Shown: piece by piece, positions 1 through 64,000 of the stretch
How positions within the stretch are numbered: position 1 is the first letter of the stretch
Layout of the letters: the number at the start of each line of letters is the position of its first letter
Source: Octopus sinensis
Lineage: Eukaryota
DNA: 64,000 nt
Direction: 5' to 3'
Assembly (NCBI RefSeq): GCF_006345805.1
Contig: NC_043009.1
Coordinates: 47,988,001 to 48,052,000 of the forward strand
Translations under genes and position numbers: made by a program
The notes under the pieces: generated by a model
What the model saw: only the letters and a program-made list of their open reading frames with translations
What the model was told of the DNA's origin: nothing
Database searches by the model: none

Positions 1-473
1 ACAATTAAGCAACATGAAAAGGGTTTTTTGTCAAAGATTGATGACGTCACCAAACAACTGACCACTCACATCTCCTGTGGAAACAGGATAACATTAACAA
101 TTTTGTTTTTTGCTCGACATTTTGACAGATCATAGGTTATATATAGATGGTTTATCTGGTAACTGACAGTAGTTTGAAGAGCTTAAATGAGCAAGCTGCA
201 AGACTCTACGCCACTCACAGTTTCTGTTGTTGCTGACTCACATATCTCTCACGAACACTCATAAACTGATTCACTTAGCTCAAATATTTCTTTTTTCCCT
301 GTCGTTCATTGTAACGGCAACGTCTTTTGCTAACGATAAATAAACACTTTGTATTTGGAGCCGCAAACAAATTTCTTGTTCGTCCATCAGTCCACTAACT
401 CAAACATGTCTTCATTACAAGTACGTAGAATAGCATTTTTTCCTGATACTATCTATTTGGTATCTGTGCCAGT

Positions 474-1523
474 CAGGGGTCCCAAACCACCGGGTCGTGG
501 AACATTTGGTACCGATTCGCACAAAAAGAATATATGCTCTTTTACTCTTTTACTTGTTTCAGTCATTTGACTGCGGCCATGCTGGAGCACCGCCTTTAAT
601 CGAGCAACTCGACCCCGGGACTTATTCTTTGTAAGCCCAGTACGTATTCTATCGGTCTCTTTTGCCGAACCGCTAAGTGACGGGGACATAAACACACCAG
701 CATCGGTTGTCAAGCAATGCTAGGTGGACAAACACAGACACACAAACACACACACGCATATATATATATATACGACGGGCTTCTTTTCAGTTTCCGTCTA
801 CCAAATCCACTCACAAGGCTTTAGTTGGCCCGAGGCTATAGTAGAAGACACTTGCCCAAGGTGCCACGCAGTGGGACTGAACCCGGAACCATGTGGCTGG
901 TAAGCAAGCTACTTACCACACAGCCACTCCTGCGCCTATCTTAAAATTTTATTTCTATTTTATTGACTATCGCAGTTTGCAGGATGTTTTTGCATTAATG
1001 TATTATGATTGTGATATTGTTTTTATCTTATACTTGTTTAAGTCATAAAATTATGGCCAAACTGGGGCACTGTCTTAAAGAACTTTTAGTCAAATGAATC
1101 GATTCCAGGACTTCTTTTTATAGTTCGGTACTTATTCTACCAGTCTCTTTTGCTGAGCCACTAAGTTACGTAAGTGTAAACACACCAACACCGGTTGTCA
1201 AGCCACACACACACACACATGCGCGAGCGCGATGAGCTTCTTTCAGTTTCAGTTTCCATCTACTAGATCCACTCACAAGGCTTTGATCGGTTCGAGGCTT
1301 CAGTAGAAGACGCTTGTCCAAGATGTCACGCAGTGGGACTGAACCCAGAACTATGTGGCTACATGTGTACGTAATAATTAAGTTATACGTAATGTACTTT
1401 ATTATATTTTGTGATGCGCGTGATACTTGCTGTGTAGAAAAAATTGTCTTGCATGAAACCGGTCCGTAGTGCAAAAAAAAAAAATAATAATAAATAAATA
1501 AATAAAAAGTTGGGAAACCGCTG
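474..1523 (+). mobile_element. hAT-type MITE split by two SINE insertions
   Basis: Left end CAGGGGTCCCAAACCACCGGGTCGTGG and right end CCGGTCCGTAGTGC...AGTTGGGAAACCGCTG resemble Charlie-type MITE ends. No intact TSD. Confidence 0.5.
538..939 (-). mobile_element. Full-length tRNA-derived CORE-type SINE (OR2-like)
   Basis: Head ATAGGCGCAGGAGTGGCTGTGTGGTAAG, B-box GGTTCAGTCCC, CORE-like GTGGCACCTTGGGCAAGTG, internal (TA)n, (GTAAAAGA)n tail. Confidence 0.88.
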
Positions 1524-2526
1524 TTTAAATGTCTATTCTTTGCATCTCGTGTTTGAGTTCTACAAAAGGTGTATTAGAGAAATATAACATCCAATTGTCT
1601 GGCTTTCTTCACTGTTCACTTATCCAATTATTTAGGTCTAAATAGGAACCATGAAAATGTACAGTGATTGCAGTACTCATTCAGTTGGCCATTATCATCA
1701 TTACTGAATCAAATAAAGAGAGATCGTATTCATGATTTTTGCCGGTCGTCCTAGATTGCTAAAAAAATACACGCAGACGCAAGTGCACACAAACACACAC
1801 AGACACACACACATTAATTTCAGTCAACTCGCAGAATTGAAACGTTGTCAAATTAATTTAGCTTCAAACTTTGGGAGAAACCTTTTGAAAATTCAGTAAT
1901 TGATGATGCTTACAATTCCGTGATGTAGTTAGCGAGCCAATTCCTTGATGTAGTTAGCGAGCTAAAACTCCATGAGTTCTTCGCCAGCAGTGAATGACGT
2001 CATTCCTAACCACCTAAGATATTCAAAGAAATAATTCGATAAATGAATCAATTAACCAATCAATAAATTCAAAGGAATAAATTCTATTATTCTTAAAGTG
2101 ATTTTACTGTCTCCTATTTCTCGACTGTTGTCATTTTACTTCAGACATTTCCTTAAACGCTGCTGGAAAAGGCTTCGGTAATCATATTCCGTTCTTTTGA
2201 GCTTTATGTATTTGTTATCTTATTTTACTCATTCCAGTCGATGGACTGTGGCCATGCTGGAATATCACCTTGAAGGATTTAATCGAACAAATCTACACCA
2301 GTACTTACTTTTTTGTTGTTTTGTTTTTGACGTCTGGTTTTTATTTTCTCGGCTTTTTTTCTAAAAACACTTGGCTGGGGACCAGTATGAGTTCTTGTAT
2401 CCATTGTAACTAGTTTGGTCCTTTAAAACTGCTTCTCGCTGAGTCTCATTTGTACAACAGGGACAAATTTATTAAAAATATTTCTTCTCGATGATAGCTT
2501 AGATATATGTCTGTTAATACCGTTAG

Positions 2527-3120
2527 TTGTGAAGGTACGTGGTTTAGAGGTTAGGGTAATCGGTTAGGGTAAGGGCGGCGAGCTGGCAGAATCGTTAGCG
2601 ACCCGGGAGAAATGCGTAGCCGTATTTCGTCTGCCGTTACGTTCTGAGTTCAAATTCCGCCGAGGTCGACTTTGCCTTTCATCCTTTCGGGGTCGATTAA
2701 ATAAGTACCAGTTGCACACTGGGGTCGATGTAATCGACTTAATCCGTTTGTCTGTCCTTGTTTGTTCCCTCTGTGTTTAGCCCCTTGTGGGTAGTAAAGA
2801 AATAGGTTAGGGTAATCGGCTCACGATCGTAAGGTCGTGAGTTCAATTCCCGACGACGCGTTGTGTCCTTGAGCAAGATACTTTATTTTACGTTGCTTCA
2901 GTCCACTCCACTCAGCTGGCAAAAATGAGTAGTACCTATATTTCAAAGGGCCAGCCCTGTCACAGTCTGTGTCACGCTGAATCACCATGAGAACTATATT
3001 AAGGACACACGTGTCTGTGGTGTGCTCAGCCACTTTCACGTTAATTTCACGAGCTGGCTGTTCCGTTGATCAGATCAACTGGAACCCTCGTCGTCGTAAC
3101 CGACGGAGTGCCAATACCGT
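2527..3120 (+). mobile_element. tRNA-derived SINE, head H1 + tail T1 (interrupted by the OR1-like copy)
   Basis: GTGAAGG..GTGG.TTAG head, GAGTTCAATTCCC B-box, TGTGTCCTTGAGCAAG core, tail ending CGTCGTCGTAACCGACGGAGTGC. Confidence 0.85.
2574..2803 (+). mobile_element. Second SINE family (OR1/MetaSINE-like) nested in another SINE
   Basis: GGCGGCGAGCTGGCAGAATCGTTAGC...GAGTTCAAATTCC...GCCTTTCATCCTTTCGGGGTCGA...AAAGAAATA; 16-bp TSD AGGTTAGGGTAATCGG at 2548-2563 and 2804-2819. Confidence 0.88.
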
Positions 3121-3512
3121 TATGCTCCATATGAGCATTGGCGGGTGGATGGTGTTCCTACTTAAATTAATTGTTTTTTCATTGGGTTTATGCTAGAGAC
3201 AGTACTTGCCTGTGTTTAGGTTTATTGTTGCATTTAGGAAATTTATTACTTTCAGGTTTGTATTTATCGGAATTTAGTTTTTGGTAAACCAAGCAACAGG
3301 GGCAAGATTTGTGGTTCATGACTGAGGGTAATGACTGAGATATCATCATGGTCAATATTCTTCTTGGTCACAAGAAACCTGAAGAAAAGGAGCTGCCATT
3401 TATATACTGTTACAACACCAACTTACCGGACATTGATGGTGCAGAGCCTCTAATAATCGACACCAATTTACAAGCAAGAACCACAAACACCCGCTGTTGC
3501 TAGACTAGATGC

Positions 3513-3872
3513 CATGGTGATCTCATTCTTGCTCAGAACATCATAAGCGGAAAGTGAAACCTCTCGAAAGAGCTGTTCCTCACTCCTGCTCCAGAGCGTC
3601 AGCTGCGGGGTCACTCCGAAAAGCTCTATCTGCGACGATTTCATCTCAATCGAAGGAGAGGGGCTTTCTCCGTCCGGGTTGCGGATCCGTGGAATAAGCT
3701 GCCGGACGAGATAGTGAAGATGCCGACGACCGCTCGGTTCAAAGTCTCCCTTGACCTCAAATGGCCTGAACTCTTTGCATGAACACCACCATGTACATAA
3801 TTCCATGTCCCCCTACATGGCCTTGCTTTTTGCTTTTTGAGCCAAAAAATTAACTAACTAACTAACTAGTTT
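3513..3872 (+). mobile_element. 5'-truncated CR1-clade LINE 3' end
   Basis: Translates to GDLILAQNII...LRGHSEKLYLRRFHLNRRRGAFSVRVADPWNKLPDEIVKMPTTARFKVSLD, a typical CR1 ORF2 C-terminus, then a short 3' UTR and an (AACT)n tail. Confidence 0.88.
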
Positions 3873-4654
3873 ACTGGGTGGCCCTGTTTTGTAAATCTTC
3901 CAAATTGTGAAGATTTTGAAGAAATTCTCCCAATATCGATATCTGGTTGAAAACGAACCATTTCAACATAGCGATACATGATTTTTCTGGGCATGCTAAA
4001 AAAAAAGTTTTGGAAACATGCTTCTGATTTTAATTCTTATGAAAATGGCCCTGTTGATCCTATTGTCTCCCATTATCCCCGCCACCACAACACCCACACC
4101 ACCGCCGAAACTGCTGCCAATACTACTATCACCAACACCACTTTTTCTTGTATAAAATGCAACTTGGCTATTTTTGCTTTAAATAAAATGGAAAAAAAAA
4201 ATTAATATGCGATGTTAATGCAACTGGTAGAGACATCGCGAATTAAGCTGTAATTTTGTTGTTATTGTTGTTGTTGTTGCTATTAAAGTAAAACCAGTAA
4301 ATTTCCACTAAAACGAAACATAAAAAGACCAAAAAAGAAAAGGAAGATATTTTCAAATAGCAGACGTCATTTGTTTGTGATGAGATATTATTAAATATAA
4401 TTATATGAAATGTAATTATACATGATTATATATAATTGATTGAAAGCAAGGATCACAACAGAACGGTGACTGTGACGGGTGGATTTAATTGTAATATATA
4501 TGTTATAAATGAAGTTTGGTTGTAAGATTTAACAAAGATTAGAAATCTTACTCATAATATGCGTCTAACGAAATAGAGATAAACAACAGCGTCAGGGGGG
4601 AAAATGTTCATTTATTACAACTGTCTTTGTAACATTCGGCGTTTAATCGATTGC

Positions 4655-4783
4655 ATACGTACATATACACATACATACATGCATGCATGCATACATACAT
4701 ACATACATACATACATACATACATACATACATACATACATAAATACATACATACATGCACACACAAACATATATATATACGTA

Positions 4784-4867
<84 letters not shown>

Positions 4868-4883
4868 TATATATATATATATA

Positions 4884-4920
<37 letters not shown>
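4655..4920. repeat. (CATA)n + (TA)n microsatellite
   Basis: Direct reading. Confidence 0.95.
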
Positions 4921-4922
<2 letters not shown>

Positions 4923-5662
4923 AAACAAGTCAAGATAGAAAATGCTAAAATAATTTTATAAAGAACATTTCAGTACCGTTTTCGTCATTTTGAGACCTTT
5001 TCAACTGTAACGATTAGATAATTAAATTTAAAAAAATTAAAAGAAAAGTTTTTTTAAAGGAATATTTGTATAGTGTTCAAATATAAGTGGCATTCTGCCT
5101 TCCTCTGTCTCCCTTGTTTGCACATACATACATACATTCGAGAAAAATGCTCACGAGATGATTTGCCGTACAAGATATATATATATATATATATATATAT
5201 AAGGAAAATGCACAGGAATTTTGTATTTTCAGAAGATACTTGTGAATTTGTACGGAAGTACATACGATTATGCCAAAAAGTTTTTTAATTGGGGAGGGTA
5301 TGATTTAAGGCCTGTTTAGCTGTTATTTTTAGCACATCTCATTACTAGGGTACAAGCAACAGATGGGCGCAAGCAACAAAACACAGTGTCAACGCACGTG
5401 GCATATATTTGTCAACATATGTCCTTTCTTGCTGACAGGAGAGTTCTCATATTAACGGAGGTTGAACAACATCGTTGCGCACAAAAACATGAGTCCAAGA
5501 AGCAAAGTTTCCTGCAAGGCAGAGCTATAAATGCAATTGTCAAGTAGGAGCGATATATTCAAAACTGGTAAAACTAAGAATTGTCGAGGATAAATTAAAT
5601 TTATTATTGTTACTGAATATGCTGGTGTTGTTTAATTTCTGAACGGTTTTGCTGCCGCTTGT

Positions 5663-5989
5663 TAGTTAGTTAGTTAATTTGGCTCAAAAGCAAATAGCAA
5701 GGCCATGTAGGGGGACATGGAGTTAAGTACAGGGTGGTGTTCATGTAAAGAGTTCAGGCCACTTGAGGTCAAGGGAGGCTTTGAACAAAGCGGTCGTCGG
5801 CATCTTCACCATCTCGTCTGGCAGCTTGTTCCAGACGAGATGGTGAAGATGCCGACGACCGCTTTGTTCAAAGCCTCCCTGGACCTCAAGTGGCCTGAAC
5901 TCTTTACATGAACACCACCCTGTACTTAACTCCATGTCCCCCTACATGGCCTTGCTATTTGCTTTTGAGCCAAATTAACTAACTAACTA
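5663..5989. repeat. Near-perfect palindrome of the CR1 3' end (159-bp arms, 9-nt loop)
   Basis: 5663-5821 is the reverse complement of 5831-5989 with one mismatch seen; loop CAGCTTGTT; (AACT)n tails point outward. Mirror ORFs 5717-5911(+) and 5741-5935(-) confirm the symmetry. Confidence 0.95.
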
Positions 5990-6159
5990 GTTTGATTTCT
6001 TTATCGATGAATTTCTACTAAAATAGAGACGCGAGTAAAATTAATAATAGAGAAACGAAAATAAAACTTTGGAAACAGCAACGCCACCATAACTTATATG
6101 GAAACCATAAGCGTGCTTTCAAGGAAGATAATCAGAGAAAGACTTGAAAGTCAACGTAA

Positions 6160-6384
6160 GATCGTAATACTTCATGTAAAGTAAATATAACAAATAATCC
6201 AGAATCCTTGTCCGGTACCGGATCGATCCCAAAATCTAATCAGTTCGTAACAGTCACGATGCCAAACATCCCTGAAACTTTCATCCTAATCCATCCAGCG
6301 GTTCTTGAGATATGTTGTCCTCGGACAAACAAGCAAACAAACACACATGACTGAAAACAACACCGCCGCCTTCGCTAAGGTGAA

Positions 6385-6390
<6 letters not shown>
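6160..6390 (+). mobile_element. Non-autonomous Helitron-like or unclassified repeat ending in a small hairpin before (AAT)n
   Basis: Motif run AAACTTTCATCCTAATCCATCCAGCGGTTCTTGAG...ACAAACAAGCAAACAAAC...GAAAACAACACCGCCGCCTTCGCTAAGGTGAAGGTAAT resembles a widespread non-autonomous family from memory. Confidence 0.4.
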
Positions 6391-6452
<62 letters not shown>

Positions 6453-6714
6453 TGATGATGATGATGATGATGATGATAACTGAAACGGAATGCCCGGTGG
6501 AGTTTCTAGAGAAAGTTTTTCTCTTAGGGACAGCAAGGATTAGCAGGAGGTTTCTAAGCACTTGAAAGACTGCTGAAAACTTAAGGTTACTGGTAATAAC
6601 CTGCTATCCACATAATTCCCATCAGGAATAAGACCGAACCTGAACCAAACCAATAATAATAATAATAATAATAACAATAATAATAATAATAATAACAATA
6701 ATAATAATAACAAC

Positions 6715-6793
<79 letters not shown>

Positions 6794-6795
6794 TT
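6387..6795. repeat. Two (AAT)n/(GAT)n arrays
   Basis: 6387-6478 and about 6650-6795. Confidence 0.95.
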
Positions 6796-8010
6796 TTTTC
6801 TAATTTTTTTGTGCAAGGCCAGTAGTTTTGAGTCGAAGATGCGAGTCGATTACATCGACCTCAATGCGCAACTAGTACTTGTTTTATCGACCCCCGAAAG
6901 AATTAAAAGCACTGTCGGCTTACTGTGGAATTTGAACTCAGAACGTTAAAAAAAAGGGGATAAAAATTGCATCTAAATCCGACAATGCATTGCGACTGAT
7001 CAGGCTCAACTGAGTTTCCCTAAGCAGCTGCACTTGACGCTACATAAAATAATAACGCCATCTATAGTTTTAATAAATAAACTTTGACCGACAGCCATAA
7101 AATCTTGATTTAATAACTTCGAACAGTTTTCCCTAATATATTTTATTACTATAATTTACAAAAGATATCCGCATAGACTGGAAATGTAACGATGAAACAT
7201 TCACTGAATCATTAATTTCTTGTGATCAGGGATATAGATGAAACGATATAGGTTTCCGTGTTGAGAAGGAAAGCGACAACTGAAGGGAGTTGTTAGTGAA
7301 CTGGACTTTCGTTTATAAATTCGTATATACTTCCTTTCATTCTGACAGGCTTCATGTGTTGTAATTGAGATGTGCTGAGGTTTATTGTATCTTTCGTTAC
7401 ATTATGAGATTGAGAAAATTGAGAAACATAATAAAACGTTAGTTTATAGTTATAACAACTTTCAGCTCTCACAAAATATCCTTTAATTATATAAGTGAAA
7501 TAAGTACTAATACATTTAATGTGGTGAACACGATAAGTTTAATTAATAACGAAAGAGTGTTCCCACATTGAAAGGAGAGAATAAACGTAACTAAACAGGT
7601 ATTAGAGTGCGTAAATCGATTGAAGACAGAGGAGGGAGAAAAAGAGAAGGAGAGACTCAGAGAATAAGATGAAAAGGAGGGAGTAGATTGTTGTTGCAAT
7701 GAAACAGGAAGTGTAGAATGAAAGCAAGCGATTACATCATTAATCTGAGGCTTGGTTGTCAAAACTTCCAGGAAAACACCCGTGGGCAATTCTTGAAAGA
7801 CGAATCTATTGATGTAATTAGTAGTGTATCTCAATCTTTCTGTTTGTCCGCCCAACCGACCCTCTTGCTATGGTGCTTTCATTATGTCTATTTCGTGAAA
7901 ACACTTTCAAGTCCTTTAGTTATATGTATATATATATATATATATAGTGTGTGTGTGTGTATGTGTATACGTGTATGTATATATGTTTTGTATGTATGTA
8001 TATGAATATA

Positions 8011-8418
8011 TACTCTTTACTCTTTTACTTGTTTCAGTCATTTGACTGCGGCCATGCTGGAGCACCGCCATTAGTCGAGCAAATCGACTCTAGGACTTAT
8101 TCTTTGTAAGCCTAGTACTTATTCTACCGGTCTCTTTTGCCGAACCACTAAGTTACGGGGACGCAAACACACCAGCATTAGTTGTCAAGCGATGTTGGGG
8201 GGACCAAACACTGACACACAAACATATACCCATACATATATATATTATATATATATACATATATACGAAGGGCTTCTTTCAGTTTCCGTCTACTAAATCC
8301 ACTCACAAGGCTTTGGTCGGCACGAGTCACTTGCCCAAGGTGCCACGCAGTGGGACTGAACCCGGAACCATGTGGTTGGTAAGCAAGCTACTTACCACGC
8401 AGCCACTCCTGCGCCTAT
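8011..8418 (-). mobile_element. Full-length OR2-like SINE
   Basis: Same architecture as 538-939. Confidence 0.88.
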
Positions 8419-8759
8419 ATATGTGTGTGTGTATATACATATGTATGTATGTGTGTATAAATACACATATTTTTTTATTTGCTTCAGTCATTAGATTGCA
8501 GCCATGCTGGGGCACCGACTTCAATGAATCGACTCGGTACATTTTACTGTTATTTTTTTCAAATATTGGTACTTATCTTATCTGTCTCTGTTGCCAAACA
8601 GCTGTTACGGAGACATAAACACACTAACACCGGTTGTCAAGCGGTAGCAGGGCGATAAACAGAGACACAGACAGACACACGCGCGCTCGCATTTACACTC
8701 GCGCACTCACACACACACACGATGGGCCTCTTTCAGTTTCCATAGTTTACTTTTTTGGT

Positions 8760-9586
8760 TGGGAGGTTGAGGATACCCGGCTAGTGAAGCTGAGAACCGA
8801 AACCGCGGGTTGAAAAAGGAATAGTTATGCTTGGTGAATGCGCCGCTTCACAGATTTCACAATGGCCCCCTAAAATCTGCTGCTGCCGTGAACCTTGCCC
8901 CACGCATTTCTTCACCACGTCTTTCTGAATACAACTACCAGCCAGGAGTGCATTCCACAAGGAGCATGCAGTTACGATTTGGAGTGTGGAACCACAGACC
9001 ATGGGTCCAACCATCATGCTATTCGTAGTAGAATTGGTTGGAGATGTAGTGTGGTTAGCACAACTCCGAGTAGTCAGTCCAGCTCTGTTTAAATCGCTGG
9101 AGTTTCCAGCACTAATCCCAACTCTGCGGTCAGTCGCCACGCCGTGAGTATCCGTAGAGGTGCTTCTACGGCGTGGTTGACTACGAACAGTATCAGCTCT
9201 AGGGTCACCACCAGAGCCGTCGCCTACGGTCCTACCAGCAATCTCAGCATTGTACCAGGCATACTTGCTTTATTAGAAGCCGTTATAATGGTGGCTATAT
9301 TAAGTGTGGTAGAGTAGGACAACTTAATGGTGTTTCTATTAAAAATGCTATGACGCCTGTGTTGTAGTGGAGAATCGGGAAGAACAATTTGAGGATATTA
9401 GTTTTAACGTTACGAGAGAAGAGTGGGCCAGACAAAATAACGCGCCGACTCTTCCACCATCTCCCAACGTTGAGAGGTTTATTCCTGTTAGAAGAGATGT
9501 GATGAATCCACCGTCCATCCCGAGCTCGGCTAACCAAGGGATTTAGGGCCGTTCTACACATTCCCTTTCTTCCACTTCTCTTAATG
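8760..9586. repeat. Unclassified GC-richer interspersed element, possibly a decayed gag/ORF1
   Basis: Composition differs from the flanks; the terminal 180 bp is duplicated in inverted orientation at 11072-11252; weak knuckle-like fragments (ECGTTDH, IKCGRVGQ) on the + strand. Confidence 0.4.
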
Positions 9587-10119
9587 AATCTGGAACCATG
9601 TGGTTGGTAAGCAAGTTAGTTACCACACATCCACCCCTGCATGTATGTATGTATGTATGTATGTATGTATGTATGTATGTATGTACGTACGTACGTATGT
9701 ATGTATGTATGCATGTATGTATGTATGTATGTATGTATGTATGTATGTATGTATGTATGTATGTATGTATGTATGCATGTATGTATGTACGTATGTATGT
9801 ATGTATAATCTTATATTTCTGAGATGAGGAAATTATACATAAATATTAGTCGGAGGTGTCTTCATCCTGATTGCTACTTTCACTTTGTTTCAGCTGTTGT
9901 AAACTCAGGGGTCTTGTGATTCACTTGCATGGGACTGAATTTAGAACTGCTAGGTGACTATACTGCATTTCAGCGATTAATCCACTGCGCTGTGCCCATA
10001 GGCAATGGATAAAGACGCTGATATGAGAAGACTACTCCAACTAATGATTAATATATTTTTATATACTTACATATATACATATATACAAGGCTTGCGTCTA
10101 TATATATGTACATACGTTC

Positions 10120-10751
10120 GTACATACATACATACATACATACATACTTACATGCATACATACATACATACATACATACATACATACATACATACATACA
10201 TACATACATACATACATACATACGTACGTACATACGTACGTGCGTACATACATACATAGATACATAGATACATACATACATACATACAAGGCATGTGTTT
10301 AAATATATGTATGTACGTATATACGTTCGTTCATACATACACATACATACATACATACATACATACATACATACATCATACATACATACATACATACATA
10401 CATACATACATACATACATACATACATACATACATACATACATACATACACATACATACATACATACATACATACATACATACAATACATACATACATAC
10501 ATACATACATACATACATACATACATACATAATACATACATACATAATACATACATACATACATACATACATGCATACATACATACATACATACATACAT
10601 ACATACATACATACATTCATACACACACACATACATACATACATACATTCATACACACACACATACATACATACATACATACATATATACATACATACAT
10701 ACATATATACAACATACATACATACATACATACATACATACATACATACAC

Positions 10752-10784
<33 letters not shown>

Positions 10785-10830
10785 CATACATACATATATA
10801 CATACATACATACATACATACATATAAACA
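10120..10830. repeat. (CATA)n array of about 700 bp
   Basis: Direct reading. Confidence 0.95.
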
Positions 10831-11257
10831 CAAAGCTTATCTTAGCTCTTAAGAAATAAAGGAATAATATTATAGAGATACAACTATGAAGTGTTCGGAG
10901 TGAGGGCCCTGAATGATGCCATTTCTTGTGCTGGAGTCACGAACCAAGAACTTTGAAGGAATGCCTGCAGGACAGCTGCCGTCCCCCCCCTCCCCCCTTC
11001 TTGTAAATACAACGATCCCTGCTTAGATAACCAACCATCTCCACTCCGTTCCCTCTGGTACGTCCTGGAGACATTAAGAGAAGTGGAAGAAATGGAATGT
11101 GTAGAACGGCCCTAAATCCCTTGGTTAGCCGAGCTCGGGATGGACGGTGGATTCATCACATCTCTTCTAACAGGAATAAACCTTTCGACGTTGGGAGATG
11201 GTGGATGAGTCGGCGAGTTATATTGTCTGGCCCACTCTTCTCTTGTAACGTTATATA

Positions 11258-11308
<51 letters not shown>

Positions 11309-12236
11309 TTACATCCCTATAACGTAGCGGTTCGGCAAAAGAACCCGATATAATAAGTACTAGGCTTACAAAGAATAAGTCCTGGGGTCGGTTTGTTCGA
11401 CTAAAGGCGGTGCTCCATCATGGCCGCAGTCAAATGACTGAAACAAAATAAAGAATATAAAAGAATATACACATACACACACACGCTTACGTATGTATGT
11501 ATGTATGTATGTATGTATGTATGTATGTATGTATGTATGTATGTATGTATGTACAGTCGCGCACGTACATATTAAATTGTAGAATACCGTATTTCAGTTA
11601 ATCTTATTCAATAAAGTCTGACAAAACTAATTAACTACGAAACTGAGTATGCATCAAGCTTGGATTTTCCTCGGTTACGTGCCAGTTAAGAAATTAAAAT
11701 GAAAATTATTTACTTTTCCTTTCACAGTCAATAATATTTTCCACATACATGCGAATGGAATTATAGTAAAAGACTAAGAAAATTACTATTTGTAAATATT
11801 ACAAGGAGAGACATTCAGCAACAGTACTTTGGAGTAAAGATTATTTGCCAACATAACATGGCAGTCTTGGTTTAGGACTAATGTTTCTGTAATTTAGCCC
11901 CAACATTCGTCCTAAACCAGGACGGGGTCGATTAAATAAGTTCCAGTTACGCACTGGGGTCGATGTAATCGACTTTATCCGTTTGTCTGTCCTTGTTTGT
12001 CTTCTCTATGTTTAGCCCCTTGTGGGCAATAAAGAAATAATAAAATTACTTAACTCGAAATACTTGTAGCTGCTTTATTAATTTTTCGGAAAAATGAATA
12101 CCATTTTCATCATCAGTAAGCCAAACTATATCGGAACAACATTTTTTGGAAAATATCTCGTGAAAATTTGAAGTGGTTGGAAGAAATTTAACAAAATTCT
12201 AATTTGGTTGACGAAAGCTGTGTGGAAGTCCATCGT

Positions 12237-12516
12237 ATGTTGTTGTTTGTTCCTTCTCGAGCCATCCTTGGCTCATAAGGGCCGGTTTCCCGGTTTCCTT
12301 GGCGTATAGGTTCCCCACCTGGACGGGACGCCGGTCTGTCGCAAGTGAGCTGCGAGATGCAGGAGGAAAGAGTGAGAGAAAGTTGTGGCGAAGGAGTCAG
12401 CAGAAGTTCGACGATACGTTCTGCTGGAGCTGCGTGAAGCTTAGGTCTGAGATTCGAACCCGCGATCCCTCGGCCGCGAGTCCACTGCTCTAACCTCTGG
12501 ACCATGTGCCTCCACA
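12237..12516 (-). mobile_element. tRNA-derived SINE, H2-like head + tail T2
   Basis: Head TGTGGAGGCACATGG...GGTTCGAATCTC; tail GGCGTCCCGTCCAGGTGGGGAACC...(AAC)n. Confidence 0.85.
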
Positions 12517-12521
12517 AGTCC

Positions 12522-12752
12522 GGCGGCGAGCTGGCAGAAACGTTAGCACACCGGGCGAAATGCGTATCCGTATTTCGTCTGCCGTTACGTTCTGAGTTCA
12601 AATTCCGCCGAGGTCGACTTTGCCTTTCATCCATTCGGGTTCGATAAATTAAGTACCAGTTACGCACTGGGGTCAATATAATCGACTTAATCTGTTTGTC
12701 TGTCCCTGTTTGTCCTCTCTGTGTTTAGCCCCTTGTGGGTAGTAAATAAATA
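12522..12752 (+). mobile_element. OR1-like SINE monomer
   Basis: Same consensus as 2574-2803. Confidence 0.85.
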
Positions 12753-13324
12753 GGTATATATGTTTGTGTGTATGTGCATGCGCGTCTATGTGTGTATGTC
12801 ATTATTTCTATGTTTGTCACCAACCCACACCGCATAGACAACTGATATTGGTTTGTTTACGTTTCAGTAATCTTCTCAGTTCTGAAAAAGAGACCAATAG
12901 AACAAGTACCCGGCTTTCTTTTTAGAACACCCCCCCCAAAAAAAAAAAACAAAAAAAAACAAAAGACAAAAAACAAATCATAAGTAGTAAATACGGTTTC
13001 TTCGACTAAAACCTTTCAAGGTGATGCTCCGGCATGGCCGCAACTCAACAGACTGAAAGAAGTCAAAGATAAAGTGCAGATATACACCCACATACACTCA
13101 CACCCACACACACAACTTGTCGAGGATAAAACGATATGGACAAGAAGATGTCTAGAACACAGAGATTCTTGTTTTCAGTTCTCTGCTATAGAGACAAGTT
13201 GAAGCATGATTAAATGGCAATAAAATTGATTGGAAGCTAATTACAAACAGCTAATAATTAATTTATTTTAATCTATGGGAGGCTGGATGTGGTGGTACAC
13301 GCGTGTGTATATGTAAATACGCAC

Positions 13325-13920
13325 ATGCATGTATGTATGTATGTATGTATGTATGTATGTATGTTGTATGTATGTATGTATGCATGTATGTATGTATGTA
13401 TGTATGCATGTATGTATGTATGTATGTATGTATGTATGTATGTATGTATGCATGTATGTATGTATGTATGTATGCATGTATGCATGCATGTATGTATGTA
13501 TGTATGTATGTATGCATGTATGCATGCATGTATGTATGTTTGTATGCTTGTATGTATGTATGTGTGTGTGTGTGTATGTATGCTTGTATGTATGTATGTA
13601 TGTATGTATGTATGTATGTATGTATGCTTGTATGTATGTATGTATGTATGTATGCTTGTATGTATGTATGTATGTATGCTTGTATGTATGTATGTATGTG
13701 TGTGTGTGTATGTATGTATGTATGTTTGTATGTATGTATGTATGTATGTATGTATGTATGCATGTATGCATGCATGTATGTATGTTTGTATGCTTGTATG
13801 TATGTATGTATATGTATGCATGTATGCATGCATGTATGTATGTATGTATGTATGTGTGTATGTATGTATGTATGTATGTATGTATGTATGCATGTATGCA
13901 TGCATGTATGTATGTATGTA

Positions 13921-13951
<31 letters not shown>

Positions 13952-14300
13952 ATGCATGTATGCATGCATGTATGTATGTTTGTATGCTTGTGTGTATGTA
14001 TGTATGTATGTATGTATGTATGCATGCATGTATGTATGTTTGTATGCTTGTGTGTATGTATGTATGCATATATATGTGTGTGTGTGTATGTATGCATACA
14101 CATATATGTGTGTGTATGTGTATATATGTATGTATATATACACATATGTATTCATTTATGTATATATATATATATATGTATATTTGCGTGTGTATGTACG
14201 ACTGTGTGTGTATATATGTGTATGTGTGTGCGCACACATGTGTGCGTGTATGTGTGCGCACGCATGTGTGTGTGTGTTTGTGTGTATGCATGAATGTCGG
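13325..14300. repeat. (TATG)n/(TG)n compound array of about 1 kb
   Basis: Direct reading; TGCA, TTGT and CTTG variants recur. Confidence 0.95.
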
Positions 14301-14979
14301 CATATATGTCTGTATGCGTGGGGGTCTTATATATTATATTTGTATAGGTGTCTGGTCTGGTCTGGTCTGGTTCTTCTATAATGTAAAAGCACATCCAAAA
14401 TAATGTACGTGATTCTTCAATTAATTAAAATTAATTTTCGGCTTACCGTGTCGTTATCTATGAATTCTTCATTCAAAAGTCACGTCACCGTTATTTAATT
14501 TTCCAGTCTCATTATTCTAATTTGTCTAATGAGTGAATATGCCATTGCAAAGAACAAACAAACCAACGAATCCTCTGAATTATTCTGAGATCTTGATTAA
14601 CATTAAGTGAGTAAATTCTTCACGGAGGAGACCCAATAAAACTGAAACATGTGGCGTAGCTATACTGTGCGTTACTCGGAGCACCCTGTTTGCCACCCAC
14701 GGGAAACCAATGTTATATAGCAGACCCACAAATGCTGCCGCCAATATGAAAGCGTCACCCAAGGCAGTTATCTCCTCCTCCCAATTAATCCCTTTATATT
14801 AGCATTATGATTTTGTTTCAGATTGAAATTTCAATAATTATCTCCCTTGCTCTTTCTAACAGTAAACTTTCATAACGATGCTGATTTTTTTATTCTCAGT
14901 TGGGTTGCAGTATCGTAGTATCAATTTATTAAAAATGAATTATTTTCGACTCTCTTCTTCAAGCGGAGAAGTCGCCACT

Positions 14980-15053
<74 letters not shown>

Positions 15054-15074
15054 GCCTCTCTCTCTCTCTCTCCC

Positions 15075-15129
<55 letters not shown>

Positions 15130-15156
15130 TACGTTAAGTAAGAAACTAAAATAAGG

Positions 15157-15565
15157 CGGCGAGCTGGCAGAAACCTTAGCACGCCGGGCGAAATACTTAG
15201 CGGTATTTCGTCTGCCGTTACGTTCTGAGTTCAAATTCCGCCGAGGTCGACTTTGCCTTTCATCCTTTCGGAGTCGATTAAATAAGTACCAGTTACGCAC
15301 TGGGGTCGATGTAATCGACTTAATCCGTTTGTCTGTCCTTGTTTGTTCCCTCTGTGTTTAGCCCCTTGTGGGTAGTAAAGAAATAGGTATTTCGTCTGCC
15401 GTTACGTTCTGAGTTCAAATTCCACCGAAGTCGACTTTGCCTTTCATCCTTTCGGGGTCGATAAATTAAGTACCAGTTACGCACTGGGGTCGATGTAATC
15501 GACTTAATCCCTTTGTCTGTCCCCTCTATGTTTAGCCCCTTGTGGGCAATAAAGAAATAAGAAAC
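15157..15565 (+). mobile_element. OR1-like SINE dimer
   Basis: Full unit followed by a head-truncated unit joined at AAAGAAATA|GGTATTTCG. Confidence 0.85.
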
Positions 15566-17489
15566 TAAGAGAGAGTGATCAATACTATATTGGTGAGTGA
15601 CTAATTCCTTTCAGTAATAGAGTATTATTAATACGATACCAACTGTTTCATGCGAATACATTTGTAATAAACTATTAGTATCATTTTAACAGAATTCCGC
15701 TGTTAAAAGAATATATAGATAGCACGCATAAAAACATATGTACATATGTGTATGTGTGTTCGTTGAAAATGTTAATATCTTATGGGACATAATAGAAAGA
15801 ATGGCAAGCCTATTCATCTGCAGTTGAGAAGTTGCTTTAATCTTCTAGAGTTTTTTTTTCTTTTAATTGAATTGATTTTAGGAGAAGTTGAAAAGAGTGG
15901 ATTGGTTGCATAGTGAGCATTACCACTAGAGACAATATCAGTGTCTATTGACTTTCGTTTAGGTTTAGTCAATATAATCCGGTTTTGGCTTGATAATAGC
16001 ATTTCGTCTTTTGAAAGTTGATCCAAAATTAAGTCTGTCACATTTTTGCACACACTTGTTGAAAGAATTGCTTTTTCCTTAGACTCAGTACTAATACAAT
16101 GAGCTGTTTCTATTTGCTTTCAATCTGCTAGTTTTTGAGTAAAGTCACATAAGTGGTCAAAATATTTGGTCTTATAAATGAATGCTACATAATAATTTCT
16201 GTAAAAAGAGTAGAAATCATCAGCTCATTATATTCTTTTTGTATCAACGGGACGAAATATTCTTCCAAAGTATTTTTTTTTTTTTTTTTACATTAGTGAG
16301 ATACAATTCCATGACAGAATCATACTTTGCCAGTAATTTTAGTGACTACTTCCAGCACAATGTTTTGAAATAGTTTTCCTCTTACTATTTATAGGAGGTC
16401 ATGTTACCACACAATCAAAAGTTTCGTGTTGCTTATCTTTTACGTAACAAGAATTCTGTGAAAGAAAAAATCTCGGTAGTTTGTCTCTCTAGTGTAATTT
16501 AGAGTTTGAAACTCCGCATGTGAATCCTTTATTTTCTAAAAGATTTCTATGGTCTCTTATTTTTACGAAAATACTTCTAACATCATTTTAACGTTTCTGT
16601 CTGAAGGGCGCTTGAAAAAAAATTACATTTTTAAAAAAATGCTTTATCAAACTTCAAGGAAACGCAATAATGTTGTCTGTGCTATGTTGTGCTGTTTTCG
16701 TCTTTTCGAATACTCCAATTTTTTTTGGGGTGGGGGGTTGCCACTTTGGAAGCCATTGCTAGTTCTTGAAGGATTCTTAATTCTCCATCTGATTGATACA
16801 CTAGTGGGTTGGTCGACATACATTTTGTAATTAATGCTGATGGGTGAAGGTGGCCAAGTCCATAGAGTGTTCGGTTCACGATCATAATGTCATGGGTTCA
16901 ACTCCTGTAATGGACAGTGTATTATATTCTTGAGCAAGACTATAAGTGTTTATTGAAATCTATAGTATTATTTCCTGTGATGTCTATCTATAAAGGGGTT
17001 TCTTTTAACAGAATGTATTATACGCAATTATTTATAACTGAATCCACTTCGACTCTCACCTTTAAAATGATTTATTTTGCATCTTCTCAAACCCTCTACT
17101 TTCTTGCTTGTAGGAATGCATTCAAATTCTGACACAAATCCAGCAACTGGAACTTTACCTTTTGACTGGCAGATTTAGAAAATAATTTTTTGTAATTAAA
17201 CACTTTCAAACTTCGTATACTGGTAGAATGTATCATATAAAACATCTTTTACTCTTAGCGTTTTTGAGAAAAGTTTATATTTATGAAGTTATTTCGTATT
17301 AAAATTGTCGTATTTCGGTAATTTCAGCCAATCAATGACGTAACTCTAATCCCAACCCCTACCCTAAAACCCCAACCCTAATCCTAAAACCTAACCGTTT
17401 TGCTTGATATTGACTTTAAAGATTTTGAACTCTACAGGAGGAGGTGAGAGGACTGTTTATGTATATATGTGAGGTTTGCATTAAATTTA

Positions 17490-17495
17490 TTATTA

Positions 17496-17545
<50 letters not shown>

Positions 17546-17640
17546 GTTGTTGTTGTTCAGATTACTGCCTGGAATCGAACTCGGAATCTTGGGGTTAGTA
17601 GCCCGCGCTTTTAATCACTACGTCATATGCCGTGTATGCC
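17490..17640 (-). mobile_element. Minimal tRNA-like SINE (head plus (AAC/AAT)n tail)
   Basis: GGCATATGACGTAGTGATTAAAAGCGCGGGCTACTAACCCCAAGATTCCGAGTTCGATTCC runs directly into a simple-repeat tail; acceptor stem incomplete. Confidence 0.6.
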
Positions 17641-17714
17641 CAACGTTGTGTTAACAACAAACAAGATGAGGACAAATATTCGTCAAATGTAAATAATGGA
17701 AAGTATTATCACTC

Positions 17715-18400
17715 GCAGGTTACACTACGTGTCCACTCCAAGTTGTAACTGTTGAAACACAAAAACTTGCCCATCCAACCAGATATGCATGATTAGTTCA
17801 GTGGTTTATGAAGCTGAAGTCACCGCAGTGCTCCAAGACAAGTACATTGGTATAAGTGAAAATGATTTCTAAAAAAGATACGCTAACCACTAGTCTTCTT
17901 TCTGCAACCTGAATAAGAAGGAAGCCACGAAGTCTGCTAGACATATCTGGGAGCTGAAGGCTAACAATAAATCACACCTGATCAAGTGGAGCATTGTTGA
18001 ATGATCCCCACCATTCGTTAATAGATCAAAGAAATGCAGGCTTTGTTTAGCCCATAGATCTCATATACATTTTTAATCTAAGAACTCTACTGACCTACGA
18101 AATTAAAGATCTGAAATTTTTATTATTGAACAAATTTCTTTTATTGAGCTGGAAAACACCTCTCCGGATTAAACATGTAATCTCACAAACTTTTATATTC
18201 TATCCGTTGAATTAATTTCAGCAACCATATTAATTTTGATTAAAAGGGATGCAACTCCCAATTAAAATTTTTTTTCTCATTTCACTTTTTTTTTATCCTG
18301 CCTTCATTTTTTCTCGTATATTTCGAATTTGATGCTGATGAGAAGATTACTACTTCGCAATGCTTATCCATGACAAACTGCAGTGAAGAGCCTTCTTACA
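17715..18400 (+). mobile_element. Degenerate Penelope-like element (GIY-YIG endonuclease region)
   Basis: CNC*NTKTCP...SVVYEAEV...KYIGISENDF*KRYANH*SSF...ARHIWELKANN...IKWSIV...KKCRLCL with several stops. Confidence 0.85.
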
Positions 18401-18481
18401 TGTTCAAATTATCTCGCACAAATATTTGAACTGGTAACAAATTTATATTTATCTCAATCACTGCTTAGCGCATCTAGTTTA

Positions 18482-18518
<37 letters not shown>

Positions 18519-20189
18519 GTATGTGCTTGTGTGTGTGTATGTGTCTTTTTATTTATGTTTGTATCACCACAGCTTGACAGTCGGTGCTGGTTTGTTTATG
18601 TCATCATAACTTAGCAGATCGGCAAAAGATAAAGATAAAATAAATATCAGGCTTTAAAACGAAAAGACAAAGTTCATGTGGTCGATGTGTTCAACTAAAC
18701 TTTTCAAGGCGATGTCCCAGCATGGCCGCAATCGAATGCCTGAAACAGGTAAAAGATAAAAAATAAAACGCAATGAGGGAATCTATTCGTGGTTGCTAGA
18801 CATGCTAAAAATAGCAACTGAATCTTGTTTGAGTCACACGCTTAAGTTACGGGCCTTTGGAGGAAAATTTTGCAAGGCGGAACACGACTGCATTTTTCTC
18901 TGTTTGTGCTGTGGGTGAGCGTCTCTCAAAATTGAGGATTTAATGTTTAAACGGATTAAGTTTTATCAATAAAGAAGATTGGATAACATAAAATTTTGAA
19001 ATACTAATCTAACCTTCTTTTGTAAGAATACATGAATATGATAAATAAAAAACTACGAACAGCATAGAGAACTGTTTGCGAATGATTATGAAAGCATAAT
19101 TGAATATGATGGCTAACGTTAGCTTGTTTGAATGTAACCACTGCTAGAACTTTTGTAAATGCTTTATTCCCTCCCTGTGCATCAGACTGATAAAATAACA
19201 ATATATATTTTATGCACAAAGGGACGTTAAGCCTAATCAGCTAATGAAACGAGTTCTTCTGGCTCTTTCGGTCTACTAAAATCAATTTCTCTGGCAATTG
19301 ATTTTCATAGGTATTGATTCAGTATTATTCAGTCTTGCAACATCAACAAGTTATGTTTGCGACATGGTGGACTCTAAAAAGTTTTTAATACGAAATAAAT
19401 CGTTTTTAATGGTGGGTGTATCTGGAAGTAGATAACGCTATAAATAATAGCGTGTAGGATTTGGGGTCAAAACCCCCCTTCTTGGATGTAAAAACACTCG
19501 TAGGTTTCCCGTGGTAACGTTCTGCCATTATATCAGAGCAACCTTTCCTACTTTCTCCATCCATTTTAGAAGCATTGTTCTTCTCAGCGAGTGTTGTACG
19601 TTGTTTACCTTATAAGAAATAAAAAAAATTCGAGAGATATTAAATCATTTTTAACGGTGGAACTTGAAGAAGCTTAAGCTATGTAGAATAATGGGTTTAA
19701 AATCCATTTGGACAGAAAAAAAAGTCAAAAGTTGTTCGTGGGATCCGAACCCACATTCACAGATATGACATACGTTCTACATTTAACCCAATATTCTACA
19801 TTCTATTATTAATAGCTTTAGTGGCAAGCTGAGTGAATCGTTAGCATACCGGGCAAAATCCTCAGCGACATTTGTTTCGGTAATCATATATTCTGTGGTC
19901 AAAAGCCACAGAGGTCAACTTTGCCTTTCATACCTTCCAGGGTCATGTGGAAATATATATCGTATGAGTGGGTAATTCGATTACATCGATCGCAGTGCTC
20001 AGCTGGTACTTATTTTATCGAACCTGAAAAGATGAAAGACAAAGGTCGATCGAGGTGATGGAATTTCGACTCAAATCGGGCGAAATATCAAGTTATTGAG
20101 TGACACTGGGGTAAAATTTACGAAACCCTGTATACCCATCATGACTACCCGTCTGATAAGGGTACACCAGTTACATACATCGCAACCAT

Positions 20190-20692
20190 TATTATTATTA
20201 TTGTTATTATGATTTTTCCTTCTTTCTTCAAATTTTCTTCCGTTTCTCGCCGAGTGTTTTCCATACACCTAGGGCAGAGAAGCTCATTGTATGCATTCCC
20301 AGATTACACACGCAAATTCACAGATAAAATATGTATTTAAAAATTAATAAATAAATAAATTCTTGGATGGATGTTGTTTTCACAGCGATAACGCTCTTCT
20401 CAGTACATGAGCCGTTCCAGTTAATACGATTTTTTGCACTTCCTGTAGGGATTGTAAACCTGGAATCATTTTCAAATAGGTTTCAGTACCTTTTTTTTTT
20501 ATCATTCCTAGAGATCCTACAATCACTGGTACTGTAGTCGCCTTGAGATGCCACATTTTTTCAATTTCTATTAGCCGGTCTTTATATTTACTAATCTTGT
20601 CAAATTTTTTCGCCGCTATATTGTGATCGCAAGGGATACCCATGTCAATTAATAAACACATCTTTTTGTCTGATCTTTTGTAATAATATCCG
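20190..20692 (-). mobile_element. 3' fragment of an R4/Dong-type non-LTR retrotransposon (restriction-like endonuclease domain)
   Basis: ORF 20380-20661: LLIDMGIP...KISKYKDRLIEIEKMW...VPVIVGSLG...QKIVLTGTAHVLRR. Flanked on both sides by (TAA)n. Confidence 0.85.
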
Positions 20693-20846
20693 GTTATTAT
20701 TATTATTATTTATTATTATTAATTATTATTATTATTATTAATTATTATCATTATTATTATTAATTATTATTATTATTAATTATTATTATTATTGATTATT
20801 ATTATTATTTATTATTATTATTATTATTAATTATTATTATTAATTA

Positions 20847-20898
<52 letters not shown>

Positions 20899-20903
20899 TA
20901 TTA

Positions 20904-20982
<79 letters not shown>
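20693..20982. repeat. (ATT)n array
   Basis: Direct reading; abuts the 5' break of the Dong/R4 fragment. Confidence 0.95.
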
Positions 20983-21404
20983 CCATCATTTAGAACTAGA
21001 ACCAAAACAAACCATAAATAATTTGAACTGCCTCACTATGCACTCAGCTGTATCGTTTCCGCACAAATTAGTTGCATGCCAGCCTTTTACTGCTCTAGTA
21101 CTTTGTCGTGGGTGTCATTGTATTTTCTCGCCATATTGGTATCGCTATCATATGCTTCCTTTCTGCTGCAGTGTTTCTGAACAATGGCGTACTAACTTTC
21201 TGTAAGATAGTCCTGATTAACCGAACAATCTTTTAGCCACGTAATCGGTGAACTTAGGAAATCTCTTTTATACCTATTTTATCTTACCATCCTTTGAATC
21301 AACATACCTCAATAAAAATGGCGTCCGCTAAACGTGAGGGGTGTCTTATCTCCAGTTTCCTCTGCAATAACTACGGAATATTTTTTGAAGACCTCATTTC
21401 CGAA

Positions 21405-21513
21405 TGATGACATTGATGATGATGATGACGATGATGATGATGATGATGATGATGATGACGACGACGATGATGACAACGACGATGATGATGATAATGACGA
21501 CGATGATGATGAT

Positions 21514-21546
<33 letters not shown>

Positions 21547-22223
21547 GACGACGACGATGACGACGATGATGACGATGATGACGACGATGATGATGATGAC
21601 GATGATGGATGTGGTTCATCATCAGACTTGATTACCTTCTTCACTGTTGTCGCCATCCACCACTGCCGTCCCAATCGACGTCGCCAGCAACAGCAGCACC
21701 AACACCACCAATAAATTTTTCCTTTTTCTTCTGTGCCGTTACTACTACTACTATTACTACTACTACTACTGTTGCTGTTGCTGCTGCTACTACTACTACT
21801 ATTACTACTACTACTACATCACCGAGGTTAATTTGTCCTTCACTACTTTGAGGTCGATAAAATAAATACCACTGGGGTCGATGTAATCGACTCATCCCCA
21901 CCCCAAAATTATTATTATTATTATTTCAATGGCATTGCTCCAGCATGGCCACAGTCATTGGACTTGAAGCATAAAAGAAAAGAGAATTATTAAGGCAGTG
22001 AGCTGGCAGAATCGTTGGCGCGTCAGACAAAATGCTTAGCAGCATTTCTTCTGGTTTTTAAAGTTAGTTCCGAGTCCAAAATCTGCCGATGAGGACTTTA
22101 CCTTTCATTCTTTCTCGAGACCGACTGCCACCCACCACCATATCTGCCTATAATTGCTGGGGCTTATACCAAAAATAGGAAAGAATCAACACCACCACCA
22201 CCACCGCCGCCGCCACCACCACC

Positions 22224-22255
<32 letters not shown>

Positions 22256-22435
22256 CAACACAACCATCACCATCCTTATCATCACCATCATCATCATCAT
22301 CATCGCCATCGCCATCATCATCATCATCATTCACGCCATCGCCATCACCATCATCATCATCATCATCCACACCATCGTCATCATCATCGTCATCATTCAC
22401 GCCATCGTCGTCATCATCATCATCATCATCAATAA
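21405..22435. repeat. Trinucleotide cluster: (GAT/GAC)n, (TAC/TGC)n, (CAC/CAA/CAT)n
   Basis: Arrays at about 21405-21605, 21740-21820 and 22190-22435. Confidence 0.9.
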
Positions 22436-22499
22436 TTATTGCTGTTGCTACAACTAAATGGATACAAAAATTAAAAAATAAAATATTCACCTTCCCCTC

Positions 22500-22534
<35 letters not shown>

Positions 22535-22789
22535 CTCTCTCTCTCCCTCTCCCTCCCTCTCTTTATGTCTCTCTCTCTCTCTCTCTCTCCCTCCTTCCCA
22601 CCTTTCTTTCTTCCCTTCCAAATGCACTCAAAAATTCTTAAAATAAACAGAAATAAAGAAATCCAACATAATCGATCGTTCGGACTTCATTTTTCAGTGA
22701 ACGCTGACGTCTTCATTGCTACGGAAACAGGCGTGTTCCCGATTAGCATTATTCTATTCAGGTACAGCAGCCAGCCAGCTCACAAGTCT

Positions 22790-22816
22790 GTGTGTGTGTT
22801 TGTGTGTGTGTGTGTG

Positions 22817-22871
<55 letters not shown>

Positions 22872-23780
22872 TTTGAGTGTGTGTGTGTGTGTGTGTTTGT
22901 GTGTGCGTGTGTATGTGTCTGTGTAAGCACGTATATATGTAGTCATGTATGCGCGTGCACGTTGGTATGTATGTATGTATGTATGTCTATGTATGTATGT
23001 GTATACATTTGTGCATATGTGAATGTGTGTGTATTTATGTATGCATTTATACGTGCGTGTAGTTATGTATGTGCAAGTATGTGCATGTATGTAGATATGT
23101 ATGCTTGTATATATGTATGTGAGTATGTGGGTGTATTTCTGCATGCATTTATATGTGTGTGTAGTTATGTATGCATGTATGTTCATGTATGTATATATGT
23201 AGATATGTATGTGTATGCATGCTTGTATGTATGTATGTATGTATGTATGTATGTATGTATGTATGTATGTGAGTGTGTGGGTGTATGTATGCATGCATTT
23301 ATACGCGTGTGTAGTTATGTGTGCATGTAAATGTGAATGTATGTGTATATGTATACGTGTATTCATGTATGTATAGGTGTATGTGTAGGTGTATGTATAT
23401 ATGTATACGTGTATTCATGTATGTATAGATGTGTGTGTGCATATTTATGCATGCATAAATATGTGTATGTATGTTTGTATGTATGTATGTACGTACGTAT
23501 GTCTGTCTGTCTATGTATGTATGTATGTTTGTGTATGTATATGTGTATGTATTTATATATGTAGCCATATATGTTTGTACACACGCACATATGCATGCAT
23601 GTATGTGTATTTGTGTGTGTGAGTGTCTGTCTGTCTGTATGTATGTATGTATGTATTTGTGGGTCTGTGTGTCTGTGTAGGCATGTTCATATAAGTGTGT
23701 GTATGGGCTCTCTTCCTATCTGTGTATGCAATATGTATGTGTATGTATGTATGTATGTATTTATGTATGTGTGTATGTGT
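22790..23780. repeat. Degenerate (TG)n/(TATG)n array
   Basis: Direct reading. Confidence 0.9.
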
Positions 23781-23782
23781 AT

Positions 23783-24208
23783 CCACTCACACAAAAACAA
23801 ACATAACACACCCACGTCATTCAGATTTGGTTCAATGCTATCTTCATGTTATCGATACGCGAAACCCTTCCATACCTCTCCCAACCGCCATCCCATTGCT
23901 ATACTGGGCAAAGCTACTACGCAGTCACTCGACCTGCTAGAAATGGCAGCCAAATCTACCTCAAAGTACAACGTATCTTCTTAAATAACAAGGAATACAT
24001 TCCATAAAGGATTTGTAGGCGGATGTGTGATAGGAAACTCGGTTCCCAACTCGGGTTCAGTCCCACTGCGTGGCACCTTGAGCAAATGTCTTCTACTGTA
24101 GCCTCGGGCCGACCAAAGCCTTGTGAGTGGATTTAGTAGACGGAAACTGAAAGAAGCTCATCGTATATATATATATATACACACACATACACATACATAA
24201 ATACACAA

Positions 24209-24246
<38 letters not shown>

Positions 24247-25837
24247 GTGTGTGTATATATATATACATACACACATACATATTTATATGTATATATATAC
24301 ATATATGTACATATATATATCCATACATGTACATATATATACACACATATATATACATACACAAATATATACATGCATACATATATTTACATATACATAT
24401 AAATACATATATATACGCACAGTGGTGGAAACCGTTCCACCAATCCGCTAACAACTGATTAGCGAAGCTAACTTTTCGTTTAGCGGATTAACGTTTTCGC
24501 TACCTTTGGAAACCGTCAACGGACCAATTAGCTTCCACTAACTTTAAGTCCGCTAAAATTCATACGTTTGTTCCTGTCTGTTATGAGCATGTCTCGAAGA
24601 GTCCGTCAGGCACGCTATTGGCTGACTACGTGTACACGTGACAAGACGTGATTGGTCGACGCAGCAGCTGCTAGCTGAGCAGCATTGTGTAATTCTGCAG
24701 TTTTGAGTAGTGCTCACTTACGACGTTGTCATATTACAGTCTTACAGTGTTAGCGACAGCAGTGTATGTTATCGGTTTATCAAGTTATCGCTTATCGTTA
24801 TAGAAGGTGAAGACGTTTTTGTTCGGTCTGAGGATGATGGGCCTGCTGAGGTGTGTGCAACGGCTGTGGAGGAGGCAGATGTCACTCAGGTTGAGAGCCA
24901 GGAGTCTCAGGATTCTTGGCTCCACATGGAAGACTACTTTGTCCTTACGTCAAGAGATAAGAGGAACACCAAAATCCTGTACATCCGGTCCATCATGTGC
25001 CAGCCCAAGGAGACCACAATCAAGGGACAAACGGCGAGCCTCTGCAACTTAAAGTTGTATGTCAAGAGGAAACACTCAGCGCATGACTTCCGGTTTGAGG
25101 AGAGAATCAAGGTCGGTTCTTCGTCAGGGAAACACAGACAATCTCTGGTAGCATTACCAGTAGCCAGTTGTCGCAGCCATGTGCAATGAAAGCACGTCAG
25201 CTCAGCATTGGTGAGGCGTTTGCCCAAACTGCTGTCACTGGCGTCTGACAGTCTATGATGGACAGAAGGATTGTAGACCTGTTTGTCGACAACATGTTAT
25301 CGCTGCATGTAGTGGAGTCCCCTACCTCGGTCGGCCTGATCAAGACGCTGAACCCCAGCAAAACTTCGATGTCTTGCCGTATTCTGGGCAGGATGATCTT
25401 GGTCAGCCATAAACAGCTGGTGGGGTATCTTACAAGATATTTATAAATTAAAATTATGCAAGATTATTAAATTATTATCATGGCATACTTCATATTTTCT
25501 TAATTTAATTAAATTATTAAATAACAATTTTATTAATTGATGTAATAAAATGTTTAATAGCTAACTGATATAAATATCATAATATATAATATATTGTATA
25601 TATACATATTCCACTCATAATTAAGTCTGCATAGCCAGACCATCGTTCCATCCCTCATCTCGGTTATTCATCACCCCAACGTGTCACCTGTCAAGGTAGT
25701 GTCACTATTTTCAAAAGTTTAATAACAAGGCTTTAAATTATAAGCAATATTTCTATGAATTTAGAACAACCTAGTAACAAATGTTAAATTATAATCTGTG
25801 TGATTTCTATAAACTAAATATGGTTATAAGATATATA

Positions 25838-25900
<63 letters not shown>

Positions 25901-26318
25901 ATGTATGTATGTATGTATATATGTATGTATGTATATACGATGAGCTTCTTTCAGTTTCCGTCCACTAAATCCACTCACAATGCTTTGATCGGCCCGAGGC
26001 TACAGTAGAAGACATTTGCTCAAGGTGCCACGCAGTGGGACTGAACCCGAGTTGGGAACCGAGTTTCGTATCACACATCCGCCTACAAAGCCTTTATGGA
26101 ATGTATTCCTTGTTATTTAAGAATATACGTTGAGCTTTGAGGTAGATTTGGCTGCCATTTCTAGCAGGTCGAGTGACTGCGTAGTAGCTTTGCCCAGTGT
26201 AGCGATGGGATGGGGGTCGCGAGAGGTATGGAAGGGTTTCGCGTATCGATAACATGAAGATAGCATTGAACCAAATCTGAATGACGTGGGTGTGTTATGT
26301 TTGTTTTTGTGTGAGTGG
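23783..26318. repeat. Inverted duplication with ~390-bp arms (23783-24170 and 25932-26318) enclosing the hAT fragment
   Basis: Both arms share the same chimeric junction (other repeat joined to a SINE mid-section) and private SINE variants (GAAGCTCATCG, AAATGTC...CTGTAGCC). Confidence 0.88.
24420..25445 (+). mobile_element. Truncated hAT transposon with degenerate transposase (BED finger and N-terminal domain)
   Basis: Begins CAGTGGTGG with GCTAA/TTAGC subterminal repeats. WLHMEDYF...IMCQPKETT...LCNLKLYVKRKH is a decayed BED finger; DLFVDNMLSLHVVESPTSVGLIKTLNP is a hAT motif. No right TIR found. Confidence 0.8.
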
Positions 26319-27357
26319 GAACACATACACATATGCATACATAATACATACATACATACATACATACATACATACATACATACATACATACATACATACA
26401 TACATACATACATCGAAGAAAGTGATACTGCGATCAAATGTCCTGCCTCCTTCCTACCAGCGAAAGATTGTACTCGGCAAAAGAGACCGGTATAATAAGC
26501 ATCAGACTTTAAGAAAGTAAGTCCTGGGGTAGATCTGTTCGACTAAAAGGCGGTGCCACAGCATGGCCGCAGTCAAATGACTGAAACTAGTAAAAGATAA
26601 AAGGTAAAAGATGGTTGAGGCTTCAACGCATTTTATCATAAGGCCAGCTCGATGAAGAATGACCAAGCGCTAAACTACAATAATGACAGCAACAATGATG
26701 TCGAAAATGGCGTCGGCGGCAATTAAAATCATTGATACAGCAGACGATAACGCAACCTTATCACAAAACTAGATATATTCATTGTCTCAGTAATAAACAA
26801 ATTTTCAGAATCTTTAGAATGTATTTGAACCAGGAGTCACTCAAATTCTTTAATATCTTTAATCCACCAGTCACGGATCAATTCTGTTGTTCAGAATGCC
26901 GTATAATTCTCATCAAGATCAAATTATCATGGCGCTTCGTAGAGTAGAGGTTAGCCACGTTGGGAAATCAGTCATAGTTTTTACTAGTTGTCATTTCACT
27001 TCACTTCTGGAAAACATACGACAGTCACAGCTTCGCTATAACTGTCGTCTGACTTTATGATAGTGTGAGAAATTATATTCTTTTATCTCCATTCTTTTCA
27101 GTCATTCATTCTTCGTCTTACGTTGTTCGTCTATAGAAAATTTTGCCTTTTGTTCTCAACTTTTCATCTGATTGACGTCACAGATACAAGATGCACTCAC
27201 CTACATACATACATACAAACAAACAGATAGATAGACATGTGTGCGTACAAATGTAATTACATACATATAAACATACAAGTCTGCATGCATACATGCGTAA
27301 CTACATACAAGCTTATAAGCGTACCTACTTACATGCGTACGTACACATACATACATA

Positions 27358-27397
<40 letters not shown>

Positions 27398-28025
27398 GCA
27401 TGCATACATACATATAGAGAGGAAAACAGAAAGAAGGAAAAAGGAAGAAAGAAGAAAAGAACAAAGTGGTGGAGAATAGAAATAAATAAAGAAAGAAAGA
27501 AAGGAAGGAAGGAAGAAAGGAAGAAAGAAGAGAGGAAGAACAGTTTGAAAGGGTGTAGAAGCTATTCAAGATTAAAGTATTCTTATAATCTTCTGTCCTC
27601 GAGGGATCGAAGTAAGTGAGGTTCTGTTATTAATATGTCTTTTGTTTCTCCAGCTTTCATTATTTCAATGTTTTCTTCTGTCCATTGCCTGGCGTTGAAT
27701 AGAGTGAGACCCCTGTTCAAAGAAAAGGGAAGCTTTATAAAATGATTTATGATCTACAATTAGAGGGAAATATGAGCAAGTTAAGTGCAGTATTGACAAG
27801 TTGCCAGCCACTGTTAGTATTTTCTTTCTGTAAAATCTCTGAATAATAGAAACAGCCACTATAAAGCTAGATTCTGTCGTCAAAAGAAATTATGAATATA
27901 TAAAAGGCAAGGCTGAAGCAGGGATAGGCTAATTAAGATTTCATTTCTTTCTTACTAGAATTAGCACCGTAGATAATTGTTGTGTCCAAGGTCCGACATT
28001 GGATTAACATTATTGATATTTCTAA

Positions 28026-29040
28026 AGGCGGCGAGCTGGCAGAAACGTTAGCACGCCGGGCGAAATGCTTAGCAGTATTTCGTCTGCCACTACGTTCTGA
28101 GTTCAAATTCCGCCGAGGTAGACTTTGCCTTTCATCCTTTCGGGGTCGATTAAATAAGTACCAGTTACGCACTAGGGTCGATATAATCGACTTAATCCCT
28201 TTGTCTGTCCTTGTTTGTCTTCTCTGTGTTTAGCCCCTTGTGGATACTAAAGAAATAGGTATTTTGTCTGCCGTTACGTTCTGAGTTCAAATTCCGCCGA
28301 GGTCAATTTTGCCTTTCATCCCTTCGGGGTCGATAAATTAAGTACCAGTTACGCACTGGGGTCGATGTAATCAACTTAATCCGTTTGTCTGTCCTTGTTT
28401 GTCCTCTCTGTGTTTAGCCCCTTGTGGGTAGTAAAGAAATAGGTATTTCGTGCGTCTTTACGTTCTGAGTTCAAATTCCGCTGAGGTCGATTTTGCCTTT
28501 CATCCTTTTGGGGTCGATAAATTAAGTACTAGTTGCGCACTGAGGTCGATGTAATCGACTTAATCCCTTTGTCTGTCCTTGTTTGTCCCCTCTATGTTTA
28601 GCCCCATGTGGGCAATAAAGAAATAAGAAACGTTAGCACGCCGGGCTAAATGCTTAGCGGTATTTCGTCTGCCGTTACGTTCTGAGTTCAAATTCCAACG
28701 AGATCGACTTTGTCTTTCATCCTTTCGGGGTCGATAAATTATATACCAGTTGCATACTGGGGTCAATCTAATCGACTGCCCCTGCCTCCCCCAATTTTCG
28801 GGTCTTGTACCTAGTGTAGAAAAGATTATTGATATTTCTAAGGCGGCGAGCTGGCAGACACGTTAACACGCCGAGCGAAATGCTTAGTGGTATTTCATCT
28901 GCCGCTACGTTCTGAGTTCAAATTCCGCCGAGGTCGACTTTGCCTTTCATCCCTTCGGTATCGATAAATTAAGTACCAGTTTGCATACTGAGGTCGATCT
29001 AATCGACTGGCCCCCTCCCCAAAAATTTGGGCCCCTCTCC
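28026..29040 (+). mobile_element. Cluster of tandem OR1-like SINE units
   Basis: About five units, several joined at the AAAGAAATA|GGTATTT junction. Confidence 0.85.
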
Positions 29041-29384
29041 CAAAATTTCGATATTTCTTTTATCGGCCACAAAGATCTAATATGTTGAGAAAAGTGCAAA
29101 AGTGAAATGCAGAGGGAAAAAACCCCAGACATACAAGAAACAATAGTAACAATAAAGAGAAATTAATAAATTGATACCTATCAGTGCACCGGATTCATGA
29201 CAAAGCATCGAAACCTCAGTCATCACCTTCGTTTCCATTGTTCTTTGATTTGTTTAACCTGCGAAATTCACCATTATCTTATGTTAAACAGGGGTGAATC
29301 GAGATTATTTCAGTGACCTGGTTCTGCTTTAACAAAGGTATATATTCGCGATATATATATATATATATAACAAAGGTATATATT

Positions 29385-29855
29385 CGCAGAAACGTTAGTA
29401 CACCGGGTGAAATGCTTAGCGGTATTTCGTCTGCTGAAGGCGGCGAGCTAGCAGAATCGTTAGCACGTCGGGCGAAATGCTTAGCGGTATTTCGTCTGCC
29501 GTTACGTTGTGAGTTCAAATTTCGCCGAGGTCGACTTTGCCTTTCATCCTTTCGGGGTCGATAAATTAAGTACCAGTTAAGCACTGGGGTCGATATAATC
29601 GACTTAATACCTATGTCTGTCCATGTTTGTCCCCTCTATGTTCAGCCCCTTGTGGGTAATAAAGAAATAGGTATTTCGTCTGCTGTTACATTCTGAGTTC
29701 AAATTCCGCCGAGGTCGACTTTGCCTTTCATCCTTTCGGGGTCGATAAATTAAGTACCAGTTGCGCACTGGGGTCGATGTAATCGACTTAATCCGTTTGT
29801 CTGTCCTTGTTTGTCCACTCTGTGTTTAGCCCTTTGTGGGTAGTAAAGAAATAGG
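29385..29855 (+). mobile_element. OR1-like SINE dimer with a partial head
   Basis: Same junction at about 29670. Confidence 0.85.
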
Positions 29856-30039
29856 TATATATTCGAGATACTTGTAAAATCAACACTCATCCACCCCCAA
29901 AACGCAGGTTCTTGAAGACCTTGAGACTATTTATTTCTGTCATCTTTAGAAATTTCACCGAAACTTAGTTTTCACACACACACACGCACGCGCATTATTA
30001 AGCCGTTTTTTTTGCGTGAGTTTCGCATTCTTTACGAAC

Positions 30040-31102
30040 TCCTATAAAGCTTGAACTTAATGATTTTCGATGTAAACAAACTGTCATCCAATGCAGAAAC
30101 TTTTGTGTTCCCTTCCAACACGTCACTCAAAAGGAAAAGAACGCTCAAAATCAAGCTGTTCCCATCCGTAACACAATATTACGTTGGGTGAATGCACTTT
30201 GTAGACGAGGTACACTAATGAATAGGAGACTAGTGAGGGCGCCACGAACGGTGCGGACCCAGGAAAATGTGGAACATGTCAGACAAGCTTTGATACAGAG
30301 TTCGAATCGCTCTGCACAGCGGCTTTACTTTGCACATCAGAGGGAAGCAATTTTTAAGGCAAATGACAACTTCAATTTGATAATGAGTGATGACGCTCAT
30401 TTTCATCCCAATGACATGGTGAATCAACCGAACTGTCGTTATGGGGCTCATGAAAGACCACTGCACAGCCCAAATGTGACGGTCTGGTGTGCTCTTGCAA
30501 AACCTGCTGTCATTGGTCCTTACTTTTTAAGACAATAATGGAAATGCTGTTACTGTGAACTTGGAGCGTTACATCGTGATGATAAACAACTTCTTTTTGC
30601 CTGAATTACGATGAAAACGTGTGCCTATTCGATGTGTGTAGTTACAGTAGTATAGGGCGACGGACCACACAGCCAAAGTATCAATGGACGTTCTTCGCCC
30701 TCTCTTCGGTGACCGCCTCATTTCCAGGTTTGCTGACATTCCTTGGCGCCCCTTCGGTCCTTTGATTTGTCCATGTATGATTATTTCTTGTGAGGAAATC
30801 TCAAGGTACGGGTGTATGCGCATAAGCCTCGTAGATTGGACGATTTGAAGGAAGCTATTCGCGTGGAAGTCGCTCAAATCGACAGAGCAATGCTGGAGAG
30901 AGTGGAGGCCAGCTTCTAAGAAAGCCTTCAGAAATGCATCAATGAAAACGGACACCACATGATGGATGCTGTTTCTCACACATGATTTTGACAAATGCAA
31001 ATTCAATTCGAACACATTGATGTCAATGAAATTTGTTTGCAGCTAAAATTAGTGATTTTGTGAATTTCTCAAAAAAGTCCGTCCCTCCTGCCTCACCTTG
31101 TA
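30040..31102 (+). mobile_element. Degenerate Tc1/mariner element
   Basis: PRTVRTQENVEHVRQA, LIMSDDAHFH, PLHSPNVTVWCAL...IGPYF and downstream mariner catalytic remnants; right TIR ...CCTCACCTTG|TA. Confidence 0.8.
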
Positions 31103-31167
31103 TATATATATATTATATATATATATATAATATATATATATATATATCTGTGTGTGTGTGTGTGTGT

Positions 31168-31206
<39 letters not shown>

Positions 31207-31354
31207 TTATGCGTGTGTGTGTGTGTTTATATATATCTCCAAATGGAGTAGTGTAAAATGAAGTATTTTTCTCAAGAACACAGCGCATCGCACAGTCCTG
31301 GAATCGAAACCACAATCTTACAAGCGCGAGTCCAACACCCTGACCATTAAGCCA

Positions 31355-32113
31355 TGGTGACTAAAGCTATTGCAATTTTGTGGCCATCATAGCCTCAAGG
31401 CTGCTCCAGAACCTGGCATGTGCCTTCTTCGCTGTGTCCCAGGCAAGATCTTCGAACACCTTTTTGGCCACCAGCACGGCCTTGGTGTTGCCAGCAGAGA
31501 GATGAGCGATTGGTGTCTTTCTCAGCCGCATCCCATACATAATAATCCATGGGGTTACAATCAAGGGAATTAAGAGGCCAGAAATTGTGGCAGATGAAGC
31601 TGTAGAAACTCTCCAACAACAACTTCTAATTCTCTCCCGATGTATGACAAAGAGCCGAATCCTACTGCTGCACTTCTGACCTTTCAAAATCAACCCTCTC
31701 CTACCAGGGATTCACCACAGTCTCCAACAGCTTCACACAACCGTCTAAATTGGAACTAAGGCATTGTTCATCAGTTCGATGAAGTCTCGCATGTAGATCC
31801 AGTCAGAACACCCGATGTGTCCCTTCCTGCTGGCCACAGCTTCATAATTTTTGTTGCAGCTGTCTTTGTCACATTTTACAGCCTTTGCAGGGTTCACAGA
31901 GCATAGAATTGTAGTCATGATGTCAGTATTTTGATACCCAGCTCGAATCATCATGATACCGGTAACTCTTTCCCAATATTCAGTTAGCTTCAAGTCCTCC
32001 ATGTTAGCAAACCTTTCCTTTAATCTTCATGCTCTCCAACGCCGTTGACTTAACCAGTACGTTAAACTGTCCTCGGAGACATAAAAATCATCCAATTTGG
32101 TTTGAATACCCTG
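31355..32113 (-). mobile_element. Internally deleted mariner (maT-like) element
   Basis: TIR CAGGGTATTCAAACC at 32113 and WPLNSLDCNPMDYYVWDAAEKDTNR (WPPNSPD motif). Confidence 0.75.
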
Positions 32114-32147
32114 TGTACGTATTATTTCAATTTATTTTATTATTTTT

Positions 32148-32557
32148 ATTACTCTTTTACTTGTTTCAGTAATTTGACTGCTGCCATGCTGGAGCACTGC
32201 CTTTAGTCGAGCAAATCGACCCCAGGACTTATTCTTTGTAAGCCTAGTACTTATTCTATCGGTCTCTTTTGCCGTACCGCTAAGTTACGGGGACGTAAAC
32301 ACACCAGCATCGGTTGTCAAGCGATGTTGGGGGGACCAACACAGACACACGAACACACACACATTTACATATATATATATATACATATATACGACGGGCT
32401 TCTTTCAGTTTCCGTCTGGCAAATCCACTCACAAGGCTTTGGTCGGCCCGAGGCTATAGTAGAAGACACTTGTCCAAGGTGCCACGCATTGGGAGTGAAC
32501 CCAGAACCATGTGGTTGGTAAGCAAGCTACTTACCACACAGCCACTCCTACGCCTAT
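32148..32557 (-). mobile_element. Full-length OR2-like SINE
   Basis: Same architecture as 538-939. Confidence 0.88.
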
Positions 32558-33064
32558 TATTTTAATTTATTTTATTATTTTCATTAATTTATTTATTGCT
32601 TTGGGTGGAGGTGGGGGTGTCTCTGTAGCTCAATGCCAATGGGAAAGGAGTTAGAAACAGATTTTTCTTTTTTTTTTTTTTTTCAAAAGTCAATGAAATA
32701 AAAACAACTGCAACAAGAACAACAACCACCTTGGCTTGCTTGTAAAAATTCTTTTACACCTCAAAAACAATGACTCCAAATTTTGAAAGAAAAAAACAGA
32801 AGCACACGAAACCTAATAACTGTTACAATCCAGGCAGTAATTGTAAGACTGAAAAGAAACATGTCCATGCAAGCTCACAACTTAAAGCGGTTCTTAATTT
32901 AGGCACAAGGTTAGCAACTTAGAAGGGAGGGGTGGAGTTAGTTGATTTACGAAGAGCATGTTCGTTCAGATTACTCGGTCGAAGAGAGAAAGAGAGAGAA
33001 AGAGAGAGAAAGAGAGAGAGAAAGAGAGAGGCAGAGTTGAATAGTAATTACCAGGTTCAAATAT

Positions 33065-33700
33065 ACTTTTCTACTCTAGGCACAAGGGATGTGGGGGCGT
33101 CAGTCGATTAGATCAACCGCAGTACGCGACTGGTACTTAATTTATCGACTTCGAAAGGATGAAAGGCAAAGTCGACCTTGGCGGAATTTGAACTCATAAC
33201 GTAAAGACAGACGAAATATCGCTAAGCATTTAGCCCAGCGTGCTAACGATTCTTTATTTCTTTATTGCCCACAAGGGGCTAAACATAGAGGAAACAAACA
33301 AGGACAGACAAACGGATTAAGACGATTATATCGACCCTAGTGCGTAACTGGTACTTATTTAATCGACCCCGAAAGGATGAAAGGCAAAGTCGACCTCGGC
33401 GGAATTTGAACTCAGAACGTAGCGGCAGACGAAATACCGCTAAGCATTTCGCCCGGTGTGCTAACGTTTCTGCCAGCTCGCTGCCTTGTCAGGTATCAAA
33501 TAAAGTTAATAATCGGATCCAATAAGGCGGTGAGCTGGCAGAATCGCTACTGCACCGGACAAAATACTTAGTGGTATTTCGTCCCTAATTACGTTGAGAG
33601 TTCAAATTCTGCCGAGGTCGACTTCGCATTTTAGCTTTTCCTGGTCATAAAATAAGCACGAGTTGAGCACTGCGGTCGGTGTTATCAACTTAGCCCCTCT
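33065..33700. mobile_element. OR1-like SINE dimer (-) followed by a diverged copy (+)
   Basis: Consensus motifs on both strands. Confidence 0.75.
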
Positions 33701-34137
33701 CCTGGTGCCAAAATCTGAAAGCAATAATCTGATCCACTGTAAAAGCAATCTGAGTTGATTGTTAAGTCCCTTTCTCAAAGAGAAACATTCTCAGATAATC
33801 TGATAGTTAATACTGATAGAAAAAGATGATTAAGGTACACAACAAAAATAAATAAATAATGATGGTTTTAATTTTTTGGCTCAAGGCCGTCAGTTTTTGC
33901 GCGCACATGTGTGTGGGGGTGTCTAATCGATTACATCGACTCCAGCACTTAGCTGGTACTTCTTTTATCGATCCCGAAGTGATGAAATACAAAGCTGACT
34001 TCAGCGAAATCCTAGAACATGAAAATTAAAAATAAAAATAGCCGGAGGAAATGCCAATAAGCATTTTGTCCGACGCGCTAACAACGTTATCAACAACAAT
34101 TATTATTGTTATTAGTAGTAGCAGTAGTAGTACTACG

Positions 34138-34169
<32 letters not shown>

Positions 34170-34239
34170 CACCGCTACAACAGCAAGAGAAAAAGAATTA
34201 AGGTAGCAAAAGATCAGCGATCTATTTAAATTGATGCTA

Positions 34240-34880
34240 TAATTCTCTTGGACCGTTCACCTTCAGAAAACCAATGCACTAAATACAAGCTGTCTTGTTT
34301 TCCAAAGAAGTTAAAGGCTTTGAATTTGTTTTGGGAAAAAAGAATAAACTTCTGTACTGTTCTGTGCGCTTCGAGTGTCGCCGCTGCTTATTTTACATTG
34401 TTTTTATTGGTTTCGATCACCAGATTACGGTTTTCTAGCTGAGATTGAGAAATTTGACGAGAAAATGTATTGGAAGCAAAAAAAAAAAAAAAAAAAGAAG
34501 AGGTTCTTTCGCAGGTGCTTGAAATAGCAGTCATTGCTTCCTTACTGTCTTAAAAACGAACGGGATAATGTAATACAAAATACACTAGCACATAGACACA
34601 ACGTCAAAATAAGATCAATGGTGATATCCTCCAAGATATAGCTGTTATAGATTCCTGCTGGATATTGGAAAGCTACAAGGGACAAAATTTAGTGTAGAAC
34701 TAACTTATTAACTCCCTTCTCCAGGTTCGAGTTATTTCCCCTGATTATTAAAGTTTTCTCCCCTGAATTCTCTTTAACATTTCGCGCTAATCTTGTCTCT
34801 TGAATTTTTAGGCTGATAAAATAAATTTGATTAGAAATCATGAACCACAGTGAGCTGCAATACAGGAAACGATTGACTAG
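34240..34880 (-). pseudogene. Best segment of a candidate decayed multi-exon gene downstream of DHDH-like
   Basis: One frame gives LKIQETRLARNVKENSGEKTLIIRGNNSNLEKGVNKLVLH*ILSLVAFQYPAGIYNSYILEDITIDLILTLCLCASVFCITLSRSFLR and LENRNLVIETNKNNVK*AAATLEAHRTVQKFILFSQNKFKAFNFFGKQDSLYLVHWFSE, with plausible GT/AG sites. No family recognised. Confidence 0.3.
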
Positions 34881-35382
34881 TTTATGTCATCAACGACTCA
34901 TATTTCTAATGTGGTTACCGTTGAACATAGATTAATTACTAAAGTGCCAAATAGCGTGGATGATGAACGAATACATAAATATACGTACCAATTTACAAGA
35001 GATTAACCAGATAGTTTGAAATGAGAATCGAACTTGAAGAATTTGGTTGTAATTGAACAATCCTGGGATCACCGAATAAGGAGCTGAAGTTTACTTAGTG
35101 GTGAACGTGAGCGAATTGTGAAACCCTGTTACTCTGATTCCACCCACCCCATTCCAAACTACCAAAAAGAACCATAAAGCCTAATTCCATAGTTAATCAT
35201 AATGCATATAACTCCAAATATTTGTTTGTACGCATGTATTTCCGTTTGATTTTAAATCTATCATCTTTGAGTTTTGTATAATTGTTACTTTCTTTACTAC
35301 AAACCGCTTAATATTAAATTTGTCATAAAATCTTATGGCGCTTAATTCGGGTTTCAAGTGCAGGTTTTATTTTTTTTTAAAT

Positions 35383-35543
35383 GTATAGGAGTGGCTGTGT
35401 GGTAAGTAGCTTGTTTACCAACCACATGGTTCCGGGTTCAGTCCCACTGCGTGGCACTTTGGGCAAGTGTCTTCTACTATAGCCTCGGGCCGACCAAAGC
35501 CTTGTGAGTGGATTTGGTAGACGGAAACTGAAAGAAGCCCGTC

Positions 35544-35599
<56 letters not shown>

Positions 35600-35797
35600 A
35601 TGTGTGTCTGTGTTTGTCCCCCTAGCATTGACAACCGATGCTGGTGTGCTTATGTCCCCGTTACCTAGCGGTTCGGCAAAAGAGACCGATAGAATAAATA
35701 CTGGGCTTACAAAAGAATAAGTCCCGGGGTTGAGTTGCTCGATTAAAGGCGGTGCTCCAGCATGGCCGCAGTCAAATGAGTAAAAGAGTAAAAGAGT
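35383..35797 (+). mobile_element. Full-length OR2-like SINE
   Basis: Same architecture, + strand. Confidence 0.88.
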
Positions 35798-35834
35798 TAA
35801 TTATTCTCAACGTTTAGAGGGGATCCCATAAATT

Positions 35835-36072
35835 CCTATTTCTTTACTACCCACAAGGGGCTAAACACAGAGGGGACAAACAAGGACAGACAAACGGATT
35901 AAGTCGATTATATCGACCCCAGCAGTACGCAACTGGTACTTAATTTATTGACCCCGTAAGGATGAAAGGCAAAGTCGACCTCGGGGAAATTTGAACTCAG
36001 AACGTAACGGCTGACGAAATACGGCTACGCATTTCGCCCGGCGTGTTAACGTTTCTGCCAACTCACCGCCTT
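35835..36072 (-). mobile_element. OR1-like SINE monomer
   Basis: Same consensus, reverse strand. Confidence 0.85.
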
Positions 36073-36679
36073 CCCATAAATTCCGATTCTGAATAAGGGT
36101 TTGAAAACTTTCAAATCGAACCGTATGCAAAAGGAATGTTAGATCAAACCCTCTGAGACTACTGATTTGGGTTACCTGTGTTCTCTGAATGCTCGTGTTT
36201 TTTTACATTTTAAACAGTGAGGTAATAAACACTTACTGTAGAAGATAAGATATTTTTACGGTTCGACCTGGGGAAAAGAGTTGCGATGATGGCTTTTGCA
36301 GGTGCTACGAGACTGGTGCAAGTTAATTGTACTTCTCTATCCTGCCATCAAACCAAAAGACCATCATTAATCTCGCTTCTCACAACTGGATACGGACATT
36401 TCATGAACAGTTTTATGATTGTTGTACAGCGATACATTTCAGCTTTCGAAGGTAGTTTTCAAGTATAGAGAAAGTTGAGATAGCAACTACTAATTTAAAA
36501 CTCCGATCAATTTGCAATTTTTACTACACCATATCGATGCTAACAATTCGTTTGATAGTTTCTATTTTTAACTTTTCTGGGTACAAGATCTCCAGTTCAA
36601 GAATGCAATTGTCTGTAATGAAACTAATGTATTACTGTTGCTTTGAATATCTAGGTTTGATAATATAAGCATTTCCGAT

Positions 36680-36868
36680 TACTCTTTTACTTGTTTCAGT
36701 CCTTTGACTGTGGCCATGCTGGATCACCGCATTTAGTTGAGCACATCGACCCCAGGACTTATTCCTTGTAAGCCCAGTACTTATTCTATCGGTCTCTTTT
36801 GCCGAACCGCTAAGTTACGGGGACGTAAACATACCAGCATCGGTTGTCAAGCAATGCTAGGGGGACAA

Positions 36869-36923
<55 letters not shown>

Positions 36924-37088
36924 GACAGGCTTCTTTCAGTTTCCGTCTACCAAATCCACTCACAAGGTATTGGTCGGCCCGGGGCTATAGCAGAAGACAC
37001 TTGCCCAAGATGCCACGCGGTAGGACTGAACCCGGAACCATGTGGTTGGTTAGCAAGCTACTTACCACACAGCCACTCCTGCGCCTAT
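36680..37088 (-). mobile_element. Full-length OR2-like SINE
   Basis: Same architecture. Confidence 0.88.
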
Positions 37089-37528
37089 TGTCATCTATTT
37101 TGTTTCTTAAAGGCTAAACTTTCTCACAAAGATAGACATTTAGATGTAGCTAGATTCTTCTAGACATATTCACCGTGGGTGGATGAAAAGACAAAGTTGA
37201 TGCGATTTTAATTTAAAATAGGAAGGGATTTAACTATGTAGTAGACCGTTTTTCTGGTATGCTAAAAACCCTACTGCTCTCATTGCCTCTGCAATAATTA
37301 AACGAATGCTTTCCAACAGACAGACACTTAGGTCATAAGTTTAGTATCAAGTGTATTATAGGTTAAATCGATCAGTATTTGACTGCTACATTTTTTCTTA
37401 TTGATATCTCAGAATAATGAAAAGCGAAATTAGCAAATGATAGAATTTGAACCTAGAAAGTAAAAAGTGGATACAATTAATAGTATTATCAGAGTGACAA
37501 ATACAATACAGTTGGATATTTTTAATGC

Positions 37529-37534
37529 TTTATT
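37529..37534 (-). promoter_or_regulatory. Candidate polyadenylation signal AATAAA of the DHDH-like gene
   Basis: AATAAA on the minus strand about 60 nt after the stop codon. Common hexamer in AT-rich DNA, so support is only positional. Confidence 0.45.
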
Positions 37535-37595
37535 AGCAAGAACAACAAAACCGATAACGAATTCTCCAGAAAAGTACTCATTTTTGAAATTCTAA

Positions 37596-37759
37596 CTAGA
37601 TTATGGTACATCGCATTTTCTCAAAAAAACTTAACTGTTCTTCCACTGGAACGGTGCTGAAATCATTTCTTGATCTGTAAAGTTTCTCTCGAACAGTTTC
37701 AAGAAGTCTCGAAACTGCTTGTGTCTGAGTTAATGTATGAAGTGGCGATTCTGTAAAAC
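37596..37759 (-). CDS. DHDH: DHDH-like terminal exon 7 (GFTESPLHTLTQTQAVSRLLETVREKLYRSRNDFSTVPVEEQLSFFEKMRCTII*)
   Basis: Acceptor catttttgcag|, phase 1. ESP motif aligns with GMKESPVIPL. TAG at 37598-37596. Confidence 0.88.
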
Positions 37760-37869
37760 CTGCAAAAATGAACGAGAAACTATAATCGGTTTTGTGCAGA
37801 AAATCAGCATGAAACTAAAAGAAAAAAAATATTGAAAGCATAGCAAGTAGAGATACGCTGTTTGGATTG

Positions 37870-38134
37870 AGTGGGGAGAGAGGGGGTAGAGAGAGAGGGG
37901 GGATAGAGAGAGGGGGGATAGAGAGAGGGGGGATAGAGAGAGGGGGGATAGAGAGAGGGGGGATAGAGAGAGGGGGGATAGAGAGAGGGGGATAGAGAGA
38001 GGGGGATAGAGAAAAGGGGGAGAGAGAAAAGGGGGAGAGAAAAGGGGGAGAGAGAAAAGGGGGAGAGAGAAAAGGGGGAGAGAGAAAAGGGGGAGAGAGA
38101 AAAGGGGGATAGAGAGAGGGGAGAGGGAAGAGAG

Positions 38135-38167
<33 letters not shown>

Positions 38168-38180
38168 AAGAAAGAAAGAG
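37870..38180. repeat. Polypurine 14-bp minisatellite (GGGGGATAGAGAGA)n grading into (GGGGGAGAGAGAAAA)-type units and (GA/GAAA)n
   Basis: Direct reading; starts about 110 nt from the exon 7 acceptor. Confidence 0.92.
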
Positions 38181-38224
38181 AGAGAGAAAGATTCTGACAG
38201 ACATTCTAATAATAATATTGGTTT

Positions 38225-39238
38225 CAAATTTTGGCACAAGGCCAGCAATTTCAGTGACGGGGCACTCAACTAGTACTTGTTTTATCGACTGAAAGGATGA
38301 AAGGCAAAGTCAAATTCGGCGGAATTTGAACTCAGAACGTGAAATGCCGCTGAGCATTTCGCCCTGTGTGCAAACTAATCTGTCAGGTCGCCGCCTTAAT
38401 AATATTGGCTTCAAATTTTGGCATAAGTTCCAGCAATTTCGTGGGCAGCGACTAAGTCGATTACAGTATTTAGCTGGTGCTTATTTTATCGAGCCCCGAT
38501 AGTATGTAGAGAAAAGTCGACCCTGGAGGAATTTGTTTTCAGAACATGAAGACAGAAGAATATTGCTGCTAAGCATTTCGTCCGACGCGTTAACCATTCA
38601 ACCAGTTCGTCGCTTTTACAGTGCCAATGACAATAACTATTTCTTTATTACCCACAAGGGGCTAAACATAGAGGGGACAAACATGGACAGACATAGGTAT
38701 AAAGTCGATTACATCGACCCCAGTGCGTAACTGGTACTTAATTTATCGACCCCGAAAGGATGAAAGGCAAAGTCGACCTCGGCGGAATTTGAACTCACAA
38801 CGTAACGGCAGCCGAAATACCTATTTCTTTACTACCCACAAGGGGCTAAACAGAGAGGAGACAAACAATGACAGACAAACGGATTAAGTCGATTATATCG
38901 ACCCCAGTGCGTAACTGGTACTTATTTAATCGACCCCGAAAGGATGAAAGGCAAAGTCGACCTCGGCGGAATTTGAACTCACAACGTAACGGCAGCCGAA
39001 ATACCTATTTCTTTACTACCCACAAGGGGCTAAACACAGAGGAGACAAACAAGGACAGACAAACGGATTAAGTCGATTATATCGACTCCAGTGCGTAACT
39101 GGTACTTATTTAATCGACCCCGAAAGGATGAAAGGCAAAGTCGACCTCGGCGGAATTTGAACTCAGAACGTAACGGCAGACGAAATACGGCTAAGCATTT
39201 CGCCCGACGTGCTAACGATTCTGCCAGCTCGCCGCCTT
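38225..39238 (-). mobile_element. OR1-like SINE trimer plus older copies in DHDH intron 6
   Basis: Two near-identical ~183-bp units (about 38821-39186) plus a variant unit; starts 30 nt from the exon 6 donor. Confidence 0.85.
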
Positions 39239-39267
39239 TACCAATGACAATAACAACGATAACTCAC

Positions 39268-39430
39268 CTGCACGGATCCAATGACGTACAAGTTCGGCCT
39301 GACAAATGAATCCCATGCTCTCGGGATAATTAAATTCAACATCCGTCGAAGGATTCGCCAAACCAAGCGGGATTTCCGTCTCTACACTATTTATCGTTAT
39401 TTTGTTGGTGGACCAAAGTGGCGGATGTAT
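39268..39430 (-). CDS. DHDH: DHDH-like coding exon 6 (IHPPLWSTNKITIN...FNYPESMGFICQAELVRHWIRA)
   Basis: Acceptor tttttcacag|, donor G|gtgagt, 163 nt, phase 0 to 1. Aligns with PCWCPT...NFDNGAGMSYEAKHV. Confidence 0.9.
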
Positions 39431-39692
39431 CTGTGAAAAAGAAATATTTGGATATATTCTGGCACACATTAAAATTTTTTTTGCGAGGCGTTACTTCGAA
39501 GTTTTAATAACAGCCTTAATCAAATTGATAACTATTAGGCCGAAACATCAAATTAACTGTCAACCTTTTCTTCGTAAAAATATGTTAGTTTACAGAAAAA
39601 TATTGAGCGATGCTTCAATTTGTTTTTATGTATAACTATATATAAAACAAAATTATGTGGAAACATATACAGTATGTATGTGTGTATGTATT

Positions 39693-39741
<49 letters not shown>

Positions 39742-39761
39742 CATACACACACATATATATA

Positions 39762-41006
39762 TAGGGGTTGGACAAAATAGAAACTCCTTAAAATTTCGAG
39801 CAAATTTATTTTAATATGGGGTAGGACTGCCTTTGGCAGTAATTACAGCTTAAATTCTACGAGGTATGGATTCGTACAAAGTTTGAATTGTTTCTAAAGG
39901 AATTTTTGTCCTTTCTTCAGCGAAAACAGTTTCCAGTTCTTGTAGGGATGATGGCGGAGGATATCAACTCCTTACTTGATTTTCAAAAGTGCACCATAAA
40001 TGTTCAATAATATTGAGATCTGGTGACCGGTGGCCAGATAAGATGTTCAACTTCACTAGAATGTTCCTCGTACCAATCAGTAACAACTTTAGGCTGTGTG
40101 AATTAGGGCATTACCATCCTGAAAGATTGCGTTCCCCTCCAGAAACAGTTCTGCAACCATAGGATGAATTTGATCAGATAAAATGCTTAAATAGTCTTGA
40201 CTATTAATTCTGCCATGAAGGGAAACCATTGGGCTGGTGGATTTCCAAGATCCCCCTCCCCCATCAGATCATCACAGATCCTTCATATTTAACAGCCGGA
40301 AGAAGGCAGTCTGGGTCAAATGCATCTTTTGGCTGTTTCCACATGTATACTCGGCCGGTGGTCGAAAACAGGGTAAAGGATGACTCGTCTGAGAAAATAA
40401 CATGCTTCCACTGCTCTAGGGACCAATTCTGTAAGTTTTTACTCCACTCTAAACACTTTGTAACGTTTGTTTATGAAAGTAGTGGTTTTCTGATTGCAGC
40501 CCTCCCGTGAAATCCGGCTTTGTGCAGCTCCCGGCAAACAATTTTTGTAGAAACTAGGTTCTCTAGGTAGTCATTAAGTTCTGCAGTAATTTTGGGAGCT
40601 GTACTTTTGTGATCCTTTCTAACAATTCGCATAAGAGTTCGACGGTCCCTATCTGAAAGTTTTGGTTTCCTTCCGGAGTTTTGTTTCGACGAGGTTTTTC
40701 CCTCTTTCTCAAAGGCTGACATTACTTTCGAGACATACTTCTTGATATAAACATTACGGCTGTTTTCGTTACGCTAGCGCCTGCAATACGAGCACCAACA
40801 ATTTGACCTCTTTGAAAGTCCGATAGATCTGTCATTTTAATGAACTTTAATTACCTCTTTCTGATGATATCTGAAAAGAAACAGCAATTTTAGCAAAACA
40901 TATTAAGCAACACTAACAGTAAATGAAAATACATCAGCTTTTGACGGTTTTATAGATATTTCAAGATTATGATGCTAGGTGTTTCCATTATTTTGTCCAA
41001 CCTCTG
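39762..41006 (-). mobile_element. Tc1-like transposon, full length but disrupted, in DHDH intron 5
   Basis: TIRs (C/T)AG(A/G)GGTTGGACAAAATA flanked by TA; N-terminal ORF SGRKPKLSDRDRRTL...STKIVCRELHKAGFHGRAAIRKPLLS; downstream catalytic remnants with stops. Confidence 0.9.
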
Positions 41007-41050
<44 letters not shown>

Positions 41051-41749
41051 AGTAAAAAGCACACTTTGCATAGTTTTAATATATTTTAAAATATGTTTTA
41101 AATAAATTTTGCATTGTGTTTGTTGACCGGTTTCGCTTTCGCTAATCATGACATTGAAATTATTGTAATTTCGTATTTTCTTAAGAAAATTTTAGTCCAT
41201 GTTATATGTAGATAAATTTATGAATGAATGATTCAAGAAGTAGAAAAATCTAAAGAGATGTAATAGGTGATAGTTATTATTGAGGGTTAAGGGAGGTAAT
41301 TAGTCATCTTTCGGGATGGGATGGGGGGGGGGGTAAATATGCACAAAAACTTAAAAGCTGAAGTAGTGAGAAAAAATATGTACAGTGATGGGTATGTGAT
41401 CATGAATTAAAATATATACACTGAGATCAAAGTTGGTTATATTTAGACGTGTTGCATTACAAGTCACCACGTGGGGATAATCGAAATTCCTCCCTTTATC
41501 TTAATGTATATATAGATGAAAAGTGGTGTTTCAGTCGGATTGCAGGCCATATTGGGGCACCGCCTTAAAAAACTTTTGTCGAACAAATCGATCCCAGTAC
41601 CTTCTTTCTAAGCTCTTTTTTGCCGAAGCGTTAGGTTTCGGGGACGTAAACACACCTATATCGGTTGTGAGTGAATTTGGTAGACTGAAACTTTGTTCGT
41701 CTAAATGCCTTCAAGGCGGTGCCCCAGCGTGGTCGCAATCCAATAAAGT

Positions 41750-42049
41750 TGTTGTTGTTTGTTCCTTCTCGAGTCACTTCTAGCTCATAAGGGCCGGTTT
41801 CCCGGTTTCTTTGGCGTATAGGTTCCCCACCTGGACGGGACACCGGTCCGTCGCAGGTGAGCTGCAAAATGCAGGAGGAAAGAGCGAGAGAAAGTTGTGG
41901 CGAAAGAGTCAGCAGAAGTTCGCCATTACCTTCTGCCGGAGCCGCGTGGAGCTTAGGTGTTTCGCTCATAAACACACAAATAGCCCAGTCTGAGATTCGA
42001 ACCCGCGATCCCTCGACCGCTGCTCTAACCACTAGGCCATGTGCCTCCA
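41750..42049 (-). mobile_element. tRNA-derived SINE, H2-like head + T2, with 14-bp TSD
   Basis: TSD CAATCCAATAAAGT at 41736-41749 and 42050-42063. Confidence 0.88.
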
Positions 42050-42197
42050 CAATCCAATAAAGTAGTTGAAGACAAAAACCATAAGTTCTTTGCGCCTATT
42101 GTTTTCAGAAGCTTCTGCTTTCTCAAAGTCACTTCCAGATTTTTAAAAAAAAGAAAAAAAAATTACAAACAAAAAGTTTAAAGTCAGAATTCCTTAC

Positions 42198-42322
42198 ATA
42201 AATGCTTCCATTTGTTCCATAGATCCAGGCATCTGCTCTTCCTTTCAGTTTTGAATGACATGACAAAGAAGCTTTGCTACCATTTTGATACAGAAGGATA
42301 ATGTTACAAGCTTCATCAATAC
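42198..42322 (-). CDS. DHDH: DHDH-like coding exon 5 (GIDEACNIILLYQNGSKASLSCHSKLKGRADAWIYGTNGSIY)
   Basis: Manual translation. Acceptor attgacctaag|, donor TAT|gtaagg, 125 nt, phase 1 to 0. Aligns with GVDDTVTVLLQY...VSGTKG. Confidence 0.9.
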
Positions 42323-42938
42323 CTTAGGTCAATAGAATAAAAATTTACGTTAGTGTTTTCTGTAGTATAAAAAGGAGACAGAACAAGATCTAGTTTGTCT
42401 TAATACCAGCAGAAATAGCATTTCTTTCTCTCTCACACATACACACACAGTCTTGTGAGTGGATTTGATAGATGGAAACTGGAAGAAGCTGGTCATATGT
42501 TTGTGTGCGTGTGTCCCCACCACTGCTTGACAGTTGGTGTTAGTGTGTTTATTTTCCTCGTAACTTAGCAGTTCGGCCACAAAGAGACCGATAAGTACCA
42601 GGCTTATAAAACAAAATAGGTACTGCGGTCGATTTATTCTACTGACAATTCTTCAAGGCGCTGCCCCAGTATAGCCGCAGTCTAATGACCGAAACACGTT
42701 TTTCTCTATCCCTCGATCTATCTATCTACATCCTGTTTATTGGTATTTCATGATTTATTAGTGGTTCGGCTGTACATAACACATCCCTTTTCTTTATCTC
42801 TCTCCGTGCATGTATGTATAATACTCGAATTGCTCATGTTAAGCATCTTGGTTAAGACTGTAATGCAGCTGAAGTGACACAATGCGAACCCGTCATCGTT
42901 CCGTCAGTAATCAAAAATATTGGACATTTGTCCTAATT

Positions 42939-43325
42939 GGATGGGAAGCACTGCGTCGGTTACGACGACGAGGGTTCCGGTTGATCCGATCAACGGAACA
43001 GCCTGCTCGTGAAATTAACGTGCAAGTGGCTGAGAACTCCACAGACACGTGTACCCTTAACGTAGTTCTCGGGGATATTCAGCGAGACACAGAGAGTGAC
43101 AAGACTGGCCCTTTGAAATACAGGTACAACAGAAACAGGAAGTAAGAGTGAGAGAAAGTTGTGGTGAAAGAGTACAGCAGGAATCACCACCATCCCTGCC
43201 GGAGATCGTGGAGCTTTAGGTGTTTTCGCTCAATAAACACTCACAACGCCCGGTCTGGGAATCGAAACCGCGATTCTACGACCGCGAGTCCGCTGCCCTA
43301 ACCACTGGGCCATTGCGCCTCCACT
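42939..43325 (-). mobile_element. tRNA-derived SINE, head H2 + tail T1, with 13-bp TSD
   Basis: TSD ATTTGTCCTAATT at 42926-42938 and 43326-43338. Confidence 0.88.
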
Positions 43326-43679
43326 ATTTGTCCTAATTAGCCAATTGTTAAACCAGTTCTTCTCAAAACTATCTGATGTAGCGTACCGGCAGTTTTTTTT
43401 CTCTCTCTAATGTGCCAGGTACTAGTAATATTTCTTAGCAATATTTCTTTCTACTCTAGGAACAAGATCCGAAATTTTAGGGGAGGGGGCCAGTCGATTT
43501 GATCGATTCCCAGGACGCAACTGGTACTTAATTTATCGACCCAGAAAGGATGAAAGGCAAAGTCGACTTTGCGGGATTTGAACTCAATTTCTTAGTAATA
43601 TTTTATACCAGAAACAATATATATATAAAGAACATAAAAGTTGACAATTTTTTTTATCTTATATTTATTTTGTAAACAA

Positions 43680-44045
43680 AATAGGCGTAGGAGTGGCTGT
43701 GTGGTAAGTAGCTTGCTTACCAACCACACAATTCCGGGTTCAGTCCCTCTGCGTGGCACCTTGAGCAAGTGTCTTCTACTATAGCCTCTGGCCGACAAAA
43801 GCCTTGTGAGTAGATTTGGTAGACGGAAACTGAAAGAAGCCTATCGTATATATGTATATGTAAGTGTGTATGTTTGTGTGTCTGTGTTTATCCTCCCAAC
43901 ATCTCTTGACAACCGATACTGGTGTGTTTACGTCCCTGTAACTTAGCGGTTCGGCAAAAGAGACCGATAGAATAAGTACTAGGCTCGACTAAAGGCGGTA
44001 CTCCAGCATGGCCACAATCAAATGACTGAAACAAGTAAAAAAGTA
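43680..44045 (+). mobile_element. OR2-like SINE in DHDH intron 4
   Basis: Same architecture; antisense to the gene. Confidence 0.85.
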
Positions 44046-44214
44046 AATAATATAATATTATATAAATATTTTATAAGCATTTTCTGTCTCTTTTCTGGAA
44101 ATTTGCCACGTTCCCGCAGCTGATGGCTCGCGGACCAGCACCGGCCCGCGGATCACCACTTTGAATAGCATTGGTTTAAGCGACAAGCTATTGTTTAACA
44201 ATGTATTTACTTGC

Positions 44215-44527
44215 TGTGAAGGCGCGTGGCTTAGTGGTTAGGGGCATTCGGCTCATGATCGTAAGGTCGCGAGTTCAATTCCCAGCGACGCGTTGTGTCC
44301 TTGAGCAAGACACTTTATTTCATGTTACTCCAGTCCACTCAGCTAGCAAAAATGAGTAGCATCTGTATTTCAAAGGACCAGCCTTGTCACACTATGTCAC
44401 GCCGAATCTCCAAGAAGGGTACACATGTCTGTGGAGTGCTCTGCCACTTGCACGTTAATTTCACGAGCAAGCTGTTCCGTTGATCATATCAGCTAAGACC
44501 CTAGTCGTCGTAACCGACTGAGTGCTA
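44215..44527 (+). mobile_element. tRNA-derived SINE, H1 + T1
   Basis: Same family as 2527-3120. Confidence 0.85.
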
Positions 44528-45304
44528 TTTACTTAATAAATTGCGCAGCCGAATCTACCGTAAATGACAACACGTTCTTCATAAGTGGGCCCCATTGGAT
44601 GATGTTGTTTTTTTATGATTGGAATGCTTTTCATCAGAAGATGACTGTCAAAAGAGGATCGTTTCAATATCTTTGTTTGTCACAATGTCGTTGATAGATA
44701 TAATAAATTGAAAGAACAAAAGTTGTAGGAAGGAAGTGAAAGTGGAACTAAGAATATGAGAGACTTGGGGCAGAGAACCTGGTCGAGGTTATGTCATTTG
44801 ATGTCACGTTGAAGAGCTAATAGTTTCTTGCTATGAAGACATATGGACAGACAGGTTTTTAAAACGCGCCGTGTCTTCAAGCAATCTCCAGGCTATGAAC
44901 ACATGGTCCGTTCTATTTGAAAACCAATGCTCTGGTACATTAGAAACCACGAGAAAAACTAAAGTAAGTGCAAGGGTGAATAAAAACGGGGGTGGGGGAT
45001 AAGAAAATTAGAGTTACGTCTTCTTTGACTGTAGAAATCATAATTGAACTAGTTGTAGAATAGTTCTACTGATAGGGCTCCAAAGTTTGCGCGACAATCT
45101 ACTTGGATCTAACATCAACAATGGGTTACATTACTCAATTTACTTCTGATGATCTGGCTTTACTGCGTAAATTACTAGTTCTAGCTGGTGAAACACGTGT
45201 ACACATTATGTAATGTGTGAGATTATATAAATTCTGTAATCTCATCTCGAATTTTATTTCGCTCTGTGTGCGTGGGGGGTGGGGGTGAGAGAACATATAT
45301 TTAC

Positions 45305-45554
45305 CGTTACTTGTAAAATTTCCAATAGTGAGGACGTGTTCAGGATTCTCTCGGAATACAAATTGTACCAACCACAAAAGATACACGCCTATATTGGAAA
45401 TACAGCCTCCGCTAATTCCTGTAGTGGATCTCTTTTCCTTATGCAGAACATCGAAAAATAGAGCAGCATCGAAATATTTTACATCCCCTATGGTACCTTG
45501 ATCAATTTCCTCTTTAATGTGTCTAAAAATCGGCAGGAAACACATCCAGATGCC
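45305..45554 (-). CDS. DHDH: DHDH-like coding exon 4 (GIWMCFLPIFRHIKEEIDQGTIGDVK...GGCISNIGVY...GNFTSN)
   Basis: Acceptor ctcttcatcag|, donor G|gtaaat, 250 nt, phase 0 to 1. Aligns with AIWTRFFP...GTLGDL...GGALLDIGIY. Confidence 0.93.
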
Positions 45555-47342
45555 CTGATGAAGAGAGAACAAATCCAGTTAACGTGCTCATGGAATCAAC
45601 TGTAAATAAGTACCTCCCCACTAGAAACATGCATGCAAACACATACACACACACACACGCGCGCGCGTGCAAACACATTAACTCAAGCAGAAGTATTCCC
45701 GCACATCTATGTGAAAGAAATTTTGTTTTTCTATTTGGCGTGTAACCAGAAAAAAATAACATTTCTAAATCTCTGAAGAGATATTCAGTAACAGTTCTTT
45801 AAAGTAAAGACTGTTCGCCAACATAATGTGGCAGTTCTGGATGGGATGAATGTTACTGTTGTTTAGGCCCACGGATATTGTGTCGTATAACCAGCTGGAA
45901 ATGTTTCCAGTTGCTAAACAACAGTAATAATCGTCCCGTCCAGGACAGCCACATTATGTTGGCAAATAGTCTTTAATTTCCAGAAAGAAGCTTAACAGGA
46001 AGTGTCAATTATGCCTCTCCCTATACCAGTAATTAAAAAGTCAATCGCAAATGGGTTCATTCATTTGAAGACAGCTCAGTCAAACGTCAATACTCCCACT
46101 GATAACGCTTTAGCAGTAAACTGCTCAGTTTTAAGATGCCTTATCTATCGATAACTTTCTATGTAGTTTGTATAATCCTATGAACCCGGAAAAATTTTAA
46201 ACAGAGTTACTTACTTGCAAATAAATGTGTTAACATGTGATATTATTGACCTAGGTTACCGTAGTCTTTTCCGTAGGCTTTTCTCTCCACGGATAAACCA
46301 TATCTGTTTCCCCCCTTTACACTTTACATCACGATATTTCTGTGATACACGATCCCTATTGATGGTTTTTTTTACGATCCCTTTTGATCGAAAACCTACC
46401 CCACTTTTTTTTCTCCCTCAAAAGAAAAGCTCTTTGTAATTTGTCCCCTCTGTGTTCAGCCCTGTGTGGCTAATAAAGAAACATACGTAGTTTGTATGTA
46501 CTTTTCTTTGAGATTTATTTAAAGTTTTCTTAGCCTTTTCAGAATTCCAGACGATCAGAGAGTAGCAAGGCTCTTTTGATTAAGTCAACATCTCTTGAGA
46601 TTTGTTGCTATCTGAATTGGTTGATGTATGTATATGTGATGTGTGCTATGTGTGTCGATAAAACTTTTACTCATGGATGTGTGTCACGACAGAACATGAA
46701 CATGGTCGTATGTTTCATTACATTTTTTATGTGTAAGTGCATTCCATGGGTGTATGCGAATGTGTGCATATGTTCACTCACTCAGGAACTTCAAATGGAG
46801 AATCACTGAAATGTTTTTACAAGGTTTCGCTGTACCTAATCGACTGTATTTGAAGAATGGGAACCATTCTGCTCTGTTCTTTTCGTGGAAAACCAAAAGT
46901 GTTATCGATATTTTTTTTTCTTTGTATCTATAGACAATCTAATCTTACATACTCCTTAAAAGAAAAAAAAGGAGGGAAAAGGTTACGCATATAACGCCTT
47001 CGATCATGTATCTATTCACGATTGAGTTGGGGTTAAATAATTCCAGCATGGGGGGGTCTTTACATGCTATCTCAATTTTCAAGAAATAGCAACCAAATCT
47101 TTTTCACATAACGCCTTTTGACACACACACCACACACACACACACACACGAGGTAAACAAAACAAAAAAAAAAGAAAAACTACGTAGAGGAGATAAGACA
47201 TACAGAATGTATGAGGTTGACACTCTTCAGAAAAAAATAGACAAGGAGAGAAAAAAGCGGAGAAAAGATCAAACGTGTCTCAGACGATTATGGCAATGCT
47301 TTTATTTCTCTCTCTCTCACACACACGCACGCGCGCGCGCGC

Positions 47343-47567
47343 GCACGGAAATGCTAAGTTCCTGGCTTTAAGGGTATCGCGAAAGAACTCGGAGAGGTTG
47401 GGCTTCCTCAACCTTCCGAGTTCTTTTACAGGGCTCAGAAAAACTGAAGGACAGCTGCAATAAGTGCGTCAATCTGAGAGGGGAATATGTTGAATAAAAT
47501 TATAATTAACTGATCCTCCTGTATTTTCTTTTACTTAAAGCCAAGAACTTTTCAACAACCCCTCGTG
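47343..47567. mobile_element. Short mariner-derived MITE with internal hairpin
   Basis: Ends resemble CGAGGGGTTGTTGAAAAGTTC(C/T)TGGCTTTAAG; internal stem AAAGAACTCGGA...TCCGAGTTCTTT. Confidence 0.65.
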
Positions 47568-48001
47568 TGTACACATACACACACGCGCGCACACACACAC
47601 ATGCGCGCGCGCACACACACGCACGCGCGCGCACACACACACACACACGCGCGCACACACACACACGCGTGCACACACACACACACACACGCGTACACAC
47701 ACACACACACACACGCGTACACACACACACACACGCGTACACGCGTGCACACACACACACACACACGCGTACACACACCGCGTACACACACACACGCGTA
47801 CACACACACGCGCGCACACACAACACACACACGCGTACACACACACGCGTACACACACACACACACACGCGTACACACACACACGCGTGTACACACACGC
47901 GTGTACACACACACACACGCGTACACACACACACACGCGTACACACACACACACACGCGTACACACACACACACACACACGCGTACACACACACACACGC
48001 G

Positions 48002-48036
<35 letters not shown>

Positions 48037-48252
48037 GCGTACAACACACACACACACACGCGTACACACACACACACACGCGTACACACACACACACGCG
48101 CGTACACACACACACACGCGCGTACACACACACACGCGTACACACACACACACACGCGTACACACACACACACACGCGTACACACACACACACGCGCGTA
48201 CACACACACACGCGTACACACACACACACGCGTACACACACACACACACACG

Positions 48253-48285
<33 letters not shown>
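47568..48285. repeat. Alternating purine-pyrimidine array (CA)n punctuated by CGCGTA
   Basis: Direct reading; ends about 70 nt from the exon 3 donor. Confidence 0.95.
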
Positions 48286-48286
<1 letters not shown>

Positions 48287-48354
48287 TTTCTCGATCAGAG
48301 ATGGCCAGGAGTTAAACAGCAAAATAGGCAAGTTTCATAAAAAAAGTACCATAC

Positions 48355-48518
48355 CTCCATGAAGAACACTTTATTTCGTCTTGCAAACTCTATCAGCGAA
48401 AAGCATTCCTCTGCTCTCAAAGCGCAAGGAGCTTCGCATAGAACGTGTTTGTTATATTGTATCATAAGATAACAATCTTCGTAACGGTCACCGACTGGAG
48501 ATGATACATACACGACAT
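48355..48518 (-). CDS. DHDH: DHDH-like coding exon 3 (DVVYVSSPVGDRYEDCYLMIQYNKHVLCEAPCALRAEECFSLIEFARRNKVFFME)
   Basis: Acceptor ctattccag|, donor GAG|gtatgg, 164 nt, phase 1 to 0. Carries KHVLCExP and FFME motifs of the Gfo/Idh/MocA family. Confidence 0.93.
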
Positions 48519-48608
48519 CTGGAATAGACAATAACAAAAATGAAAAAGAACAACGTACACCTGTGAATGAATTGTAACGTGGAATATCAATGTCAATGTA
48601 TATCAATG

Positions 48609-49199
48609 TGTGGTGTTAGCAGTGCTATGGGCTGTGATGAGCTATGTGGTGTTAGTGGAGAGGATGACAGATGAGGTGGACGGAAGTAAGGCTTGCAGGG
48701 GTCGGCGGAAAAGTGAAAGGGGCATGCGTGGGCAGGAAGCACGTGTGGTCAGGCAGAACATGTGGTGAGTACCAGCAAAGACGGCGCAGAGACAAGACGT
48801 GTTTAATTCGTGAGAGTGACCGTTGATTTCGCCGAGGTCAACAGGTAAGGCCTTTTGTATTTCTTTCGCCTATTTGCTTCTTTTTTTCTGTTGTCCTCTT
48901 CCTCCATCACACTACAAGCTATTTCGTCCCATAACAGAGAAAAAAAAGAAGGAAACGGGAGAAAGAAATACCTCGGCGAATTCAGCGGTCACTCTCACGA
49001 ATTAAACACGTCTTGTCTCTGCGCCGTCTTTGCTGGAACTCACCACACGTGCTGCCTGACCACACGTGCTTCCTTCCCACGCATACCCCTTTCACGCTTC
49101 CGCCAGCCCCCGCAAGCCTTACTTCCGTCCACCTCATCTGTCATCCTCTCCACCAACTCAACATAGCTCATCACAGCCCATAACACTGCTAACACCACA
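48609..49199. mobile_element. Non-autonomous long-TIR (foldback) element, Ginger-like termini, in DHDH intron 2
   Basis: 230-bp inverted arms (48609-48838 and 48970-49199, about 93% identical by eye), TGT...ACA ends, 5-bp direct repeat CAATG on both sides. Confidence 0.8.
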
Positions 49200-49454
49200 C
49201 AATGTTTGAACAGTATTTCTGAGACATCATGCGATTTAGTTACCAAAAAGTCACTTCGCTATGAACTACAGTTCCGTTGCATGTCAACTTGGGCATGTGT
49301 ATTCTTCTAAAGCCCCATGACAGCTAATGCCTTATGAGTGAATCTGATAGACGGAGATTGTGTGGAAACCTGTCGGGTTTGTGTAATACATACATACATA
49401 CATACATACATACATACATACTCAACGGGTTGTGTGTGCGTGTGTATACATATA

Positions 49455-49687
49455 CCTATTTCTTTACTGTCCACAAGGGGCTACACACAGGCAACAAACA
49501 AGGACAGAAAAACGGACTAAGTCGATATATATCGACCCCAGTGCGTAACTGGTACTTATTTAATCAACCCCGAAAGGATGAAAGGCAAATTTGACCTCGG
49601 CGGAATTTGAATTCACAACGCAGAGGCAGACGAAATACTGCTAAGCATTTCGCCCGGCGTGCTAACGTTTCCGCCAGCTCGCCGCCT
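49455..49687 (-). mobile_element. OR1-like SINE monomer
   Basis: Same consensus. Confidence 0.82.
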
Positions 49688-50019
49688 TATATATACATAT
49701 GCCACCATCACTTGACAACTGTGTTGGTTTGTTTACGTTCCCGTTATCTAGCGGTTCGACAAAAATCAATATAAAACCAGACTTAAGTACTTGAAAGCAG
49801 TACCCTAGCATGGCTGCAGTCCAATGACAAAGTAGAAGGTAAGTATAGACTGATCCTTTCCGTATTTGCGCACCAAACCGTTGCCCTCTCCTAGTTACTT
49901 GCGTCGACCTTTTCTGTCGTAACCTTAATGTGACCTTGATGTTGTGTGACGTTCTGGAGCATTAAAAAATATATCTAGCTCCACCATGGAATTTTGGAAA
50001 TATAAAATAATTCCATGAC

Positions 50020-50370
50020 TGTGTGGAGGTGCAGGGTGGGTGAGTGGTAAGAAGTTTGCTTCCCAACCACATGGTTCCGGGTTCAGTCCCACTGCGTGGC
50101 ATCTTCGGCAAATACCTTCTGCTATGGCCTCTTGCTGACCAAAGCCTTGTGAATGGATTGGTTGACGGAAACTGAAAAGCCCGTCGTGTGTGTGTGTGTG
50201 TGTGTGTGAGACCACCGCTTGACAACCGGTGTTGGTGTGTTTACGTTCCTGTAACTTTACTGCTTGGCAAAAAGAAACAGTAAGTACTGGGCTTAAAAAA
50301 TAACTACTGGGATTGATACATTCGACTAAAGATTCACGGTGGTGCCCCAGCATGGTCGCAGTCTTATGAT
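50020..50370 (+). mobile_element. Diverged OR2-like SINE abutting the DHDH exon 2 donor
   Basis: Head, CORE-like segment and tail recognisable. Confidence 0.75.
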
Positions 50371-50388
50371 AACAAAGAAACGTTTTAC

Positions 50389-50500
50389 CTATATTCTTAT
50401 TTCTGACAAATTCTTCACAGCATCCGTAAGTATTTGGTATTTTAAACTTCTTCCCGAACTCACTGGCAGCTTTACTGTCATCACAACCAACAGCAACGAT
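50389..50500 (-). CDS. DHDH: DHDH-like coding exon 2 (IVAVGCDDSKAASEFGKKFKIPNTYGCCEEFVRNKNI)
   Basis: Found by manual translation, absent from the ORF track. Acceptor ttttccaaccag|, donor G|gtaaaa, 112 nt, phase 0 to 1. Aligns with [31 protein letters not shown] of vertebrate DHDH. Confidence 0.9.
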
Positions 50501-50684
50501 CTGGTTGGAAAAGAAATTTAAAATAAATGCATTTTATAGAAAACGTCTCAGGTAGCACAAATCCACAAATTTTAAGGGAAGTCTGTCCAGTACTTAATGA
50601 TACTGCGAAATTCAAACCCGAATGTTTATGGTGTAAAGCCGAAAATGCCGACGTGTAGAACGTGATAATTTTGACTAAAGATAT

Positions 50685-51012
50685 TTAATGCATAAAGCGC
50701 GAGGATTTGCCCTTACATAGCATGGACGGCTGAGCAAATTTTATGAAAATGAGACTACCATGCACACATAAAAAACAAAGAAATAGTTTAAAATATCTTA
50801 GTATATAATGGTGACAAGTTTTACATTATCTGAAAAGTCATTAGTTGAACTATTAGTCCTCTTGCATTCTGGGGTGGGGGGGTAACGGAGCGTTTGAGTG
50901 ACAGACCCCGACAAACGCCCATAAATTAAATGCATCTACCTGGGCCACGATCGTGGCCTGTGGACTTGTGCCTGACGGCCACGATCATAGCCTGTTGCGC
51001 TTTATGAGTTAA
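50685..51012. mobile_element. piggyBac-like MITE in DHDH intron 1
   Basis: TTAA at both ends; 12-bp TIR TGCATAAAGCGC / GCGCTTTATGAG (10 of 12 match); internal 16-bp palindrome GGCCACGATCGTGGCC at 50943-50958. Confidence 0.6.
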
Positions 51013-51039
51013 GGACAAGATCAGCAATGTTGAAGAGAG

Positions 51040-51897
51040 AGGGTAAGTAAATTCCATTAATTTCCAGTGCTTGACTGGTACTTTAATTTAAAAGGAAAAG
51101 TTGATGTTGGTGAATTTTGCCCTACTCTAAGCACAAGACGTGAATTTTTGAAGGGAGGGGAATTATAGATTACATCAACTGATACCCGTTTTATTGATCC
51201 CGAAAGAATGAAAAGCAATATCGTCCAATATCGTCAGAACGTAAATGGAAAAAACAAAACAAAAAAAATGCTAAGCTATTTGTCCATCGCGCTAACGATT
51301 CTTCCAGTTCGTTGCCTTAATGTTTTCCACTGTAGACACAAAGTCTAAAACTTTTGGGGAGGGGACAAGTTGAAAATATCGTCCCCAACGCTCAACTATT
51401 TCATATATCATCGACCCCAAAAGGGTGAAAGGTAAAGTCAACCTCGGCGCAATTTGAACTTAGAACGTCAAGACGGACGGAATGCCGCTAAGCATTCTGT
51501 CCGGCGTGCTAACGATTCTTTTCTACTCTAGGCACAAGGCCCGAAATTTTGGGGGAAGGGGCCAGTCGATTAGATCGATCCCAGTACGCAACTGGTACTT
51601 AATTTATCGACCCTGAAAGGATGAAAGGCAAAGTCGACCTCGGCAGAATTTGAACTCAGAACGTAAAGACGGACGAAATACCTATTTACTGCCCACAAGG
51701 GGCTACACACAGAGTGGACAAACGGATTAAGTCGATTATATCGACCCCAGTGCGTAATTGGTACTTATTTAATCGACCCCGAAAGGATGAAAGGCAAAGT
51801 CGACCTCGGCGGAATTTGAACTCAGAACGTAGCGGCAGACGATATACCGCTCAGCACTTCGCCCGGCGTGCTAACGCTTCTGCTAGCTCACCGCCTT
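51040..51897 (-). mobile_element. Cluster of OR1-like SINE copies of different ages
   Basis: Repeated GAAAGGATGAAAGGCAAAGTCGACCTCGGCGGAATTTGAACTC motifs. Confidence 0.8.
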
Positions 51898-53054
51898 TCT
51901 GCTTGCGAAAAATAATACCATGATATAGTAATACCCGGCAAATTAACCGTGATGGGTGATGCTAGTCTAAAGGAAACGTTTAATTTTTGCACATAAAGAC
52001 ATTTGGAACACTCCAGAATTCTGAAAACATTTGGTAAGCTCCAGAATTTTTTGGAAGGGCTCATAGAAACCCAAAGATTCAACAATGTTGGGATATTTTA
52101 TGGTAGCTGGAAGTCCCACGTTTCTAGACTGGTATTTGATCATTTTTCATCCTTGAACTTTCAACACAAAGATTATATTCTAATGCTTATGTTCTTGTAT
52201 ACACGAAACTTTACAGCTGTTATGCCTGGCAAACAATTTCTGGGTTTATACACATGAATTTTAAAATTGTACAATTGCGTATTGAAAAGTTCTACATATT
52301 GTTTATTAAAAAGTGTGTAATGTTATGAATATACTTTATTGAAAAAAAATTTTGCTTCTTGAAAACTATGATTTTAAAGCCGTATGTTATGGAACTTTAG
52401 ACGCGAATACATTTATTTTCTTTGTACACGGTCAAAAAGAATGCCTTGACAAAGTTCACTGGTCACTTTTCAGAATACAAGAGAACTCGTAACAAATATC
52501 TACTTAAACCAAATACAAACTGGTCTTATCTGTAATGTTTATTTTAACATGTTCATATAATACACAGAACAAAATGGTGACCCCACCCCGCCAGCCGTAT
52601 TTTGTCGATCCCAGAAAGATAATCTGTGAAGTTGACGAAATTAGGATTTAAACTCAAAATGGAAATAATGAAATACTGTCAAGTAGTTAATAAAATATCA
52701 ATCAACAATAATGAAGGGAAATATCACGATTATTTGCAGTTTAGCCGCAATCGCTTTTGGTCGAACAGAGCTATCATCAAAGACATTCTGCCAGAGATTA
52801 TATCGAATATCTTTAATATTTTTAAAAACATTGTCTGCGAGACAATGTAGTCAACGTACCCTTCTCATAATCCTTTGAGCCCTTCGGTCCCCTATAACTG
52901 GTACGATTTCCATGGAGGAGGTTGTGACATTCATATCCTCGTGAACCCGAAATAATCAAAAGCGTTTGTTGGGACTTTGGGATTTGGAACGCAGAAATAG
53001 GGGACGTAATTATAGTTTAACATGGTTATTACACATTACTCCACGAGAAGCATA

Positions 53055-53272
53055 GGGATGGTTTCCTGGTTTCTCTGGCGTATATATTCCTCCTTGGATG
53101 GGACGCCAGTCCATTTCAGGATAGTCCTTTTTACCAGCTGGGTGGACTGGAGCAACGCGAAATAAAGCGTTTTGCTCAAGAACTCAACGCATCGTCCGGT
53201 CCAGATATCGGAACCATAATCTTACGATTAGGAGTCCAACATCCTAACAACTAAGCCATGCATCTCTACATT
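53055..53272 (-). mobile_element. Diverged SINE, H1-like head + T2-like tail
   Basis: TTCTTGAGCAAAACGCTTTATTTC...CTCCAGTCCAC core joined to GACTGGCGTCCCATCCAAGG...GAAACCAGGAAACC. Confidence 0.65.
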
Positions 53273-54089
53273 TGAGTGAACCCTTTATATAACTCAATGA
53301 AAAACTATCAAGTCACTCGACCTGCTACATATCACAAATCTCATCACATCCCTCATAAAAAAATGACAGTGTATATTAAACAGTGTTTGAGTGTGCCTAT
53401 AAAAACGGCAGGATGCTAAGGGACCGAATACCCTTGACAACAGGTCTTGCTCTATTTGAGCAAAATCTAAAACCAGGGGCGCTAAAATTAAGTGCCTGTT
53501 GTATACAGAACCTAATTCAATTAACCATATATCGTCCTTACACATTTGGAACTTCCGGTCACAATTCGACTAGAATCTTGTTAGAAACCATACGATGGCA
53601 GAAACATGTATGTAAATGCAGGCATTTACATACAAGCTACGTTCAGAGTTCAAATCTTGCTGAGGTCGACCAACGTTGGCTTTTCCCAGTTAAGTTCTAA
53701 AGTTTATTCGTTGATCATCAGGATTGACCTGGGACTAAACCATCCAGTCTTAGGTTCGTCATGTAGACCGGAGCTTATTTTGGTTGCCATGGCGTTTAAG
53801 CGTCAGAACGAGTACAGCACTATCGCACTGAATGGAACGCCAGTCCATTGTGGGGTTTACCAGCAATTGTTGCTGGTGCTCATTTTCAACCGAGTAAATG
53901 AACTGAAGCAATATAAATTGAAACATTTTGCTTAAGGACGCAACTCCGATTCGTAATTGAAACCACGACTTCAACATCATAATTCCAGCAACCTAACCTC
54001 TAGGTCAAACACCATAACATAAGACACTCGCTGAGAACAGTTTTAAACTCTTACATCCACTCAAATCTAAATATGGTTACAAGTTTGCT

Positions 54090-54450
54090 CCTCAACCACA
54101 TGGTTCCAGGTTCAGTCCTACTGCGTGGCACCTTAGGCTAGTGTCTTCTACTATAGCCTCGGGCCGACCAAAGCCTTGTGAGTAGATTTGGTAGACGGAA
54201 ACTGAAAGAAGCCAGTCGTGTGAGTTTCTGTGTGTGTATATATATATATACATATATTATATAATGTAGAGGTGTCCATCACCGCTTGATAACCAGTGTT
54301 GGTGTGTTTACGTCCTCATAACTTAACGGTTCGGCAAAAGAGATCAACAGGATAAACATCAAGTTTTAAAATGAAAATAAGTACTAGATCGATTCGTTCG
54401 AATAAAATTCTTCAAGGCGGTGCAACATCATGGCTGCAGTGTAACTCAAA
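54090..54450 (+). mobile_element. Diverged OR2-like SINE
   Basis: CORE-like segment, internal microsatellite and tail recognisable. Confidence 0.75.
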
Positions 54451-54660
54451 CAAGTGAAGTTTTTTTAAAAAAAAAAAAAAGATGCGATATCCAGCCGTGT
54501 AAAGTTAAGGATTTTTTTTTTTTTTTGTAAGTTTGAGGATATTTGATAAACACAGCAACAACAAGGACTGCAATAATTTACGAAGAAATATTAAAACAAA
54601 ATAGCAAATTCTTAAAACCATAACATAAAACAAGAACCAGAGGAGGAATGAAGTTCTTAC

Positions 54661-54744
54661 TTCATGTAGAGACTGATCCATACAGCCCAAAGCTTTGCAA
54701 AAATCTTCTGCTATACATCCAGTACCATATATTCCCCAACGCAT
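54661..54744 (-). CDS. DHDH: DHDH-like oxidoreductase, coding exon 1 (MRWGIYGTGCIAEDFCKALGCMDQSLHE)
   Basis: ATG at 54744; Rossmann GxGxIA motif like DHDH N-terminus (LRWGI); phase-0 donor GAA|gtaaga. An acceptor (tttacag) lies 15 nt upstream of the ATG, so a further 5' exon is likely. Confidence 0.88.
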
Positions 54745-55429
54745 TGTATAGTTTTTTAACTGTAAAGGAACTAAACGTAAATGGCGGTTGCAAGAACCGT
54801 AAGTCAATACGTCACAGGAGAATTGGTGACCTTTGCTTTTTATCGACAAATTAAATTTAGACAGATGCTTCTTGACGGGGGTGGGGTGGGGGGCTTATAT
54901 TGATTTATTGTGTGAGTTGAATCGACGAGTCTATGATATAAACAACAAATGAAAATAAGGCATTAATGAGAAGAAAAAAGAAAACGTGCGCAAAACCAAG
55001 AAAAAAATTAAAGAAAAATTTATTAAACTTTCAAATAAAAATGAAACTGTTTATTAAAAACAAAATGAGGCAAGAATTTAATAAATTTTTCGGAAATGAT
55101 GGTACATCTTGTAATGTGTATTTTGGTCAGGGAGATCGGTGTTTCTCATGAGAGAATGGACGACAGGGGTGGGGGTCTGTAAAGATTGAAAAAAAAAAAG
55201 AAAAGAAAAAGAGGGCGGACAAATTGCTATGTTTTATGAAATTAAATTGATTTAAAACCATTTTGCAAACTTGTCCAGCACCGGATACAAACCCTCTTTG
55301 TCCTTTTAATAAAGAAAAAAAAACTAATACAGAGGCGGAGGGGTGATAGTAAAAAAAGTTTACACATACACACACATGTATACACACACGCATACATACA
55401 TACATACATACATACATACATACATGTAC

Positions 55430-55537
<108 letters not shown>

Positions 55538-56244
55538 ATTTACGCACACACACAAATATATATATATATTTATATATATGCTTTTTTTATATAAGGTTAT
55601 ATATACAAACAATTAAATATTAGATTGTAAGATAAGGTGGTGAGTTGGAAGGATAGTATGCCGAACAAAATGCTTAACAGCATTTCGTCCGTCTTTGCGT
55701 CCTGGGTACAAATTCCATCACGGTCGACTTTGCCTTTCATCCTTTCGGGGTTGATAAAATAAGTACCAGTTACATACTGGGGTCGATGTTATCGACTTAA
55801 CACTTCCCCGAATCTGCTGGCCTTGCGCTAAAATGTTTCTAGCAGGGTCACTCTTTTTGGGGTCGATAAAATGAGTACCGTCAAGCACTAGGGTCGATGT
55901 AATCGTCTAACCCCCGCTTCCTTGAAATTACTGGGCTTGTGTCAAAATTTGAAACCAATATTCTATTGAAAGATTAGGACTGTGAGATGGCAGAGTCGTT
56001 AGAACGTCGGGCGAAATTTGTACTCGTATTTCTTTCGACTCATTATTACGTTTTCAGTTAAAATTCCTCGAAAGAATTGATAAAATATGTACCAGTCAAA
56101 TACTGGGGTCCATGTAATCGACTAACCCCATCTCCCTAAAATTCCAGGCCTTGTGCCTCTTGTAGAAAGAATATAAATTGAAGGATTATTCTGTACTTTT
56201 TAGAGAGTACATATTTATTAATATTTACAAGAAAAAGATTGACA

Positions 56245-56520
56245 GTGATTTTGACGTTTCGGGTTGATAACCGTCATCAGGCAAGTAAACCGAAATTTTG
56301 AAGTCACAGTTCAGCTTCCTCATCCGCCGTGATCTCATGGTTGCAGTGGATGGGGAAGTATTTCACTGGGGTGAGAACTGATTGGGACATTGCTCAAACG
56401 GTTGTCCAGGACGACCTTAGTAGACACCGACAAATGGTGGATGCAGCTACCTGCTGCAACCCCGCATGTTCCCATGCCTAATCTGTTCAACGTTTTCCTC
56501 GTAAACATCAGTTTGAATAT
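56245..56520 (-). mobile_element. Probable Penelope-like 3' fragment
   Basis: CCTGATGACGGTTATCAACCCGAAACGTC is the typical pseudo-LTR signature; upstream coding part not confidently assigned. Confidence 0.4.
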
Positions 56521-57208
56521 CACTGATCTACATTGTTAAAGATTACGTTTTAAAATTTTTTAGGCTTAGTAGTTGTGTGGGTAAGATGTTCGCTTCTCAA
56601 ATATTAGGTCTTAGGTTCGAACCCACACCGTGGTACTTTAGAGAAGTGATTTTGTTTTTGTTATCATATCCTCGCATCGTCCAAAACGTTGTGGGTGAAA
56701 TTTGGTAGAAGTAATTATGTAGAAATCCGTTTGGATGATTGTCCCTATTTTTTAACACCGCTACCTGAACCAACTTAGGTATCTCTCGCAGGGTCCACAC
56801 AATTCCTAATATTCGCGCCTGGTCTCTGGTCTGAGAATGACGTCTTCCATCCAGTTTTGGAGCCCCTGAAAAGCGTCATCAGTACCACGTTTTTTCTCCT
56901 GACACGAAAAGCTTGATAAATATTTTATTTTATAAAATAGCTTGAAATATATATCAGAAACAACTAGGTTATTTGTTGTGTCTAGGAAGTGTCATAATGC
57001 CAATATGGTTAACTAACGCACTGGTTCAATTCCATTCCTTTATTATTAGTCAATTGGTTAGATAACGAACTAACTAATCGATTGTTTGTTTAACTTCGTT
57101 AAACAGTAAGTAGTTTCAAAGCTCTTTCGTTTCTATTTACAACCTTTTCATCTCACGAATTCACAAGAATGAATCTTGCAAACCAGATGCAAAAACGAAG
57201 CAGGGACA

Positions 57209-57810
57209 TGTAGTGATCCTACAACGGCGCGCGCTCGCGCACCGTCCATTTGTATTTCGCGCGTGTTGGTGCCTTCACCAAGGCACAGAAAGGAAGGGCC
57301 CTCTCGCGCATGCGCGAACCACCGGAAGCACGACCCGCTTGCCTATCGTGGTAGTTAGCGAGGCAAGGGGGTCGTAGAACGTTTGACCACTAGCAGCAGT
57401 CATCGGGGACTTGGGACCCAGCGATTGAAGGCGGCGGTCACGCATATATTCTCTCCGGTTGATAGCAGCAGTCGGCCGAATGCCTTTAACCAAATTGTTG
57501 CCGACCACATTCAACTTCCCTGTTCGACGCCATCTTGACCCCTTTCTGGTTTAGCGGCTGGACATTGTAAATATTACAATCTATTAACTTTCAGCCTTGC
57601 GCGCCCAGAATCAAGGACATCAGATAACACCTTATTGTTATTGTTACCAAGAAAGAGAATAAAGTAGTATATATATATTTTACGTCTGCGTCTTGTTGTT
57701 TCTGACTGGTAGAATTCTGGATTATTAAAGCAACGGCTAGTGAGTGATTGCTTTCTTGTACCCCGAAAGTACAAGAAAAAGATATTCACTCACACACGAA
57801 GCTCGTTACA
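57209..57810 (+). repeat. 5' LTR
   Basis: TGTAGT...TTACA; AATAAA at 57658-57663; followed after 1 nt by the PBS. Confidence 0.9.
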
Positions 57811-57811
57811 C

Positions 57812-57831
57812 TGGTGGACTCCCGACGTGAT
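57812..57831 (+). promoter_or_regulatory. Primer-binding site, tRNA-Trp-like
   Basis: TGGTGGACTCCCGACGTGAT resembles TGGTGACCCCGACGTGAT, the complement of the eukaryotic tRNA-Trp 3' end, with small indel or substitution differences. Confidence 0.7.
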
Positions 57832-59345
57832 TCTGGTCTAAAACCAGAGATCACTTATCAACAAAAAAATCCAGTTTTTCTGCGAAGTCGGAACACGATT
57901 TAACTCTACGCATCATCTTTCGACGATTTGTTTCCGGCCACTACAAACAGTTGTAGAAGGAGCCTCTTTCTTATTCTACAGCCATGATGACGGACGCCAT
58001 CATATATTCGATGCCTTTTCTCCACCTTCGTCATCGCCATCGTCGACTTTCTACTTCACGTCGTCGCTATCTTCGTCGCCATCATCACTAAGAACGATGT
58101 TGTCTCAAGTCCACTACAGTCGCCTTCCACCACCACCGTCGCCTTTCAACACCGTCGACCTCCACAAGATGTACATAGCAACTCGCGGAAGTTTAGTCCA
58201 CTTGCCGTTTGTGCATTAGCACACCAAGAATTCACAGCCCAGCACTATCTACGAGATTTCTTCTGTTCCAGTTAACCTGTCACAGCATCGAAGCCACAAC
58301 CGTTACACGATATGTGTTCAACCGGCATCTGCATTTTGTGATTTCAACATTTCTGTTACAGAACGAACTGCTATTGTACATCAGGCTATTACAGACTGGT
58401 AAATTAACTCTTGTCTGGAATAGCACATGAGAGATATTTTTCTATGCGCTGTTTTTATATTTTGCTCGCATTCACCTTGTATGTATTTTGTCGCACACAC
58501 GTACACACACATAAATGCTCTCTCTCACATACATACGTCACACATGCTCTTCTCGCTTGTTTTTTTTTTTCATGCTGAATTTGCCTTTTGTGGACACCCC
58601 TCATTTCTATAGACCCTAGGTCGGTCACGTATACATAGAGAGGGTTGTTTGTCCATTATGACGCGCCAGCATGTCATACTTTTGTTCCTATACGAACGAG
58701 GCATATAATCGCTTAACCACTGGCATATTCTTGCTGTTTTTTGGTCTGGCAAGCACTATTGCATTTCATGCGCCTTTTGCTCCGCACGTGTACTTGCCTT
58801 GTTTTTTGCAACACGTTTGCGTTAGCTTAGTTTTTTCCCGACTCATAGGACGTCGGATGTTCACATGCGCTGCGCCATGTTTAGGCGTAATTATTTTCCC
58901 TGTTAGACCACTGTTGGTCACGTAAATAACAGAAAATTATCTGTGTCGCGCATCACACCAGCATGTTTGCACTTTTGCCTTTTGTGTTACTAGCGAGCTT
59001 CTGTCAATTCCATTTCCTCTCCTGCAGCAATTGATTTAACTGCTATTTCGCAGGATCAACTACCTTTAGAGAAGTTGGATTTTAATTTCGCCTAGGTTCA
59101 TTAACTGTGAGTTTTGCATTCCCTCCGCTTCCTACAGCGGAAGGCTCTATACTTTGTGACGTATACACTTTCATGCATGCACTCTTGATTTTTGCTCATT
59201 GAGTATTTTTTCTCTTTTTCCTTTAGTAAATTTCTTGTGTATGTTATAAATTTTGCCATTATATTATTGTGTGCTATTTGGTTATCTGGTGTCCACCTTG
59301 AGTTTTGCAGTCACTACGATAAGTTTCCTTTCGTGCGTACGCACT

Positions 59346-59354
59346 GGAGGGGAG
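59346..59354 (+). promoter_or_regulatory. Polypurine tract
   Basis: GGAGGGGAG two nt before the 3' LTR. Confidence 0.75.
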
Positions 59355-59356
59355 CC

Positions 59357-59961
59357 TGTAGTGATCCTACAACGGCGCGCGCTCGCGCACCGTCCATTTG
59401 TATTTCGCGCGTGTTGGTGCCTTCACCAAGGCACAGAAAGGAAGGGCCCTCTCGCGCATGCGCGAACCACCGGAAGCACGACCCGCTTGCCTATCGTGGT
59501 AGTTAGCGAGGCAAGGGGGTCGTAGAACGTTTGACCACTAGCAGCAGTCATCGGGGACTTGGGACCCAGCGATTGAAGGCGGCGGTCACGCATAATTCTC
59601 TCCGGTTGATAGCAGCAGTCGGCCGAATGCCTTTAACCAAATTGTTGCCGACCACATTCAACTTCCCTGTTCGACGCCATCTTGACCCCTTTCTGGTTTA
59701 GCGGCTGGACATTGTAAATATTACAATCTATTAACTTTCAGCCTTGCGCGCCCAGAATCAAGGACATCAGATAACACACTTATTGTTATTGTTACCAAGA
59801 AAGAGAATAAAGTAGTATATATATATTTTACGTCTGCGTCTTGTTGTTTCTGACTGGTAAAATTCTGGATTATTAAAGCAACGGCTAGTGAGTGATTGCT
59901 TTCTTGTACCCCGAAAGTACAAGATCAGATATTCACATCACTCACATCGAAGTTCGTTTCA
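59357..59961 (+). repeat. 3' LTR
   Basis: Near-identical to the 5' LTR (3 differences seen in the first ~565 bp); ends TTTCA followed by the TSD. Confidence 0.9.
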
Positions 59962-59999
59962 GACATATTTTTTATTTGGTTAACAAGACCATTAGCAAC

Positions 60000-61500
60000 A
60001 TGCTTGAATTTGTCAGCTGAGTTTCGAATTAAAAATCTGGTAGTTTCTGCAGAATTTTGAAGACCATTTCAATGTTATCCATTTTTATTATCAGCGGTGG
60101 TGTCTCTCGCTTGTAATACCATGGTTTGCATGTTAATGGGAGCGAGAATAATGTCGAACAAAGTGGATGATGTGTGTACGCATCTCAAAAAGGAACGTGA
60201 ATGTAATGATTCCTGTTGTTTCACTTCTACCCTTCTACTAATTTTCAGAACATACGACAGGGCCGATTTGATATTCAGATTTTATACAAATGTTACGATC
60301 AAGAACACTAATTTCTGCTCAGTTTTTTTTTGTTTTGTTTAAAAAAATGTATCTATTTTTATCGTTAACAAAATAAATGTTGTCGTTACTACGAACTACA
60401 AAAATGATGTTTATATCCAGATAATTCTAAGTTTATAAGAGGTGATGTTGGTTCAAGTAGCTGCCATCGTATTTCCTTGAGTTAGGTAGAGGAGGAGTCG
60501 TGGCGCCGCCGCCGTTGCCCCCGAATGGCGAAAGGATTTTAAGAAACTTAGCTTATTGATAGATGGACCAGTGGTTAATCAAACAATCGATTAGTAAATT
60601 GGTCAAATGGTTAACCAATTGATAAATAAAAGTAAAGAAGTGAAATAGGATCAATGAAAGTTTTTTTTTATTATTGGCACAATGACCCACTCCAGATACT
60701 AGTATTTGATTGGTAATGATGAAAGGCAAAGTCGGTCTCGGGGCTACCCAGAACGTAAAGACGGACGAAATGCCGCTAAGCATTTTGCTCACCATGCTAA
60801 CGATTCTGTCTGTAGATATAACAAAAATATTATAGACACTTTCAAAAGTTGCGAGAAGTTAACTGCTTCACGAATTTGTTTCGCAAATTATATTTTGTGA
60901 CATCTTCATGGTGTGAAAATAATCATCAGATTTTTATTGAGTAATATCCTTTGTGCTCCATTGTACTTGGTTGCCATATTTGGCACCGTTGTTATAATCC
61001 TTACCCTCTGCAATCTTTCAAGAGAATCCCATTTTCATTTAATGGTTTCCTTTATCATATTTTCAATGTCAACCTGTTTTCTCATAACAGTTTTCAAAAG
61101 ATAAATATCTCTTTCGAATTTTAAACTCCTACAATCTATTTTTTGAAGGTAACGAACCATAAATACTGTATGTTCAACACGTGTGGGATAAGGCGCTACA
61201 TTAGCTATTATTGGATATTATTTTGCCATCGATCTTTCAAAAGTTATGTGTTTTGAGACAAGATAGGAACAAAGAGATATAAATTAACATTTTTTTTTAC
61301 CCCCGTTCAGCTGATAATTTAATGTCTTTGCAACCTTTCAGCTTTTTTTTTCCAGTTATATTTGTCTTCCCAATCATGAGTTTTAAGTTTGGTATAGTTG
61401 AAGCAACAAAAACAGCAGGGTATCATTACTCCTGGATAAATGTGCGAGTGTGTGTGTGTGTATATATATGATTCTGGGAGAAAATACTTCATAATGTTAA
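60000..61500 (-). mobile_element. Heavily decayed hAT transposase remnant (ZMYM1/Charlie-like group)
   Basis: Frameshifted fragments CFCCFNY...WKKKAERLQRH, VEHTVFMVRYL, GKDYNNGA/NMATKYNGAQRILLNKN...IFTP, DIILAPINMQTMVLQARDTT. Confidence 0.72.
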
Positions 61501-62091
61501 TACAAATACACCAGGTTAACAAAATGTTTTCAAATGATTAAAGAACAACACGTAATCTTAGGTACGGTCCGAGAATGGATTTCTGGATTTCACCTCTCTC
61601 TCTCTCTACTTTCACCTTCCTTCTTGTGTCTCTCCTCTTCTGCTTCTTTCCATTTCCTTTTGTTTTCTTTTTTCTTCTCTTTCTTCCATTTATCTTCTTT
61701 TACTCCTTCTCTCTCTTCGTCCCCTTCCAATACTTGTATTATTTTGGTTTTGTTTCCGTCTAATGTACCATTCGAAACACAAACTCTGACGAAGATAGCA
61801 ACAGTTTTTTTAAGGTCTTCCAATTTTTTTCAGTTGCTCAATGGACCAATTGAGTATGCAGAACTATGAACGCACCTATAGGGCTTATCAGAAAAAGCCG
61901 TAATGTCATAATCGCACGATTAAAGGACTAGGTAAAGTTCCTTATTTATGCCTTATCTTACACACACACACACATATACATTACCGACCACATATACTTA
62001 ACGTATATGCTTTGTGAATTTGCCGATAAGCTGCGATATAGCGTGGTGGAGATTACTCCGAGATTACACCAAGTGTTAATATGAAATAATG

Positions 62092-63378
62092 TCGGGAATC
62101 ACTGATATAGAGGGAAAAAACTGATATAGAGGGAAAATCCTTTAAAAAACTTGACCTAATTTAGTTAGGAACAATATAAATAAGCAAAGTCAAATTGTTT
62201 TCATCCTTTTTGGTTGCTGACTTTTGACTGGAAAGCATCTCTCTTCATCCTTCCCTTTTCTTTCCGTTGACGATGGAGAAACCACACCTTCATGCGTGGG
62301 ACAATGCATTATCTGTACTCTCTACTTGGCAATACAACTCTTACTATTTCTTTCTCTCTAGTAGTTACTCACATATGAAACTGGGCATAACGACAAATAA
62401 TGTGTACACAAACAAACAATTTGTTTACGTGACAGCTCGAAGAATTTTATATATTGTAACGATCATCGTTACAATATAGCCATCGTTAAAATCCTTTAGT
62501 CAGGGTTACCAATTTGCAACGATTATGAGTCGCAGATAAATGCATCAAATAAATAAGAGAAGAACACTGTTAATTGCTTATTGAGATGGCTATTTTATTA
62601 ATATGATTATTATGATGATCGTTACAATACATAAAATTCTTCGAGCTGTCACGTAAACAAATTGTTTGTTTGTGTACACATTATTTGTCGTTATGCCCAG
62701 TTTCATATGTGAGTAACTACTAGAGAGAAAGAAATAGAAAGAGTTGTATTGCCAAGTAGAGAGTACAGATAGGAGGAAGGAAGCACTCCGTCGGTTACGA
62801 CGACGAGGGTTCCGGTTGATCCGAATCAACGGAACAGCCTGCTCGTGAAATTAACGTGTAAGTGGCTGAGCACTCCACAGACACGTGTACCCTTAATGTA
62901 GTTCTCGGGGATATTCAGCGTGACACAGAGAGTGACAAGGCCGGCCCTTTGAAATACAAGGTACAACAGAAACAGGAAGTAAGAGTGAGAGAAAGTTGTA
63001 GTGAAAGAGTACAGCAGGGATCACCACCATCCCTGCCGGAGCCTCGTGGGACTTTAGGTGTTTTCGCTCAATAAACACTCACAACGCCCGGTCTGGGAAT
63101 CGAAATCGCGATCCTACAACCGCGAGTCCGCTGCCCTAACCACTGGGCCATTGCGCCTCCACAGAGAGTACAGATAATGCATAGTCCCACGCACGAAGGT
63201 GTGGGTTCTCCATCGTCAACGGAAAGAAAAGGGAAGGATGAAGAGAGATGCTTTCCGGTCAAAAGTCAGCAACCAAAAAGGATGAAAACAATTTGGCTTT
63301 GCCTATTTATATTGTTCCTAACTAAATTAGGTCAAGTTTTTTAAAGGATTTTCCCTCTATATCATGTATGACTCCCGA
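62092..63378. repeat. Long inverted repeat with ~390-bp arms and ~100-bp spacer; right arm interrupted by a SINE
   Basis: About 62092-62485 is the reverse complement of about 62585-63378 once the SINE at 62772-63162 and one TSD copy are removed. Confidence 0.88.
62772..63162 (-). mobile_element. tRNA-derived SINE, H2 + T1, with 14-bp TSD
   Basis: TSD AGAGAGTACAGATA at 62758-62771 and 63163-63176. Confidence 0.9.
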
Positions 63379-64000
63379 TTGATCAAGAGGTCCGATTATT
63401 CTCATAAATCTCTTAATGCAACAAGCTAGGACAATAGGCCGAGCACTTGTACGAAAGTGTGAACTCGATTTCGAAACTTGGCTTAGGTATTTGGATGCTG
63501 TTACACACACACACACACACATACACACGTGCAAGAATAGGATACAAAGGATGGCATAATTATACTTATTCCTAAAAATGATGGGATGGTCAAAGCTCTG
63601 GAATGCCTTTGATCATAAGCCTGCTTGCACGATAACAGTTTCCCTGGTGCCAAATAACACATTACAACCAGTTCTCTTGAAATCAATTTTTACATACACG
63701 TGTTTTTATAATAAAAAAAAAATCTTGGTCTCAAATTTCAGCACAAGGCCAGCAATTTTGAGGAAGGCAGAAAGTTGATTACATCGACCTCTGTGCTCAA
63801 CTGGCATTTATTTTATCGACCCCCAAAGAATGAAAGACAAAGTCAACCTTAGTGGAACTTGAACATAAAGACGGACGAAATTCCACCAAGTATTTTGCCC
63901 TGGCATACTAGCAATTCTGTCAGCTTGCTGCTTTACTGCTGACTTAAATATTGATTTCAAATTTTGGCACAAGGCCAACAATTTCGGGGAATGGAGTAAT

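What the first reader, a model, noticed from the sequence alone, without database searches (positions are those of the whole stretch)
37596..37680. C-terminal extension ending in a CaaX prenylation box (EKMR-CTII-stop)
Seen: after the region homologous to the DHDH C-terminal helix, the ORF continues RSRNDFSTVPVEEQLSFFEKMRCTII*, with Cys fourth from the end, aliphatic residues after it and basic residues before. Established: CaaX boxes ending in Leu/Ile/Phe are typical geranylgeranyl-transferase I substrates, and vertebrate DHDH is a soluble protein ending about 20 aa earlier without Cys. Inference: a lipid-anchored DHDH derivative. With the lost catalytic residues this suggests a membrane-tethered pseudoenzyme, which I do not know of as described for this family.
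Basis: partly seen in the sequence, partly recalled or inferred. Interest (0 to 1): 0.72.

Follow-up and report, generated by a model that had tools for sequence, protein, structure and literature searches.

The report
Octopus DHDH-like protein with prenylation tail
An octopus copy of a normally soluble sugar/dihydrodiol dehydrogenase has lost key catalytic residues and gained a flexible tail ending in Cys-Thr-Ile-Ile; this end is kept in a distant octopod and human GGTase-I is known to lipidate that tetrapeptide, so the protein is probably membrane-anchored, though this is untested.

Summary
On the minus strand, the last exon (37759-37596) of a 7-exon gene ends ...EKMR-CTII-TAG. The gene translates exactly to Octopus sinensis XP_029643826.1, a DHDH-like protein of 353 aa. 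The core matches monkey dimeric DHDH up to residue 325. The remaining 28 residues run about 18 aa past the vertebrate end.

One such ending could be chance (about 0.1% per protein). Conservation argues otherwise:
- O. vulgaris has the same tail, and O. bimaculoides has EKIR-CTII-stop.
- The Argonauta hians orthologue (44% identity, synonymous sites near saturation) has the same exon layout and ends FFDRIG-CTLL-stop.
- None of 147 other DHDH homologues ends in Cys-x-aliphatic-[LIFMV].

AlphaFold places the last six residues in low-confidence coil in both species. A published humanised-yeast assay found CTII near-completely geranylgeranylated by human GGTase-I.

The same clade alone replaces the family's His (to Arg), the EKP Lys (to Ala) and the Asp (to Asn). 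The Tyr is kept.

Best reading: an octopod-specific, catalytically remodelled DHDH paralogue carrying a working CaaX box. Lipidation, localisation and loss of activity are untested. No squid, cuttlefish or nautilus orthologue was found in the collections searched. A class I PDZ-ligand reading (x-T-x-I/L) remains possible.

The parts
37599..37610 (-). CaaX box: Cys350-Thr351-Ile352-Ile353 (TGT ACC ATA ATC)
   Evidence: Translation and sequence. Identical in O. vulgaris and O. bimaculoides; CTLL in Argonauta. CTII is geranylgeranylated by human GGTase-I on a Ydj1 reporter (PMC11152559).
37596..37598 (-). Stop codon TAG directly after the CaaX box
   Evidence: The stop is at the same position in O. 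bimaculoides (TAG) and Argonauta (TAA).
37599..37682 (-). C-terminal extension, residues 326-353, beyond the part that aligns to vertebrate DHDH
   Evidence: The monkey DHDH alignment ends at query residue 325. The Foldseek alignment to 2o48 spans 325 columns.
37617..37646 (-). Predicted short acidic amphipathic helix 338-347 (VEEQLSFFEK) holding the conserved Phe-Phe pair
   Evidence: AlphaFold2 DSSP, pLDDT about 65. FF is conserved in Argonauta (TFFDR, helix 344-348). Hydrophobic moment 0.44.
37596..37759 (-). Exon 7 (last exon): end of the C-terminal core helix, the linker, the CaaX box and the stop
   Evidence: Exact splice-aware reconstruction. The intron position is shared with Argonauta.
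37529..37534 (-). AATAAA polyadenylation signal 61 nt after the stop
   Evidence: An AATAAA sits at the corresponding place in O. bimaculoides.
39268..39430 (-). Exon 6 (aa 246-299)
42198..42322 (-). Exon 5 (aa 204-245)
45305..45554 (-). Exon 4 (aa 121-203). Contains GGCISNIGVY: Asn174 (45395-45393) replaces the family Asp, and Tyr178 is retained.
48355..48518 (-). Exon 3 (aa 66-120). Contains Arg77 (48486-48484) in place of the invariant His, and Glu-Ala-Pro with Ala95 (48432-48430) in place of the EKP Lys.
50389..50500 (-). Exon 2 (aa 29-65)
54661..54744 (-). Exon 1 (aa 1-28, start ATG at 54744)

Best explanation
The gene encodes an octopod-specific, fast-evolving paralogue of dimeric dihydrodiol dehydrogenase (GFO/IDH/MocA fold). 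The folded core ends at about residue 330. It is followed by a variable linker, a short Phe-Phe helix and a working CaaX box: CTII in Octopus, CTLL in Argonauta.

Proposed mechanism, all inferred:
1. Cytosolic GGTase-I, possibly also FTase for CTII, attaches an isoprenoid to Cys350.
2. RCE1 probably removes -TII, and ICMT methylates the new C-terminus.
3. The lipid anchors the protein to endomembranes or the plasma membrane. If the protein dimerises like DHDH, there would be two lipids per dimer.

The clade has replaced the family's His, the EKP Lys and the Asp, and has kept only the Tyr. The protein is therefore probably not a normal dehydrogenase. It more likely acts at the membrane as a binding or scaffolding protein, or as an enzyme with altered chemistry.

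Shown here: the gene model, the motif, its conservation, the predicted flexibility of the tail and the clade-specific residue changes. Inferred: lipidation, processing, localisation and loss of activity.
For: - The gene model is exact and canonical. The same terminal exon and stop occur in O. vulgaris, O. bimaculoides and A. hians.
- Octopus and Argonauta are 44% identical, with pS 0.67 and dS about 1.7. The linker has diverged freely (tail pN 0.45, one 4-aa indel). Even so, Cys and Thr are identical, a2 and X stay aliphatic, and the stop is at the same place.
- None of 147 other top DHDH homologues has a Cys-x-aliphatic-[LIFMV] end. The three with Cys at -4 read CLKQ, CDAE and CWKR.
- In AlphaFold models of both species the last six residues are coil, with pLDDT 47 and 37, behind a disordered linker.
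- Human GGTase-I near-completely geranylgeranylates CTII and fully modifies CTIL on a Ydj1 reporter (PMC11152559). GGTase-I accepts X = L, F, I, M or V and relies mainly on a2 and X, and CTVL is prenylated (PMC11304957).
- A pre-CaaX Phe-Phe pair raises prenylation and membrane affinity in G-gamma 3 (PMC10590752).
- There is a precedent for a dehydrogenase paralogue anchored by C-terminal prenylation: ALDH3B1 (PMC4109017).
- Clade-only substitutions are H77R (His in 147/147 others), K95A (Lys 97%), D174N (Asp 84%) and R35D/G (Arg 84%). Ala mutants of the K-D-H triad are inactive in a family member (PMC5969746).
Against: - There is no experimental or transcript-level evidence for this protein.
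- Only two deep lineages (Octopus and Argonauta) carry the signal, so conservation rests on a single comparison.
- The 11-residue pre-CaaX stretch (EEQLSFFEKMR / DFDETFFDRIG) is acidic and has 4 hydrophobic residues. Known substrates favour a small, hydrophilic, often basic linker (PMC1175975).
- No conserved second membrane signal exists. There is no second Cys in the tail, and a polybasic run is found only in Argonauta.
- The conserved Thr at a1 is not needed for prenylation, but it is what a class I PDZ ligand would need.
- Cephalopod prenyltransferase specificity is assumed, not tested.
- The Octopus sinensis-bimaculoides comparison has too few changes to say much (tail omega 0.24 from 2 substitutions).
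Confidence: 0.62

Rival explanations
1. The conserved end is a class I PDZ-binding motif (x-Ser/Thr-x-hydrophobic-COOH: -C-T-I-I and -C-T-L-L), or another C-terminal docking peptide. It would recruit the protein to a scaffold without lipidation. The Cys would be incidental or part of the ligand.
For: Thr at -2 and Ile/Leu at 0 are conserved between Octopus and Argonauta. That is the class I consensus (established knowledge). Thr at a1 is not required for prenylation. The neighbouring FF-acidic helix is also conserved, as expected for an extended docking peptide.
Against: An exposed CTII end is near-completely geranylgeranylated by human GGTase-I in cells (PMC11152559). An unmodified PDZ ligand would therefore have to escape a ubiquitous enzyme. 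The Cys at -3 of a PDZ ligand has no known requirement, yet it is identical in both lineages.
Confidence: 0.13
2. The ending has no function of its own. It is a chance CaaX-like end on a relaxed, fast-evolving duplicate, retained in the few species sampled by descent or by constraint on something else, such as folding of the tail against the core.
For: The per-protein chance of such an end is about 0.1%, or tens per proteome. The paralogue evolves fast (29-35% identity to other DHDHs against 41-44% for the canonical Argonauta copy; omega 0.43 between two Octopus species). The tail as a whole shows pN about equal to pS against Argonauta. Only two independent lineages are available.
Against: With synonymous sites near saturation (pS 0.67), an unconstrained Cys-Thr-aliphatic-aliphatic-stop block would not be expected to survive while the adjacent linker changes and gains an indel. 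The whole gene is under purifying selection (dN/dS about 0.29 against Argonauta). Even a 'chance' exposed CTII would still be lipidated by GGTase-I.
Confidence: 0.17
3. Gene-model artefact: the real transcript ends elsewhere and the CTII end is not made.
For: No RNA-seq could be inspected here, and no transcript-derived copy of the protein turned up in the protein collection.
Against: All splice sites are canonical and the intron positions are shared with Argonauta. A poly(A) signal lies 61 nt after the stop. The exon, reading frame and stop are conserved in four species under three annotation pipelines. The exon also encodes the end of the core's last helix, which the fold needs.
Confidence: 0.04

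Closest known systems
Mammalian dimeric dihydrodiol dehydrogenase (DHDH; PDB 2o48), GFO/IDH/MocA family
   Same: Same two-domain fold (Foldseek TM 0.86/0.91, rmsd 1.8 A over 325 columns; phmmer E = 1.6e-45). Pfam PF01408 + PF22725 + PF02894. Retains Trp and Tyr178, the equivalent of Tyr180.
   Different: His79, Lys97 and Asp176 equivalents are replaced by Arg, Ala and Asn. There is an extra ~18-aa tail ending in a CaaX box. DHDH is soluble and has no such end.
Canonical Argonauta hians DHDH-like paralogue GAB1601625.1 (P0014)
   Same: The closest homologue outside the clade (40% to Octopus, 33% to the Argonauta CaaX copy), on the same Argonauta contig.
   Different: Keeps His, Lys and Asp. It is 329 aa and ends ...EANHQKK, with no Cys and no extension.
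ALDH3B1, a prenylated and palmitoylated aldehyde dehydrogenase
   Same: A paralogue of a soluble dehydrogenase family that is anchored to membrane by C-terminal lipidated cysteines rather than by a transmembrane helix (PMC4109017).
   Different: Unrelated fold. ALDH3B1 is catalytically active and has a second lipid (palmitate). The octopod protein has one Cys in its tail and altered catalytic residues.
Geranylgeranylated CaaL proteins (G-gamma subunits, Rho/Rap GTPases)
   Same: A variable linker followed by a conserved Cys-a-a-[L/I] end. A pre-CaaX Phe-Phe pair, as in G-gamma 3, promotes prenylation and membrane affinity (PMC10590752). CTII and CTIL are GGTase-I substrates.
   Different: In the octopod tail the FF pair sits at -7/-6, not next to the Cys. 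The pre-CaaX stretch is acidic rather than basic.

Membership tests
GFO/IDH/MocA oxidoreductases (dimeric DHDH subfamily) | N-terminal Rossmann NAD(P)-binding domain | tested here: met
   PF01408, E = 8.5e-17, residues 1-121. The GxGxxA-type loop GIYGTGCIA is present.
GFO/IDH/MocA oxidoreductases (dimeric DHDH subfamily) | C-terminal alpha/beta domain and overall fold | tested here: met
   PF22725 and PF02894. AlphaFold pLDDT 91.9. Best structural match is 2o48, TM 0.86/0.91.
GFO/IDH/MocA oxidoreductases (dimeric DHDH subfamily) | EKP motif with catalytic Lys | tested here: not met
   The motif reads E-A-P (Ala95, window 48432-48430). Lys is present in 143 of 150 aligned homologues; Ala occurs only in the three octopod sequences. 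The role of the Lys is from PMC5969746.
GFO/IDH/MocA oxidoreductases (dimeric DHDH subfamily) | Conserved Asp and Tyr/His of the K-D-(H/Y) triad | tested here: inconclusive
   The Asp is replaced by Asn174, while Tyr178 is retained.
GFO/IDH/MocA oxidoreductases (dimeric DHDH subfamily) | Invariant His (His79 of mammalian DHDH) and Arg after beta-2 (NADP 2'-phosphate site) | tested here: not met
   H77R, with His in 147/147 others. R35D in Octopus and R35G in Argonauta. The functional roles of these residues come from my own knowledge of the DHDH literature and were not checked here.
GFO/IDH/MocA oxidoreductases (dimeric DHDH subfamily) | Dehydrogenase activity and cofactor binding | not testable with these tools
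   Needs recombinant protein.
CaaX-type prenylated proteins | Cys exactly four residues from the C-terminus | tested here: met
   Cys350 of 353; Cys351 of 354 in Argonauta.
CaaX-type prenylated proteins | Aliphatic a2 and an X residue accepted by a prenyltransferase | tested here: met
   a2 = Ile or Leu; X = Ile or Leu. The accepted GGTase-I X set is L/F/I/M/V (PMC11304957). The exact CTII is near-completely modified by human GGTase-I (PMC11152559).
CaaX-type prenylated proteins | Accessible, flexible C-terminus with an ~11-residue small or hydrophilic linker | tested here: inconclusive
   Predicted coil with low pLDDT in both species, which fits. The -11..-1 stretch, however, is acidic with 4 hydrophobic residues and a predicted short helix (criterion from PMC1175975). 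PrePS itself could not be run.
CaaX-type prenylated proteins | Motif conserved in orthologues | tested here: met
   Three Octopus species and Argonauta hians. No orthologue outside octopods was available.
CaaX-type prenylated proteins | Second membrane signal (polybasic run or palmitoylatable Cys) | tested here: not met
   There is a single Cys in the tail. A polybasic run KVRHRRSHRK occurs in Argonauta only. This feature is not required for prenylation itself.
CaaX-type prenylated proteins | Covalent isoprenoid on the Cys; prenylation-dependent localisation | not testable with these tools
   Needs metabolic labelling, mass spectrometry or imaging.
Class I PDZ-binding C-termini | x-[S/T]-x-hydrophobic-COOH | tested here: met
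   -C-T-I-I and -C-T-L-L. The consensus is from my own knowledge. Binding is not testable here.

The most novel reading that the evidence does not exclude
Octopods evolved a geranylgeranylated, catalytically dead DHDH paralogue that works as a membrane-tethered partner. One option is that it heterodimerises with the active, soluble DHDH through the family's dimer interface and recruits it to membranes. Another is that it acts as a membrane-bound NAD(P)/sugar-binding sensor. [quoted passage not shown]
Probability: 0.12. Interest if true: 0.7.

Novelty: new variant of a known kind. Interest (0 to 1): 0.5.

Why it matters
CaaX prenylation and GFO/IDH/MocA dehydrogenases are both well known. I found no report that combines them: no paper in the searchable library holds 'dihydrodiol dehydrogenase' together with prenylation and CaaX.

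If confirmed, this would be a clean natural example of a soluble metabolic enzyme turned into a membrane protein by three linked changes in one lineage: gene duplication, loss of catalytic residues and gain of a short lipidation tail. It would add a lineage-specific member to the small set of prenylated non-GTPase proteins. It would also give pseudoenzyme research a tractable case, because back-mutating three residues and making one Cys-to-Ser change test both halves of the idea.

The reach is limited. The gene is known from only four octopod species, and nothing yet ties it to a phenotype.

Tried and rejected
- **More orthologues.** I ran three word-index searches and one exhaustive HMMER search of 1.84 billion representatives. 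They gave only O. sinensis, O. vulgaris, O. bimaculoides and A. hians. No squid, cuttlefish, nautilus or other mollusc member of the EAP/CaaX clade appeared. The other collections offered here are bacterial, archaeal, viral or metagenomic, so I did not spend scans on them.
- **Is the O. bimaculoides copy a pseudogene?** It is annotated 'partial', 229 aa. I rejected the pseudogene idea: exons 5 and 6 simply run into runs of N, and exon 7 is intact.
- **Gene-model artefact.** Rejected.
- **Other C-terminal signals.** There is no Rab-type CC/CXC motif, no second Cys for palmitoylation and no SKL-type PTS1.
- **Scores for CTII and CTLL in the 8000-CXXX yeast screen.** The supplementary files held as text do not contain the table.
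- **Literature on DHDH catalytic residues** (His79, Lys97, Tyr180). It is not in the searchable library. I relied instead on family-level evidence and on conservation counts.
- **Octopus DHDH literature.** Nothing relevant.
- **dN/dS on the tail between the two Octopus species.** Too few substitutions to be informative.
- **tRNA scan of the window**, to see whether the abundant short repeats are tRNA-derived. No tRNA-like hit.
- **Pfam scan of five other window ORFs that looked transposon-like by eye.** No hits, apart from the Tc3-type HTH fragment.

Full report
**What is in the sequence**

The finding lies on the minus strand. Translating 37772-37596 in reverse complement gives ...AGFTESPLHTLTQTQAVSRLLETVREKLYRSRNDFSTVPVEEQLSFFEKMRCTII*. 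The CaaX codons and stop are TGT ACC ATA ATC TAG, at 37610-37596.

A protein search returned a 353-aa Octopus sinensis protein named 'trans-1,2-dihydrobenzene-1,2-diol dehydrogenase-like' (XP_029643826.1). The locus is on chromosome record CM016871.1.

A splice-aware reconstruction found seven minus-strand exons:

| Exon | Window coordinates |
|---|---|
| 1 | 54744-54661 |
| 2 | 50500-50389 |
| 3 | 48518-48355 |
| 4 | 45554-45305 |
| 5 | 42322-42198 |
| 6 | 39430-39268 |
| 7 | 37759-37596 |

All have GT-AG borders, and the joined CDS translates exactly to that protein. An AATAAA lies 61 nt after the stop.

**Where the homology to DHDH stops**

phmmer against PDB sequences aligns residues 1-325 to residues 3-324 of the 334-aa monkey dimeric dihydrodiol dehydrogenase (2o48), with E = 1.6e-45. 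An AlphaFold2 model (mean pLDDT 91.9) matches 2o48 with TM 0.86/0.91 and rmsd 1.8 A over 325 columns. In the model:
- The last core helix is 309-330.
- Residues 331-337 are coil.
- Residues 338-347 (VEEQLSFFEK) form a short helix of modest confidence (pLDDT about 65).
- The last six residues, MRCTII, are coil with pLDDT about 47.

**Is the CaaX-like end more than chance?**

Taken alone, it is not. From rough residue frequencies, an end of the form C-x-[ILV]-[LIFMV] is expected in about 0.1% of proteins. The weight comes from comparison with other species.

- O. vulgaris (CAI9731947.1) has an identical tail.
- O. bimaculoides is annotated only as a 229-aa partial protein. That is because exons 5 and 6 run into assembly gaps. 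Its last exon is intact and reads ...EKIRCTII-TAG, followed by AATAAA.
- Argonauta hians protein GAB1601661.1 (354 aa, 44% identical) turned up in an exhaustive HMMER search of 1.84 billion representatives. It ends ...KLYKVRHRRSHRKSQDELDFDETFFDRIGCTLL. Its gene has the same seven exons with introns at the same codon positions, and the stop (TAA) follows the CaaX box directly.

Between Octopus and Argonauta, synonymous sites are close to saturation (pS 0.67, dS about 1.7), and whole-gene dN/dS is about 0.29. The linker part of the tail has diverged freely (pN 0.45, one 4-aa indel). Even so, Cys and Thr are identical, both following residues stay aliphatic, and the stop has not moved. A variable linker with a fixed CaaX end is the pattern seen in known prenylated proteins.

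As a control, I checked the 147 other proteins among the 150 aligned (the query, its O. vulgaris orthologue and 148 of the search's best hits). Three have Cys at -4 (CLKQ, CDAE, CWKR), and none has an aliphatic a2 with a GGTase-type X.

The Argonauta-Octopus split has a fossil minimum of about 29 Ma. It is younger than the Vampyromorpha-Octopoda split, which has a minimum of 162 Ma (PMC12682272).

**Would such an end be lipidated?**

The published record is favourable.
- GGTase-I modifies Caa[L/F/I/M/V] and relies mainly on a2 and X. CTVL, which also has Thr at a1, is prenylated (PMC11304957).
- Ile at X is valid for both FTase and GGTase-I (PMC1175975).
- The exact tetrapeptide CTII, placed on a Ydj1 reporter in humanised yeast, was shifted even without FTase. 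Human GGTase-I geranylgeranylated it 'near-completely', and CTIL was fully modified (PMC11152559).
- AlphaFold models of the Octopus and Argonauta proteins both leave the motif on a floppy end.
- The conserved Phe-Phe pair upstream recalls the pre-CaaX 'Phe-duo' of G-gamma 3, which raises prenylation efficiency and membrane affinity (PMC10590752). Here, however, it sits at -7/-6 and not next to the Cys.

Several points count against:
- The 11 residues before the Cys are acidic and partly hydrophobic. Known substrates favour small, hydrophilic, often basic residues there.
- There is no second Cys in the tail.
- A polybasic run is present only in Argonauta.

The protein may therefore sit on endomembranes rather than on the plasma membrane. 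Its membrane affinity may also depend on dimerisation, which would give two lipids per dimer. This last point is inference from the DHDH family being dimeric.

**The catalytic-residue claim**

I aligned 150 homologues and listed the columns where at least 80% of the 147 non-clade sequences agree but all three octopod sequences differ. The list contains eight columns. These four include the family's most conserved functional positions:

| Position in octopod clade | Residue in the 147 other homologues |
|---|---|
| H77R | His in 147/147 |
| K95A (the EKP motif reads EAP) | Lys in 97% |
| D174N | Asp in 84% |
| R35D (Octopus) / R35G (Argonauta) | Arg in 84% |

Tyr178, the equivalent of DHDH Tyr180, is kept.

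In a characterised family member, the EKP Lys, the Asp and the His/Tyr position form the catalytic triad. Ala substitution of any one of the three abolishes activity (PMC5969746).

The canonical Argonauta paralogue on the same contig (GAB1601625.1, 329 aa) keeps His, Lys and Asp and ends ...EANHQKK without a tail. It is 41-44% identical to other animal DHDHs, whereas the CaaX clade is only 29-35% identical to them.

So the tail and the active-site changes are joint, derived characters of one fast-evolving octopod paralogue. 'Pseudoenzyme' is a reasonable hypothesis but is not shown. The retained Tyr and the intact Rossmann loop leave room for ligand binding or altered chemistry.

**Best explanation and rivals**

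I put about 0.62 on a functional CaaX box that lipid-anchors a catalytically remodelled DHDH paralogue. The rivals are:

| Rival | Confidence | Main point |
|---|---|---|
| The end has no function of its own | about 0.17 | Hard to square with its survival beside a freely diverging linker at saturated dS. An exposed CTII would still be modified. |
| Class I PDZ or other docking peptide (x-T-x-I/L-COOH) | about 0.13 | Explains the conserved Thr that prenylation does not need, but requires escape from GGTase-I. |
| Gene-model artefact | about 0.04 | Contradicted by conserved exon structure, stop and poly(A) signal, and by three independent annotations. |

**Comparison with what is known**

By fold and sequence, the protein belongs to the GFO/IDH/MocA superfamily and is closest to dimeric DHDH. 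It fails the EKP-Lys and invariant-His tests, so it should not be filed as a DHDH enzyme.

It meets the sequence-level tests for a CaaX protein: Cys at -4, aliphatic a2, an accepted X, accessibility and conservation. The defining chemistry is untested.

The closest functional analogue I could document is ALDH3B1, a dehydrogenase paralogue held on membranes by C-terminal prenylation plus palmitoylation (PMC4109017). ALDH3B1, however, is an active enzyme.

No paper in the searchable library combines dihydrodiol dehydrogenase with prenylation and CaaX. I rate this as a new variant of a known kind, of moderate interest. It is easy to test, but it is lineage-restricted and has no known phenotype.

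**Limits**

- Only four species in two deep lineages could be compared.
- No transcript reads could be inspected.
- PrePS could not be run.
- The roles I give to His79 and to the Arg after beta-2 in DHDH rest on my own recollection of the DHDH literature, not on a source checked here.

Noticed in passing
window 37876-38134: A purine-rich 15-bp tandem repeat (GAGAGAGGGGGGAGA, 17.5 copies, 93% matches) lies in the last intron, only about 120 bp upstream of the exon 7 acceptor. AG-rich 8- and 26-bp arrays follow it to 38191.
   Followed up: no
window 38632-39188, and about 36 other places across the window: A 184-bp unit is repeated three times in tandem in intron 6. The same element has about 36 blastn matches throughout the 64 kb on both strands, at 76-97% identity. 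It looks like an abundant octopus short interspersed or satellite element. ARAGORN found no tRNA-like part.
   Followed up: partly
window 40471-40722 (minus), inside intron 5: An 83-aa ORF matches the Tc3-type transposase HTH domain (PF01498, E = 9e-11). It is a Tc1/mariner-family transposon remnant inside the gene. Five other ORFs elsewhere in the window that looked transposon-like by eye gave no Pfam hit.
   Followed up: partly
L002 17315-17500+ and 19499-19800+ (O. bimaculoides CM046613.1): The O. bimaculoides orthologue is annotated 'partial' (229 aa) only because runs of N interrupt exons 5 and 6. The first exons and the last exon are intact, so the annotation understates the gene.
   Followed up: yes
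L004 10001-14039 versus window 37596-54744: The same seven-exon gene spans 4.0 kb in Argonauta hians and 17.1 kb in Octopus sinensis. The difference is all intron, and the Octopus introns are full of microsatellites and interspersed repeats.
   Followed up: partly
window 47506-48362 (intron 3, abutting exon 3), also 9598-10852, 13263-14403, 22716-23984: Long imperfect (TG/CA)-rich and TATG/CATA-type microsatellite arrays produce spurious ORFs of hundreds of codons in several frames. One array ends within a few bases of the exon 3 donor at 48355.
   Followed up: no
P0012 (Poecilia latipinna XP_014911139.1): The top-scoring hit of the exhaustive search is a 1316-aa fish model made of four tandem DHDH units fused head to tail. 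Some units have altered motifs (SEKS for CEKP, and changes in the GGGALLDLGIY block). It may be a tandem gene array merged by annotation.
   Followed up: no
P0001 residues 160-167 (window exon 4) and the same place in P0013: Both AlphaFold models have a low-confidence loop (pLDDT below 50 at 162-165 in Octopus and 160-167 in Argonauta) just before the GGCxxN active-site segment. This is the stretch that holds the clade-specific R161K/N change.
   Followed up: no
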